Positions 1-64,000 of a DNA stretch of 64,000 bases are shown piece after piece. A program made the translations under genes and the position numbers. Position 1 is the stretch's first letter, and every line of letters starts with the position of its first letter. This DNA is from Squalus acanthias (lineage: Eukaryota). The stretch spans positions 22,818,001 through 22,882,000 of the forward strand of contig CM059432.1 of the NCBI GenBank assembly GCA_030390025.1, given 5' to 3'. The notes under the pieces were generated by a model. The model ran no database searches. It was given only the letters and a program-made list of their open reading frames with translations, and was not told the origin of the DNA.

Positions 1-534
1 GCAATAAAGACCAACATGCCATTTGCCTCCCTACTTGCCATTTGCTTGCTGTACCTGCATGCTAACTCTCTCTGTTTCCTGTACGAGGACACCTAAATCT
101 CTCTGAACACCAACATCTAATAGTTTCTCACCATTTTAAAAATATTCTGTTTTTCTATTCTACCTGCCAAAGTGAATAACCTCACATTTCCCCACATTAT
201 ACTCCATCTGCCACCTTATTGCCCACTCATTTAACCTGTCTATATCCCTTTGCAGGCTCTTTGTGTTCTCCTCACAACTTACTTTCCCACCTAGATTTGA
301 ATCATCTGCATACTTGGATACATTACACTCGGTCCCTTAATCTAAGTAATTAATATAAATTATAAATAGCTGAGACCCAAGCACTGTTCCTTGCAGTACC
401 CCACTAGTTACAGCTTGTCAAGCTGAAAATGACCAGTTTATCACCACTCTCTGTTTTCTATCCATTAACCAATCCTCTACCCATGCTAATATATTACCCG
501 CAACCCCATGTGCCCTTATCTTGCATAATAATCT
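1..534 (-). mobile_element. CR1 LINE RT fragment (continues at 8971-9187)
   Basis: Closely resembles the minus-strand CR1 at 29687-31115 (the region encoding VTSGVPQGSVLGP and ISKFADDTK). It resumes at 8971 after the SINE/Tx1 insertion. Confidence 0.85.
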
Positions 535-565
535 AGTGTCAGTTGTCGCTCATTTGGTAGCACTC
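535..565 (+). mobile_element. 5' part of tRNA-derived SINE head (A box), split by the Tx1 insertion
   Basis: gtgtcagttgtcgctcatttggtagcactc matches the SINE head at ~11919 (gtgtcggcttggctcagtgatagcactctc). It continues at 8652. Confidence 0.75.
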
Positions 566-704
566 CTGAGGTGGGAGAGGCTAGGAGTGAGCAGGTGCTG
601 CTGGGTGCTTGATTGCTGCAGGGAGTTGGAATGAGTTTGTAAAAAGTTGGTAGTGGTTTTTTTTTCAGGTTTTAGGGTCTTTTTGGGCTATAAACAACGG
701 CCAC

Positions 705-2231
705 ATGGCTGCTAAGGGGCCTGGAGTGCCAGGCTCCTCAGAGGACAATGTTCCCAGGATGAATTTATTCAGGGGAGAAAATGTTGGGGGAGGGAGAATA
801 AAAGGCCCAAAGATTTGGGCCGGGACACCAGGAGATTTGGAAAAGAAAACACAGTGGTGGTTCTGTGTAAGGATAAGGAGATATGAGTTTGGGATATTAT
901 CCAAGCGATACATGAGGACTGTGGCAAGGGTAGCTGATTTGCCTGACGACCAAAGCCGAATGTTGGGTTCAAGATGACGGTCAGTGGCCGAGAGGAGGTG
1001 GAAAGACTTTTACTGAGTTTGAAGGTTGGAGATGAGTTGGAGGTATCTCTGCTATATTCTGAAGGGGTGGTGATCTCATTCTTAAACCTGCTGGTTTATA
1101 TTGAGGACGATGAGCTAATAAAAAAGTTGGAGTCGTGGGACATTAAAATTTGCTCAGCAATAAAGAGGAGATACTATCCAGGAATGAGGGTAGCAGATGG
1201 AACCTGCTATATAAAAGTGCGGTTCCCAGAAGGGGTGAAGTCATTGCCGTATAGCATGAAATTCAAGACAATGGAAGGAGTGCAGTACTTCTGGGTACTG
1301 CATGATGACCAGGTGAAGGTTTGTTATTATTGTCTTGGACACGATCATCTTGTAAGAGGCTGTCCAGACTTGTACTGTTATAACTGCAGCGAGTCTGGAC
1401 ACATCGCTTGGAGCTGCAAGGCGGAGAGCTCTGAGGTGTGTCACAAAGGCCCCGCCCACTGTGAGTGTGAGGCAGAAGGATGCCCCTTGAGAGATGAGGA
1501 GGTGGGAGAAGGAGCAGGAAGTGTGAGTGGAGTGGCCGGAGGAGCGGAGCAGGCAGAGGACACAGCTGGCGAATGGAAGGAGGAGAGCACAGGAAGAGAC
1601 AGAAAATTGTGGAGCAGAGAACAGGATGGAGATGGTGGAAAACACACCAAGTACAGTGGAAAAGGACAAATACAGCGAAGGGTAGCACGGGTCGAGGGCA
1701 GAGTCAAGCCATAATATATCTCAGCTCTTCCTAAAGAATCTGGTGTCCGCGGGGGGAGAGGAGGCAGGAGCGCGTTGTGGGGTAAATGTAAGCACTCTAA
1801 AGAAAGATGGGGAGTCAGACATCTCAGGGAGCATGAGGGGGCAAGATAAGGAGAGGGTGCAAGAAGCAGGTGCCTTAAAGGGGCAGCAGGACAGGAGCGG
1901 GGAGACAAAGACACCAGAAAGGGGCAAGATAGGTGAAGATGTGCCATTGTCCCAGAGAGAGAAGAAACGGGGAGCAAGGATCAGTGGTGGAGATGAGGCC
2001 AAAGGGAGCGGCACTGTTGGAGAAACCGTGATAGCAGGAAGACTCTCTAAGGGAGATTATGTATCGGATGGGGAGAAGGGACGGGAGGTTACAGAAGAGC
2101 TCGAGAGGGAGTCAGATGGGGGACAGAGACATGGAAGTGGGGGGTTGGGGTGGCATTGCGTGGAAAGGGAAAGGTTAGTGAGGGGCAGAAGGAGGGAGCA
2201 GGGGCAGCTCTTCGGCCCAAATCCAATGTAA
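705..2231 (+). pseudogene. Tx1 ORF1 (gag-like, CCHC zinc knuckles), frameshifted
   Basis: ORF 974-1714 contains CYYCLGHDHLVRGC, CYNCSESGHIAWSC and a VKSLPYSMKF motif, followed by a charged low-complexity tail. The frame is broken over several ORFs. Confidence 0.8.
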
Positions 2232-2400
2232 GGAAAAGGCTGAAACTGCAGGGAAGGTTCAAACAGAAGGTGAAAAAGAGCCGGAGGCTGTAGGAGAAAG
2301 CAACAGCAGCCCGAAAAGTTGGGAAGGAGCATGAGAGAAGGAAAGGGTTGAAGATTAAATGATGGGGGGATTATCAGGCACACTTCCTTTATTAGGAGCC

Positions 2401-5049
2401 ATGATTATATTGGTCTTTATTAATGTGAACGGACTGAGGGGTGAGAAGAAATTACAGCAGTTGTTGCAGTGTTTTAAAGGCACGGACTTGTTGGGCTGGA
2501 TTTTCATTGACCCGTGGAGGTTGGTTTGGAGGCATGTGGGGGGTTAAATTGCAAAAACTGGCGGGCAGGCACAAGCCCGCCTCCATCCCGCCTCCACGCA
2601 ATTTTCATTAAATTGGGTCTGCTGGTCCCGACTCCGTCCCGCCTCTAAGAGGTGGGATAGGCTGTTAAGGCCCTTAACAAGCACTAAATTGCCTCTATAA
2701 TGCCATTTTGAAAGGCCTTTGTAATTTTAACCCTTTTTCTACGTGAAGCACGCCTGTTCTGAACCACGAATGTGAAACCTGGTGGGAGCACAGCTGGCTG
2801 GCTAGCTGGCTGGCTGAGGAGGAGACATATCTGGATGGATGGATGAGGAGGAGACATATCTGGGAGTGGTGGTGCAAAAATATCTGGGAGCAGACTTAGG
2901 GCTGCTGCTATTCATTTTGCATCCAGGTCCTCTCACAGCAAAGGCCAGGCAGTCTTTGAAGACCTTCAATGCAGCAGCAATGATGACATCATCAGAGGCG
3001 ACTTTCAGACTGAAAACACTAATTGGTTCATGGGTTCCCACATGCTGGAACTCAATTGCCCAATTAGGTGAAAATCGCATCAATCTCCCACATCCAATTG
3101 CAGTCGGGTGGATAACACGAAAAGTGGATGACACGACCCCAACCCGCCCCAGTATCAAAATCCAGCCCATTGTGTCTGCAAGAAACCTTTTGGGATGAGA
3201 ATATCCTAGAAAGAGTTTGCAAGGTTTGGAAGGGAGAGGTGTTTGCAAGTTGCACAAACAAAAGCTGTAGAAGGGTGGCTGTTTTGGTGAGTCCGTCCAT
3301 AAAAGAGAACGTTGCCTTGGTGGACAAGGACACTGAGGGGAGATTTTTACGGCTAAAGGTAAAAATGGAGGAATTTAATTGCGATCTCTTTAATATCTAT
3401 GCATCGAACGACCATTGCAAGTGTCGCGAGTTTTTTGGTGGTTATTCACAGAAGTGGGAGAGGTGGAATACCCTTGTATAGTGGTGGATTTTAATGTATT
3501 TTTATCTCAGATGGACATTTCAGCCCAGATGACCTTTAAGGATGATAACTCCAGAGGGATGATTGTAAAAATGATGGCAAATTTAAATTTGAGGGACTTA
3601 TGGAGGGATCGGAACCCCATAAAAAGGAAGTTCTCCAGAAGAGGTTGGGTGGGTGATATTTTAAAACAGAGCCGAATAGATTTTGTGTTAATGTGGGAAG
3701 GGTTCAGTTCTGAGGTGATGGAGATTTATTATAAAAAGTATTTTTTAGTGACCACTTGGCTTTGGTTCTTAGAATTAGGAACAGCAGAGTTAAGATCGGT
3801 CCAGGGGTGTGGATTTTAAACAATCAATACCTGAAAGAAATTGCTTATAAAGAAGGGATTTTAAATATAATAAAGAATGCTTGGACGGAACCTTTATTCT
3901 TGAACGAAAGGAGGGTTTGGTGGGACAATTTCAAAAATGAGGTAAAAGTTCTTTTGGTACATTATGGGAGAGAGAGAGCGGCAGCTAAACGGCGTCAAGA
4001 AGAGAATATAAACAGAAGGTTTACGGATATCTGTAAAGCAGTTGACGGAGGGAATAAGGGAGCAGAGACTAAGTGGGTGGTTTTAAAGGAAGAGTGGGAA
4101 TTGTTGCAAGCTGAAAAATGCAAGGGTGCCATTCTCTGTGCAAAGGCTAAAGATGCATTGGAGGGAGAAAGATGCACTAGATATTTTCTAGAGAAAGAGA
4201 AGCTGCGACAGAGATTATCATTAAATGGAGAGTTGAAGTTTGGGGAGAAGATCATTAATGAAAGTTGGGAGATTTTGGAGACAGCTAGTAGCTTTTATCC
4301 AGACTTATATACAAAAGAAGACATTTCCAAATTGGCGATGGAGAAGGTTAATGCTTTTATTGAAGAGGGTTTAAAGGAGGATGAGAGAAGCATGTGTAAC
4401 AAAGAAGTAGGATTAGTGGAAATAAAAGTAGCAATAAGTGGAATGAAGGGCAGGGGGTGGGTAACGGGGGGGGGGGGGAGTACAATGGACTAAGTGCAGA
4501 ATTTTATAAAGGATTTTTAGTCCATTGCTCTTAGGGGTTTTTAAGGAGATTAAAATTGAGGGAAGCCTGGCCCCATCTATGAGGAGAGGTATCATAAGTT
4601 TAGCTTATAAAAATAAAGGGGATAGAAGGGATCTAAAGAATTGGAGGCCCATCACATTATTAAATGTGGATTATAAGATCTTGACAAGGGTTATGGCAAA
4701 TCGTATGAAGGAGGTGATGCCGCAGATATTTTTGCCCTCTCAGTCCTATGGAGTCATAGGCCGGACATCGCAGACTCTCTGGTATCAATCCAAGATGTGA
4801 TAGAGCTCATGGAAGAGAGTGGGAGGGAGGCTTATGTATTAAAGATAGATCAAGAGAAAGCCTTTGATAGGGTCTCTCATGAGTTTTTATTGATGGTTTT
4901 GGAAGCATTTGGTTTTGGGAAAAATTTAATTGAGTGGATAAGGATTTTTTATTCAAACATATTTACCTGTGTTAAATGTAATGGATTTTTATCCAAATAT
5001 TTTCAGATACAGAGGTCAGTGAGACAGGGTTGTCCCCTTTTCCCATTGT
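2401..5049 (+). pseudogene. Tx1 ORF2: APE endonuclease and N-terminal half of RT, disrupted
   Basis: Motifs INVNGLR, LCLQETF, NIYASN, DFN, SRIDFV, PGVWILN, KNWRPITLLNVDYKIL, DQEKAFDRVSHEFL and VRQGCPL. Split by the MITE at 2493-3168 and by frameshifts. Confidence 0.88.
2493..3168. mobile_element. PIF/Harbinger MITE family A, copy 1
   Basis: TIR GGGCTGGATTTT...AAAATCCAGCCC. Near-identical to 13911-14656 and 23107-23798. Flanks are gtt/att (imperfect 3-bp TSD). Confidence 0.88.
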
Positions 5050-7322
5050 TGAGAAGTCGCACAACACCAGGTTATAGTCCAACAGTTTTATTTGAAATCA
5101 CAAGCTTTCGGAGCGGCTGCTCCTTCGTCAGGCGAAGTAAAGGAATACAAATCGACAAAGCATATATAGATAGAGAACAATGCATGTGAAGCGTACAATG
5201 GCAGACGACTACATTTAATCCTCCTGACTGCCTTTTGTCACACCTCGGCAGATTAACAATCAGGTCAGCCAGGAAGGCACCACATCAAAGACATAGCAAG
5301 ATACAACTGAGACAATGAGGTGGGGTTACAGGGGGTCTAATGAGTCAAAAGCTGCAGTCAGTATGGAAAACGATAAACTTTAAAAAAATTACTTATTTTT
5401 ACTGGAAATCACATCTGAACAAGCCAACGATGACTCGAGTCTGGATGACTCTACGTCATGTATCGTGACATGAACCCAAGATCACGGTTGAGGCCGTCCT
5501 CATGGGTGCGGAACTTGGCTATCAGTTTCTGCTCGATGATTTTGCGTTGTCGTGTGTCTCTAAGGCCGCCTTGGAGAACGCTTACCCGCAGATCCGAGAC
5601 TGAATGTCCTTGACTGCTGAAGTGTTCCCCGACTGGGAGGTAACAATCCTGCCTGGCAATTGTTGCGCGGTGTCCGTTCATACGTTGTCTCAGTGTCTGC
5701 ATGGTCTCGCCGATGTACCATGCCGCGGTGCATTCTTTCCTGCAACGTATCAGGTAGACAACGTTGGCCGAGTCACATGAGTATGTACCATGTACCTGGT
5801 GGGTAGTGTCCTCACGTGTGATGATGGTATCTGTGTTGATGATCTGGCATGTCTTGCAGAGGTTGCCGTGGCAGGGTTGTGTGGTGTCGTGGTCACTGTT
5901 ATCCTGAAAGCTGGGTAATTTGCTGCGAACGATGGTACTTCTGAGGTTAGGTGGCTGTTTGAAGGCAAGTAGTGGAGGCGTGGGGATGGCCTTAGCGAGG
6001 TGTTCGTCGTCATCGATGACATGTTGAAGGCTGCGAAGAACATGGTGTAGTTTCTCTGCTCCGGGGAAGTACTGGACAACGTAGGGTACCCTGTTGGTTG
6101 TGTCCCGTGTTTGCCTTCTGAGGAGGTCTATGCGATTTTTCGCTGTGACCCGTCGGAACTGTCGATCGATGAGTCGAGCGTCATATCCCGTTCTTACGAG
6201 GGCGTTTTTCAGCGTCCGTAGGTGTCCATCGCGTTCCTCCTCGTCTGAGCAGATCCTGTGTATTCGCAGGGCTTAGCCATAGGGGATGGCTTCTTTAACG
6301 TGGTTAGGGTGGAAGCTGGAGAAGTGGAGCATCGTGAGGTTGTCCGTGGGCTTGCGGTAGAGTGAAGTGCTGAGGTGTCCGTCTTTGATGGAGATTCGTG
6401 TGTCCAGGAATGAAACCGATTCTGAGGAGTAGTCCATGGTGAGTTTGATGGTGGGATGGAACTTGTTGATGTTATCGTGTAGTCTTTTCAGTGATCCTTC
6501 GCCGTGGGTCCAAAGGAAGAAAATGTCGTCGATGTATCTGGTGCACAGCGTTGGCTGGAGGTCCTGTGCAGCGAAGAAGTCTTGCTCGAACTTGTGCATG
6601 AAGATGTTGGCGTATTGGGGTGCGAATTTGGTCCCCATGGCAGTTCCGTGTGTTTGGGTAAAAAACTGGTTGTCGAAGGTGAAGACTTTGTGGTCAAGGA
6701 TGAAGCGGATGAGTTGTAGGCTGGCGTCTGGAGATTGGCTGTTGTTGGTGTTGAGTACTGAGGCTGTCGCAGCGATGCCGTCATCGTGGGGGATACTGGT
6801 GTAGAGTGCCGATACGTCCATCGTGGCGAGGAGTGTTCCTGGTTCAACTGGTCCGTGGGTGCTGAGTTTCTGTAAGAAGTCTGTGGTGTCGCGGCAGAAG
6901 CTGAGGGTTCCCTGTACGATGGGTTTCAGGATGCCCTCGACGTATCCACAGACAACCTCACGATGCTCCACTTCTCCAGCTTCCACCCTAACCACGTTAA
7001 AGAAGCCATCCCCTATGGACAAGCCCTGCGAATACACAGGATCTGCTCAGACGAGGAGGAACGCGATGGACACCTACGGACGCTGAAAAACGCCCTCGTA
7101 AGAACGGGATATGACGCTCGACTCATTGATCGACAGTTCTGACGGGCCACAGCGAAAAATCGCATAGACCTCCTCAGAAGGCAAACATGGGACACAACCA
7201 ACAGGGTACCCTACGTCGTCCAGTACTTCCCCGGAGCGGAGAAACTACGCCATGTTCTTCGCAGCCTTCAACATGTCATCGATGACGACGAACACCTCGC
7301 TAAGGCCATCTCCACGCCTCCA
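5050..7322 (-). mobile_element. Penelope-like element (RT + GIY-YIG), 5'-truncated with an inverted segment at 6948-7322
   Basis: RT motifs TMDVSALYTSIPH, GTAMGTKFAPQYANIFM, RYIDDIF and SFLDT. GIY-YIG region NVVYLIRC..WYIGETMQTLRQRMNGHR, ending HEDGLNRDLGFMSRY. 6948-7322 is an inverted copy of ~5972-6346. Confidence 0.9.
5098..5135 (-). ncRNA. Minimal type-I hammerhead ribozyme motif in the Penelope 3' region
   Basis: Minus strand reads UCGC-CUGACGA-A-GGAGC-AGCC-GCUCC-GAAAGCUU-GUGA: conserved core, stem II, stem I and a palindromic AGCU in place of stem III. Confidence 0.7.
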
Positions 7323-7762
7323 CGGTCTTATGTGAGATTGGGTGAGTGGAGGTGGCAACTTGCCCAGTGTGTGGGACACGGGATGAGACTCTGTCCCATT
7401 AACTGGTGTTATGTCTGCAGTTAAAGGATTTTAAGTACTATGTTCGACAGTTGTGTGAGATTTTTTTGCTGGGTGGGGACCGAAGAGCGAGAATGGGAAT
7501 CCCGTGGGACACAATTTTGAGATGGGGATTACAGGGGAGTCTGCTTGAGTCTAGCGGAGCATCAATTAATTTAATGTTCAGTTTGGCTCGATTCGTGATT
7601 GTGCAAAGAAGGATTGCCCTTTTTTTTAAGGGGAGGAGAATAAACCTAAAAGAGTATTTTAAATATGAGCTAAAAGATCATTATAAGCCTCTGTGGATGT
7701 TTTATTCAGAAAGGAATTTAAAAATAGTGTTTTATGATCAATTATTAAAGTACAATAGATAG
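7323..7762 (+). pseudogene. Tx1 ORF2 C-terminal zinc-finger region
   Basis: Translates ATCPVCGTRDETLSH*LVLC (CX2C..H..C) followed by INLMFSLARFVIVQRR, typical of the Tx1/L1 ORF2 end. Confidence 0.7.
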
Positions 7763-7911
7763 TATATGTTATGGGAGCAAAATTAAACTTCAGGTTTTGA
7801 TGTTAATATGTGGTGGAGGAATGGCTGTGCAGAGTGGCGGAATGGATTAGTATGATACAATGGAATGATTACGATGTTGTAAATGTTTTTAATGTTCAAT
7901 AAATAATATTA

Positions 7912-8638
7912 TGGGCCAGAAATTCGGGTCAGAGGCTTCCCGCGGGCACCAGCCCCCGACCTGCACGCCTGCCGTTGTGCTGTGGGCCCACATGGGATTC
8001 CGATCCTGGGCCTCCTCCAGCTGCCGGTGTGCAGTGCTCGCGTATCTCAGCGGCGAAGCTAGTTCGCACCGTCCCCTGGGATCACGTGGTCCATGGGGAG
8101 CCAATCGGAGCAGGGAATCTCCATTCATAGATTTGACAGGAAGACCTGTCAAATCTATGAATAGAGATCGGCCCCAAAAGCTAAGTAAAACTTCAAATAA
8201 TTTTTTTTTTAAATCACATTTTTAAAATAACTATAAATTACATAAGTTAACTATTTTAAACAAAAATTTAAATTGTTGAAAAAATTAATTAAAGTTTTTC
8301 TTTAAAGTATTTAAAAATGATAAACCTGTGGAAAAAATGTTTCAATTTTACTTAATTCACCTCTTACCTTGTTAAAAGCAGGCCTTGCGCCTGCTTTTTC
8401 CACGCGCAGCTGCTAGGGACTTACTCGCATGGAGAAACCTGTAAAAAAAGCAGAAGTTCCATGTCTACGCGCTGCCTCTCCAGCGCATGCGTATGACCTG
8501 TGAACCCCTTCCTTCAAGGGAACGGAAGTTCCGGTTTCCAGTGCATGCGCAGTGCATGCACGAAACCGGCACTTTTGTTGGCCTTACGGGTGAGTACACA
8601 GCGCGTACTCACCCGTGGGGACCCGAATTTCTGGGCCA
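7912..8638. mobile_element. PIF/Harbinger MITE (family C) inserted just before the Tx1 A-tail
   Basis: 19-bp TIR TGGGCCAGAAATTCGGGTC / GACCCGAATTTCTGGGCCA (1 mismatch), TTA on both sides, AT-rich core. Confidence 0.85.
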
Positions 8639-8648
8639 TTAAAAAAAA

Positions 8649-8970
8649 GTAGGTAGCACTCTCGCTTCTGAGTCAGAAGGCTGTGGGTTCAAGGTGGATG
8701 TAAAAGATCCCATAGCGCTATTTCGAAGAAGAGCAGGGGAGTTATCCCCAGTATCCTGGCCAATATTTATCCCTCAATCAACATAACAAAAACAGATTAT
8801 CTGGTCATTATCACATTGCTGTTTGTGGGAGCTTGCTGTGCATAAATTGGCTGCCGCGTTTCCCACATTACAATAGTGACTGCACTCCAAAAGTACTTCA
8901 TTGGTTATAAATCGTTTTGAGACATCCGGTGGTCATGAAAGGCGCTTTATAAATGCAAGTCTTTCTTTTA
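8649..8970 (+). mobile_element. tRNA-derived SINE (remainder), Deu-domain-like with L2-type tail
   Basis: B-box-like gggttcaag, body gtggatgtaaaagatcccat...gttatcccc...ggccaatatttatccctc, tail aggcgctttataaatgcaagtc. A related minus-strand copy lies at 61270-61660. Confidence 0.75.
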
Positions 8971-9187
8971 TCCTTTTATGTGGTACCTTATTAAATTCCT
9001 TTTGGAAACCCAAATATACTGCCTCCACTGGTTCCCCTTTATCTACCCTGCTAGCTACATCCCCAAAAAACTCTAATAAATTTGTTAAACATGATTTCCC
9101 TTTCATAAAACCATGTTGGTTCTGCCTGATCGTATTATGATTTTCGAAGTGCCCTGTTACAACTTCCTTAATAATGGATTCCAGCAG
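8971..9187 (-). mobile_element. CR1 LINE fragment, continuation of 1-534
   Basis: Resembles the QHGFMKGKSCLTNLLEFF-coding region and joins colinearly with 1-534. Confidence 0.8.
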
Positions 9188-9761
9188 CTAAGTGGGTGCG
9201 AGGAGTGATGTGATGGGGTAAGCTTGAGACGACAGAGTGAGGGGTTGCAGTTATGCGCACAGCAGGATGCAGCCACTGTACGCACCTTTCCTGACTGGCT
9301 TAGGTCATTAAACTGCGTTCTGCACTGAATCCAGGAGCGTAGCACCTCTGCAACCTCCAACCACAGCTTCTTAGTCTCAGCTGCAGGCTTCTTCCTCCCG
9401 TTGCTAGGGAAGAGTGTCTTTCTTCTACTTCTCACAGCCCCCAGCAGCACATCCATAGAGGCATCCGTGAAACGGGTCGCAACCTTTGCCCATCTGGACT
9501 CCATTCTGACAGCCAACTCCAACTCCTTCAACTTGCATGTTTGGATTTTTCCTTTAAGTACTGGAGTTGAGATCGTGTCATGTGGGCCTACATCACGCCC
9601 CGCTGCTGCTGATTGGACGGGAAACCCGCAAGTAAAATGATAAGGAGGTGGCTGAGTTAGAAAGCCACTGACAGACGCGCTGCACTTACTTCCGGGTTTC
9701 CCGTGCACTATCGGACCCCCACCACCCCGTCCCAGCGTGGCGCAAACTTAAAATTGGGGCC
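9188..9761 (-). mobile_element. Harbinger fragment with Myb/SANT exon 1 and terminus
   Basis: Translates MESRWAKVATRFTDASMDVLLGAVRSRRKTLFP..WLEVAEV..RSWIQCRTQFNDL, homologous to exon 1 at 20691-20927. Confidence 0.75.
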
Positions 9762-12700
9762 AATGCTGAGGGGTCATAATGTAAACCAGAGCCAGTGACA
9801 CAGTTCTCATACTGTCTTTAAACATAAATTGCTCAGTATATTAACCTGCGATGTTTCTACTCACCATTCGCATTTAAAAATAAATCATCGCTCGGTCATT
9901 ATATCTGAACATATTTGGTGGCGTGATGGTATAATGTCAGTTTAATCATAACTGTGAACTCTGCAAGGAACACACTGAACGGTGCTTTATGAAAACTGGA
10001 AGAAAATCTTATTTATGGTTGTAACTTTTTGTAATTTCCAAATTTTTCTCTTGAACTTTCTTGCTTCCTCCTCTACCTGAGTGCTACTTTATTTTCTTCA
10101 TTCCTACCTAACGTTAGACACGGGAATATGAGCAATGCCTCCAAGTGAAAATGCCATGCTCTATGAAAGCAGGGTACCAGTGCTTCCCATGGTGCCCACG
10201 TGCAACTGGTATTAAGGCCCGATTATGCTTGGTTGCCAAAACAAAAATGATAGAAACAAGATTTAGGTCTGGCTTCTTGAAATAATTCAAACAATCCATC
10301 AGCATCAATTTGAGTTGTGTGGTGTAGCTACAGTAAGCACCAACTAACCTTCAGTGACATTTACAAAGATTCACTAATGGATAGATCAATTGTATTAAAA
10401 ATGACCTTTATGCAAGTCTGGGGCAGTGTCTGATCAAAAGCAACATGCAGTTCATTGTCAAAGTGGATTCTGGTGTGAAATGTTACAGCTCGTGCCCTCT
10501 TCTCGAGTCCATTGACATATCATTCAATATGTAATGCAAGGTAAAGGTCAAAATGGGGGTTGTTGCGATTTGAATTTCTTATCAGATGGCTAATTCCCTT
10601 TGAGTGCATCATGTATGTGTGTCTTCCAATGGGTCACAGGCAGAAACTTGGTTTAGTGTTTTTCTAAACAGAAAAATGTCTAATTGTTACCTGCATCTGA
10701 ATTAATAAATTAATGCTGTCCTAATGTCAGTGTTCCCCATTTTAAGTGATTCATAATTAAGGGTTGATTCCTTGATCCTTCGCCCCCAGACAGGGAGCAT
10801 GGATCGGAGAATTGGTGCAAACTCTGGCTCATTCTTCCTGCAAGTGAGCATGGGATTGCTGCTTCATCCCTTTAATTCGAATTATTTCTTAATTTTCTGT
10901 TAACCCATCATGTTATATTCCAATAGGTGACAACTGCAGAATTGCCAGACCTTTGTGCAAGGAGCCCTATATCATGTTTATATATGGCATGATCTACAAA
11001 TAGCTGTGGTTGAACCAAGATCGTATATTTTACCACCCCCCCTCCACCCTCGTTCTTCATACTATCAGGAAGAAATCAAACGATAAGGCTCTTTTTGCAG
11101 CTCCGATACCATCCCGCAATGATTTTAACGCCAAGTGGTTGAGGCGTCCAGCTGATTCGCGCGAGGTCCTATTGAGATTATTTATTTTAGTTTGCTGAGT
11201 GTTGCAGGCCTATCTCCAACTTGCTTTCCCTTCAAGCCCAACTTCCTGGTGCAGAATCAATGAATTTACTCTCCCAAGGATGGCAACTCACATGACTCAA
11301 CAAGTAAATACTCCAAGTAAACAAATCATAAAGTATCAAAATCTTTCAGACAAGCTGTTGTCTTAACAGTTCTTCCAGATCTTGTCACAACTCCCTCATG
11401 TGTGAACCCTTAGTTCCACAGACAATCCTATCTCTGATCAAAAGACTCTCCTTAAAACCTACCTCTTTAAACAAGCTTTTAGTCACCCATCCTAATACCT
11501 CCTTCTCTGGCTCAGTGTTAACGTTTATCTGATAATGCTCCTGTGAAGCACCTTGGGACATTTTCCTACATTAAAAGTTCCATATAAACGCAAGTTGTTG
11601 TTGTTATAACTGCAGTTATCCTTTCCGCTGATTCAGAGCTGGGGTATGTGATTTGCTTTGATTTCTAACTGTTTTGGTAGTTTTAAGTGTTCCATAGATG
11701 CAAACCTCTGGTGTCCTTATTACATCAGCTTGGCTTAGTTGATAGGACTCTTGCCTCTGAGTCAGATGAGTTTGAGTTACAGGGGCGGAATTATTCTTCC
11801 GTTGGCAGGTTTGCAGAAGGCAGGACCTGCACCACCCCACGTGACTCCACTACTAACTTGCTGAAATCTCCTTCTGGGGTTCTCAGTAACCCTACAGGAT
11901 AGGTTAGTAGTAGTTTAGGTGTCGGCTTGGCTCAGTGATAGCACTCTCATCTCAGGAGTCATGAAGGTCACAGGTTCAAGCTCCACTCCAGTGGGTAGTC
12001 TGAAGCTGAAATTGATCTTTGAACTGATGATGTAGGAAAGAACAAGGTTGCGAGATACCCTAGTTGTTTATACATATTTACTTGGATTAGGATTTGGTTT
12101 AATTTCATATGATTAAAGTTTTTGGTTTCTATTTACTTATAGAAAACTTGTAGATTTGAACTGTAGCTAGAAATAATAAAATGGCTAAAACATTTTCATT
12201 TCCAGGATGTTTTAGGGTTTCATGTGTCAGGGTATAATTTAACTGACACTGCTTTTAACTGTTTGCTGAAACTACAGGATGTGTAAGATTCATGTCTCTT
12301 GTCTTATTTTTGTGGCCACATTGTAAGACGACGTAGCCAAGACAGTTTTGAGATAATAAGTGGAACAATGGAGACAGGATGGTAACAAGTTGGCATCTGT
12401 TGTTTTGAAGAAATACTTGCTTACTGGGGTCTTGTTCACAATAACACTTGCCATGCCATAATGAATCAGCAATGACAGTGTTCATGAGAAACAGACTATA
12501 AAGATCTTAAGCTTTTCTTTAACAAGTTGTAGAGAGAGTCGGGTTTGAAAGAGATTGACAAAGTCACGTCTCTACCCAGGGAAAAGGACGGGCTAAATAA
12601 TTTATTCCTCTGTATGCCTACTGCTTTAAAACATTGTGTGTCTGGATTTGGTCGAATACAATAAACTGAGAAACATTGCAAACCTATAATCGGTGTTGGA

Positions 12701-13910
12701 ATCGAACTGCTTACAAGATCAAGGTCTCATGCAGAGAGTTTGAGCAGTTAGGTGTCAGATAAAAAAGCAGTACCTCCAGATTAGTAACCTTAGAATTACT
12801 CCTGGACTAGTTAGGAAGAAGCAGATTAGAAATATCAATGCATGGCTTGACAGAAGGCGTGCAATAGAGTTTTCAGATTTCTAGAGCATTTATCAAAATT
12901 TTCTGTTCTCCGGAAGGGTTACACACGGAAAACACTATGGGGCAGAAATTCATCAGTGCCCGGGTGCATGGGTGGCAATGCGGCCGCAATGTGTACTCAA
13001 AGCGGGAGGCTCAAGGCTAGCCGGCCGGGAATTGGACCCCTGACCGCTGTCAGCACCTCCACAGGCAGCTCACCTATTTGAACAAATTGAATACCAAATT
13101 GCTTGCCTCACAGGCAGCAACGCAAAGCTAAGCCTTGGGGGGGATAGAGGGTCAGCGGGGAGTGATCAGGCTATTGTTGAGTCAGGGGAGCCCTCCAGTG
13201 GGGTGGGAGGGAAAGAAAAACATAAACCTTTAGTTTTAATTGTTTCTTAGTTTTATATTTGTATTGTCTATATCGCAAGCATCCCTATCTGGCTTTCTTA
13301 ACAGATATTTCTTTGTTTTTTCCATTCTCCCATTCTCTCTCTGGATTTAACCTTGGCTGTGGGCCAAGCTAACACTCAGCTTGAGTTCCCTCCTCACCAG
13401 TCCTACGCACTTATGTTACATCTTTTGGCAGATGGAGAAAAAGAGAAGCTGTTTGGAGAGGAGCCAAGCTCTCTGATCTTGAAGCTGTTGCCATTCCCAT
13501 TTTATACTGGGAAGTAGAACAGCCACCTTGCTCCCAATTGTGATTCACATAATTATTTTTTCCAATTTACTTCTACTTCCTCCAAACGAGCTCAGCCAGT
13601 TTTCTTTCCCCAAGAGAAACAGGCTGTGGTGACCTCACCTCAATTTCTTCTATTGCCCATATTAATTGTCCATTCAATACTGCTCCACCATGTTGACTAG
13701 TCTGGGCATTTACTCGAAATTTCTACCTAGATCATTTTATCCAGAGCTCTACTTTAAAATAAGATATCTGCTTCTCCAAGAGAGTCGTACAAAAACAAAA
13801 TCTTGTATTAAAGAGAATAAATGGTTGTTAAAGTGCTTGTCACTAAAATTACTGCAGAGAACAAGTTAATACTTGATTAGTTAAAGGGGACTCATGTATA
13901 CAGGCACTGT

Positions 13911-14656
13911 GGGCTGGATTTTCATTGACCCGTGGAGGCGGGTTTGGAGGCGTGTGGGGGGGTTAAAATTGCGAAAACTGGTGGGCGGGCACAAGCCCGC
14001 CTCCATGCAATTTTCATTAAATCATGTCTGCTGGTCCCGACTCCGTCCCGCCTCTAAGAGGCAGGATAGGCTGTTAAGGCCCTTAACAAGCACTAAATTG
14101 CCTCTATAATGCCATTTTGAAAGGCCTTTGTGATTTTAACCCTTTTTCTACGTGAAGCATGCCTGTTCTGAACCACGAATGTGAAACCTGGTGGGAGCAC
14201 AGCTGGCTGGCCGGCCGGCCGATCTGGGAGTGGTGATGGATGGATGGAATGAATAGCTGGGAGTGGTGGTGGATGGATGGAATGAATATCTGGGAGTGGT
14301 GGTGGATGGGAGACATATCTGGGAGTGGTGGTGGATGGGAGACATATCTGGGAGTGGTGGTGCAAAAATATCTGGGAGCAGACTTAGGGCTGCTGCTGCT
14401 CATTTTGCATCCAGGTCCTCTCACAGCAAAGGCCAGGCAGTCTTTGCAGACCTTCAATGCAGCAGCAATGATGACATCATCAGAGGCGACTTTCAGACTG
14501 AAAACACTAATTGGGTCATGGGTTCCCACATGCTGGAACTCAATTGCCCAATTAGGTGAAAATCGCATCAATCTCCCACATCCAATTGCAGTCAGGTGGA
14601 TAACACGAAAAGTGGATGACACGACCCCAACCCGCCCCAGTATCAAAATCCAGCCC
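13911..14656. mobile_element. PIF/Harbinger MITE family A, copy 2
   Basis: 12-bp TIR, perfect TGT TSD, expanded internal GGGAGTGGTGGT minisatellite. Confidence 0.92.
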
Positions 14657-14909
14657 TGTCTGTTTCTATATAATCACGGATTGTAGCAGCTTTACTGCAC
14701 AAGATCTGCCACAGAACTATACTTTCCCAATTACCGCTACACAGCTCTTCCATACAATGCAAATAAGTGAATGTTGGTAAAATTTACAGGGAAAAGTGTA
14801 CCAAGTAGATGTTAAGGCCACAAGAAACAATGTCTTATCAGCAACTGAGCTACCGTAAATTGGCAAGTTCAATAGTACAGCGTTTCTACTTTATAAAGTC
14901 TGGAAACAA

Positions 14910-15660
14910 GCAGCAGGCTGATCAGCCACACAAGCGTCAGGCAATGACCATCTCCAACAAGAGAGAGCGTAACTACCTCCCCTTGACATTCAATTCAAGG
15001 TTATTACCATCACCGAGTCACCCACTATCAACATCCTGGCGATCACCATAGACCAGAAACTGAACTGGACCAGCCACAGAAATACTGTTGCTACTAGAGC
15101 AGGTCAGAGACTGGGTGTTCTGCGGCAAGTCGCTCACCTCTTGACTCCCCAAAGCCTCTCTACCACCTACAAGGTACAAGTCAGGAGTATGATGGAATAC
15201 TCTTCATTTGCCTGGAAGGGTGCAGCTCGAACAACACTCAAGAAGCTCAGTACTATCCAGGACAAAGCAGACGGCTTGATCGGCACCCCATCTACTGTCT
15301 TAAACATGAACTCCCTCCACTATCTACGGAATGCACTGCAGCAAATCACCAGGCTTTTTCAGCAACACGTTCCAAATCCACAACCTCCACCACCTTGAAG
15401 GACAAGGGCAGCAGGAGCAGGGGAACACCACCACCTGCAAGTTTATCTATAGGCCCAAACCATCCTGACTTATACATACATCGCTGTTCCTTCATTGTCC
15501 CTGGGTCAAAATCTTGCAACACCCTACCTATTTGCATTGTGAGAGGACTTTTGCAACATGGACTGCAACGATTCAAGCTGAAGGCTTCTCAAGGGCAACT
15601 AGGGATGACAATAAATGCTAGCCTTGCCAGCGACACCCACATCCCAAGAATAATGTTTTT
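14910..15660 (+). mobile_element. CR1-group LINE 3' fragment
   Basis: LTPQSLSTTYKVQVRSMMEYS..AW..TTLKKLSTIQDKA, the same family as 57175-60130. Confidence 0.8.
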
Positions 15661-16071
15661 TGAAGCATCTGAAAGAGAAAGACAGGCCAATGATTTGGGT
15701 GTAATGGTTCTGATGAAGAGGTTAGCTCAGCTGCAAAGGAAGCAGAAGTTGAGGATAAAACAATAAGGAGTAGAGAAAATACGTTGAAAAATAATACGCT
15801 ACACTTAAAATTTGCTTCCAAATATCAAGGAGCTCATTTAGCAAGAAATGCTCCTCCAAATAAAAGTAATATCTCATCATATTTAAACAAAATAAATGAT
15901 GAAGATATCTTGCCACTACTACCTTCTGAATGTCCCTTCCACATTAATATTACTTCTGTAATAAGGCCAAACCTTAATTGCTCTATTTAACTAACTGCCT
16001 TGCGTTATTTAACACAATTATGGATGACCTTAATGTTCGAAGAGGAAAATTTTTATTAATTGTTAGACATA

Positions 16072-16370
16072 GGGCTCGATTTTGTCATGGGGTGGGCTGG
16101 GGTCGTGTCATCTGCTTTTCGTGTTAGCCACCCGACTCCAATTGGATGTGGGAGAATTATTTGATTTTCCCCTAATTGGGCAATTGAGTTCCAGCATGTG
16201 GGAACCCATGACCCAATTAGTTTTTTCAGTCTGAAAGTTGCCTCTGATGATGTCATCATTGCTGCTGCATTTAAGGTCTGCAAAGATTGGGAACCTTTTG
16301 GCCTTTGCTGTGAGAGGGACCTGGAGGCAAAATGAGCAGCAGGAGACCTAAGTCTGCTCCCAGATTTTTT

Positions 16371-16407
<37 letters not shown>

Positions 16408-16825
16408 CCTCCAGGCTCCAAAGTTCCACAACAATGGTTATGACTGCTAAAAGTTCCCCCAGAATGATGATTCATCAAATCTCCTTCTTAATGGTGGACC
16501 TGCAGCTGATAGTCAGCAATTCAAGTGTGCTACCGCTAGGTTTCACCGTCGTGTTTCAGAGGAGGCGTGCATCACGTCGGAAAAGTGTTAAAATCAGAAA
16601 GGCCTCTCAAAATGGGATTATAGAGGCAATTAAGTGGTTCTTAAGGGCCTTAAGGGCCTATCCCGCCTCTTGGAGGCGGGACGGAGACAGGATCAGAAAC
16701 AACGCATTTGGGAAAATTGCTCGGAGGTGGGATGGAGGCAGGGTCAGGCCTGCCCGCCATTTTTGCAATTTTAACACCCCACACGCCTCCATTCCCGCCT
16801 CCTTGGGCCTGGCAAAATCGCGCCC
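16072..16825. mobile_element. PIF/Harbinger MITE family A, diverged copy in opposite orientation
   Basis: TIR GGGCTCGATTTTG / CAAAATCGCGCCC, ATA TSD, internal similarity to the other copies in reverse, (ACT)n microsatellite near 16380-16406. Confidence 0.85.
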
Positions 16826-17487
16826 ATAGTGTACGTAAGATTGCTTCACCAAATTGTTTACTAGCCTATTGTGCTGCCTGAGTGCCCTCTCTTGGATAAA
16901 AATGGTGTGGAGATGCCGGTGTTGGACTGGGGTGGACAAATGTGAGAAGTCGCACAACACCAGGTTATAGTCCAAGGGGGAAAAATTCAGTTGGTTGCGC
17001 CTCCCGTTAGCGCCTTAAGAGGGCGCTAATGGGGCGTTAAGCCGCTAACGCCCGGGCGCAGCGCTGTTTGCGCCGCTCGAGAACTTAACTTGAGATTGTG
17101 CGGCGGCGCTAAAACTTACCGCTGCGACCACCTGCGCGCGCAGATTGTGACGTCATTCCATGGTGCAACGCCCTTGGGGCGCCCCGGAGCGGAAATTGAG
17201 TGGCGCCCCCTGCCTTACCGCCTGGCGCTTCCAACGACCGGAAGACTGGAACGTTATCAATCGGTGTGGGGCTGGGGGGGGCGCTATTTAAAGGGGGCCT
17301 CTTCCTGTCTTTTTCTGTGGTCGACATTTATGCACCACTCGTTCTGAGAGAGAGAGAGAGATTCGGAGAGAGAGAGAGAGAGACTTCTACATTGACTCAA
17401 CGCTTTGTGAGGTAGTTTGGCCTAGTTCATCCTAACTTTGCTGCTACTTTAGTTGCTGTACCTCATTACTTTTCTGGCAAAGAGAAT

Positions 17488-18648
17488 ATGGGGGCTGCAA
17501 TGATTGGGGGCGTCGTCCTGCTCCAGCTCAATCGGAGGATAGTGAGACGCAGACAGAGAGTGGCAATGATGGCCAGACGGAGGAGGGCCATCAGGCGCAT
17601 GTACAGGAGAGCTTACCCTCCCAGGGTATATCGTGAACAGCTCTCCTACATCCATATGTCCGAGGAGCTGTGTTTGCGAAGGCTGCGATTCAGCAAGGAG
17701 GTGGTCACTGAGCTCTGCCACCTGCTGCAGCCAGATCTGCAGCCTCAGCTGAGGTCCAGGACGTCTCTGTCGGTGGCAGTGAAGGTCACAGTGGCTTTGA
17801 ACTTCTACGCCACTGGCTCATTCCAAGCTGCTGTTGGGGACCTCGCCAATATCTCCCAGTTTGCGGTGCATCGCTGCATCCGGCAGGTCACCAATGCCCT
17901 CTTCAGAAGGAGACGAGACTTCATCTCCTTCCCTATGACCCCAGACAAGCAGCATGACCGTGCTATGGGCTTTGCGAGGGTAGCGGGCTTCCCCATGGTG
18001 CAGGGCGCCATTGACTGCACGCATGTGGCTTTGCGTGCTCCGCGAGAGAATGCAGAGGAGTTCCGGAACAGAAAGGGGTTCCATTCCTTGAATGTGCAGT
18101 TGGTCTGTGACCACAGACAGGTGATTCTCGCTGTCAATGCCCACTATCCGGGCAGCTGCCACGATGCTTTCATCCTGCGCCAGAGTACTGTGGCAGAAAT
18201 TTTCGAGGCACCGCATCAGCCAGTTGGTTGGCTTCTGGGGGACAAGGGGTACGCATTGAGCACCTGGCTGATGACACCGCTCCGTGCGCCAAACACCCCT
18301 GCTGAGCTGCGGTACCAGGAAAGCCATCAAGCAACCAGGAACATTATTGAGCGCACAATCGGCGTGCTGAAACAACGATTCCGCTGTCTGGACCATTCCG
18401 GAGGAGCCCTGCAGTACTCGCCTGAGCAAGTTTCGAACTTCATAGTCGTGTGCTGCATGTTGCACAACATGGCAATCCTCAGGACGCAGCCAATGCCACC
18501 AGGCCTTGCAGCACCACAAGAGGAGGAGGAGGAAGAGGAGGAACAGGACGAGGACGATGATCAGCAGCAGCACCAAGGCAGGAGGGCGGCCCACAATGGT
18601 CAAACTGCAAGGGCCGTCCGTCAACGACTAATAGCAAGCCGCTTCTAG
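17488..18648 (+). CDS. Harbinger DDE transposase (HARBI1-like nuclease), 386 aa
   Basis: Uninterrupted ORF with GFPMVQGAIDCTHV, NRKGFHSLNVQLVCD, YPGSCHDAFIL, GWLLGDKGY, IERTIGVLKQRFRCL and CCMLHN. Confidence 0.95.
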   Translation: MGAAMIGGVVLLQLNRRIVRRRQRVAMMARRRRAIRRMYRRAYPPRVYREQLSYIHMSEELCLRRLRFSKEVVTELCHLLQPDLQPQLRSRTSLSVAVKVTVALNFYATGSFQAAVGDLANISQFAVHRCIRQVTNALFRRRRDFISFPMTPDKQHDRAMGFARVAGFPMVQGAIDCTHVALRAPRENAEEFRNRKGFHSLNVQLVCDHRQVILAVNAHYPGSCHDAFILRQSTVAEIFEAPHQPVGWLLGDKGYALSTWLMTPLRAPNTPAELRYQESHQATRNIIERTIGVLKQRFRCLDHSGGALQYSPEQVSNFIVVCCMLHNMAILRTQPMPPGLAAPQEEEEEEEEQDEDDDQQQHQGRRAAHNGQTARAVRQRLIASRF

Positions 18649-18942
18649 GGCCCCTGCCATTGCTACAAACACGAATCAACCCAGCACGCAACCCCTAAGC
18701 CGGCCAAGGCACCAATAATTCCAACCACCAGCCATGTATATTTTGAATACAGAAACTTATTTATTGTACAAACTCTGTGTGTGTCAATTCCTCATGACAA
18801 ACTCATAGAAATAAACACAAAAAAACAGTCAATAACATAACTGGTTCTCACAACCTGGAGATAATGTCCAAAACACTAAACAAAAGTTGGGCCATGAACC
18901 TCGGCCTTCAATAAAAAAATGACCAGCATTTTGGCACACCTC

Positions 18943-20927
18943 CTACTTTTTGCCCTTCGAGGGTGATCTCCTTCCCTTGCGCACTTCCCCCCTTCTAACC
19001 CTACTGCTCCTCCGTAATGGGACCTCAGTGGCTGCAGCAAGGCTGGTGGAAGGCTGCTGCTCGTCAGACCCTGACACTGCAGATGCCCCTGAAGGACGGC
19101 CTCGAGCACTTCTGGGCCTGGAGGGCCCGGCTGCAGACTGCACCAACTCTGCATGGGCGGCAGCAGTCTGTCCTACAGGCGGTGGCAAGTGCAGTGGAGA
19201 AGTGACAGTGTTGGCAGCAGGAATGCTGTCATCGTGAGAGAGGACAGCAACTCCCTGCTCGCCCGACACACTGGCACTCCCACGGGGCAGCACTTCAGCA
19301 TCCGGAGCAATTTGCCGGAGAACAGATTGCTGGCCTGCTGCGGCGCGGTGACAGCCCCGGGGACATGTGCACGAACCATCGAGGATGGCAGCAGTCAGTG
19401 CTCGCGTGGCCTCAATCTGAGTCTGCATGAGAGCAGTCTCAGATGGGTTCCTGGCAGCCAGTGACTGAATTGCAGCACTAAGCTTTAGTGTGGCATCCGC
19501 CTGTGCTACAGCGAAGTGCTCCACACTCCTTGCCAGTGCCTCAATGCATTCGGGCACCCTTCCCACTGCACCCATGAGCTCAGTGTGCATGCCCACCGCC
19601 TGGCTGTTCATTTCTGCAATCAGCCGCTCCTCCTCTGCGTCCATTGCAGTAGGAGTGTCTGGCATACTCTCCCTCTGGGGAGAAGGCTCCCGTTCTTCCC
19701 TCCCCCCCCCATGGCGTTGCTGCAGCCCGCTGGGTCCTGGAGCTTCACCATCATCAGCCCCTTCCCCCCTGCTCCCCTCCGGGGAAGGCGTGTTCCCAGT
19801 GTGGCCATGGGCTTCCTCGGGAGAGGGTGGCACTGATGCTCCGGCTTCCTCTTCCTCCTCAGCTGCAGCATCACTCCCAGTGGCAGCTTCAGGGACCATC
19901 TCCTCAGCTGGTGAATCACCATCTGAAAGCAGGGAGGTACAAGAGTGGCTTTAGCGTGAGGACAGGGTGGCAGTAAGGGAGGAATAAGTGCAGCGAGTTA
20001 GCAAGTTGGATTGAAAGTGTCAAAGGCTGGTATTGTGAGGGACAAGTGGAAGGACAGAGGACAAAAAGGTGATGACCTTACCATTGCTGTCCACAACGGG
20101 GTCGGCATCCCCAGTGGCGACGGGACCGATCACCCGGCTTGCCACAATCCTGTGGACGCGCTCCTCCAGATCGCTGAGGGGTTGCAGCTGAAGCCGCCCT
20201 CCACCCGTCCGTTGCTGCTGTCTCCGATTATGAGCCAGCTTAGCCTGCAAGAAAAAGGACAGCATCTGAGTAAATATACAGCCATGGTCTTGCCTGATGT
20301 GCCTCCCATAGGTGAATAGCCCTTACAATATGCAGCCATGGTCTTGCCTGATGTGCCTCCCATAGGTGAATAGCCCTTACAATATGCAGCCATGGTCTTG
20401 CCTGATGTGCCTCCCATAGGTGAATAGCCCTTACAATATGCAGCCATGGTCTTGCCTGATGTGCCTCCCATAGGTGAATAGCCCTTACAATATGCAGCCA
20501 TGGTCTTGCCTGATGTGCCTCCCATAGGTGAATAGCCCTTACTGTATGCAAAGTGTGGAATGTGTGTGTGTGTTTGATGAAAGGGCCATAGGTGTTGCAT
20601 GAGTGTTGTGCATTGGGGTTTTAAGACCCTCTGGCCATATAGTGAGGTTGAGATGGAGGGATGGAGAGGTATTGAGAAAAAGCCACTCACCCTGACGACC
20701 CGAGTGAGGTTGTTGAATTTTTTGCGGCACTGAACATGGGTCCTGGGCACCATGCTCCTGGAGGAGACGCTCTGAGCCACCTCCCTCCACACTCTTCTGA
20801 ACTCGCGTGGCAAAGGCCTCCTGCCACTCTCCGGGAACAGCATGCATCGTCTGCGCTCCACTGCGCCAACCAGAGCATCCAAGGCCCGCTCGGTGAAGCG
20901 ATGAGCGCGTTCTCTCACCCTCTCCAT
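18943..20927 (-). CDS. Harbinger Myb/SANT-like DNA-binding protein, 3 exons (20927-20691, 20244-20082, 19922-18943), 459 aa
   Basis: Exon 1 reads MERVRERAHRFTERALDAL..WREVAQ..RTHVQCRKKFNNL. GT-AG junctions are AGG|GTGAGT, TTGCAG|GCT, AATG|GTAAGG and TTTCAG|AT. Phases are consistent (237+163+980=1380 nt) with no internal stops. C-terminus is basic. Confidence 0.85.
20279..20542. repeat. 54-bp perfect tandem repeat (~4.9 copies) in intron 1 of the Myb gene
   Basis: Unit cagccatggtcttgcctgatgtgcctcccataggtgaatagcccttacaatatg starts at 20279, 20333, 20387, 20441 and 20495. Confidence 0.95.
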
Positions 20928-21302
20928 GCTTGGCAGCAAAATGGATTACAGGTCTCTCCAGGCTGAGATTCAAGGCTGCAATGAGCAGGGTGTGGCTGGG
21001 GAGCAAGTGGCCCCCCCCGCTTTAAGAAGTGTCCGGCGCCAGTGTGTCTGTGTTCCCTCGCTAACTGGCAGCAGCTGCGCTGCGCTCGTGCGCTGAGGTA
21101 GCGCCTCACTCCTAGGCCTTTGCGCCTTAAGAGAGGTGTGCAGCGCCTAATTTAGCGCTCCACTCACCTCCCGGGGCGGTAAAAGTGAAGTTTCCTGTCA
21201 GTGCCGATAATTAGCGCCAGGCGCTAATATTTGCGCTCGGACGATATTTGCGCCCCAAATGGGGCGCGACCTAATTTCTACCCCCAACAGTTTTATTTGA
21301 AA

Positions 21303-21379
21303 TCACAAGCTTTCGGAGCGACTGCTCCTTCGTCAGGTGAAGTCACTTGACGAAGGAGCAGCGCTCCGAAAGCTTGTGA
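21303..21379. ncRNA. Back-to-back hammerhead ribozyme motifs (minus 21303-21340, plus 21343-21379)
   Basis: Minus: UCAC-CUGACGA-A-GGAGC-AGUC-GCUCC-GAAAGCUU-GUGA. The plus copy has UUGACGA (core C>U). Confidence 0.7.
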
Positions 21380-21989
21380 TTTCAAATAAAGCTGTTGGAC
21401 TATAACCTGGTGTTGTGCGACTTCTCACATTGGATAAAAATGACACCAATTTCATTTAATTGCATTTGAGGTAAAAGCTGTTTTTGAAACACTTAAATGT
21501 TGTGCTTCTGCACACTCTTCCTTCTCCCTCTCACCTCACAAACAAAATGGATACAGCGATGCTGTGTGTTATTTGCCCTCTTTGTTCCTCAATTCCTCAA
21601 GATTTTTGAATCTTCTCTCTCCATTTTATCAATACAACTTTGGACTTTGCAATTGAACTTTCCTCTTTTCTTCCTCTTAAGTTTCAAATACACTTTCATA
21701 CATGCTCTTCCTTCTTCCTGACTTCCACCTCATTCTTGATTTTTTTTGCCTGAATGAATTTTGGTGATCTTATTCATAACCTTGACACTTCAATTAGATC
21801 ACTCAGTCTTCTCTTTGTAAAGAAAGCCTTCCTTTCTATCTGCATTCCATTAGCTTTTAAAACCCACTCTGGAAATACCTAACCACTAATCCTTGATTTA
21901 CCTTGTCTAGTTTAATCTTATACTCTTTTCAGCCTTGGAGACATCCTGCACAATAGGCACCGGGCTTTCACTTAGACTCCTCACTCTCC

Positions 21990-22260
21990 AGAACTTAAGT
22001 CCATGCCTCACTGGTCAGAAAACACAGGTCTTTGCCACCTCCACTGCAATATACCATCTGTCGTAACCTGATTAACAGATAACATCACAGACTGGCACAG
22101 CTCTTCCCGTCAAGGTCACCACAGCATTAAACTTCTTAATGTGCCGCAGATGGAATTTCCCAGATAATACCGACTGCAGTTCATTTCTGCATCAAGCTAC
22201 TAACTGATACCATTTTGCCTGCAAAACAACTTTATCACTTTCCCAAGGAATAGAAGACAC
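21990..22260 (+). pseudogene. Highly decayed Harbinger transposase remnant
   Basis: 22091-22138 translates TGTALPVKVTTALNFL, similar to TSLSVAVKVTVALNFY in the intact transposase. Confidence 0.5.
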
Positions 22261-22959
22261 CAACTGGATAGCCCATATCCTAACTCGCACCAAGTCCCGT
22301 TCATCCATCACCCTTGTTCTCTCTGACCTGCGTTGTTTCCTGGTCTGGCAACACCTCAATTTTAATATTCTCATCCTTGTTTTCAAATCCCTCCATGGCC
22401 TCAACCCTCCCTATAAATGCAAGTTGTTGTTGTTTATCATGTGGCAGTTAGTCATTTGTCAGGAAATCGTGCATGAAGCTGCACGGGTCCAATTCACGGT
22501 GCACCCAATTTTACAACCATCAATTTTCACCACGCAAATGAGACTGCACTATTGCCATGCAAGGGCTTCTTTTTTGGTATTATATTTTCATTTAAATTAG
22601 GTCCCTCACGGAAGTTTCTTACTGTGGGCAAAGGACCGAACATGGCATTTTGCTCATCCGTTTTACCTTGGCACATTAGGGCTCATAGGGCCTAACCTGC
22701 TCAAGCAGGCTTCTTAAAGATAGGTGGATGTGCTTATTGGAAAGCTTTTTTATTTATGCTCCATCTTGCTCCATGCTTTAATATTTTGTCTGGGAACGCT
22801 GCCATTTTTGATATTTATTGCTATCAATACTGTCCTTCAGTTTCTGCGGCATTTAAATGACACCACAGAAAGTGAAGAACAAATGTACTGCATGTTTCAG
22901 ATGAGGAAGAGGAAATTATGAAGGTCCACCAAATGTTGGTGCACCAATACTCAAGATGT

Positions 22960-24220
22960 TCTGTCTGCATCCATCACTACCCTAAGTTCCATGTTGACAC
23001 ATTTCTACCTGGATTTTTGAGAGGAGACCTGTCTTCGCCACCTCTGCTTCTGAAGACACACCACCACAGAGTTGTGCTATCTGCTACGAAATGATTTGCA
23101 CACAAGGGGCTGGATTTTCATTGACCCGTGGAGGCGGGTTTGGAGGCGTGTGGGGGGTTACAATTGTGAAAACTGGCGGGCAGGCACAAGCCCGCCTCCA
23201 TCCCGCCTCCACGCAATTTTCATTAAATCATGTCTGCTGGTCCCGACTCCGTCCCGCCTCTAAGAGGCGGGATAGGCTGTTAAGGCCCTTAACAAGCACT
23301 AAATTGCCTCTATAATGCCATTTTGAAAGGCCTTTGTAATTTTAACCCTTTTTCTACGTGAAGCACGCCTGTTCTGAACCACGAATGTGAAACCTGGCGG
23401 GAGCACATTTGGATAGCTGACTATCAGTGGCTGGCTGGCTGAGCTGGGAGTGGTGGTGAATGGGAGACATATCTGGGAGTGGTGGTGCAAGGGAGACATA
23501 ATCTGGGAGTGGTGGTGCAAAAATATCTGGGAGCAGACTTAGGGCTGCTGCTGCTCATTTTGCATCCAGGTCCTCTCACAGCGAAGGCCAGGCAGTCTTT
23601 GCAGACCTTCAATGCAGCAGCAATGAGGTGACTTTCAGACTGAAAACACTAATTGGGTCATGGGTTCCCACATGCTGGAACTCAATTACTCAATTAGGCG
23701 AAAATCGCATCAATCTCCCACATCCAATTGCAGTCGGGTGGATAACACGCAAAGTGGATGACACGACCCCAACCCGCCCCAGTATCAAAATCCAGCCCAA
23801 GATCTCTATCAGGCACAGCTCTTCTTGTAGAAGCTTTCATGCTATTGGATCTTTCCAAGACAACCAGGGACATATGCTACATCAGGCAGTCTATAGTGCA
23901 GAGCTGTATCAATAAAGTGATTGATGATGTGCTTGTAAGGGGCTACAGCTTGACCACTTCACCTGCAGAAAGGAGGCTGGACAGGACGCAGAGTTTTCTG
24001 GTAAACTTTCCTGAAGTGTAAGGTTCCACAGATGGTGCAATTGAGGCCAACAGGGTTCCTCATATGAATCATATGGCCTACATACAAAGAAATATTTGTA
24101 TTTTGGCCCTATCATTCAGATCTTCAAGTGGTCTTTGGCCACTGAAATAACATTATGTATGATCTTGGCCATTAGCCAGGAAGCAGCCATGATTCCATCA
24201 GTAAACAGCAGTCAATGGTG
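22960..24220 (+). pseudogene. Decayed Harbinger transposase interrupted by MITE A copy 3
   Basis: ETCLRHLCF*RHTTTELCYLLRNDLH|RSLSGTAL.. aligns by eye with ELCLRRLRFSKEVVTELCHLLQPDLQ. A PGSSHD-like motif (ccaggaagcagccatgat) lies near 24176. Confidence 0.6.
23107..23798. mobile_element. PIF/Harbinger MITE family A, copy 3
   Basis: 12-bp TIR, perfect AAG TSD. Confidence 0.92.
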
Positions 24221-24499
24221 TTTAAATGTTTAAATCTCTTCATGACCTCGCCCCTCTCTATCTCTGTAACTTTCTCCAGCTCTCAAACGCTTAGACTGAT
24301 AAGATCCCACCTTCTGGAATTCCCACCCTAATCCCTTCACCTGCCTTTCCTCCATTAAGCTCCGCCTCAAAACCCACCTCTTCGACCAACCTTTTGGTCA
24401 CCCTTCCTAATATCTCCATCTTTAGCTCACTGCCCATTTTTATTCTTACGCCTCTGCAAAGCGGATTGGGATTTTTTTTCTACATTAAAGGCGTTATTT

Positions 24500-26055
24500 A
24501 GGGGTACAGTAGTGTAGTGGTTATGTTATTGGCCTAGTAATTCAGAGACCTGGACTAATAGAGTCATAGAGTTATACAACACAGAAAGAGGCCCTTCGGC
24601 CCAACGTGTCCGTGCCGGCCATCAACCTGTCTATTCTAATCCCATTTTCCAGTATTTGGTCCGTAGCCTTGTATGCTATGGTGTTTCAAGTGCTCATCTA
24701 AATGCTTCTTGAATGTTGTGAGGGTTCCTACCTCTACCACCCTTTCAGGCAGTGAGTTCTAGATTCCAACCACCCTCTGGGTGATAAAGTTTTTCCTCAA
24801 ATCCCCTCTAAACCTCCTGCCCCTTACCTTGAAACTATGCCCCCTGGTTATTGACCCCTCTACTAAGGGGAAAAGTTCCTTTCTATCTACCCTATCTATG
24901 CCCCTCATAATTGTGTACACCTCAATCAGGTCCCCCCTCAGCCTTCTCTGCTCTAAGGAAAACAACCCCAGCTTGTCCAGTCTCTCTTCATAGCTAAAGC
25001 ACTCCAGCCCAGGTAACATCCTGGTGAATCGCCTCTGCACCCTCTCCAATGCAATCACATCCTTCCTATAGTGCAGAACTGCACACAGTATTCCAGCTGT
25101 GGCCTAACTAGCGCTTTGTACAGCTCCATCATAATTCCCTGCTCTTATATTCTATGCCTCAGCTAATGAAGGCAAGTATCCCATATGCCTTTTTAACCAC
25201 CTTATCTACCCGTCTTGCTGCCTTCAGGGATCTATGTACATGTACCCCAAGGTCACGCTGATCCTCTGTCCTTCCTCAGGTCCTACCATTCATTGTGTAT
25301 TCTCTTGCCTTGTTAGTCCTCCCAAAATGCATCACCTCACACTTTTCAGGGTTAAATTCCATTTGCCACTGTTCTGCCCATCTAACCAACCCGTCTATAT
25401 CGTCCTGTAGCCTGAGGCTTCCCTCCTCGCTATTTACCACCCCACCAATTTTCGTGTCATCTGCGAACTTACTGATCATACCTCTTACATTCATATCTAA
25501 CTCATTAATGTACACTACAAACAGCAAAGGACCCAGCACCGATCCTCGCGGTACACCACTGGACACAGGCTTCCAGTCACAAAAACAACCTTCGACCATC
25601 ACCCTCTGCCTCCTGCCACGAAGCCAATTTTGGATCCAATGTGTCAAATTGGCCTGGATCCCATGAGCTCTTACCTTCTTGACCAGACTCCCTTGCGGGA
25701 CTTTGTCAAAAGCCTTACTGAAGTCCATGTAGACTACATCAACTGCACTACCCTCATCCACAAACCTAGTCACCCCCTCGAAAAATTAAATCAAATTGGT
25801 CAGACATGACCTCCCCCTGACAAAGCCATGCTGACTATCCTTGATTAATCTTGCCTCTCCAGAGAATGTGAGTTTAAACCCCACCATGATAGCTTCAGAA
25901 TTTGAATTTAATTTTTTAAAAATATGGAAATAAAAAACTGGAATCAGTAAAAGTGACCATGAAGCTGTTGGATTATCGTAAAAACCCAACTGATTCACTA
26001 ATGTCCTTTAGTTGCTGTTGTTCTTATCCAGTCTGGCTTGCAAATCACTCCAGTC
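24500..26055 (+). mobile_element. tRNA-derived SINE split by a CR1 insertion
   Basis: Head tagtgtagtggttatg..cctggactaat (to ~24559) resumes at ~25859 with ccagagaatgtgagtttaaaccccacc. A related minus-strand copy lies at ~48230-48680. Confidence 0.6.
24560..25858 (-). mobile_element. CR1 LINE 3' part (RT), 5'-truncated
   Basis: ORFs with YMDFSKAFDKVP, GVPRGSVLGPLLF, SKFADDTK and ALERVQRRFTRMLPG, plus a CR1 3'UTR. Confidence 0.92.
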
Positions 26056-26154
26056 CAGTTTTGCCAATTCTCAATGTGCCCTTCTTAAATGATACTGAAA
26101 GACAGTCTACTTAGCCATACTGACGAAATGCACTTCCAATATTTAAAATTTTAA

Positions 26155-26500
26155 AAGAACATAATAACATAAGAACATAAGATGTAGGAGCAGGAGTAGG
26201 TCATTTGGCCCCTCGAGCCTGCTCCGCCATTCAATAAGATCATGGCTGATCTGATCTTGGCCTCAACTCCACTTCCTTGCCCGCTCCCCATAACCCTTGA
26301 ATCCCTTACCTTTCAAAAATCTGTCTATCTCCACCTTAAATATATTCAATGACCTAGCCTCCACAGCTCTCTGGGGATGAGAATTCCAAAGATTCACGAC
26401 TCTCTGAGAGAAGAAATTCCTCCTCATTTCCGTTTTAAATGGGTGCCCCCTTATTCTGAAATTATGCCCCCTAGTTCTAGATTCCCCAACGATGGGGAAA
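26155..26500 (-). mobile_element. CR1 3' end fragment
   Basis: (ataagaac)n tail and a 3'UTR like that at 51380-51480. Confidence 0.85.
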
Positions 26501-26574
26501 AGGTGACCTAATTTTCATTCTAAGTTGAAAAGATTTTGCTGCAGCCTATCAAAGAGGTATTGAAGGCAAGACAC

Positions 26575-28260
26575 TGTAAGGGGTTCGGTGTCGTGCTTGT
26601 ATCGCAGATGGTGCTGGTGCGGGGTTAGGCCTTCGTTGCCTAATACTATTACTTGCTCTGGTCTCCGGCCAGCCTTGTTGCAATAAGCACCTGTGAGTGG
26701 TTCGACTCACTCGCCCTTACGGTTCTAACACTGGACTTAGGTGCGAGAGCAGTAATGCAGAGAAAAACTCAAATAGACCTGGTTGAATAGTACGAAATGG
26801 AAATCTTTATTGCATAGCGTCCAAAATCATGAAGTACATGTCATAGGCACAAATTAACGATAGTACAAGTATACATACATTCATAAAGCTTGGTCTATGG
26901 TAATGAAGAACGCACGGCTCATCGTAAAAAGGGGAACACATTATACTTTATCCTTAATAAAAACCACCCTCCCCTATTAATACCTACACTACATCTAGAT
27001 TTGTAGGATCGGGAAACATGCTCACCACTCGTGATACTTCGGAGAATTTTAAAGTGAGGCACTCGGCTCGTTTCGCTGCAGCGCCTGACTGTCACGTGTT
27101 TTGAGGGGTCTCTGTACCCCACTTGTTTACTTTCGCTGCTGCTGCAAGCAGGCTGGGCTCCCCGTTGTCATGAAGAACTCGACAGTGCTCGGGCCCGGCT
27201 GTAGAACTCAAAGAAAAGTCTTCCTGGACCGACACCAGTTACCGGTAGAATTCAAAGAAGAGTCTTCTTGTATCGACACCGGTTGTCGATAGAATTCGAA
27301 GAAGAGTCTTTCACTGGTTCGTGCAGCAACCTATAGAGTTCAAAAATGGTCTATATATTTTCGGGCGCGGTCGGGGTTTACTGACCGTGGCGGCACGTGG
27401 ACTCTTCTTCTTCTCCTCTCATCTTGTCTTGTCTTGTCGGGCCTTCGGGTCCAGAACATCGTTTACCGACACTCGGGATGGTGCACCCGGTTACGCGCCC
27501 TCCGTCGAGGCGGCTCGTCCCGATTGAGCTCCACCCAACATTAGTCGACAGAGTCCAGAGAAACACCGAAGGCTGCTCGTCCAGCAGAGCGATACCCGAG
27601 GATAAGGATAGGAGAGATAAGAGCCGAATCAAGGGAATAAGAGAGCGATGGACATTTGTTGTCTATAGTTATAGTGCTGTGTTCCCTTATCTCCCGCTCA
27701 AATCTTAATGTTTGTCCTTTGTGAAATATTGGCGCTCAAAACTCCCAGCATGGGGTGATTCTTGTCTTTAACGGGTTTCGGCAGCACCTGAGACTGGCCA
27801 ACTACCCGTTAATGTTTTCCCCATTGTCGAACTGGCTCGGAGCCTCCCTGGCTGGGTTTTGGGGGCCCCCGAATACTTGTTTAATCACCCGAGAATGGCT
27901 CTCTCATTGTAGAGCCGTGGGGGTATTTGCGTATTGATGTGTCTGGATGGGCCTTCGATTGCCCAGTACAATGGTCCTTACTTGTGCATGGAAAATGATT
28001 CCAGCACTTATATCTTTTGCTATTGTCACAAATGCAAACAGGTTGCATCCTGTCTTTATCAGTGCTTATCGAAAATGTTTATTCGAACGCCATCTTGTCT
28101 GCCCACTGTGCTTCTGGAAACTTCTGCCACGATGCGCGGCGGCCATTTTACAGGCTTCTGTGTCCTGTTTAATCATGACAGCATTTCGTTTAAATAAACT
28201 GATCAAACGAATCTGCTTCTATCTCGTTATTTCGAATCGCGATAATTGCGAAACTTTACA
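26575..28260 (-). mobile_element. Probable solo LTR (1686 bp; ERV or Gypsy type)
   Basis: TGTAA...TTACA termini, ACAC 4-bp TSD (26571-26574 and 28261-28264), minus-strand AATAAA at 26806-26811, CpG-rich relative to flanks. Confidence 0.75.
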
Positions 28261-29374
28261 ACACCATACTGAAGTTCCTCCAGAGCTACATTCTAATCAA
28301 TGTATCTACTCAACTATCAGCCATACAAAGTCTCCAATTTCCTCAGGTATGTTCAGAGTTTAGAAGCCAGAATACAGGACACAAGGCCCTGCAGAAGGCA
28401 GAATTATGTACTACTGTTACAGGCAGTGCAGTCATGACTTCCAGCAGTCTACAACCAGTGCAATGTGAATAAGTCAAGGTTTCCTATCTACTTGGAATGT
28501 AAAGCCGAATATTCTTCCACGTGTCTTCTCAGTATATCATTCTTGTAACCAAGTAAGCAAACTGACCTTGATATTCTCCGAAAGTAAATTTTATAGTGAC
28601 ATTAATTGTACAATTCATCAAGAAGGAAAACAGTTGCTGTAGAATTTCCATACAAAGCTGTTACATTAAGTATCTTGGGGCTGTTATATGATAATTACAG
28701 GAAGTTATTGAAAATCAACTCAGTCTACATTTGTGACAAGTACAGGAATTTTGACCAGACGGTTTGTACATATATTAAAAAGCTGTGATAACCCAAATCT
28801 AAGATGGATTTTCGCTCATTTTCATTAAACTAAAATGCCTGCTTTAAACCTGCTAAGAATCCAGACAATGTGCATTTCCCTTTTTCACATTCTGTAGAGT
28901 CTACGTCGTGGTAACGTAGCCTAATCTTAGAGTGTTGAAAAACAATTTGCTGTGGTCACAAGTCAAAATACTATTTTTGTTTTGATATTCAAAGGAAATA
29001 ATTTGTGTTAAAAATGCTGTCAATACAATGGCCCAGATTTTTCTGCCAATGGACCCTTGAACAGCGCAAAAGAAGGAGGAAATAATGGAGTAAGTGACTT
29101 ATGCCATTAGTTTCCTGGGACTTTTGCGCAGCTCCGCCATTACCTTTGCCGAAAACAGTTCATTATCATAGCTCATAGCTCTGCCCCCATTAAAATCAAT
29201 GGCAATGGAGATTTTCCTGCATTTAAGCCATTTTTCTCACCACTACCACTTAAACATAAAAATAATGGTCCAAGTGGCTTTGCAGCGATGTGATTCATTG
29301 CTCCAAGATAGGGTTTAAACTCCCAGTTGTTAAAAATGTATTGCTGCCACAAAGATTAAACAACTAGAATCTTT

Positions 29375-31323
29375 GGGGGAAAAATTCAGTATCTTAGCGC
29401 CTTCCGTTAGCACCAGCAGATGGCGGTAACAGGGCGCTGATGCAGTAGCGCCAGGGCGAGGCAAATCCAGTGCCACACGGCAAATCCTGCCCCCCCCCCA
29501 TTGTGCCGCCAGTACGAGGTACCGCCGGGGACTTCAACGCCAGGCAGATCGTGACATCAGTGAGTGTGCAATGCCTACCGGCTGCCCGATCTGCAAAATC
29601 TTTGTGCAGTGCTTGTCAGTGTTTGCAGCACCTCAATGCTGTATAACACTGACAGCGCAACTGTCAAAATGAATGCGGCCATGGTCCATAAGAACATAAC
29701 AAAATAAGAAATAGAAGCAGGCGTAGGCCATTCAGCCCTTCGAGCCTGCCCCACCATTCAATGAGATCATGGCTGATCTTCTGCCTCAACTCCATTCACT
29801 GGCCCTATCGCCATATCCCTTGATGCCTTTACTAGTCAGAAATCTATCGACTTCTGTTTTGAATATACCCAATGACTGAGCCTCCACAGCCCTCTGGGGT
29901 AGAGAATTCCAAAGATTCACCACCCTCTGTGTGAAGAAATATCTTCTCATCTCAGTGCTGAATGGCCTACCCTTTATCCTGAGGCTGTGGCCCCTGGTTC
30001 TAGACTCCCCAACCAATGGAAACATTCTCCCAGCATCCACCCTATCAAGCCCTGTAATAATTTTGTGTGCTTCAATGAGATCCCCTCTCATTCTTCTGAA
30101 TTCAAGAGAATACAGGCCTAGTTTACTCAATCTCTTCTCATACGGCAGTCCCACCATCCCAGGAATCAATCTCGTGAACCTTCGTTACACTCCCTCTATG
30201 GTAAGTATATCCTTCCTTAGGTAAGGAGACCAAAACTGTACACAGTACTCCAGGAGTGGTCTCACCAAGGCCCTATATAATTGGAGTAAGACTTCTTTAC
30301 TCCTGTACTCAAATCCTCTTGTAATGAAGGCCAGCATACCATTTACCTTCCTAATGGCTTGCTGCACCTGCACATTCACTTTCAGTGACTCATGTATAAG
30401 GACACCCAGTTCCCTTTGAGCATCTGCATTCCCCAATCTTTCACCATTTAAGAAATACTCTGCCTTTCTGTTTTTTTCTACCAAAGTGGATAACTTCACA
30501 TTTATCCACATTATATTCCATCTGCCATGTTCTCGCCCACTCACTGAGCCTGTCGAGTACCCCTTGAAGCCTCTTCACATCTTCTTCACAACTGACACTG
30601 CCACCTAGCTTTGTATCATCAGCAAATTTGGAAATGTTACATTTAGTCCCCTCATCCAAATCATTGATATAGATTGTGAATAGCTGGGGCCCAAGCACCG
30701 ATCCTTGCGGTACCCCACTAGTCACAGCCTGCCATCCTGAAAAAGACTCGTTTATCCCTACCCTTTGTTTTCTGTCGGTTAACCAATTCTCAATCCATGC
30801 TAGTATATTACCCCCAATTCCATGTGCCCTAATTTTGTTCACCAACCTCTTGTGTGGGACCTTATCGAAGACCTTCTGAAAATCCAGATACACCACATCT
30901 ACTGTTTCCCCTTTGTCTACTCCACTAGTTACATCCTCAAAGAACTCCAATAGGTTTGTCAAACAGGATTTCCCTTTCATAAATCCATGTTGACTCTGCC
31001 CAATCTTACTATTAGTTTCTAAGTGCCCAGTTATTGCATCCTTTATAATAGATTCCAGCATTTTCCCAACTACTGATGTGAGGCTAGCAGGTCTGTAGTT
31101 CCCCGTTTTCTCTCTCCCTTTAAGTAAACCATCTGATGACACGTCATCAAATGATGTCATCAGACCCGCTTCCTTTTAATTGGCCAGGAACCCCGCAGGA
31201 CGGGCTTAACAAGCCCTATTAACGGAAAATCCTTTTTACAGAGTGGCTGCAGTTGGGAACGGGACCGGAACCTGCCAACCACCTCTCCTGCCACGATCCC
31301 GCCTCCACTGGCGAAATCGCAGC
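29375..31323. mobile_element. Harbinger MITE split by a CR1 insertion
   Basis: Left end GGGGGAAAAATTCAGT resembles 16976. Segments 29600-29686 and 31116-31230 match 41489-41685. Confidence 0.65.
29687..31115 (-). mobile_element. CR1 LINE 3' part (RT), frameshifted
   Basis: NYRPASLTSVVGKMLES, QHGFMKGKSCLTNLLEFF, DFQKVFDKVPH, ISKFADDTK; ataagaac tail. Confidence 0.93.
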
Positions 31324-32214
31324 TACATTTCAAGAAGTACTTCATTGGCTAAAAAGTGCTTTGGGGCACCCTGAGATCGCAAAAGGTGCTATATAAATGC
31401 AAGTTCTTCATGAGCCAATCAATGCCAAAATAGCAAATAGTATAGGAAAATGTCAAGAGTGAGATTCCTAGTCAAAAAATGTTACAACACTATTTGAAAC
31501 AATTAATGTGGCCTTTTGAGAGTTTTATGTATTTGACCCAGAAGGAGCTTTGATTTAATTTATATTATTGTGTTGCTGTAAGGTCAGGTTCAATTGACAA
31601 AGGGTTAACTTCAACAGAGACACAAGACATTTACAATGTTTATTAGGATGACGAGGTGAAGCAGCAGATGGAAAAACCATCAAATTATCTCACAGTTAAG
31701 CACATCCCGGAGCAGTTCTACCCTGATGACAGAACGGGTTTTCGTTCAATATGCCCAACAGAGCTTAACTAAATAGACAATGCAATTGCCATGAGCTATC
31801 ACACCAGTGGGGTGAAGTGTTCGCAACGTGCTAACTTTGATTGGCAGTTTGGTGACCAATCCTCAGCATACAGCGTGAGGGAAGGGTCGGAAGTCAGCTT
31901 TTATCTCTATCTCTCTCTGGAGAAGTGCATCTCGGACAGTCTGAGCCTGAAACATCTAGTGGGGCAGAAAGAGAGAGAAATCTCACTATCATTAGTGAGG
32001 GAAGCTGTGAGACTATAGCCTCAGATATGAACACTGTTGGCCAACTTGTAAGTGAGCTTAGCTCATAACAGGGGCAGAGTTGCAAATTTTGTTCTGTTTT
32101 ATTGTACAAGCAGCAATACAACAACAACTTAGCATCTTTAACTAGGTAAAATGTCCTAAAGCGCTTCACACGAGCGTAATCAGACAAGAATTGACACCAA
32201 GCTAAAGAAATCGT

Positions 32215-32800
32215 CAATATAAACTAAATGGTAGAATTTTAAAGGGCTTGCAGGAACAGATAGTCCTGGAGGTGTATGTACACAAATCTTTGAAGGTGGC
32301 AGGACAAGTTGAGAAGGCTGTTAAAAAAGCATACGGGATCCTTGGCTTTATAAACAGAGGCATAGAGGACAACAGCAAGGAAGTTATGCCAAGCCTTTAT
32401 AAATCACTGGTTAGGCCACAGATGGCGCATTTAGGAATGATGTCAAAGTCTTAGAGAGGGCGCAGAGGAGATTTATTAGAATGGCACCAGGGAATCAGGA
32501 CTTCAGTTACGTGAAGAGACTAGACACGCTGTATTTGTTCTCCTTAGAGCAGAGAAGGCTAAGGGGAGGTGTTCAAAATCATGAAGGGTTTTGATAGAGA
32601 AAATAAGGCAAAACTGTTTCCAGTGGCAGAAGGGTCGGTAACTAGAGGACACAGATTTAAGGTAACTGGCAAAAGAACCAGAGGCGAGATGAGGAGAATT
32701 TTTTTTGTGCAGCGAGTTGTTATGATCTTTCAAAGAGCCGGTAGAGGTGCAATGGGCCGAATAGCCTCCTTCTGTGTTGTATCATTCTATGATTCCATGA
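32215..32800 (+). mobile_element. CR1 3' fragment within an L2 fragment (32115-33125, minus)
   Basis: VHKSLKVAGQVEKAVKKAYGILGFI motif and attctatgattc tail. Flanks resemble the L2 at 62200-62980. Confidence 0.75.
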
Positions 32801-35800
32801 TTCAGACATTAGGACAGGTGACCGAAAGCTTGGTCAAAGATGTAGATTTTAAGCACAGTTTTAAAGGCAGAGAGAAAGGTGGAGAGGCAGGGAGGTTTAA
32901 TGAGGGAATTTCAGAGTTTAGGGCCTAGACGACTGGAGGCCACTCATCAATAGTGGGGCAATGGAAGTGGAGGATGCACAAGAGGCCAGAATTGAAGGAA
33001 CACAGAGTTCTCGGTGGGTTGTTGGGCTGGAGGAGATTACAGAGATAGGAAGGAGCAATGCCATGGAGAGATTTAAACACAAGGATAAGAATTTTAAAAT
33101 CAAGACATTGATGGACCAGGAGTCAATGTAGGTCAGTGAGCACAGGGATGATGGGTGAACGGGACTTGGTGCGAGTTAGGATACTATCGTTTGACTAGAA
33201 ACTGGAGGGTAAACGTACTCTACCAATTGTCAGGGATGCAAGATCCACCAATAGGAGTGACATGTAACACGGAACCTGAGAGACTATTTACTGTTGACCC
33301 ATGAGTTTGCAACATAGGAACATATAAAGGAACAGCCCCTCGAACATGTTCCGCAATTTGATCATGGCTAATCTGTATCTTAACTCCATCGAATGGAGTA
33401 ATGCAATTTTTTCGATGGAAGCATTCAAATAGATTTTATTTTTAAACTAAATTAAAGGAATCTCACTCCAAATAATTGGGATTTTACTCACTGCTACAAT
33501 CTATTCTTACTGTATAAAATTCATGTTACTGATACAGTACCCACCTCTTGTGGACTATAATGGTGCTAACACGATTTGCCCATGATATGTGTTGGATGGT
33601 TTAAAGGGGTATCACTGTAACTATTCAACAAGACTATAGAAAATCATTATTGAAGCTGTAACCCCACACCTCTTAGAGGCGATTAAGTACACAAGGTAAT
33701 TGGGCCTTATCGAGGTGCCATTTACTTATTGAACATGTTTGTTATTGCAGGCAGTGCTGAGTAGTGCAAGCTGTAACACGACACTAGATAGAGGTGATTA
33801 AGTATACAAGGGAATTGCACCTTAACGAGATGTGAACTACTGAGTGAACACCTGTTTCTGCCCAAAATACTTGGAGCGTTTAACACGCTGTAAGCGGCAA
33901 CTTTGTAAACGACTGTAAGGGAAATGGAAAATGGTTAGCAATTTTTGCCAATTCAATTGATTGCCCGATTTAAATGTTTAAGTGATGGAGATTGATGGAG
34001 ACTGTATAACATTCAAATGGATGATCCCCAAGTAAATGTTTAACAATCCTGCCACCATGTGGTTCTTGACCTGGAGTTATATTAATGGAGAACATTAATG
34101 GCAGCAGGGAAGATTGTGCCCCTGCAGATGTATGGAGCATCTAAAACAATGTTACTTAGACTATTAGTATTTCTCATTCAATTTGCTGTTTACTATAAAT
34201 AGATAATTCCTGAGATCAAAAGAGGACAATTGTTGTTAGGTCAATTAGAAGCTAATTTCTGCTGGTGATTCTCTATTTTTAAAGATGCTACTTATTCGTC
34301 GATATGTTCTCTATCTGTCGAATTGTGATTTGTTGCTGTTTTATGACTAGGAGCCTTGACCCAATCAAGTGCAAATGTGACATACACTTCCAAGTGCAAC
34401 ACTATGAGGTGTGACAGATGTGTGCTAGATGTATATAGATAGATATAGTGATCCAACTGTGGAGTTCTGCACGACACGACCAATGCTGAGTAATGAGAAA
34501 CCACTAACATAGATCACTTTTTTAACCAGGCTATTGTTTAATTTCTGATTTCCCCGTTTGTCCCAAGGGTATTTACTTCTAAGTCACCTGTGAGGCACAT
34601 TATCAAACGTTTTCCAAAATATATGATTTTTTTTTTAGTCATATATAGTCATATAGATGACTAGTGAAAAGTCTGTAGTGCAGGACAGCATCAAGATTAA
34701 AATGTGTAGGGGAGAAGATGAGCCATGAATGTCTATTGGGCCTAGAATTCCAAAACAACAACAACAACAACTTGTATTTATAAAGCGCCTTTAACGTCAT
34801 TAAACGTCCCAAGGCACTTCACAGGAGTGTATAAAACACCTAGCCACATAAGGACAACGTTTCTAACGTTCTATCTCCTACACTTTACTCTCATCCTCTC
34901 CTAAAAGCACTGACTCATGCTAAGTATGATTCCACAGGTCCACTGGCCATCCTGTTGCAGATCATTTAAGTGGCCATTTCTCGTATGTGAGTTCGGATCA
35001 TTTTGACTGTAAGGACCATTGATTCTGTCCTCATCTGACTGTCCACCAGATGTAATCAAGAGCAGGAACCCTATCTAATGTTTTTACCTCTCTAGCCCAG
35101 GGCACTGAAACGAATTGTAGGATCCATTTTATATTAAGTAATCTGTTGTGGGTTAAGCCTTCTTGTCTGGTATGACTTCAGAAACCTGCGCACTTTGGTC
35201 CCGAAGAAGTCCTAAATTATACTGTTAGCTCTGCATACACTTAACATTCTTCTTCAACTCATACCATATGTCAACCAACAGAAGATGAATGTCATCATGG
35301 AACACCTCACAGGAATGAGTGGCTGTAAGACCTGTAAAGTAACACATGCAGAGAGTGATGAAGAGGTGTAGGAGTTCTTTCCTGAACTTCAGTAACACAC
35401 AGATTATCTGTCTAATTGTGATTTTTCTTCCATCCAAACCAAATACAGCTTTATTTGTTGGAAAAAAAACTTTATTCTTATTTAATTCACAGTGGCTGCA
35501 TGCAGTTTAATTGCACGCTGTCACATAGCATCACTGCATCTTTACCTGCTGTAAGCTCTCCAACAAACCCCTGAATTTCATTAGAAACCATACAACAGCT
35601 GTTTTCATGATGTCTGGTTATTATTCCCTTGACACGATATGTTGAATGAGTGGCGTTACATTGCATGTTGCTACTTCCTGAGAGTGGCATTGACCAAGCG
35701 ATCTGAGTTATACTATTGGCTCCATGACATTCTCTGGTCAGAGAAAAAGAACTTTAAACATATGTGATTACCCAAATGTGTAGAGCTTCACTCACTGTTG

Positions 35801-35938
35801 TCTGGGTGGTAGCTTAAATTTTAACATTTAGTAAAAACTGATGGACCAATTACAGAGCGTGACTCATTGAGGCATTAAGATAGTGTCATAAACCATCTTA
35901 TTACTATCTACACAATCTTCCTTCTCCCTATATTCTCA

Positions 35939-36783
35939 GGGGGAAAAATTCAGTTGGTTGCGCCTCCCGTTAGCGCCTTAAGAGGGCGCTAATGGGGCGC
36001 AAAGCAACTAGCGCCCGGGCGCGGCGATGTTTGCGCCGCTTGCGAAATTAACAAGACATTTTGCGGCGGCGCTAAACACTACCGCCACGATCTCCTGCGC
36101 TGGTAGATCGTGACGTCATATTGAGTGGCGCCCCCTGCCTTACTGCCTGCCGCTAGCAACGACAGGTTGAGGGGAACGTTTTGCAGTCAGGAAGGGACTG
36201 GGGGAGCGCTATTTAAAGGCGACCGCTTCCTGCCTTTTATTGTTGGTCACATTTTTGAACCACGCTTTCTGAGAGAGAGAGAGAGAGAGACTTCTGGAGA
36301 GATTCAACGCTGTGTGAAGGAGTTTTGGGTACTGAGCAGCACTTTGCAGGTTCATTTTGATTTGCCCTTCCTTGTATCGATTTAGAAGAGACTCTGGGGG
36401 CTGCACTCTGAGCTCTTTCCCTGGTACTCTCCATTGTTCTTTCCAGCAGATTTGATGTGCAGGTCTCTCCAGGCCGAGATTCAAGGCTGCAATGAGCAGG
36501 ATGTGGATGGAAAGCAAGATCAACCCTCCCCTTTAAGAACTGGCCCGCGCCATTGTGTGTGTGTTCCATTGCTGACTGACATCACATGAGCTTCGCCAGC
36601 ACTCTGAGGTAGCGCCTCGCTCCTCGGCCTTTGCGCCTTAAGCGCCTGATTTAGCACTCCAATCACCTCCAGGGGTGATAAAAGTCAAGTTTGCAGTCGG
36701 TGGCGATAATTAGCGCCAGGCGCTAATCTTTGCGCCCGGCCGATAATTGCGCCCCAAATGGGGCGATACTGAATTTCTCCCCC
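35939..36783. mobile_element. Non-autonomous deletion derivative (845 bp) related to the intact Harbinger
   Basis: TIR GGGGGAAAAATTCAGT / ACTGAATTTCTCCCCC and TCA TSD. Left ~380 bp and right ~330 bp are colinear with 16976-17410 and 20930-21284. Confidence 0.93.
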
Positions 36784-36828
36784 TCATTGTTTTAAAATTA
36801 AGACTCACTTTAATTTCCTACTATAACT

Positions 36829-38026
36829 TAGAATCATAGAATCATAGAATGACACAACACCGAACGAGACCATTTGGTCCATTAGGCCTGTGCCGGCTCT
36901 TTGGTAAAGCTATTCAATTAGTCCCACCCCATTGCTCTTTCCCCATAGCCCTGTAATTTTTTTCCATTCTAGTACTTATCCAATTCCCCTTTGAAAGTTA
37001 CTATTGAATCTGCTTCCACCACCCTTTCAGGCAATGGATTCCAGATCACAACAACTCGCTGTGTAAAAAATGTTTTCCTCATGTCGCTTCTGATTCTTTT
37101 GCCAATTACCCTAAATCTGGTTACTGATCCTTCTGCCACTGGAAACAGTTTCTCCTTATTTACTCTATCAAAACTGTTCATGAATTTGAGCACCTCTATC
37201 AAATCTCCTCTTAACATTCTCTGCTCTAAGGAGAACAACCCCAGCTTCTCCAGTCTCGCCACATAACTGAAGTCCCTCATCGCTAGTACCATTCTAGTAA
37301 ATCTCTTCTGCATCCTTTCTTGACATCTTTCCAAAGGTGTGGTTCCCAGAATTGGCCACAATACTCCAGCTGGAGCCTAACCGGCATTTTATAAAGATTT
37401 AGCATAACTTCCTGGCTTTTGTACTCTATGCCTGTATTTATAAAGCCGAAGATCCCGTGTGCCTTTTTAACAGACTTTTCAACTTGTCCTGCCACCTTCA
37501 AAGACTTGTGTACGTACACCTCTAGGTCTCTCTGTTCCTGCATCGTCTTTAAAATTGTACCATTTAGTTTATATTTCCTCTCCTCATTCTTCCTACCAAA
37601 ATTATTCACTTCACACTTCTCTGCGTTAAATTTCATCTGCGTTTCATATGTGTCTGCCCATTTCACCAGCCTGTCTATATGCTCCTGATGTCTGTTAATA
37701 TCATCCTCATTGTTTATTACATTTCAGCATTTCGTATCATCAGCAAACTTTGAAATTATGCCCTATATACTCAAGTCCAGGTCATTAATATATATCAAAA
37801 AGAGAAGTGGTTCTAATACCAACCTCTGGGGAACACCATTGTATACCTGTTCACCACTACTCTCTGCCTTCTGTCCCTTAGCCAATTTCATATCCACGCT
37901 GCCACTGTCCATTTAATCTCATTGGCTTTAATTTTGCTAATAAGTCTATTATGTGGTACTTTGTCAAACACCAATTGAAAGTCCACGTATGCAACATCAG
38001 CTGTACTCCCTTCATCAACCCTCTTC
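36829..38026 (-). mobile_element. CR1 LINE 3' part, decayed
   Basis: (tagaatca)n tail; FDKVPHNRL, MKFNAEKCEV and LFSLEQRMLRGDLIEV motifs. Confidence 0.88.
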
Positions 38027-38572
38027 GATATTTTATTTTTTTCCAGGCCCTCACAAGTGTGGAATTTTTTTAAATCTTCCTCTGTTTCCTTTTCTCCTAC
38101 AATCCATGATTTTTTAAAAGCCAAATTTGGCAACACCTAATCACTAGTTTTTCTCATCTTCTCTCCTCTTTTGAATTTTGATGCTGTCCTGCACTACAAA
38201 CTTGACCTTTCACTTGGTCATCTCAATCATTCTAAAAAAAACTCCATACAATACCATTGAGCCATCTAGGCAGCGATAAGCTCAAAATAAATTTGAGGTA
38301 ATACATTTTGGTAGGAAGAATAGGGAGGTCACTTATCACTTGGAGGGTGCGAGTCTAGGTGGGGTAGAGGAACAAAGGGATCTCGGAGTACAAATACACA
38401 AATCACTAAAAGTTGCGCCACAGGTTTAGCAAGACCATAAAGAAAAGCAAACCAAGCACTAGGGTTTATTTCTAGAGGGATAGAATTGAAAAGTAGGGAA
38501 GTTATGCTAAACCTGTATTGAAATGAGAAGTCGCACAACACCAGGTTATAGTCCAACAGATTTATTTAAAAT

Positions 38573-38608
38573 TACAAGCTTTCGGAGCTATCGCCCCTTC
38601 TTCAGGTA
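38573..38608 (-). ncRNA. Minimal hammerhead ribozyme motif
   Basis: UAC-CUGAAGA-A-GGGGC-GAUA-GCUCC-GAAAGCUU-GUA. Confidence 0.7.
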
Positions 38609-39249
38609 CAGTTACAATGAGTGAATCTACAAAAGTTCACAGAATATAAACACAGAAAATGCAGAGATACAATCTTTCCTTACATCAAAGACACACCAAG
38701 AGCACAGCCAAGACAATGAGATGTGTCCCAGGGGGTCCAACGTGTCAAATCCTGCTGTCTGTAGCCGATCTCTCTCCATATCCCTTCCTCTCTCTCCGTC
38801 TTTTTTGGGGTTTGTTTTTTGGGTTTGTTTTTTTGTGTTTGTTTTTTAAAAACTGGAAAGACAGACAACGATGTCAAGTCACGTTCTGTAGCGTGACATG
38901 AACCCGATATCCCTATTGAGGCCGTCCTCATAAGGGATATCAATAGGGATATCGGGTTCATGTCACGCTACAGAACGTGACTTGACATCGTTGTCTGTCT
39001 TTCCGGTTTTAAAAAACAAACACAAAAAAACAAACACAAAAAACAAACCCCAAAAAAGACGGAGAGAGAGGAAGGGATATGGAGAGAGATCTGCTACAGA
39101 CAGCAGGATTTGACACGTTGGACCCCCTGGGATACATCTCATTGTCTTGGCTGTGCTCTTGGTGTGTCTTTGATGTAAGGAAAGATTGTATCTCTGCATT
39201 TTCTGTGTTTATATTCTGTGAACTTTTGTAGATTCACTCATTGTAACTG

Positions 39250-39285
39250 TACCTGAAGAAGGGGCGATAGCTCCGAAAGCTTGTA
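39250..39285 (+). ncRNA. Minimal hammerhead ribozyme motif
   Basis: tac-ctgaaga-a-ggggc-gata-gctcc-gaaagctt-gta. Confidence 0.7.
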
Positions 39286-40120
39286 ATTTTAAATAAATCT
39301 GTTGGACTATAACCTGGTGTTGTGCGACTTTCTCATTTTTGTCCACCCCAGTCCAACGCCAGGCATCTCCGCATCAAAACCTGTATTGAACCTTGGTTAG
39401 ACCACACTTAGAGTACTGCGTGCAGTTCTGGTTGCCATATTATAAAAAGGATATAAAGGCACTGGAGAGGGTGCAGAGAAGATTTACAAGGATGATACCA
39501 GAAATGCGAGGGTATACATATCAGGAAAGGATGAACAGGCTGGGTCTCTTTTCTCTTGAAAAAAGAAGGTTGAGGGGTGACCTAATAGAGGTCTTTAAAA
39601 TTATGATAGGTTTTGACAGAGTGGATACAGAGAGAATGTTACCACTTGTGGGGAAGAGCATGACTAGAGGCCATCAATATAAGATAGTCACCAAGAAATC
39701 CAACAGGAAATTCAGAAGAAACTTCTTCACCCAAAGAGTAGTGAGAATGTGAAACTCACTACCACAGGGAGTGGTTGAAGCGAATAGTATCGATGCATTT
39801 AAGGGGAGGCTGGACAAGCATATGAGGGAGAGGGGAATAGAGGGTTATGCTGATAGATTTAGATGAGGAAAGACGGGAGGAGGCTCGAGTGGAGCATAAA
39901 CGCCAGCATGGACTGGTGGGCCGAATGGCCTGTTTCTGTGCCTTATAGCCTATGTAATCCTATGTAATCATATCAATATTTATGTTTAATATAAGGATTT
40001 ATGATTCTGCATTCCCAGCAGGAAGCTGCATTCAAAACAGTGAGAGAAATGGCACTACACTGTTGTAGCCCTATCTCTAGTCCACATTCCATCTGAGCAT
40101 GGCTCCCTGTTAGAATTTAA

Positions 40121-41779
40121 GGCCGAAGTTTTGTGGGGGGTCAGCAGGCGCGATCGGTGGCGGGTCAGGTGGGAAAGTGTTTCTTTTTCACAGCAGGTCG
40201 GGACCCCGCTGTGAACCCACCTGCCACGCGCCTTTCCCAATGTCAGGTCTGTCAGCGCTGAGCAGATCTGACACGCAGTGGCGGGGGGATCAATTCAGAT
40301 AATTAGTGGTTTGTTTCGAGCCACTTAAGAATGATTTTCAGCTCACCTTTTGTATTTGATAGCTTGCCCATGGGGTCCACGCTGGTCATGGACCATGTTT
40401 GTCAAGCTGAGGCTGGAGTTCAGTGGCCATTGAATCAGCTGTTGAGTTGACAGCTTCAAATATACTGTAAATTTCCCTCAGCCACAAATCTTCCTCATTG
40501 CATTTCCACAATACATTCGCCAAACTGCAAGTCTTTACACAAGTCTCCATCCAGTCTGACCTCATTACCTCTCCCACCATTGACAGATCGCTTCTGTCAT
40601 CTCTACTTCACCTGCCATCTATTCCATCAGCATGGGTGCCCTTTATACTCTCTCACCTTGGTCCTCAGAATCCCACCATGATCAGCCCCAACACCAGCAA
40701 CACCAGGTACACCAGCAGCACCAACAACAACACCAACCTTCTCCGCAATCAACTGATGCTGCACAGGACACAGGGCATCAGCACCCAACCACATTGCTGC
40801 CTGGGACGCCAGGGATGGCCTCACAACGGCCAGATTTACTTCATTTGATGATGTACACCCTGGCTGCCACATGATGTGCCAGTTGGTACCACCCCACACC
40901 AACACCATAAAGCATCCCTATAATGCCCAAGCCATTTGCTTCACATTCTTGACCATTGCAGGGGGTACCGTTATGTCTCACCATTCACTGCAACTCACTA
41001 AGTCACTTCCAAAGGTGCATACAAATCTGTCCAAGAACAGAAAGTGTTGAAAATAAAGGTTTCAATGATTGACAGCACATTAACAGAAACTTTACATGAA
41101 CAGTGCCTACCCTTGTGTGTTGTTAGATGGTATGGTTGGACTAGGATGAGGGTGAGTGTGAGGGGTGGCTAGTGAGATGGGGATGTGATAATATAGATAG
41201 AGAGGGATGGGTGGAAGTCCAAGATAAGTTAATGTGAGTAAGGATGTGCAAGAGTAGGATAGGGAAGTAGGGAAGGCAGCGTGATGGAATATGATGAGAG
41301 GCACAGCAGGATGAGGTTCAATGTGGCTTTGCACGAACGTTTTGTGTTCTACTGAGATCATTGAAACATTTGCGGCACTGCACCCAAGTCCTCCTGACCA
41401 CATCCCTGCTTGTGCCCTCCTGTGCAATGTGCACCCAGGCTGTGTTGATCTCCTAGAGAGGTCTCTTCCACCTGGTGCAGCCCTGTGCCTTTGTGCAGTG
41501 CTTGTCAGTGTTTGCAGCACCTTAATGCTGTAGAACACTGACAGCACAAATATCAAAATAAATTTTGACATAGTCCCTTTAAGTAAACCGTCTGATGACA
41601 CGTCATCAAATGACGTCACCAGACCCGCTTCCTCTAATTGGCCGGGAAACGCGCTGGGCGGGCTTACAAGCCCAATCAACGGGGTGATTTCACAGAGCGG
41701 GATGGAGCCAGCAGCGGGGTCAGGACCCGCCACCAACGTCGCCCGCCACGGACCCGCTGAGGTCAGCAAAGTCGCGGCC
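40121..41779. mobile_element. Non-autonomous Harbinger derivative (family B) with a Myb/SANT remnant
   Basis: Ends GGCCGAAGTTTTG / CAAAGTCGCGGCC. Minus strand ~41333-41440 translates AWVHIAQEGTSRDVVRRTWVQCRKCFNDLSR. The TSD is not clean. Confidence 0.7.
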
Positions 41780-41979
41780 ACAGAATCATGTAGCACAGAA
41801 GGATGCCATCCAGCGATCGTGCCTGTGTCAGCTCTTTGAAATAGCTATCCAATTAATCCCAATCCTCTATTTTTTCCCATCGTCCTGCAATTTTTTTCCT
41901 TTTCAACTGTATATCCAATTTCATTTTGAAAGTCATTGAATCTGCTTCCGCCACCCTTTCAGGCAGTGTATTCTAGATC

Positions 41980-42630
41980 AGTAAGATTTTTCCAGAGTTC
42001 TTAGACAAGACACAAAAATAGGCAGCAGCAATGATGTTCGGGTAATAGATCAAGAGTTTATTAAGCTTACAGCGTAATATACTTAACAACAGGCGATAGT
42101 TCAAGGAGTAGCTCGCAGCCCTTGGTCTCTGGAGCCTCCCGGACACAGGTGATGTCGTCTTCAGTCTGTTCTCTCGCAGTAGATCTGTGTCGAGTTCCCC
42201 TTTGTGTGTCAGGTTTTTATCCCTCTTCTTATCCAAAGTTTACTCAATCAATGTCCATATATGGTTTTTAACAAGATCACTTCATTTAATTGGTTTTAAA
42301 GGTCAAGATGCCATTGTCACTCAAGTTAAGGATAGCATCTTGACTCCTCCCGGCCAAGCACTTTTAACAACAGTTCTACCATTGTTCACCGTTATCAGAC
42401 ATTCAACCTTCAGCCATATAGTTACATGTCCATCTGTTATCAGAACCAGTCTTGGCTGTCCTTGCAGTTGCAGTTTGAGCAAACCTCAGCATTTTATGCA
42501 CAAGTCACTACAAGTCATTCTTAGAAGTTGGTTATAGATATTTGGTTAATGGGAAGTTTACTATTCTACACTCACACTTATACTTATACATGTTATTACT
42601 AAAAACATCCAAGTATCAGTCTTTCGCACA
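41980..42630 (-). mobile_element. Probable solo LTR (651 bp) inside a CR1 tail fragment
   Basis: AGATC 5-bp duplication (41975-41979 and 42631-42635), termini AG(TAAG)...CA (TG presumably mutated), minus-strand CCAAT, TATA-like and AATAAA elements in LTR order. Confidence 0.6.
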
Positions 42631-42739
42631 AGATCATAACTTGCTGATAAATCATCAGCTGCTGCTGTAGGAGTAACAGAAGCTTTCAAACTTCTGCACT
42701 GCTACAGGAAACAGTGCTGTCTTTGTTGGCACAGGCTAC

Positions 42740-43165
42740 AATAACAACTTGCACTTATATAGCGCCTTTCACGTATTAAACCGTCCCAAGGCACTTCACA
42801 GGAGCGTTATCGCACAAAATTTGACACCGAGCCACATTGGAGATCTTAGACAGGTGACCAAAAACTTGGTCAAAAGGTAGTAGGTTTTGAGGAGGGTCCT
42901 AAAGGAGTATTTAGGGAGAGAATTCCAGAGCTTAGGGCCTTGTCAGCTGAAGGCACAGCCGCCAATGGTGCAGCAATGAAAACTGGGGCTTCGCAAGTGG
43001 ACAAATTTGGAGGAGTGCAGAGATCTCGGCGGGCTGGAGGAGATTACAGAGAAAGGGAGAGGTGAGGCCATGGAGGGATTTGAAAACAAGGATGATAATT
43101 TTAAAATCGAGACATTGCCAGACCGGAGCCAATGCAGGTCAGCGAGCACAGGGGTGATGGGTTGC
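42740..43165 (-). mobile_element. L2 LINE 3' fragment
   Basis: PITPVLADLHWL..DFKIIILVFKSLHGL..IGGCAFS and caacttgca tail. Confidence 0.8.
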
Positions 43166-43756
43166 CAGTTCTCTTGGTGAGAAATAAGCATTGTGTTGTT
43201 TACTTTGGCACTTTGTCGTCGGTGGTGCCAAGAAAATGGGACTCAAAATGGGGTGTTTGCAATAAGAATTTAAATCTATTTTGAAACACTTTGAATAAGA
43301 TAAGGTTAAAGGTATACATTCTGTGAATATGATAATAAACTAATTGCGAAAATTGTTAGCTGGGAGGCACATCATTCTGTGCATAAAGTTTTACTAGGCA
43401 ATTTAGCTTGCAACATCGAAAAATTTACTTGCGCTGTTTGTCTGTGCAAGGTCATAAATGTGCCATGTAATTGCTTCTCTCTTTTAAGGAGATTACAATT
43501 TGTATTTAGATTGTCACTCTTGCTCATTTTACATTTTGTCCTCATTAAAATAAAGATTGACTCACTATTGACTCATCGATCTCAATAAGTACTTGATGTT
43601 CAGACATGACAAGCAAATTGCGTAAGGACTAGAAAATGTAAAAGTAGAGATATCATGGCAACCTATCTTCGCACTACCCACTGTTGATCAAGTCATAGCT
43701 CCATTTGGAGGATGACTATTGATTTTCCAATTGGGTATGATCATACGAAAGCCAAA

Positions 43757-46700
43757 GAGGTTAAATTTGCCAACTCCCAAAAATGGGCTTGGGGATCGCG
43801 GGACACGGTTAACCTGGGCCTGTTCATTGCTTTGCAGGCAGCACGTTGAATTGGTGCTGCCTGCTGTTCTATGGCTGCACACATCAGCAGTGGGCCCAAT
43901 ATCTCGAGCGGCTAGCGTTACTTAAAGGCATCCTGTACCTCTTAAAGGGGAGGTGCATTATGGCTGCAAGAAGTGCTGGGTGTTTTTTTGAAAAGTGAAT
44001 CTGGGCTGTGATACTTTGAGGGATGGCTGAACATGCGAGAGAGCGAGCACCAAGGTTTTCTTACAATACACTTGATGTCTTGGTGGAAGAGGTGGAAAGA
44101 AGAAGAGACATCCTGCATCCACAGGGGGAGCAGGAGGCCCTGCAGACATATGCTCAGGAGGCAGTGGGAAGAAGTAGCAGCGGAGGTCAATGCCAGGAGT
44201 GTTGCTCCAAGAACATGGATGGAGTGCAGGAAGAAGTTTAACAATCTCACACGAGTTGTCAAGGCGAGTGAGTTCATCTTCAAATGGCATATCCTACCAA
44301 CTGCACCACTAGCCTCATCCACTTCTCAATTCACTACACCCCCATCAACCAACTACCAACAATCGCTATCAATCAGTACTCAATCCTTCAATTCATATGC
44401 TTTACCTCACCCTCACACACTTAGCACTGTTGAAAGCCTCGCACCCACAATTCACAGCTCGCACACTGGCAGCTATTCCATCATGACAACCACGTCATCC
44501 AAACATATTGCAGGACACTCACTGACACACTTCCTTCTTTCTTGCAGGAGAAGGTAGTGCATAACAGGAGGCATCAGACAGGAAATGGAGGAGGACAAGC
44601 ACGCCTGCATGTTTTAACCCCCATGGAGGAGACAGTGCTGACCATCATGGGAAGGGGCATTGCTGACACCGTGGTCACTAGCAGGACTGGAGGGATCGAT
44701 GATGAAGGTATCTGCATACATAATCCTCCTTCTCTCATCCCACTTCTCCCTCATTCCACAATCTCTTCTGACTCACAAGCTGCAGATGGTGTAAGCACGC
44801 ACTTCCTACTTTCTCCTCTCCCCTCACCACAACCCCACCCTTGTCTCTTTTTCATTCAAATACCCGGTCAGAGGAGAAAGAGGAAGAAGATAGTGAAGAT
44901 GAAGAGACACCGTCACGTTGATCTTCTGCTTGCAGCCACCAGCTCAGAGACTGACACTGTGTGTATTTTAGAGGCTAGGATAGAGGAGGGATCTACATGT
45001 GATGAGACACCGGGCACAGGGCAGGGGGAAAGGATAGCGCAGGTGCCATCTCACATGGCAGCGAGATCACAATCTAGTTCTGCTGCAGAGGAGTCAGATG
45101 AGGGCTTTGATGGGCCAGGATACAGAAGAAGACTGATGGACGCACAAAACCAAATGCTTGGTGCATCGGAAAGCCTGCACACAATGCCAAGGAGCATGGA
45201 GGAGTTCAACACCAACTTGGCACAGGCTTTGCAGAGTTAGAGCCCATCCTTTCCAACACGGAACAGGTGGCCACCTCCATCAGCACACTTGTGGAACCCA
45301 CCATAATACAACGTCTGATGGCCAATGTCACAGCTTGCATTGCAGCACAAACAGCTTCCATCAAAGGTCTGAGTGCTGTAGTGGAAGCTCAGACTGCTGC
45401 CATGTAAGATCAGACTGCTGCCATTGCGGCTCTGGATACCACTGTTCAAAGGGGCTTCCAGGGCTTCACAGTAGTCCATCAATCTGTTCTCCAACAGATC
45501 AGTAGGTTTGCTGAGCCGCCACCCTAGGAGAGTGGCAGTGGCTCCATGAAGCACGAACCTGCTGTCCTTTCTCAGGATGACAGCATTCATGCTCACACCC
45601 CACCACTCCGCCAGTGCCCTTGCTGTTGCCTGTCAGCCAGCCAGCCCAGGCTGCAGGTGCAGTCTGGAGCCAGGCCTTCAAGGCCCAGAGCTGCTTGAGG
45701 TCGCCCTCCAAGGCCATCTGCAGTCTCCTCAATTGAAGGTTAGCAGCCTTCCACTGTACTGCTGCACTGGGGAAGTACCTCATAGGAGCACTAGGATAGG
45801 CAAAGGCACATGGAAGACAGGCACTAAGGGAATACAGAAGGGTGATTTGTTTATTTTTGTATGCTGCCTGTGGTCGCACACCAGTTGCTCATTGAGGGAG
45901 TGGAATCCCTTTTGGTTCATGAAAATGGCAGAGTTCGCATGAGGCGCACGCAAAGCAATGTGCATGCAGTCAATGGCACTCTGCAGCATGGGGAAGCCTG
46001 TAATGCATGCAAACCCTCGTGCTCACTCCATCTGTATCTCTCTGGCAAGAGCGAATGAGATTAAACTGCCTCTCTGTGTATAGAGAGCCTCACTGACGCT
46101 TAAGCAGCAGTGCACTGCAAACTGTGAGATGTTGCTTATATCTCCAGCAGCAGCCTGGAAGGAGCCAGGCGCATAAAAGTTAAGAGTCACGGTCACCTTG
46201 ACAGCCACAGGCAATGCTGTCCTTGCCCAGCTTTGAGGTTGCAGTTGTGGCTACAGCAGTTGGCTGCTTTCAGTCACAACCTCTTTTGTGAAGCGAAGAC
46301 GTCTCAAACATTGGTCCTCGCTGAAGTTGAGGTAAGAGAATTGCTCCCTAAAGACCCTTGGTGGATATGACCTCCTGCTCCATCTCCTCCTCCTTTCTCT
46401 TCTAGCAGCTTGTCCTGCTCTGCGTGGCCTCTCTTCATTCTCCTAATCATGCTCAATTCCCAGAGTAAAGCTTACCAGGCCACCCATGTCTGGAAGCAAC
46501 TGGTTGCAACACATGCTTTAAAATGAACAGAAAAGTACTTCAGCACCAGCCAGACCACTCCCTCCCTGTAGAGTATTCAAACTTTAGCCAAATATAGGAA
46601 AGCTCCAAAAACACATACAATTGCACTAGCAGCCAGAAGAAATAATCCAGCAATTAACCTGTAAGAAGTTCATGATCCCTTTAAATAGCGCTGGTGGGGG

Positions 46701-46930
46701 GGTCCTTCATTCCGTTTAACGTCATGTTCAGCTGTGCACGGTTAAGACTGGCTGGAGTGTGGAGTTCAAAAATGGCAGCGCTGGTGTCAAATCAGCTTTG
46801 CACACTGATTGATGTCATAATCTGCCTGCTCTGCTTGCTGCCACCAGTCGTTAGATGTGCGCAAACCCCTTTACCAAGATGGCATCCTGCGCACATCCCG
46901 TCAGAAGTCTGCACAGGAAACAGGCAACTG
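43757..46930. mobile_element. Decayed PIF/Harbinger element (Myb gene on plus from 44023, partial transposase on minus ~46487-45860)
   Basis: Plus: MAEHARERAPRFSYNTLDVLVEEV, WEEVAAEV..RTWMECRKKFNNL, EKVVHNRRHQTGNGGGQARL. Minus: PVAVKVTVTLNFYAPGSFQ, AIDCMHIALRAP, NQKGFHSLNEQLVCDH. The transposase C-half is missing and the ends are approximate. Confidence 0.85.
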
Positions 46931-49420
46931 AGCTTTGGATGAGCTCAAGTTTACGGAGGGTGCAAGGTGGGAGGCCGTGGAAGGCAACTTTTTCTTTTTC
47001 AGTGTATCTAAAAACCTAATACGTGTCTTTTCACTTCTACTGTTCATCAGTAAAGCATTTCATCTGAAATATTTAACTGTGTGGTGAGTCTCGTTTTTGC
47101 AGTGAATAGCATGTCAGCTTAGTTATCAGAAGCTGAATCTAATAACATTGCATCTCTGACCATTCTAAGCTGCATCCACAGCTCCCACTGCTAATCAAGA
47201 TAGTGCCACTCAGACCTTAAAAAGTGTTCTGGATTACAACAAACCAACAAGTATCTTGGCAAAGTGTTTATATATTTGAAAATGAAATGGTCGTAATGGC
47301 TTTTGGACTGACAGTACAAGCAACTTTTCAGTTATTTTTTTTTAACTTTTTTTAGTTCCTTTTCAATTGGAAAGCAAATTTTTTAGGATGTCGGGAGGAG
47401 ATCTAGGGAAACATCTGACTTTGATTCAGTAATTATGTGTCAAAGCCTTCTTGATCTACCGGCCTACATGGACAGAGCCCAACAATGTACCATTGGATAA
47501 TACAGATAGATAGTCATCTCTACAGTGGCAGGTACTGGACACCAAGATTAGTACTCTTGCAGGGATCAAACATAGATTTTCCCCTCAGATTGAAAAGATT
47601 GCCCGGACCTTCAATAAATATCTGCAAATCATTGGGTCTCTTCAACTTTGTTGAGTTTCAGGAACTTGTGCAAAAAGTGACTTCCTCGAAAAACATATAA
47701 CCCGAGGGATGGGACACATTGTTCAGGCACAGTAGAAGGATCTGACTGTGCTTTATTTGGCCTGGGAGTATCTGATAGGTGTCAAAAAGCAGAAAGCAAT
47801 CTATTCCCAATGCAGACTGCTGTGATTCGTACTCATTCTCGTTGCAAAAGGCAGCTTCCATAGGCGAGGTCACATGTCCTAAGATCGGCAACTTAATCTT
47901 AAAGGGGAGCTTTTCCTATGTATGTGCCCAGGCACATTGGAACACTTATATCTGAAAATTAGGTGGGGCGAAGTTCATGCGTGTAGAGGAACTCACTCAA
48001 TATCGTTCCATTTAAATTAATGGAAAGATCAGACATGTTCCTTGATGGCGTGTGCCTGATTTTCTGGTGTTCACGATGCCCAAGCGATCCAGTACACTTG
48101 GGCGCAGACACAAAATATCCCCTGCCCCAATTAAATTGGGATATAGCATGAGACAGGGCAAACAATCACTTATTGGAAAACCATTACCGACCGGATAATA
48201 CCTAAAGTTTATTAAAATATATTCTCAGGAAGGTTGCATTTATTGCCCATCCTACTTGGCCCGAGAATGTGATGGTGGTGGTCCTTCTTGTTGAGTGGCA
48301 TGCTAGGCCATTTCAGAGGGCACTAAGAGACAACCATATAATGTGGGACTGGAGACTGGGTGGGGAGTGGGGGGAGGCAGGTCCCTTCCTTGAAGGAGGT
48401 TTGTGAAGCAGTTTTTTTTTTTTAAAATCCAGTAGCTTTCATCATCAGTTTCACTTGGTGTTCGGAACAGAAGTCGGCCCTTCAGCCCCTCAAGCCTAAT
48501 CTGCCACTCAGTTAGATCACTGATTGACTCCATTTACCTAGCTTTGCTCCATATCCCTTGATGCACTTAGGCCACAAATTACCTGATTTATTGAATTCAA
48601 TATCACAACTTTGTATGCTGAGATTTGAACTCATCACAACTGGGTTACTACTCCAGCAGCATACCCACTACATTACCATATCCATTTCTGTGTTGTATCT
48701 TATGGCAATTCAGAAAATGGATAATATGAGCTAAACCAGATACTTTCATAACAAGATAAACCATTAAATAGATTTATTTGCGAAATAAATTATTTACAGA
48801 CGCGAGTCAAATAGGTGAGAGATTGAACAGTCCAATGCAGTCCTGGAAGTCTAGAACAATTCAAAAGGGGTTAATCAAACAAACCAGTCAACCAAAACCC
48901 TTTCAATTCTTCCAACAGAACTTGAGATGAAATACTTCCTACAAAAGAAATAAACAATCTTGTTCTGCAGCGAGAATAGAATAAAGTCTTTGTGTGAATT
49001 GTATGCGCAAGTTTACAGAGTCTAAATCATTTCCGTGTGCCATGGCAAGACCAGCCAAACTAAATCATAGTTAGCAGTTGAAAGACCGCTAGTTTAAATC
49101 TACCATGGTTACTGTTGTTGGAACATGTGAGGTGAGTAAGCTAAGCTACTTCAGGGGGGTTCTTTAGTATTAAATAGATGGATTGATAAAGCGTTAACAG
49201 AATCATGAAAATAGGCTATGGGCAAGTAAGCAAAAGATGGATGCTAAACCACAGGCAAGAATTTGAGTTAGAACAGAGCTAGCTGTGTCTGGGAGCCAAG
49301 GTCAGTCATAACTGTGTTGGAATGTTGTAAACAGGAGAAGGAGGACTGGTATCTCTGCTAAAGGCTTGGATAATGGGTGCTTCACAGAATCCTCAATCAC
49401 CAAGGACGCCATATCTCTCC

Positions 49421-51241
49421 AGATTGATTAAGAAAGGGAAGATAGATTATGAAAGTAAATTAGCAAAAAATATAAAAACAGATAGTAAGAGTTTTTATAG
49501 TTATATAAAAAGAAAAAGGGTGGCTAAAGTAAATGTTGGTCCCTTAGAGGATGAGACCGGGAAATTAATGGTGGGAAATATGGAGATGGCAAAAACACTG
49601 AATGAATATTTTGTATCAGTCTTTACAGTAGAGGACACTAAGAATATCCCAACACTGGACAAACAGGGGGCTATAGGGGGAGAGGAGCTAAACACGATCA
49701 AAATCACTAAGGAAGTGGTACTCGGTAAAATAATGGGACTCAAGGCGGATAAATCACCTGGACCTGATGGCTTACATCCTAGAGTCTTGAAGGAAGTGGC
49801 GGTAGGGATTGTAGATGCATTGGTAATAATTTTTCAAAACTCCCTGGATTCCGCTAAGGTCCCGGCAGACTGGAAAACTGCTAATGTAACACCCTTATTT
49901 AAAAAGGGCAGTAGACAGAAGGCTGGTAACTATAGACCGGTTAGCCTAACATCTGTGGTAGGTAAAATTTTGGAGTCCATTATTAAGGAAACAGTAACAG
50001 GACATTTGGATAATCATAATTTAATAGGACAAAGTCAGCATGGTTTTACGAAGGGGAAGTCATGTTTGACAAATTTGCTGGAGTTCTTTGAGGAAGTAAC
50101 ATATAGAGTGGATAAAGGGGAACCAGTGGACGTAGTGTATTTAGACTTCCAAAAGGCATTTGACAAGGTGCCACACAAAAGATTATTGCTTAAGGTAAAA
50201 AATCACGGAATTGGGGGTAATATTCTGGCATGGATAGAGGATTGGCTATCTAACAGAAAGCAAAGAGTTGGGATAAATGGTTCATTCTCAGACTGGCAAT
50301 CAGTAACTAGTGGTGTTCCACAGGGGTCAGTGCTGGGTCCCCAACTCTTCACAATCTATATTAACGATTTGGAGGAAGGGACCAAGTGTAACATATCAAA
50401 ATTTGCAGATGATACAAAGATGGGAGGGAAAGTAGTGAATGAGGAGGACATAAAAAACCTGCAAGGGGACATAGACAGGCTAAGTAAGTGGGCAGAGATT
50501 TGGCAGATGGAATACAACACTGGAAAGTGTGAGGTGATGCACTTTGGCAGGAAAAATCCTAGAGCAATTTATTATCTTAATGGCAAGAAACTGGAGAGTA
50601 CTGAAGTGCAAAGGGATCTGGGGGTCCTGGTGCACGAAACTCAAAAGGTTAGTATGCAGGTGCAGCAAGTGATTAAGAAGGCAAATGGAATGTTGGCTTT
50701 CATTGCTAGGGGGATAGAATATAAAAATAGGGAGGTATTGCTTCAGTTGTACAAGGTATTGGTGAGACCGCACCTGGAATACTGCATACAGTTTTGGTGT
50801 CCTTACTTAAGGAAAGACATCCTTGCTCTCGAGGCAGTGCAAAAAAGGTTCATTCGGTTAATCCCGGGGATGAGGGGGTGGTCATATGAGGAGAGGTTGG
50901 GTAGATTGGGACTCTACTCATTGGAGTTCAGAAGAATGAGAGGCGATCTTATTGAAACATATAAGATTGTGAAGGGGTTGGATCGGGTGGATGCGGGGAG
51001 GATGTTCCCGATGACGGGTGAGACGAGAACTAGGGGACATAGTCTTAGAATAAGGGGCTGCTCTTTCAAAACTGAGATGAGGAGGAACTACTTCACTCAG
51101 AGGGTGGTAGGTCCATGGAATATGCTGCCACAAAAAGCTGTAGAAGCTACAACATTAATTAAATTTAAAACAGAAATAGACAGTTTCCTAGAAGTAAAGG
51201 GCATTAAGGGTTACGGGGAGCGGGCAGGAATTTGGACATGA
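49421..51241 (+). CDS. CR1 ORF2 reverse transcriptase (partial, no endonuclease), ~606 codons intact
   Basis: KSPGPDGLHP, NYRPVSLTS, QHGF, DFQKAFDKVPH, GVPQGSVLGP, FADDTK. The listed ATG at 49373 lies in flanking DNA. Confidence 0.85.
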   Translation, partial: RLIKKGKIDYESKLAKNIKTDSKSFYSYIKRKRVAKVNVGPLEDETGKLMVGNMEMAKTLNEYFVSVFTVEDTKNIPTLDKQGAIGGEELNTIKITKEVVLGKIMGLKADKSPGPDGLHPRVLKEVAVGIVDALVIIFQNSLDSAKVPADWKTANVTPLFKKGSRQKAGNYRPVSLTSVVGKILESIIKETVTGHLDNHNLIGQSQHGFTKGKSCLTNLLEFFEEVTYRVDKGEPVDVVYLDFQKAFDKVPHKRLLLKVKNHGIGGNILAWIEDWLSNRKQRVGINGSFSDWQSVTSGVPQGSVLGPQLFTIYINDLEEGTKCNISKFADDTKMGGKVVNEEDIKNLQGDIDRLSKWAEIWQMEYNTGKCEVMHFGRKNPRAIYYLNGKKLESTEVQRDLGVLVHETQKVSMQVQQVIKKANGMLAFIARGIEYKNREVLLQLYKVLVRPHLEYCIQFWCPYLRKDILALEAVQKRFIRLIPGMRGWSYEERLGRLGLYSLEFRRMRGDLIETYKIVKGLDRVDAGRMFPMTGETRTRGHSLRIRGCSFKTEMRRNYFTQRVVGPWNMLPQKAVEATTLIKFKTEIDSFLEVKGIKGYGERAGIWT

Positions 51242-51480
51242 GTCTAGGTTCGGATCGGTCATGGCCCTGTGGGTAGTGGAGCGGGCCCAGGGACTGTGTA
51301 GCCTGATTCTGCTCCTATTTCGTGTGTGCAATTCTGTTAGATGCAGGAGATGGTTCTGTGATAGATAGTAGATTGGCGGTTAGGATCAGATCAGCCATGA
51401 TCTTATTGAATGGCGGAGCAGGCTCGAGGGGCCGATTGGCCTACTCCTGCTCCTATTTCTTATGTTCTTATGTTCTTATG
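49421..51480 (+). mobile_element. Young 5'-truncated CR1 LINE
   Basis: Uninterrupted ORF2 portion and (ttcttatg)3 tail. Confidence 0.95.
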
Positions 51481-52282
51481 TGTAAAACGATGATCATCTA
51501 ACGTTTTTGTAACTACTCTATGCACGGAAAAGTCGAATTGAGAACAACTTTCGTAACAAACGGTTGTTAATCCTGCAACAATGATTTAATATATATAAAC
51601 TAATAACAGTATTGTTTTATATAACCATTCTACAGTATTATATTAAATTACAAGATGATATGCAAATAATACAACATGGTTCCCAGGCCCGGAGTGATCA
51701 GTTCCAGCTCTCTAGGCTGCTGCGTGACTGTGGACTTCCGACTGTCCTGAGAATTCTAACGCTGGAAGGGGGAAAGCTCTATCTTTAGACTATTCGACCA
51801 ACTTAGGCTGCACGTATACACCCCTGTTCTTTTCATCTAGTCGTAAATTATCCCATCATTCTAGCTCTGGTTTAGTGGACTATGGGATGGCTTGTGGCCT
51901 CAACTCTTATCTCGCCTAGAGATGTAGTTTGTACCTCTCAGCAATGCCAGTAAGAATCCGTTATCAAAGTATTAGTTATTTTATGGCAGCCAATACATGT
52001 AAGTGAGAGTAATTTCCCATGTTAGGTATGTGGGTCTCCAATAAACCAACTTTCTTACTTAAGTAAGGGTCACCTCTTGACCTGGCTGTTCCAGCCAAAG
52101 GGAACTTCAGCATTCTCTGTTTCTAAGCTTTCTTTGTTCACAGGCATCAAGACAAAGATTTGATCCGTTACCTCCTTCCTTCATATTCGCTCTCTGGCTA
52201 AACCACTTTAAAATATTGTAATAGCAGTTCTGTAACTTTTATATCTAGGATTCTACTTTGATCAAAAAGCAGTTTCTGTTTA

Positions 52283-53643
52283 GGTTCTGACGAAAGGTCA
52301 TCAGCCTGAAATAAAAACAGAAAATGCTGGAAACACTCAGCTGGTCAGGCAGCATCTGTAGAGAGAGAAACAGAGTTAACTTTTCAGGTCGATGACCTTC
52401 GTCAGAATTGGAAAAAGTTGGAGATGTAACAGGTTTTTAAGCAAGTGTAGGGGCAGGGAGAGGGGGGAGGGGGGCAGGGTGAGGAAACAACAAAAGGGAA
52501 GGTCTGTGATAGGATGGAAGGCAGGAGAGATTAAGAGACAAAGGGAATGATGGTACAAGGCAAAAGGAGATGGTAATGGGACAAGTTAAGAAACAAAAGA
52601 TGACGCTAGATGAAGTATAAATGGCAATGGCAAGATGATCAACAGCTGCCATGTGAGAGAGAGAAGAAAAAAAACTGATAGGGGCAGAGGTTATGGTTTG
52701 AAATTGTTGAACTCGATGTTGAGTCCAGAAGGCTGTAAAGTGCCTAATCGAAAGATGAGGTACTATTCCTCGAGCTTACATTGAGCTTCATTGGAACAGT
52801 GTAAGAGGCCGAGGATGGAGAGGTCAGAGTGGGAGTGCAGCAGAGAATTAAAGTGACAGGCGACCGGAAGCTTGGGGTCAACCCTTACGGACTGAATGGA
52901 GGTGTTCCACAAAACGGTCACTCAATCTGCGTTTGGTCTCCCCAATGTAGAGGAGACCGCATCGTGAGCAGCGAATACAGTATACTAAATTGCAAGAAGT
53001 ACAAGTAAATCGCTGTTTCACCTGGAAGGAGTGTTTGGGGCCCTGGACAGTGGGAAGGGAGGAGGTAAAAGGGCAGGTGTTGGGGGTGATAGAGGAGTGG
53101 ACCAGGGTGTCGCGGAGGGAGTGGTCCCTTCGGAATGCTGAAAGGGGAGGTGAGGGGAAGATGTGTTTGGTGGTGGGATCACGCTGGAGGTGGCGGAAAT
53201 GGCGGAGGATGATCCGTTGAATGTGGAGGCTGGTGGGGTGAAAGGTGAGGACAAGGGGAACCCTATCGTGGTTCCGGGAGGGTGGGGAAGGGGTGAGAGC
53301 AGAAGTGCAGGAAATGGAACAGACACGGTCAAGGGCCGTGTCAACCACAGTAGAGGGGAATCCTCGGTTGAGGAAAAAAGGAAGACATATCGGAAGCACT
53401 AGTATGGAAGGTGGCATCGTCAGAGCAGATGTGGCAGAGATGGAGAAACTGGGAGAATGGAATAGAGTCCTTACAGGAAGCTGGGCGGGAGGAAGTGTAG
53501 TCCAGGTAGCTGTGGGAGTCAGTGAGCTTATAGTGAATGTTTGTCAATAGCCTATCCCCAGATCTAAAACGTTGACTCTGTTTCTCTCTCCACAGATGCG
53601 GCCTAACCTGCTAAGTGTTCCCAGCATTTTCTGTTTATATTTC
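52283..53643 (-). mobile_element. Penelope-like element, second family (GIY-YIG half) with hammerhead motifs
   Basis: HDRVPLVLTFHP, FTCTSCNLVYCIRCSRCGLLYIGETKRRLSDRFVEH. Hammerhead-like CUGACGA-AGGUC-AUC-GACCU-GAAA on minus at ~52381-52405 and a partial plus-strand copy at 52287-52311. Confidence 0.88.
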
Positions 53644-55643
53644 TTTTTAGATAAGACCTGATAAAGGACAAATACATTAGTTACGAAACTATCCAACAAG
53701 GAAGCACAGGCAGTTTGGGCAACTCATACAAATGATTAATGGGAAGTGCTCTTGTCGAACTTAAAATATTAACAGATTTGCACTCAAAATATTAGCCACG
53801 TATAAATACTTTATTCTCTTCTAGCTGTAGCAGTTGTTGGAGATGTCAAGGTAAGTATTCGTCTGCATCGTGCGGGTGGTAATCTGGAGGAGCAGACCTC
53901 CTGCCCATTACTGAATCCGTCTTATTTTTATTCCATGGATTTCTATGGGTTGAAAATCGGGCAGGTTGTACATCAGATGGGTGTACCACTCCTCGGATTA
54001 CTGCCCATGTGGTGAAGATGAAAATGCACACCCTCATCTCCAAGAAAACCAACTGACCTAAAATAAAGGAATACATTTTATGGTAAAATTATTTTAAAAA
54101 AACAGAAAAGCCATGAATATAATAGTATTTTTGACATGCTGAAATCATTGCCTTTGATTCACATAACTGATAGCTTTCAACTTCCATTTCCACAAGGCTA
54201 TTGAGTTGATTACATAAGAGCCCAATATAAATGTGAAATATCCTGTTTACTGATATTTAGCAATAGGTTTTAAATCTATTTTTCTGGAAAGGGTGTACAT
54301 AGTGAATAGTGAGTCACAGTATATTGACTAAAAATATTTTCCGACAGCAAAAAATTTCTGAGATCATTTCAGGTGTGTTGATTCACATTTTATAAAAATT
54401 AACTTGGCAGAGGGAACCAGTCATGGGGATAATGCTGTTAATCATTGGTAATCTCCTGGATCAAAATTTTGTGGTCAGAAAGTTAGAAAGAATTCTGCTG
54501 AAACCAAAGAACACCTGAATAGTGCCTGAAAAATGGGTGCTGCGATCGAATTTCTAGGCCAATAAATGAATTGATTTGTTTAATTTTATGCAGAAGCTGG
54601 TTCCACAGACAACTTGCAATTCATTTTGTAAAATATCTTAAATTGATTAACATCCCTACAATTAAACCAAATGGAACAAAACTCGAGGGTTAACAATGCT
54701 ACTAAGAAGAATATTGCAGTGTCAGGAAAGAAGCCTATCCCTCTTGAGGATGTCAACCCCATCTACAACCCCTGGTCCATTTTCTCTCCTGAAACAGGTA
54801 AAGTTGTCCCTTGAATTCATTTATATTGTCCATTAAATAGGCATCTCTGATAACTTATTCAGCAAGTCTGTTACACTTTGGACAAAAAAGGGGAGAACTC
54901 ACAGCCAGATGATTTGCACCTGAAAAACAGGCAACCAGCAGCACAAAATCGGTGGGGGGTGGGGGCGGGGGCACGCCCATTGATGCCCAAGGCCCGCTTG
55001 ATGCAATATTCAGGCAAGCACGTAAATGGGCAAGCAGCCTGCCCATCTGTAACAGGTGTAAGGCTATTTTACTGCACAATTGGTGTCCTAAGTCACTAGT
55101 AGGGCCCCAGTGCCAAATTCAGGTACAAATGGGTGGAGCACACTCTAACTAGTTGTACCAGATCTTGAGCACCCTAACCAGCAATCCTTAAAGGGACTGC
55201 TAGAGGCTGCTCAAAAAAAATAACCAAAAAAGGCCTGATGCTGAATTTGGCTCAGGCCTCAGGCTGGGAGCCCAGAGCAATCACTCCACTGACTTTAGCC
55301 CCAAATCGAATTTCTCACTCAGAGGATTTTAACTTGTAGTACTTGTGTTTTCATACAGCAAAAAAAAAGCCCTATTTCCTTCAGCGTTCCTCATATCTTA
55401 AACTCCAGATACCTGGAATCCATCTTTGTTGCTCATCTCTGTACACTTTTAAAGGCAGCAATATCCTTCCTCTGGTGAGTTGATCAAAACTTCAACTGCA
55501 GTATTCCACAGGGACTAACCAGCACAAAATGCAACAGAATTCAAGACTTCCAACTTGGCCAATTTCCTGTCCCTAAATGTCAGGTGCTAAGACCAATTAT
55601 AGAAACCGTCTAACTACGTCAACTGATACCAGTTAACTCTGTA

Positions 55644-56002
55644 CAGAACAAATTGTGAATGTCCTATCACTAGGTGTCACTGATACATTTGTTAAGTAGT
55701 AAGACACGCTAAAAGACTTCTGCAGTAGGAGTTCCTTAGAGTGCTTGGAAATGGGGCTCTCCTGGTTTGCCTGGCTCAACTACTCACTGGATAAACTTGC
55801 TGAGCTATCATGAATGCATTATTTTATAAATCTGAGCTAATCTCACCTTGCTTGTTGATGATACAGTACTTCCAATTGCTGCCGAAAGCAAAAATGTCCC
55901 ATTTCCAAGCACTCCAAGAAACTCCTGCTGGAGAAGAGTTTAAGCATGTCTTAGTGCTTAAGATATATCTCAGTGACACCTCGTGATAGGACATTCACAC
56001 TG
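55644..56002. mobile_element. Ancient fold-back element, probably a Tc1/mariner-pogo-type MITE
   Basis: Degenerate ~100-bp inverted arms (55654-55755 and 55898-55999) with outer TA-CAG...CTG-TA. Confidence 0.6.
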
Positions 56003-57174
56003 TACTAAACTTCAATTTTTGTCAGAGTTTTTCCAATGTCAAGACCTTTCTGGTGTCTAAATACTATATCAATCATCTATAGGACATAAGATTAGATAAT
56101 TTGATCAGAGGTCAGTAAATTGGTACCATAGGCTCCTAACTAAATTTCGAAAGCCAAGCAAAGATACATTGAATTGGCTCCAAGTCTCTGAAGTACTATT
56201 TCTGAGGCTCCGTTTTAGTTCAGCAGTGAAGTAATTCAGTGGACTCCAACTGATCTATGGGAGATCTTTCTCCTCCCAAATAAAATAAAGAGCAACGGAG
56301 GCATTGTGATTGATGACGTACTTACTGCCAACCATCAACAGCACAATGACATGTCAAGCTCTTGGCTCAACTTTCACAGCGAAAAGATCTTTCGCCCATA
56401 GAGAAGTGTATAAGAGTTGCACAGTCATTATGATTGACTCCAAAGTGTCGGAATTTTCAGTGAGAAAACTTGCCTTTGCCAATGAGTCTTTCCCACAGCT
56501 AGATCTCTCAATTCAAGGAAAAATAATTAGGGCTAATTTTACAAATCTGCGCTCCTGATATGTATCTTCATCACGTAAAAGGTAACTGGATTAACAGTTA
56601 ATTGGTTGAAGGATAAAGTTGTGTCATCCAATACTTTTTTGACAGAAAGCTGTCACATTTACATCAATAACTCTGCTATATAAACATAGCATTAAAATGC
56701 AATTAAATTGTGATCTGTAACCTCAAGGCTGAATTCAGAGAGGTCATCAGTTGATCAGTGCCATTAAATGGGAAGATAAATCAAAGAATGAGCAGTAAGT
56801 TTCTGATGACTCAGTTCGTAACTGCCTGGTGTAAAATAGTAATCAAAAGCAGAAAAGTGCCATGTTCAATTGATGATTGCAGACAGGGCAGAAGTAGGCA
56901 GCTACAAGTAGATACAGTGCCGCTGGCCTAGGGAAGAGAAAAATCATTTAGTTCGACTGATTTGTAACACTCTTGCATAACAACAATAACTTGCATTTAT
57001 ATAGCACGTTTAACTTCGTAAAATGTCCTAAAGTGCTTCGCAGAAGTGTAATCAGCCCAAAATGACACCGAGCCAAAGAAGGAGACATTAGGACAGGTTG
57101 GTCAAAGAGGTAGTTTTAAGCAATGTCTTAAAGGAGGAGAGAGAGGCGGTGAGGCAAAGAGGTTTGGGAATTTT

Positions 57175-60130
57175 TTAAATTTGTTTATGGGATGTGGGCG
57201 TCGCTGGTAAGGCCAGCATTTATTGCCCATCCCCAATTGCCATTGAGAAGGTGGTGGTGAGCCACCTTCTTGAACCGCTGCAGTCCGTGTGGTGAAGGTA
57301 CTCCCACAGTGCTGTTAGGTAGGGAGTTCCAGGATTTTGACCCAGCGACGATGAAGGATCGGCGATATACTTCTAAGTCAGGATGGTGTGTGACTTGGAG
57401 GGGAATTTGGAGGTGATGGTGTTCCCATGCACCTGCTGCCCTGTCCTTCTAGGTGGAAGAGGTCGCGGGTTTGGGAGGTGCTGTCTAAGAAGCCTTGGCG
57501 AGTTGCTGCAGTGCATCTTGTAGATGGTACACACTGCAGCCACGGTACGCCGATGGTGGAGGGATTGAATGTTTAAGGTGATGGATGGGGTGCCAATCAA
57601 GCGGGCTGCTTTGTCCTGGATGGTGTCGAGCTTCTTGAGTGTTGTTGGAGCTGCACTCATCCAGGCAAGTGGAGAGTATTCCATCACACTCTTTACTTGT
57701 GCCTTGTAGATGGTGGAAAGGTTTTGGGGAGTCAGGAGGTGAGAAACTCGCTGCAGAATACTAGCCTCTGACCTGCTCTTGTTACCACAGTATAATGCGG
57801 CTGGTCCAGTTAAGTTTCTGGTCAATGGTGACCCCCAGGGTGTTGATGGTGGGGGATTCGGTGATGGTAATGCCGTTGAATGTCAAGGGGCGGTGGTTAG
57901 ACTCTCGCTTGTTGGAGATAGTCATTGCCTGGCACTTCTGTGGCGCAAACGTTACCTGCCACTGATCAGCCCAAGCCTGAACGTCGTCCAGGTCTTTTTG
58001 CATGCGGGCATGGACTGCTTCATTATCTGAGGAGTTGTAAATGGCACTGAACACTGTGCAGTCATCAGCGAACATCCCCATTTCTGACCATCTGTTGGAG
58101 GGAAGGTCATTGATGAAGCAGCTGAAGATGGTTGGGCCTAGGACACTGCCCTGAGAAACTCCTGCAGCGATGTCCTGGGGCTGTGATGAATAACTTTCAA
58201 GCACCACAACCATCTTCCTTTATGCTAGGTGTGACTCCAGCCAGTAGAGTGTTTTCCCCCCTATTCCCATTGACTTCAGTTTTACTAGGGCTCCTTGATG
58301 CCACACTCGGTCAAACTCTCACCTCACCTCTGTAATTCAGCTCCTTTGTCCACGTTTGGACCAAGGCTGTAATGAGGTCGGGAGCCGAGTTATTCTGGCG
58401 GATCCAAAACTGGGCATCAGTGAGCAGGTTATTGGTGAGTACATGCTGCTTGATAGCACTGTCGATGACACCTTCCAACACTTTGCTGATGATTGAGAGT
58501 AGACTGATGGGGCAATAATTGGCCGGTTAGGATTTATCCTGCTTTTTGTGGACAGGACATACCTGGGCAGTTTTCCACATTGTCGGATAGATCTTCTTCT
58601 TAGGCAGTCACTCGGAATGGAGGATGACTTGCTTCCACACTAAAAATGAGTTCTCAGGTGACTGATGAGCCCAATGTGAGACCTAAATTCTCTGTCACAG
58701 GTGGGGCAGACGGTGGTTGAAGGGGCGGGTGGGTGGGGTGCTTGGGTTGACGTGCGCTCCTTCCGCTGTTTGCGCTTAGCTTCTGCTTGCTGCGGTGAAG
58801 AGACTCGAGGTGTTCGGCGCCTTCCTGGATGCTTCTCCTCCACTTTGTGTGGTCTTGGGCCAGGGATTTCCAGGTGTCGGTGGGGATGTTGCACTTTTTC
58901 AAGGAGGCTTTGAGGCTGTCCTTGATGCGTTTCCTCTGCCCACCTGGGGCTCTCTTGCCGTGTCAGAGCTCCGAGTAGAGTGCTTGTTTTGGGAGTCTCA
59001 TATCGGGCATGCGGACAATGAGGCCCGTCCATCGGAGCTGATCAAGCGTGGTCAAAGCTTTGATGCTGGGGATGTTGGCCTGAGTGAGAACACTGACGTT
59101 GGTGCGCATATCCTGCCAATGGATTTGCAGGATCTTGCGGAGGCAGCATTTGTGGTACCTCTCCAGTGCTTTGAGGTGCCTGCTGTACCTGGTCCATATC
59201 TCTGAAGCATACAGAAGGACAGGCATCACTACTGCTCTGTAGACCATGAGCTTGGTGCCGGGTTTGAGGTCCTGGTCTTCAAACACTCTCTGCCTCAGGC
59301 GACCGAAGACTGCACTGGCACACTGAAGGCGGTGTTGGTCTTTGTCATCGACGTCGGCCCTTGTTGACAGTAGGCTCCCGAGGTATGGAAAGTGGTCCAT
59401 GTTGTCCAATGCCTCGTCATGGATTTTGATAATCGGGGGACAGTACTGTGTGGCGGGGGCAGGTTGGTAGAGGACCTTTGTCTTACGGATGTTTAGTGTA
59501 AGGCCCATTCTCTCGTACGCTTCGGTGAAGGTGCTGACAATGGTTTGGAGTTCAGCCTCAGACTGTGCGCAGACGCAACCGTCATCTGCATACTGTAATT
59601 TGATGACAGAGGATGGGACAACCTTGGATCTGGACTGGAGGCGACGGAGGTTGAACAGTTTTCCGTCTGTTCTGTAGATTAGCTCCACTCCAGCGGGGAG
59701 CTTACTGAGGGTGAAATGGAGCATTGCAGCCAGGAAGATCGAGAAGAGCATTGGTGCGATGACACAGCCTTGCTTGACCCCGGTCCATGCGTGAATTGGG
59801 AATTGGTGGATCCGTTGGTCAGGATCACGGCTTGCATGTCATCGTGAAGCAGGCGGAGGATGGTGACAAACTTTTGAGGGCAGCCGAATTTGAGGAGGAC
59901 ACTCCATGCCAGTGTTGTAGCTGTACTGGAACAGCTTGGCTAGAGGCGCGGCTAGTTCTGGAGCACAAATCTTCAGCACGACAGCCAGGATGTTGTCGGG
60001 GCCCAAAGCCTTTGCTGTATCTAGTGCGCTCAGCCATTTCTTGATATCACGTGGAGTGAATCAAATTGGCTGAAGACTGGCTTCTGTGATGGTGGAGACC
60101 TCAGGAGGAGGCCAATATGGATCATCCACT
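57175..60130 (-). mobile_element. CR1-group LINE inserted in an L2 fragment (56980-57170 plus 60137-60230) and interrupted by an RTE
   Basis: GVSQGSVLGPTIFSCFINDLP, MFADDCT and LTPQNLSTIYKAQVKSVMEYSPLAW. The sequence is colinear across the RTE. Confidence 0.85.
58593..59905 (-). mobile_element. RTE-clade LINE 3' part
   Basis: GVKQGCVIAP, YRTDGKLFNLRRL, LQYADD, GLTLNIRKTKVL, LLYASEIW, QLRW; C-terminal CPTC..IGLISHLRTH; (aag)n tail. Confidence 0.92.
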
Positions 60131-61269
60131 CAACTCTTCCAGAGCTTAGGGCCTAGACGGCTGAAGGCACGGCCGCCAAAGGTGGGGTGAAGGAAGTAGG
60201 GGATACACATGAGGCCAGAGATGGAGTGAGCATTGCCGGAAAATGTAAACAACAGGTCAGAACAGATCAGCCGAACTATTATTCTCTTCCCTCGCGCTAT
60301 GGTAGAATTTCTCACTAACGTTCATTACTTAGGTTTATAATCGATAATGTGCACAATAGTGGTAATTTCACGAGCCTCTGCTCGTGGCGTGGAGTGCCGC
60401 TAATGGTGAGCACAGGTCATAGAATCAGGACTGCAGTCTTATAGCACTATCTCTAACTTGCATCTATTAAGGCTCCACGCTGAGAATAGCAATGTTTATC
60501 CCCTCTTCCAAATAAACTACAATGTTGTTGTGATAAGAAATTACCTCAATTGACTGTCAGGTATTGACTGATAACCCTTCAAATTTCTGTATCTTCCCTC
60601 TTTTTCTGTAGGTGGTGATTTGCGCAGGGTCTTTCAGTACGCCACACATGCATAAAATCAGGGTTTCAGTAAACAGTGTTCGAAGCAGGGATAAAGATGC
60701 CAATGAAAGGCCGTTCTCTCCAAAGTATGATTGAAAAACAACAATAAATGGAAGGAATGGACTCCTCCTGTATTGAATTGAGGAATTGAAGATGGCAAAC
60801 TGCTTGAACCTGTGATCTCTTCCTTCAACTGACCTGCCTAATCCCAACATTCAACACGTGCAACCATCCATCATTACTTTTTAAGGTGTTTTTTTAAATC
60901 TCATTTGTCACTGATATTATCTACTATTTGTGGCTATTGTATCAGTCTACAACAGTTTATCTGCAGAAAAATACATGCTTTAACCGATGTTGGTTGACCA
61001 ATGTTTGTTTAAAATGCATTAAATTTCACATTAAGGTTGTGAGGAAGGAAGCTATTTTTGTAGGTTATATCTTTGATTATCTTAAAACCTACCAGGGGTC
61101 CTAGTTCAATTTAATCTTGGAAATGTCTAACTTGTTCATCAAAATAAATTCAGCTCTTAAAATCTCTGTGACCGTTGCAAAGCTTGGATTTTATCTTCAA
61201 CAAGTGGACTTCCTGTGGCATTGTTCATATTGAGTCAAAGGTTTAAATGTGGTGTTAGAGTAAAAGGAA

Positions 61270-61660
61270 AGAAAGACTTGCATTTATATAGCATGATTGA
61301 CCACCTCAGAACATCCCAAAATGTTTTACAGCCAATGAAGCACTTTTTCAAGTGCAGTCACTGTTGTAATGTAGGAAATGTGGCAGCCAATTTGCGCACA
61401 GCAAGGTCCCACAAACAGCAATGAAATAAATGACCAGATAATCTGGTTTTAGGTGTTGGTTGAGGGAAGAAATATTGGCCAGGACACCGGGGAAAAAGCT
61501 TCTGCTCTTTTTTGAATAGTGCCATGGGATCTTTTACATCCACCTGAGAGAGCAGATGGGGCCTTGGTTTAACGTCTTATTCAAAAGATAGCATCTCTGA
61601 TAGTACAGCATTCCCTCAGTACTGCACTAAAGTGTCATCCTAGAATATGTGCTCAAGTGT
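61270..61660 (-). mobile_element. Deu-domain-like SINE fragment
   Basis: Reverse match to 8695-8970. Confidence 0.7.
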
Positions 61661-62200
61661 GAAGCTGTTAAAAAAGCATATGGGATCCTGCGTTTTATAA
61701 ATAGAGGCACAGATTACACAAGGAAGGAAGTTATGCTAAACCATTATAAATCATTGGTTAGGCCTTAGTTGGAGTATTGTGTTCAATTATGGCCACCACA
61801 CTTTAGGAAGGATGTCAAGGCCTTGGAAAGGGTGTAGAGGAGATTTACAAGAATGATATTAGGGATGAGGGACTTCAGTTAGATGGAGAGACTGGAGAAG
61901 CTGGGATTGTTCTCCTTACAGCAGAGAAGGTAATGTAATAGAGATGTTCAAAATAATGAAGGGTTTTGATAGAGTAGATAGGGAGAAACCTTTCCACTGT
62001 CAGGAGGGTCGGTAACCAGAGGAAACAGATTTAAGATAATTGGCAAAAGAACCAGAGTAAAGATGAGGAGAATTTTTTTTACGTAGCGAGTTGTTATGAT
62101 CTGGAATGCACTGTCAGAAAAGGTGGTGGAAACAGATTAAATAGTAACTTTCAAAAAAGAACTGTATATATACTTGGAAAGGAAAAATGTGCAGGGGTAC
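61660..62200 (+). mobile_element. CR1 fragment
   Basis: Similar to 32300-32730 and 36960-37480. Confidence 0.8.
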
Positions 62201-62980
62201 AAGAACAACAACTTGAATTTATATAGCACCTTTAACGTAGTCAAATGTCCCAAGGCGCTTCACAGGAGCGTTATCAAACTAAATTTGACACCAAGCCACA
62301 TAAGGAGATATTGGAGCAGATGACCAAAAGCTTGGTCAAAGAGGTAGGTTTTAAGGAGCGTCTTAAAGGAGGAAAGAGAGGTAAAGAGGCGGAGAGGTTT
62401 AGGGAGGGAATTCCAGAGCTTAGGGCCTTGGCAGCTGAAGGCACGACCGCCAATGGTGAAACGATTAAAATCGGGGATGCTCAAGAGGCCAGAATTGGAG
62501 GAGTGCAGATATCTCAGAGGGTTGTAGGGCTGGAGGAGATTGCAAAGACTGGGAGGGGTGAGGCCATGGAGAGATTTGAAAACAAGGATGACAATTTTAA
62601 TATTGAGGCATTATTTAACTGGGAGCCAATGTAGGTCAGTGAGCACAGGGGTAATGGGTGAACGGGATTTGGTACGAGTTAGGAAACGGGCAGCAGAGTT
62701 TTGGATGAACTCAAGTTTACGGAGGGTAGAAAATGAGAGGCCGGCCAGAAGTACGTTGCAATAGTCAAGTCGAGAGGTAACAAAGGCATGGATGAGGGTT
62801 TCAGCAGCAGATGAGCTGAGGCAGCGGTGGATTCGGGCGATGTTCCGGAGGTGGAAATAGGCGGTCATAGTGATGGCGCGGATATGTGCTCAGAAGCTCA
62901 TCTTGGGGTCAAATATGACACCAAGGTTGCGAACAGTCTGTTCAGCCTCAGATAGTTGCCAGAGAGAGGGATGGAGGCTA
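62200..62980 (-). mobile_element. L2 LINE 3' part
   Basis: AYFHLRNIARI, ETLIHAFVTSRLDYCNVLLAGL, IQNSAAR, PVLTDLHWLPV, GGRAFS..GPKLWNSLP, FKTLLKTYLF. Confidence 0.92.
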
Positions 62981-64000
62981 TGTGGAAAGAGCAGCGGAGT
63001 GGGACTAATTAGATAGCTCTTTCAAAAACCTGGCACAGGCACAATACGCTGAATAACCTTTTTCTGTACTGTATAATTTTATGATCCTGTAGTGGGGTTT
63101 GAACCCACAAACATCTGACTCAGAGGTGAGAATGCTACTACTGAGCCACAGGATTTCATAAGAAGCTTGTGAGCAATGTGCTGAGAGAGAATAAATTAAG
63201 GCCAGGAAAAGCCACGGCTATTTCAGCGTAATCCTGCTGTAACTTCGGTGGCCGACAGTGACTGGACCCCAATTTCCATATTAAAAAGGGCCTATCACCT
63301 GAAACAGGCGGGCGATTTGGACACCCAACAGTAGGCCCCTTTCAAAATGGAGCTGGCTGCGTCGTCGGTGTTAACGGGGCGCTAAGGCTACTGACCCCAT
63401 TTTGAGGCTCTTATCACCCCATTAACGCCAGGCAAAGGCAGTGAAAACTGACCTCAATTAGCTTAATTGTGAATTAAAGCTAAGAACCAGTCTGAAGCCC
63501 ATTTCACCTTCTTTGTCTAAGGGACGGGAGAACACTTATGAAACGAGATAAGGGGAAATAATCAATAAACAGCTGATACAGTATTATTGAAAAAAATGTT
63601 AGACCTGACCACAGTGTCACGTACACATAAGCTATGGTTCAATGTCCCCAAGAAATCCTTGGCCATTATCAAAATCAATTATTCAGTGCAAGTGTTGAAA
63701 ACATTATGTCACTTTGGACTAATGGGTTTAGTTATTTTAGGGAAAGGGTGAAAGTGCTATTTTTCCAATGTGAACTTGTCAGTGGAAAATGACAGCTACG
63801 AAAGAAAAAGATAAAGCATAAAAGCCTCCCGGTTTCACATCTGCTCATGCAGTGCAGTAATTTCTCAAGTGACATTTCGCCAAACAGTCAGATCTGCACC
63901 GTTCACAGTCCTGCCTGCAGTCTATTAAGTTTGACCTGATGATTCTCATGTAATGGTTCACCAGCAAATAGCAGAGAGATTGGCTTCACTGAGTGAATAT

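What the first reader, a model, noticed from the sequence alone, without database searches (positions are those of the whole stretch)
535..8661. Tx1-clade LINE inserted into the tRNA-derived Pol III promoter of a SINE: candidate SINE/tRNA-targeting retrotransposon
Seen: the Tx1 element is bounded by a GGTAGCACTC duplication at the 3' edge of the SINE A box, and removing it restores a SINE head like the one at ~11919. Established: the Tx1 clade includes sequence-specific families (Tx1L/Tx2L into DNA transposons, Keno into U2 snRNA, Mutsu into 5S rDNA, Dewa into tRNA arrays). Inference: this family's APE endonuclease may target this abundant SINE head or its parent tRNA, making it a parasite of a SINE. 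A single copy cannot prove specificity.
Basis: partly seen in the sequence, partly recalled or inferred. Interest (0 to 1): 0.72.

Follow-up and report, generated by a model that had tools for sequence, protein, structure and literature searches.

The report
LINE inserted in a SINE promoter
A decayed Tx1-type jumping gene in a shark-like genome sits inside the tRNA-like promoter of a short repeat (a SINE), and it is about even odds whether its family aims at that spot, a known habit with a new target, or landed there by chance.

Summary
A decayed Tx1-type LINE (566-7912) splits a SINE head. The exact 10-nt duplication extends to about 14 nt (12 of 14 alike) and starts inside the A box, not at its 3' edge. 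The SINE lies in a CR1-type LINE whose halves rejoin, and three later insertions interrupt the Tx1, so nesting is ordinary here.

Targeting is unproven. No genome was held and the window has no second copy. Contigs of four public runs show an abundant family. One contig of another organism joins the same tail to the same SINE position (1 of 12 rows shown, 622 hidden). It may be an orthologue. No such joint is among the 15 top joints, but counting was saturated.

I give 0.5 to a family preferring this site and 0.38 to chance. Tx1 families aimed at other transposons and small-RNA genes are published; my searches found no paper on a SINE target. This scan noted Tx1-like LINEs hitting tRNA-headed SINEs in other genomes (unchecked here).

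The parts
1..532 (-). Outer host: CR1-type LINE reverse-transcriptase fragment, left part
   Evidence: Minus-strand frames read YADD and a CR1-type motif (the CR1 label of the motif is recalled); 3-523 aligns at 74% to the copy at 30.3-30.8 kb
533..565 (+). SINE head, 5' half, with the A-box region
   Evidence: Matches the loose-end consensus of 576-659 empty SINE heads per run and three other heads in the window
552..565 (+). Left target-site duplication (exact core 556-565)
   Evidence: 12 of 14 letters alike with 8648-8661
566..2490 (+). Tx1-type LINE: 5' UTR, frameshifted ORF1 (RRM-like part plus CCHC knuckle, best piece 947-1714), start of ORF2 endonuclease (motif at 2422)
   Evidence: zf-CCHC E 0.0032, below the Pfam cut-off; Atlas neighbours are CCHC and ZCCHC3-RBD clusters at 0.93-0.94; motif positions
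2491..3170 (.). Nested non-autonomous element with terminal inverted repeats (MITE1)
   Evidence: Copies at 13910, 23107 and 16072-16826; inverted ends seen at the junctions
3171..5049 (+). Tx1-type ORF2: rest of the AP endonuclease and first half of the reverse transcriptase, broken by several frameshifts and stops
   Evidence: tblastn maps residues 50-677 of a full-length relative here; RVT_1 E 4.6e-11; endonuclease motifs at 3176, 3392, 3487, 3673, 3747
5050..7323 (-). Nested Penelope-like element with a 378-nt inverted duplication; stands where about 470 ORF2 residues are missing
   Evidence: RVT_1 E 7.1e-09; HTH_animal and GIY-YIG Atlas clusters at 0.96-0.97, GIY-YIG on 22-35% of members; inverted arms; gap in ORF2
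7324..7912 (+). Tx1-type ORF2 C-terminal part, 3' UTR and AATAAA at 7898
   Evidence: tblastn residues 1151-1284 at 7340-7747; covered at high depth in 4 of 4 runs
7913..8637 (.). Nested element with terminal inverted repeats (MITE3) inside the Tx1 tail
   Evidence: Inverted ends; high depth in 4 of 4 runs, and one X16 contig bridges 7909 to 8645 without it
8638..8647 (+). Remainder of the A-rich tail
   Evidence: Sequence
8648..8661 (+). Right target-site duplication (exact core 8652-8661)
   Evidence: Loose ends before 8648 in 4 of 4 runs
8662..8968 (+). SINE remainder: rest of the head, an internal deletion at 8692/8693, body and tail
   Evidence: 81% to the copy at 61545-61268; loose ends before 8692 and behind 8968
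8972..9186 (-). Outer host CR1-type LINE, right part, colinear with 1-532
   Evidence: Left flank ends at position 638 and right flank starts at 647 of the same reference copy

Best explanation
A Tx1-type LINE family prefers the A-box region of an abundant tRNA-headed SINE of cartilaginous fish, and this is an old, dead copy at that site. Shown: a Tx1-type element with AP endonuclease and reverse transcriptase, in the same orientation as the SINE, bounded by an about 14-nt duplication. Inferred from the standard target-primed model: the endonuclease nicked the bottom strand at the GCTC/AG step (tRNA-equivalent positions 13/14), the poly(A) RNA was copied from that nick, and the top strand was cut about 14 nt downstream. 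This parts the A box from the B box and should silence that SINE copy. Inferred and unproven: the endonuclease reads this sequence, so the family uses very numerous, dispensable SINE heads as safe landing sites.
For: The duplication and the rejoined SINE. With 4 heads in 64 kb, a random insertion lands in a 70-nt head with probability about 0.4% and in the 14-nt zone about 0.09%. Many Tx1 families show target preference, including for other transposons (PMC4494074). One X16 contig (organism J) joins the same tail at 7909 to the SINE at 8645; its depth is 60.4, while 4 of the 8 long X16 pieces shown have depth 26-32, which hints at more than one copy. X16 holds 0.31 of the window's words, hardly above the 0.25-0.30 of five small runs (110-255 million letters), so a close orthologue is not evident. 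The bottom strand at the nick is not T-rich. Dada DNA transposons use the same tRNA 8-13 site, so this step is a target used before.
Against: Only one locus is seen directly, and it was picked because it looked interesting; the posterior runs from 0.19 to 0.88 as the assumed prior goes from 0.1% to 3%. No Tx1-to-SINE joint is among the 15 best-supported joints (1058 hidden), although MITE3-to-SINE joints are. Only 1 of 12 rows with letters between is such a junction (622 hidden), and no loose-end row among 24 shown carries a Tx1 tail. The X16 junction could be the orthologous locus before MITE3 arrived; its tail resembles the window's. Nesting is common here: the SINE sits in a CR1 and the Tx1 carries three insertions. 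No close relative with a known target was found: best 63% over the RT piece, and a long branch in the tree.
Confidence: 0.5

Rival explanations
1. Chance nesting. A weakly specific or differently targeted Tx1-type family with hundreds to thousands of copies hit a SINE head once; the X16 junction is the same ancestral event in a related species.
For: SINE-like sequence covers at least 1.7% of the window. The family's summed depth is 0.35-3.6% of the SINE's, so some chance hits per genome are expected. Five nested events lie in 9 kb. No aggregated Tx1-to-SINE joint is in the top 15. The copy differs from the majority letter at 26 listed places in 589 nt, 25 of them in all four runs, so it is old enough to be shared between species.
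Against: The chance per insertion is low, 0.09-0.4%. The X16 junction depth is about twice that of several long single pieces. At 4 of the 26 listed places no X16 contig carries the window's letter, so an orthologue, if present, must have split early or be unassembled there.
Confidence: 0.38
2. The true target is the A box of real tRNA genes, and the SINE head is an occasional decoy.
For: The nick maps to the D-stem/D-loop step of the tRNA model. Shark genomes are rich in tRNA loci (bioRxiv 10.1101/2025.06.08.657570). Dada uses this site in tRNA genes.
Against: The family looks too abundant for tRNA genes alone: Tx1 depth is about 1000-9000 times that of long pieces, an inflated upper figure. 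The 3' half of the duplication departs from a tRNA D-arm (weak model score). A tRNA lay in 1 of 60 loci of distant relatives.
Confidence: 0.08
3. The SINE sequence is part of the element (a captured head or an inherited copy of the target), or the join comes from recombination or assembly.
For: Some crocodilian Tx1 families carry U1- or U2-derived heads. Positions 566-582 faintly resemble the next SINE letters.
Against: Both SINE halves and both CR1 halves rejoin in register. The resemblance at 566-582 is not significant: 472-1339 of 5000 random 25-mers score as well.
Confidence: 0.04

Closest known systems
Tx1L in Tx1D (Xenopus laevis); crocodilian Tx1-Mar in Mariner-N4_AMi, Tx1-9_AMi in Harbinger, Tx1-8_Crp and Tx1-4_AMi in LTR elements (PMC4494074, passages and sections 17-18 read)
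   Same: Tx1-type LINE with AP endonuclease sitting in another mobile element with a target-site duplication
   Different: The host is a tRNA-headed SINE promoter; specificity is shown there on many copies and here on one locus plus one ambiguous junction
Keno (U2 snRNA), Mutsu (about 20 nt from the 5' end of 5S rRNA genes), Dewa (spacer of tRNA-Leu arrays) (PMC4494074, PMC5340908, PMC3706591; passages read)
   Same: Tx1-group elements tied to small-RNA-gene sequence; Mutsu also lands near the 5' end of a Pol III unit
   Different: Their targets are functional multicopy genes or spacers, not a dispersed SINE; no tree with these named families could be built
Dada DNA transposons in the tRNA A box, nucleotides 8-13 (PMC3706591, PMC8869645; passages read)
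   Same: One boundary of the duplication falls at the same tRNA-equivalent step, between positions 13 and 14
   Different: DDE transposase, 6-7 bp duplication, real tRNA genes; unrelated enzyme
SacSINE1-type Deu-SINEs of cartilaginous fish (PMC5499810, passages read; supplement not available)
   Same: tRNA-like head, very high copy number (218,294 SacSINE1-CM copies in C. milii)
   Different: Identity of this SINE with SacSINE1 is recalled, not tested against a reference sequence

Membership tests
Tx1 clade (L1 group) | ORF2 with AP endonuclease, reverse transcriptase and C-terminal cysteine-rich part | tested here: met
   Pieces map to residues 50-677 and 1151-1284 of a 1302-aa relative; endonuclease motifs; RVT_1
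Tx1 clade (L1 group) | ORF1 of RRM plus CCHC type, not Transposase_22 (PMC5203782) | tested here: met
   zf-CCHC E 0.0032 (below cut-off), no Transposase_22 hit; Atlas neighbours are CCHC and ZCCHC3-RBD clusters
Tx1 clade (L1 group) | Reverse transcriptase groups with named Tx1 families, apart from vertebrate L1 | tested here: inconclusive
   RT piece scores 104 bits against zebrafish pol-like protein BAC82613 and 33-34.5 bits against human L1 ORF2p. It joins a 40-tip clade with BAC82613, support 0.93, on a long branch (154 of 296 proteins used, no L1 outgroup). That BAC82613 is a Kojima-Fujiwara Tx1-group element is recalled; searches did not confirm it
Tx1 clade (L1 group) | Poly(A) signal, A-rich tail and target-site duplication | tested here: met
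   AATAAA at 7898, A-run to 8648, about 14-nt duplication
Target-specific Tx1 family | More than 20% of copies flanked by the same repeat (criterion in PMC4494074) | tested here: inconclusive
   One locus plus one junction in 12 rows shown; counting saturated; no genome held
Target-specific Tx1 family | Endonuclease cleaves the target in vitro | not testable with these tools
   Needs a bench assay
tRNA-derived SINE (SacSINE1-type Deu-SINE) | tRNA-like head with A and B boxes | tested here: inconclusive
   The 63084-63153 copy aligns along the whole Rfam tRNA model at 16.2 bits, E 0.56, below gathering 29; the 11919 copy gave no tRNA hit
tRNA-derived SINE (SacSINE1-type Deu-SINE) | Short, non-coding, dispersed at very high copy number | tested here: met
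   Peak depth 5.9e6-2.5e7 in 4 of 4 runs and unrelated flanks behind 8968; several copies in the window
tRNA-derived SINE (SacSINE1-type Deu-SINE) | Deu domain and L2-type tail matching SacSINE1 | not testable with these tools
   No reference sequence reachable: supplement not held, sequence words not in the library

The most novel reading that the evidence does not exclude
An abundant Tx1 family shared by several cartilaginous fish inserts almost only at one base inside the Pol III A box of the dominant SINE, cutting at the same tRNA 13/14 step that Dada transposons use. It would be a LINE that parasitises and switches off a SINE it does not mobilise, possibly after shifting from tRNA genes to the far more numerous SINE decoy.
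Probability: 0.3. Interest if true: 0.55.

Novelty: new member of a known kind. Interest (0 to 1): 0.33.

Why it matters
If the family is site-specific, it adds SINE promoters to the known Tx1 targets (DNA transposons, LTR elements, U2, U5, 5S, microsatellites). It would give a short, defined site for studying how an AP endonuclease gains specificity, and a case of convergence with Dada on the tRNA A box. Insertions that split a SINE promoter could also curb SINE activity. If not specific, this is an ordinary nest of five elements, useful only for ordering their ages.

Tried and rejected
Own genome: none held, so the direct flank census could not be run. Second copy in the window: none. Junction pattern (poly(A) signal, gap, SINE A box) in JGI metagenomes: 0 matches. 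SINE-head pattern in viral and prokaryote collections: 0 and 0. These blanks say nothing on targeting, since those collections may hold no shark DNA. Protein-guided locus searches: 0 of 8 and 0 of 161 candidates confirmed. Alignment-guided JGI search: best 80 of 287 loci, at most 49% identical; none of the 80 matched the SINE or the element's 5' or 3' DNA; a tRNA in 1 of 60 scanned; U1, U2 or U5 in 3 of 20 scanned; too distant to bear on this family. ORF1 homologue search: 0 of 187 candidates. Linker-region searches gave only 23-36% relatives. Look-ups of earlier findings by sequence and relatives: nothing. A longer duplication or inherited target copy at 566-582: rejected as not significant, although a 5-letter echo at 566-570 has a chance of about 1.3% taken alone. 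Assigning BAC82613 to a named family: failed. Supplements of PMC4494074 and PMC5499810 could not be read; they may list further Tx1 targets and the SacSINE1 sequence.

Full report
Verdict. Whether the family aims at that site could not be settled. I put it at about even odds.

The duplication. GGTAGCACTC occurs twice in the 64-kb window, at 556 and 8652. A shared word this long arose in 15 of about 2000 random pairs of 100-nt zones. The rejoined site aligns to three other heads, at 11725, 11919 and 63099 (minus strand), with scores 53, 50 and 64, against a best of 31-40 in three shuffled windows. In four public runs, 576-659 contigs each carry the SINE's 5' part as a loose end before 8648. The right-hand copy therefore starts at 8648 and the duplication is about 14 nt, 12 of 14 letters alike. 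On a weak alignment of the 63-kb copy to the Rfam tRNA model (16.2 bits, E 0.56, below gathering), that start is the step from D-stem to D-loop, tRNA positions 13/14. It lies inside the A box, not at its 3' edge. The A-box extent is recalled.

The nest. The outermost element is a CR1-type LINE on the minus strand (the CR1 label is recalled from the motif). Its halves rejoin across the block: 3-523 ends at position 638 and 8972-9186 starts at 647 of one reference copy. Inside lies the SINE (533-565 and 8648-8968), with a deletion at 8692/8693. Inside that lies the Tx1-type element (566-7912). It is interrupted by MITE1 (2491-3170), a Penelope-like element (5050-7323) and MITE3 (7913-8637). The order of events is CR1, SINE, Tx1, then the three insertions.

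The element. ORF1 is frameshifted. Its best piece has a weak zf-CCHC hit and no Transposase_22 hit, and Atlas neighbours of CCHC and ZCCHC3-RBD type. That is the ORF1 type linked to Tx1 in PMC5203782 (passages). ORF2 pieces map to residues 50-677 and 1151-1284 of a full-length relative; about 470 residues are missing where the Penelope-like element stands. Endonuclease motifs are present. The RT piece found 299 relatives among 347 candidates; the best of the 120 listed is 63% identical. It scores 104 bits against zebrafish BAC82613 and 33-34.5 against human L1 ORF2p. In a tree of 154 of 296 fetched proteins (the rest did not span the region) it joins a 40-tip clade with BAC82613, support 0.93, on a long branch; the tree had no L1 outgroup and no named Tx1 family. 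So the element is Tx1-type, has no close relative on record, and is dead.

The family. No genome was held and the window has no second copy. Twenty runs hold part of the region, the best 0.45 of the words. I laid four of them (organisms A, I, J, K; contigs only) on 7324-8975 at 80% likeness. All four cover the Tx1 3' part. Its median summed depth is about 1000-9000 times that of the long pieces shown and 0.35-3.6% of the SINE's. Overlapping short contigs inflate these figures and the tool warns that they are not copy numbers; they do show an abundant family shared by four organisms. The window copy differs from the majority letter at 26 listed places in 589 nt (412 rows hidden over the whole stretch), so it is old.

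The test of targeting. One X16 contig joins the Tx1 tail at 7909 to the SINE at 8645 with seven letters between and no MITE3, at depth 60.4. It is 1 of 12 rows shown in that table, with 622 hidden. Four of the eight long X16 pieces have depth 26-32, which hints at more than one copy. X16 shares 0.31 of the window's words, little above the 0.25-0.30 of five small runs, and at 4 of 26 places no X16 contig has the window's letter. These points lean against a close orthologue but do not exclude one that split early; the similar T-containing tail fits either reading. Against targeting: no Tx1-to-SINE joint is among the 15 top joints (1058 hidden), though MITE3-to-SINE joints are, and none of the 24 loose-end rows shown has a Tx1 tail (5056 hidden). 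The tool reported that counting was saturated, and junction contigs between two high-copy repeats may be too short on the Tx1 side to be called (my inference). The absence is therefore weak evidence.

The odds. With four heads in 64 kb, a random insertion hits a 70-nt head about 0.4% of the time and the 14-nt zone about 0.09%. But the locus was chosen after the fact. For priors of 0.1-3% the head-level posterior runs from 0.19 to 0.88. Adding the ambiguous junction and the missing top joints, I judge 0.5 for a SINE-head preference, 0.38 for chance, 0.08 for tRNA genes as the real target and 0.04 for a captured head or artefact. A faint echo of the target at 566-582 was tested and is not significant.

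Mechanism. Shown: orientation, boundaries, domains. Inferred from the standard target-primed model: a bottom-strand nick at the GCTC/AG step, reverse transcription of the poly(A) RNA from that nick, and a top-strand cut about 14 nt on. The bottom strand there is not T-rich, unlike the mammalian L1 site (recalled). The insertion parts the A box from the B box, which should silence this SINE copy (inferred). Unproven: that the endonuclease reads this sequence.

What is known. PMC4494074 (passages; sections 17 and 18) lists Tx1 targets in piggyBac, Mariner, Harbinger and LTR elements, U2, U5, 5S, satellites and microsatellites, and sets 20% of flanks as the bar for specificity. PMC5340908 (passages) places Mutsu about 20 nt into 5S genes. 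PMC3706591 and PMC8869645 (passages, section 3 of the latter) give Dewa the tRNA-Leu spacer and Dada the tRNA A box at nucleotides 8-13. PMC5499810 (passages) describes SacSINE1-type SINEs; that this SINE is one is recalled, not tested. Also seen as passages: PMC4640811, PMC3747384, PMC5753468, PMC4889948, PMC2684134, PMC13343379 and bioRxiv 10.1101/2025.06.08.657570. Kojima and Fujiwara 2004 and Christensen et al. 2000 were seen only as citations. Searches found no paper on a Tx1 family targeting a SINE. The library lacks most subscription papers and Repbase reports, and two supplements were unavailable.

Earlier notes of this scan. Five notes describe L1/Tx1-like LINEs hitting one site of tRNA-headed SINE-like repeats in other genomes. 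Notes on this genome describe Tx1 families aimed at Penelope ends and a LINE that begins with a SINE-type head. I did not check them, and none matched this element by sequence. They are leads, not support.

Score. A new Tx1-type family with a candidate new target of a known habit, unproven: interest 0.33.

Noticed in passing
window 7913-8637 with 8789-8799 and 8969 (tables 5 and 5c): The end of MITE3 is joined to the SINE at a few recurring positions in several runs, e.g. to 8969 on the opposite strand in 1, 15, 13 and 11 contigs of X1, X15, X16, X19. MITE3 may favour certain AT sites in this SINE.
   Followed up: no
window 5050-7323: The Penelope-like insertion has a 378-nt inverted duplication (5972-6349 and 6946-7323, 97%) and coincides with the loss of about 470 residues of the Tx1 ORF2.
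   Followed up: partly
window 2491-3170, 13910-14656, 16072-16826, 23107-23799: MITE1 family: four copies in 64 kb, 80-90% alike, with an internal 29-33-nt tandem region of varying length.
   Followed up: partly
window 8692/8693: The host SINE copy lacks part of its head and body right after the B-box-like GTTCAAG; 529-672 contigs per run continue differently there.
   Followed up: partly
window 566-570: The first five letters of the element repeat target letters 8668-8672 after a 6-nt gap; could be microhomology at 5' attachment, but the wider resemblance was not significant.
   Followed up: yes
window 38524-39335: Long inverted repeat of Penelope-like terminal sequence (331-nt arms, 98%, 141 nt apart).
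   Followed up: no
window 20219-20550: Tandem array with a 54-nt period, copies 97-99% alike.
   Followed up: no
L015 4818-5150; L018 72-263; L037 5786-6665: Distant L1/Tx1-like elements in metagenome contigs lie beside tRNA-Pro and U1 (L015), U2 (L018), and U2 and U5 (L037): possible small-RNA-gene-targeting families.
   Followed up: no

Follow-up and report, generated by a model that had tools for sequence, protein, structure and literature searches.

Does the DNA transposon at positions 16976–21284 of the window (the whole stretch of 64,000 nucleotides analyzed here) represent a lineage that still moves in its host, or is it a well-kept leftover of past activity? The earlier note had described a complete, potentially active two-gene PIF/Harbinger element and had called it recent from its position within a well-preserved Penelope hairpin. 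The structural description is borne out, as a DDE_Tnp_4 transposase, a Myb/SANT gene, TIRs and a TSD were all found in what is a two-gene Harbinger DNA transposon of 4309 bp; the recency is not. We consider the element a structurally complete two-gene Harbinger, likely left over from a past burst (probability roughly 0.6), that would be mobile by cut-and-paste if both proteins work.

The left TIR (16976–16991, plus strand) starts with GGGGGAAAAATTCAGT at 16976, and the right TIR (21269–21284, minus strand; reverse complement GGGGTAGAAATTAGGT) ends at 21284. The two agree at 12 of 16 positions, so that the TIRs are present as had been claimed, though short and imperfect; in a related MITE the agreement is 15 of 16. 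The 3-bp TSD reads CAA on both sides (16973–16975 and 21285–21287), and three unoccupied sister copies of the host repeat in the window (at about 5050, 38524 and 39243) carry a single CAA at the insertion site. The reported CpG-richness of the ends is likewise visible, with CpG observed/expected ratios of 1.15 in the left subterminal region (16976–17225) and 0.74 at 20976–21225, against 0.45 for the whole window. A putative TATA-like box (TATTTAAA, 17285–17292, plus strand) lies upstream of the transposase and is retained in a MITE at 35939, the first 61 nt of which are the same as the left end of the element. The two genes converge on a region (18760–18915) where poly(A)-like hexamers, on the plus strand at 18810 and 18910 and on the minus strand at 18760–18765, may serve their 3′ ends.

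The transposase is encoded by an open frame of 386 aa (17488–18648, plus strand; Pfam DDE_Tnp_4, E = 1.1e-38) that keeps the catalytic triad D176/D252/E288, in agreement with the intact DDE transposase described before, and agrees with its homologs in 31 of 32 highly conserved columns. Among the matches listed, 112 of 120 come from cartilaginous fishes (best identity 65%), which points to a host of this group, likely a shark; databases name these homologs 'putative nuclease HARBI1'. At residue 277 the element has Q, a letter absent from all 115 aligned homologs, 105 of which carry N; in the predicted structure (pLDDT 90.7) this residue sits in the helix that bears the catalytic E. A PDB sequence search with the transposase gave no match below E = 0.049, and Foldseek with the model returned none at E ≤ 0.001, its rows being weak DDE transposase/integrase matches only.

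The Myb/SANT gene lies on the minus strand and comprises three exons coding for 459 aa without an internal stop. Exon 1 (20691–20927) contains the Myb domain (Myb_DNA-bind_5, PF13873, E = 6.2e-9), exon 2 (20082–20244) encodes AKLAHN..TGGG, and exon 3 (18943–19922) has no Pfam match and aligns to shark homologs. Predicted intron 1 (20245–20690, 446 bp, GTGAGT..TTGCAG, phase 0) harbors a 54-bp minisatellite (20273–20550) of about five near-identical units, four of five being identical; predicted intron 2 (19923–20081) measures 159 bp (GTAAGG..TTTCAG, phase 1). A decayed relative at 44029–44823 has both introns at corresponding positions, with the position of intron 1 the same and the donor of intron 2 matched. 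Junction 1 is spanned gap-free by 41 of 61 Myb homologs, and a gene model of Pristiophorus japonicus (P0123) aligns with residues 11–456 of the spliced product at 38%. Six alternative junction offsets were tried, of which four lose the frame and two yield the identical protein with non-canonical ends. Longer homologs of exon 1 numbered zero by word-indexed search and were recovered by a full HMMER search. The spliced gene proposed earlier, with junctions 20691/20244 and 20082/19922, is thus supported by homology, not by RNA. None of the listed runs is recorded as RNA, and four are guessed to be; in two of these, X17 and X19, whose contigs are of uncertain kind, neither junction occurs among the 15 of 88 joints listed. 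One X17 contig crosses 20521–20978 unspliced, and one X19 contig ends at 19923, where the spliced and unspliced paths diverge, an observation from a single study that falls below the bar for a weak hint. The Myb protein carries N at residue 73, a position held by D in 59 of 64 aligned homolog stretches and in the majority of the family; the decayed relative also has N. The earlier statement that the genes carry no lesions therefore holds for stops and frameshifts and fails for conserved residues, which differ at Q277 of the transposase and N73 of the Myb protein.

By its triad-bearing DDE_Tnp_4 transposase, second Myb/SANT gene, TIRs, 3-bp TSD and extended target, the element belongs to PIF/Harbinger in the broad sense (PHIS). 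The TWA duplication of strict PIF/Harbinger (Han 2015) occurs in none of the six two-ended elements of the window, the present copy having CAA, and TTA is found at one junction in run X1. CWG, the duplication of NuwaI, is equally absent from these six, while the TIR start GGG is shared with NuwaI; the NuwaII target, TNA between C and G, is not matched by the window copy (CAA between two Cs) and partly matched by the related MITE (TCA between C and T). The central triplets here (CAA, TCA, TGT, AAG, ATA, TAT, TTT) are free and not CWG. Vertebrate elements prefer an extended target of 15 bp, and such a preference is visible at the Harbinger ends of the window: 14 half-sites score 57 of 84 against AAASAC, the half-site of zebrafish Harbinger3_DR (random mean 1.77 of 6; none of 200,000 draws as high), with 17–46 in shifted registers. 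A C stands immediately outside the TSD in 9 of the 14.

The element interrupts its host repeat, a palindrome of 187 bp, after base 40, leaving a remnant on the left (16936–16975) and the remaining palindrome on the right (21285–21434). The latter contains minimal hammerhead cores at 21347–21372 (plus strand, first base T for C) and 21336–21311 (minus strand), and the motif and stem of this core (CUGANGA-stem-GAAA) are present in five arms of the host repeat. Rfam gave no hammerhead match on 21250–21460, only hairpin-like matches below gathering scores. A minimal hammerhead in the terminal repeat is described as a feature of Penelope-like elements (PMC6155905); the host repeat fits this group, and the claimed insertion within a Penelope hairpin finds support in the split palindrome.

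This insertion site is probably a hot spot that was hit repeatedly. It scores 8 of 12 for the target. One position in 117 attains this score, a rarity sufficient to account for a 40-fold or larger excess of insertions. In addition to the window copy, an element end in the opposite orientation is joined to the same hairpin site at a depth of 3250, about 100-fold single-copy, and two further junction variants were seen, one with TTA at the site (depth 82) and one shifted by a single base (depth 99). The 3250-deep junction comes from one contig whose shorter side has just 23 letters, and a composite amplified together with the Penelope repeat after one insertion would give the same picture, so that this origin is a possible but doubtful alternative to repeated targeting. 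Against it, the window copy lies in the other orientation and the two extra variants point to at least several events, and the target score would suffice to explain the excess.

The family is high-copy. In run X1, 39,726 contigs align to the stretch, with 175 variable places, and the element family is present in 20 of 24 listed runs from 11 studies under 7 organism labels; summed depth, which is not a true copy number, gives loose bounds of about 500 to 26,000 copies. Empty hairpins align to the right arm and would therefore look like an empty allele of this locus. The unique right flank has zero cover in X10, X17 and X19, and the ratio of hairpin to element-interior depth is about 67 in X17 and X19 vs 2–4 in X1 and X10, contig depth being a poor measure. 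Horizontal transfer is not needed to account for the seven labels, since the closest proteins are all from cartilaginous fish and a slow clock suffices. From the longest listed (dominant) contigs the window copy diverges by 1.6% in X10 (organism D), 2.0% in X17 (A) and 3.3% in X19 (B). Among the best 40 of 206 variant rows, 6 of 37 element sites show another letter at ≥97% of the depth in all four runs. At one of the element's sites, 18185, the leftover X1 depth of 15 is similar to that of the unique flank (18–28), and this is the sole site that looks certain as a private change; as a rough count from the same 40 rows, the 4309 bp hold one to about six private-looking changes.

At the mutation rate of about 7e-10 per site per generation reported for a shark (PMC10587355), a clock from a single species (95% CI 1.4–14e-10) that may not be the host's, one to six private changes correspond to 3e5 to 2e6 generations, and a divergence of 1% to millions of generations; over 10,000 generations, a stretch of 4309 bp would acquire any change at all with a probability of 3%. 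The preservation of the hairpin, on which the earlier dating relied, does not carry it, as the hairpin itself departs from its family at 21347, where 99% of the X1 depth shows another letter, and contains one extra base near 21321, and the shark clock is slow. In simulations, each ORF stayed free of stops with a chance of 0.94–0.95 at 0.2% divergence and 0.44–0.50 at 2%, making open frames the expected state at the divergence observed. The subfamily letters of the window copy are common in X1, possibly the sample behind the assembly and so not independent, and scarcely occur in organisms B and D. The subfamily-type transposase differences among those listed are mostly silent (5 of 6, expected 23%, P = 0.003; overall 5 of 8, P = 0.02), which argues for a subfamily selected for function.

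That the lineage is still mobile in the host and the copy inserted recently is improbable in our view, even though both frames are open, the triad and nearly all conserved columns are intact, the ends are CpG-rich and the minisatellite units mostly identical. The silent excess speaks for this reading as well, and the frequency of the subfamily letters in X1, with their rarity in B and D, fits a younger, lineage-specific amplification. Intact frames are nevertheless expected by chance, the family is common to seven organism labels, at least one single-copy change (18185) has accumulated, and in the grey reef shark the recently most active class is described as LINEs and not DNA transposons (PMC12498223). 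The private letter could predate the insertion, coming from a parent copy since lost, and the insertion would then be younger. It is about equally improbable that the copy is whole-looking and functionally crippled, its subfamily having been mobilized in trans by better copies. The predicted placement of Q277 in the helix of the catalytic E, the departure of N73 from the family majority, the weaker agreement of the TIRs than in the MITE and two private-type non-silent transposase changes (residues 233 and 319) would favor this. However, Q277 is probably family-wide, codon 277 being absent from the best 40 of 206 variant rows; the decayed relative shares N73; and the residues at 233 and 319 are common homolog states (S in 77 of 114, I in 31 of 101). 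A domesticated host gene pair of the HARBI1/NAIF1 type, suggested by the database name and by the known domestication of both Harbinger genes in jawed vertebrates (PMC9392472, which also backs the HARBI1/NAIF1 link drawn in the earlier note), is very improbable, as TIRs, TSD, insertion into a repeat, a MITE derivative and very many copies largely refute it.

For the past-burst leftover that we prefer, the mechanism may be pictured by analogy with zebrafish Harbinger3_DR as described in the literature: the Myb/SANT protein would bind the ends and bring the DDE transposase into the nucleus, and the transposase would cut the element out and insert it at a semi-palindromic target of about 15 bp, the middle 3 bp of which are duplicated. 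The window copy may derive from a subfamily that stayed functional after its split from the majority form, would have entered the Penelope hairpin because the repeat offers a good target, and presumably drifted thereafter for some 10^5–10^6 generations.

Among known systems, Harbinger3_DR, reconstructed and active in human cells (Sinzelle 2008, as cited in PMC3016246 and PMC2836001), resembles the element in architecture and target, with a DDE transposase plus a Myb-like gene, a 3-bp TSD and flanks fitting AAASAC, but the central triplet is free here instead of CWG, and the present element is a natural copy with open frames and not a consensus. NuwaI and NuwaII (PMC4482050) are similar in features, being about 4.3–4.7 kb long with DDE_Tnp_4 and Myb_DNA-bind ORFs, a GG/GGG TIR start, vertebrate hosts and the C just outside the TSD, and differ in the TSD itself. 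That study catalogs 11 NuwaI and 22 NuwaII vertebrate families with two intact ORFs, and the passages and table rows consulted show no cartilaginous-fish family. Shark and ray gene models named HARBI1 or Myb-like (e.g., P. japonicus P0001 and P0123, at 65% for the transposase and colinear with the spliced Myb product) come close in sequence; unlike the element, they are automatic, many lack the triad, and they are not described as elements. The host genes HARBI1, NAIF1 and MSANTD share both protein families, but are single and syntenic (PMC9392472), in contrast to a many-copy element with TIRs and TSD. Rice Ping/Pong-mPing (PMC2836001) and the Turmoil2-associated element of Caenorhabditis inopinata (bioRxiv 10.64898/2026.05.26.728016), both naturally active, also combine two proteins with MITE derivatives, but differ in their TWA targets and in having been observed to move.

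Though well kept, the element is an ordinary member of the DNA-transposon group that is the most abundant in at least one shark genome (PMC12498223). A 2022 survey found the elephant shark without Harbinger and called for examining other cartilaginous fishes (PMC9179366), a small gap that the element fills; it is also a fair assay candidate. Provided that its native proteins are functional, the element would supply a natural vertebrate two-component transposase for studies of mechanism and structure, for which neither sequence nor fold comparison turned up a close solved structure, as well as a delivery tool that prefers a longer target. It is rather unlikely that the native two genes still transpose and that their reading of the outer bases of a 15-bp target with a free center leads to repeated homing into one site of the Penelope ribozyme repeat. 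The conserved AAASAC half-site around a relaxed center suggests that shark Harbingers are not sorted by subgroup names based on the TSD, and that the reading of the target is old and resides in the flanks.

The Harbinger element at 16976–21284 (4309 bp) is real and complete. Its ends, GGGGGAAAAATTCAGT on the left and GGGGTAGAAATTAGGT on the reversed right, are alike at 12/16 positions, and CAA adjoins it on both sides. The window also contains the host repeat without an insertion at ~5050, 38524 and 39243; all three of these have one CAA at the site in question, confirming the target-site duplication (TSD). The transposase ORF (17488–18648, plus strand) encodes 386 aa and matches Pfam DDE_Tnp_4 (E = 1.1e-38); the Myb/SANT gene on the minus strand has three exons and GT-AG introns, encodes 459 aa without a stop and carries Myb_DNA-bind_5 in exon 1. 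CpG o/e reaches 1.15 and 0.74 at the element ends versus 0.45 in the window. The host repeat is a 187-bp palindrome with a minimal hammerhead core, a feature that characterizes the terminal repeats of Penelope-like elements (PMC6155905); an Rfam search of the hairpin gave no hammerhead match. The earlier note thus described the structure accurately: inverted ends, TSD, two genes, CpG-rich ends and a Penelope-type host. Empty repeat arms with minimal hammerhead cores lie at 5050–5138, 38524–38615 and 39243–39342, the latter two an inverted pair with ~630 bp between them. Myb intron 1 holds a 54-bp minisatellite (20273–20550, 4 units identical); in the unspliced ORF it translates as a repetitive peptide.

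Sharks and rays account for 112 of the best 120 of 362 transposase homologs and for all of the first 63, the closest among those listed being 65% identical; this makes a cartilaginous fish the likely host. The predicted Myb splice junctions rest on homology: alignment across junction 1 is ungapped in 41/61 homologs, and a sawshark gene model aligns to residues 11–456 (38% identity). A decayed two-gene relative in opposite orientation lies at ~44029–46377, its transposase 64% identical over 162 aa. An intron with donor GC and acceptor TTCTTGCAG interrupts it at the codon where Myb intron 1 falls, and a second donor there corresponds to that of intron 2. This relative carries stops and frameshifts.

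The transposase triad (D176, D252, E288) is kept, and the window agrees with 31/32 columns conserved at ≥90% in the homologs. The sole departure, Q277 (N in 105/115 homologs, Q in none), sits in the long helix bearing E288 in the predicted structure (pLDDT 90.7), and is probably family-wide, because codon 277 is absent from the 40 of 206 variant rows listed. Myb N73, where 59/64 aligned stretches and the family majority have D, is a subfamily trait; the decayed relative likewise has N. No close solved structure for the transposase was found by sequence or by fold. Many shark and ray 'HARBI1' models (18/116 aligned; e.g., the proteins P0004, P0005, P0009 and P0012) have K for the catalytic E and are perhaps domesticated or dead copies, and a Myb-like cluster conserved across four ray species (P0127) may be a domesticated gene.

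The element is present in 20/24 listed sequencing runs (11 studies, 7 organism labels), 17 of which contain at least half of its words. Contigs of four runs (X1; X10, organism D; X17, organism A; X19, organism B) were aligned to the window. X1, which may be the sample behind the assembly itself, gave 39,726 aligned contigs and 175 variable places, with a depth of 18–28 in the unique right flank. The longest listed contigs diverge from the window copy by 1.6% (X10), 2.0% (X17) and 3.3% (X19), sums that omit divergent low-depth contigs (1, 2 and 2 of 8 listed, respectively, the eight referring to X19). Most differences define a subfamily that is frequent in X1 but scarce in organisms B and D. 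X1 joints 19422>19914, 19422>20169 and 18968>20169 (depth 104–496) point to internally deleted derivatives that have lost much of exon 3 of the Myb gene; in X19, too, depth drops over 19260–19750.

Among the rows listed (40 of 206), 6/37 element sites have the other letter at ≥97% of depth in each of the four runs; at 18185 the residual X1 depth of 15 is at single-copy level. With a shark mutation rate of 7e-10 per site per generation (CI 1.4–14e-10; PMC10587355), 1–6 private changes would take 3e5 to 2e6 generations to accumulate; within 10,000 generations, the element would acquire a change with a probability of 3%. The element is probably old in years. Against an old date, 5/6 of the transposase differences of subfamily type are silent (P = 0.003), which makes the subfamily a functional lineage after the split, and the subfamily seems enriched in organism A. 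Recency had been argued from the well-preserved hairpin, an argument that fails because the hairpin itself deviates from its family (at 21347 and 21321) and the clock is slow. The open reading frames do not indicate activity, because in simulations (substitutions only, without indels) an ORF stays stop-free with a probability of 0.94–0.95 at 0.2% and 0.44–0.50 at 2% neutral substitution.

Target choice was scored with the half-site AAASAC of zebrafish Harbinger3_DR, whose reported target is AAACACCWGGTCTTT (PMC3016246). The 14 half-sites of 8 Harbinger-type ends in the window match it at 57/84 positions, a level attained in 0/200,000 random draws (mean 1.77 of 6), with shifted registers giving 17–46. 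All 6 two-ended elements score 7–9 of 12, a level met by 3.5% of positions. The central triplets vary (CAA, TCA, TGT, AAG, GTT/ATT, ATA, TTT, TAT) and, unlike the Harbinger-type groups in PMC4482050, fit neither TWA, CWG nor strict TNA. In X17, 6 contigs run from the left end into other flanks, their low-agreement consensus ending in AAACAC-CAT. In one X1 contig, the right end of the element (21284) continues into the mirrored hairpin site (21395); its depth is 3250, or 116–180x single-copy, and two minor variants are also present; random insertion would give at most ~3, extrapolated from 5 hairpin arms per 64 kb. This junction could stem from a single amplified composite insertion, a reading favored by the shorter side of the contig being just 23 letters, but the hairpin site scores 8/12, matched by 1 in 117 positions, which suffices for the excess. 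Repeated, opposite-orientation insertion at the same Penelope-repeat site, i.e., a hot spot, is therefore likelier.

A MITE at 35939–36783 (845 bp, TSD TCA, TIR 15/16), whose first 61 nt equal the element left end, has both ends in common with the element (76–79% overall) and was likely moved in trans by its family. MITEs of other Harbinger-type families (2493–3168, 13911–14656, 23107–23798 and 16072–16825; TIR GGGC..GATTTT) have the 3-bp TSDs GTT/ATT, TGT, AAG and ATA and AAASAC-like flanks; two contain 29–33-bp tandem units. Lone Harbinger-like left ends with no matching right end nearby occur at 12939, which has a perfect AAACAC half-site, and at 29375, and further decayed Myb-like or transposase fragments at 9250–9495, 41327–41470 and 23006–23101. 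A second Penelope-type family is probably represented by the inverted pair 52308–52390/53561–53643 (87%), accompanied by a further hammerhead-like core on the minus strand at 52405. A 378-bp inverted repeat (5972–6349/6946–7323) is 97% identical with ~600 bp spacing. Many LINE fragments (24731–25836, 29802–31115, 49913–51225 and others) are probably CR1/L2-like, judging by their ORF2-like translations.

In Harbinger3_DR and Ping/Pong, established work has the Myb protein bind the ends and import the transposase, which cuts and pastes with duplication of 3 bp (PMC2836001, PMC9179366, PMC9392472). By analogy, the Myb protein of this element would bind its ends and import the transposase, which would cut and paste it, duplicating 3 bp; the anatomy fits this mechanism in all parts tested. 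Published studies report Harbinger/Tourist types as the commonest DNA transposons of the grey reef shark (PMC12498223), list them in the whale shark (PMC8455134), catalog vertebrate families with two intact ORFs (PMC4482050), report expression in fish and newt (including PMC9179366) and show natural mobility in rice (PMC2836001) and a nematode (bioRxiv 10.64898/2026.05.26.728016). Our literature search, with most subscription journals and Repbase outside its scope, returned no report of a naturally mobile vertebrate Harbinger or of this shark family. A 2024 survey reportedly covered ~130 DNA transposons in human cells and may include Harbingers. The element is a reasonable candidate for a transposition assay.
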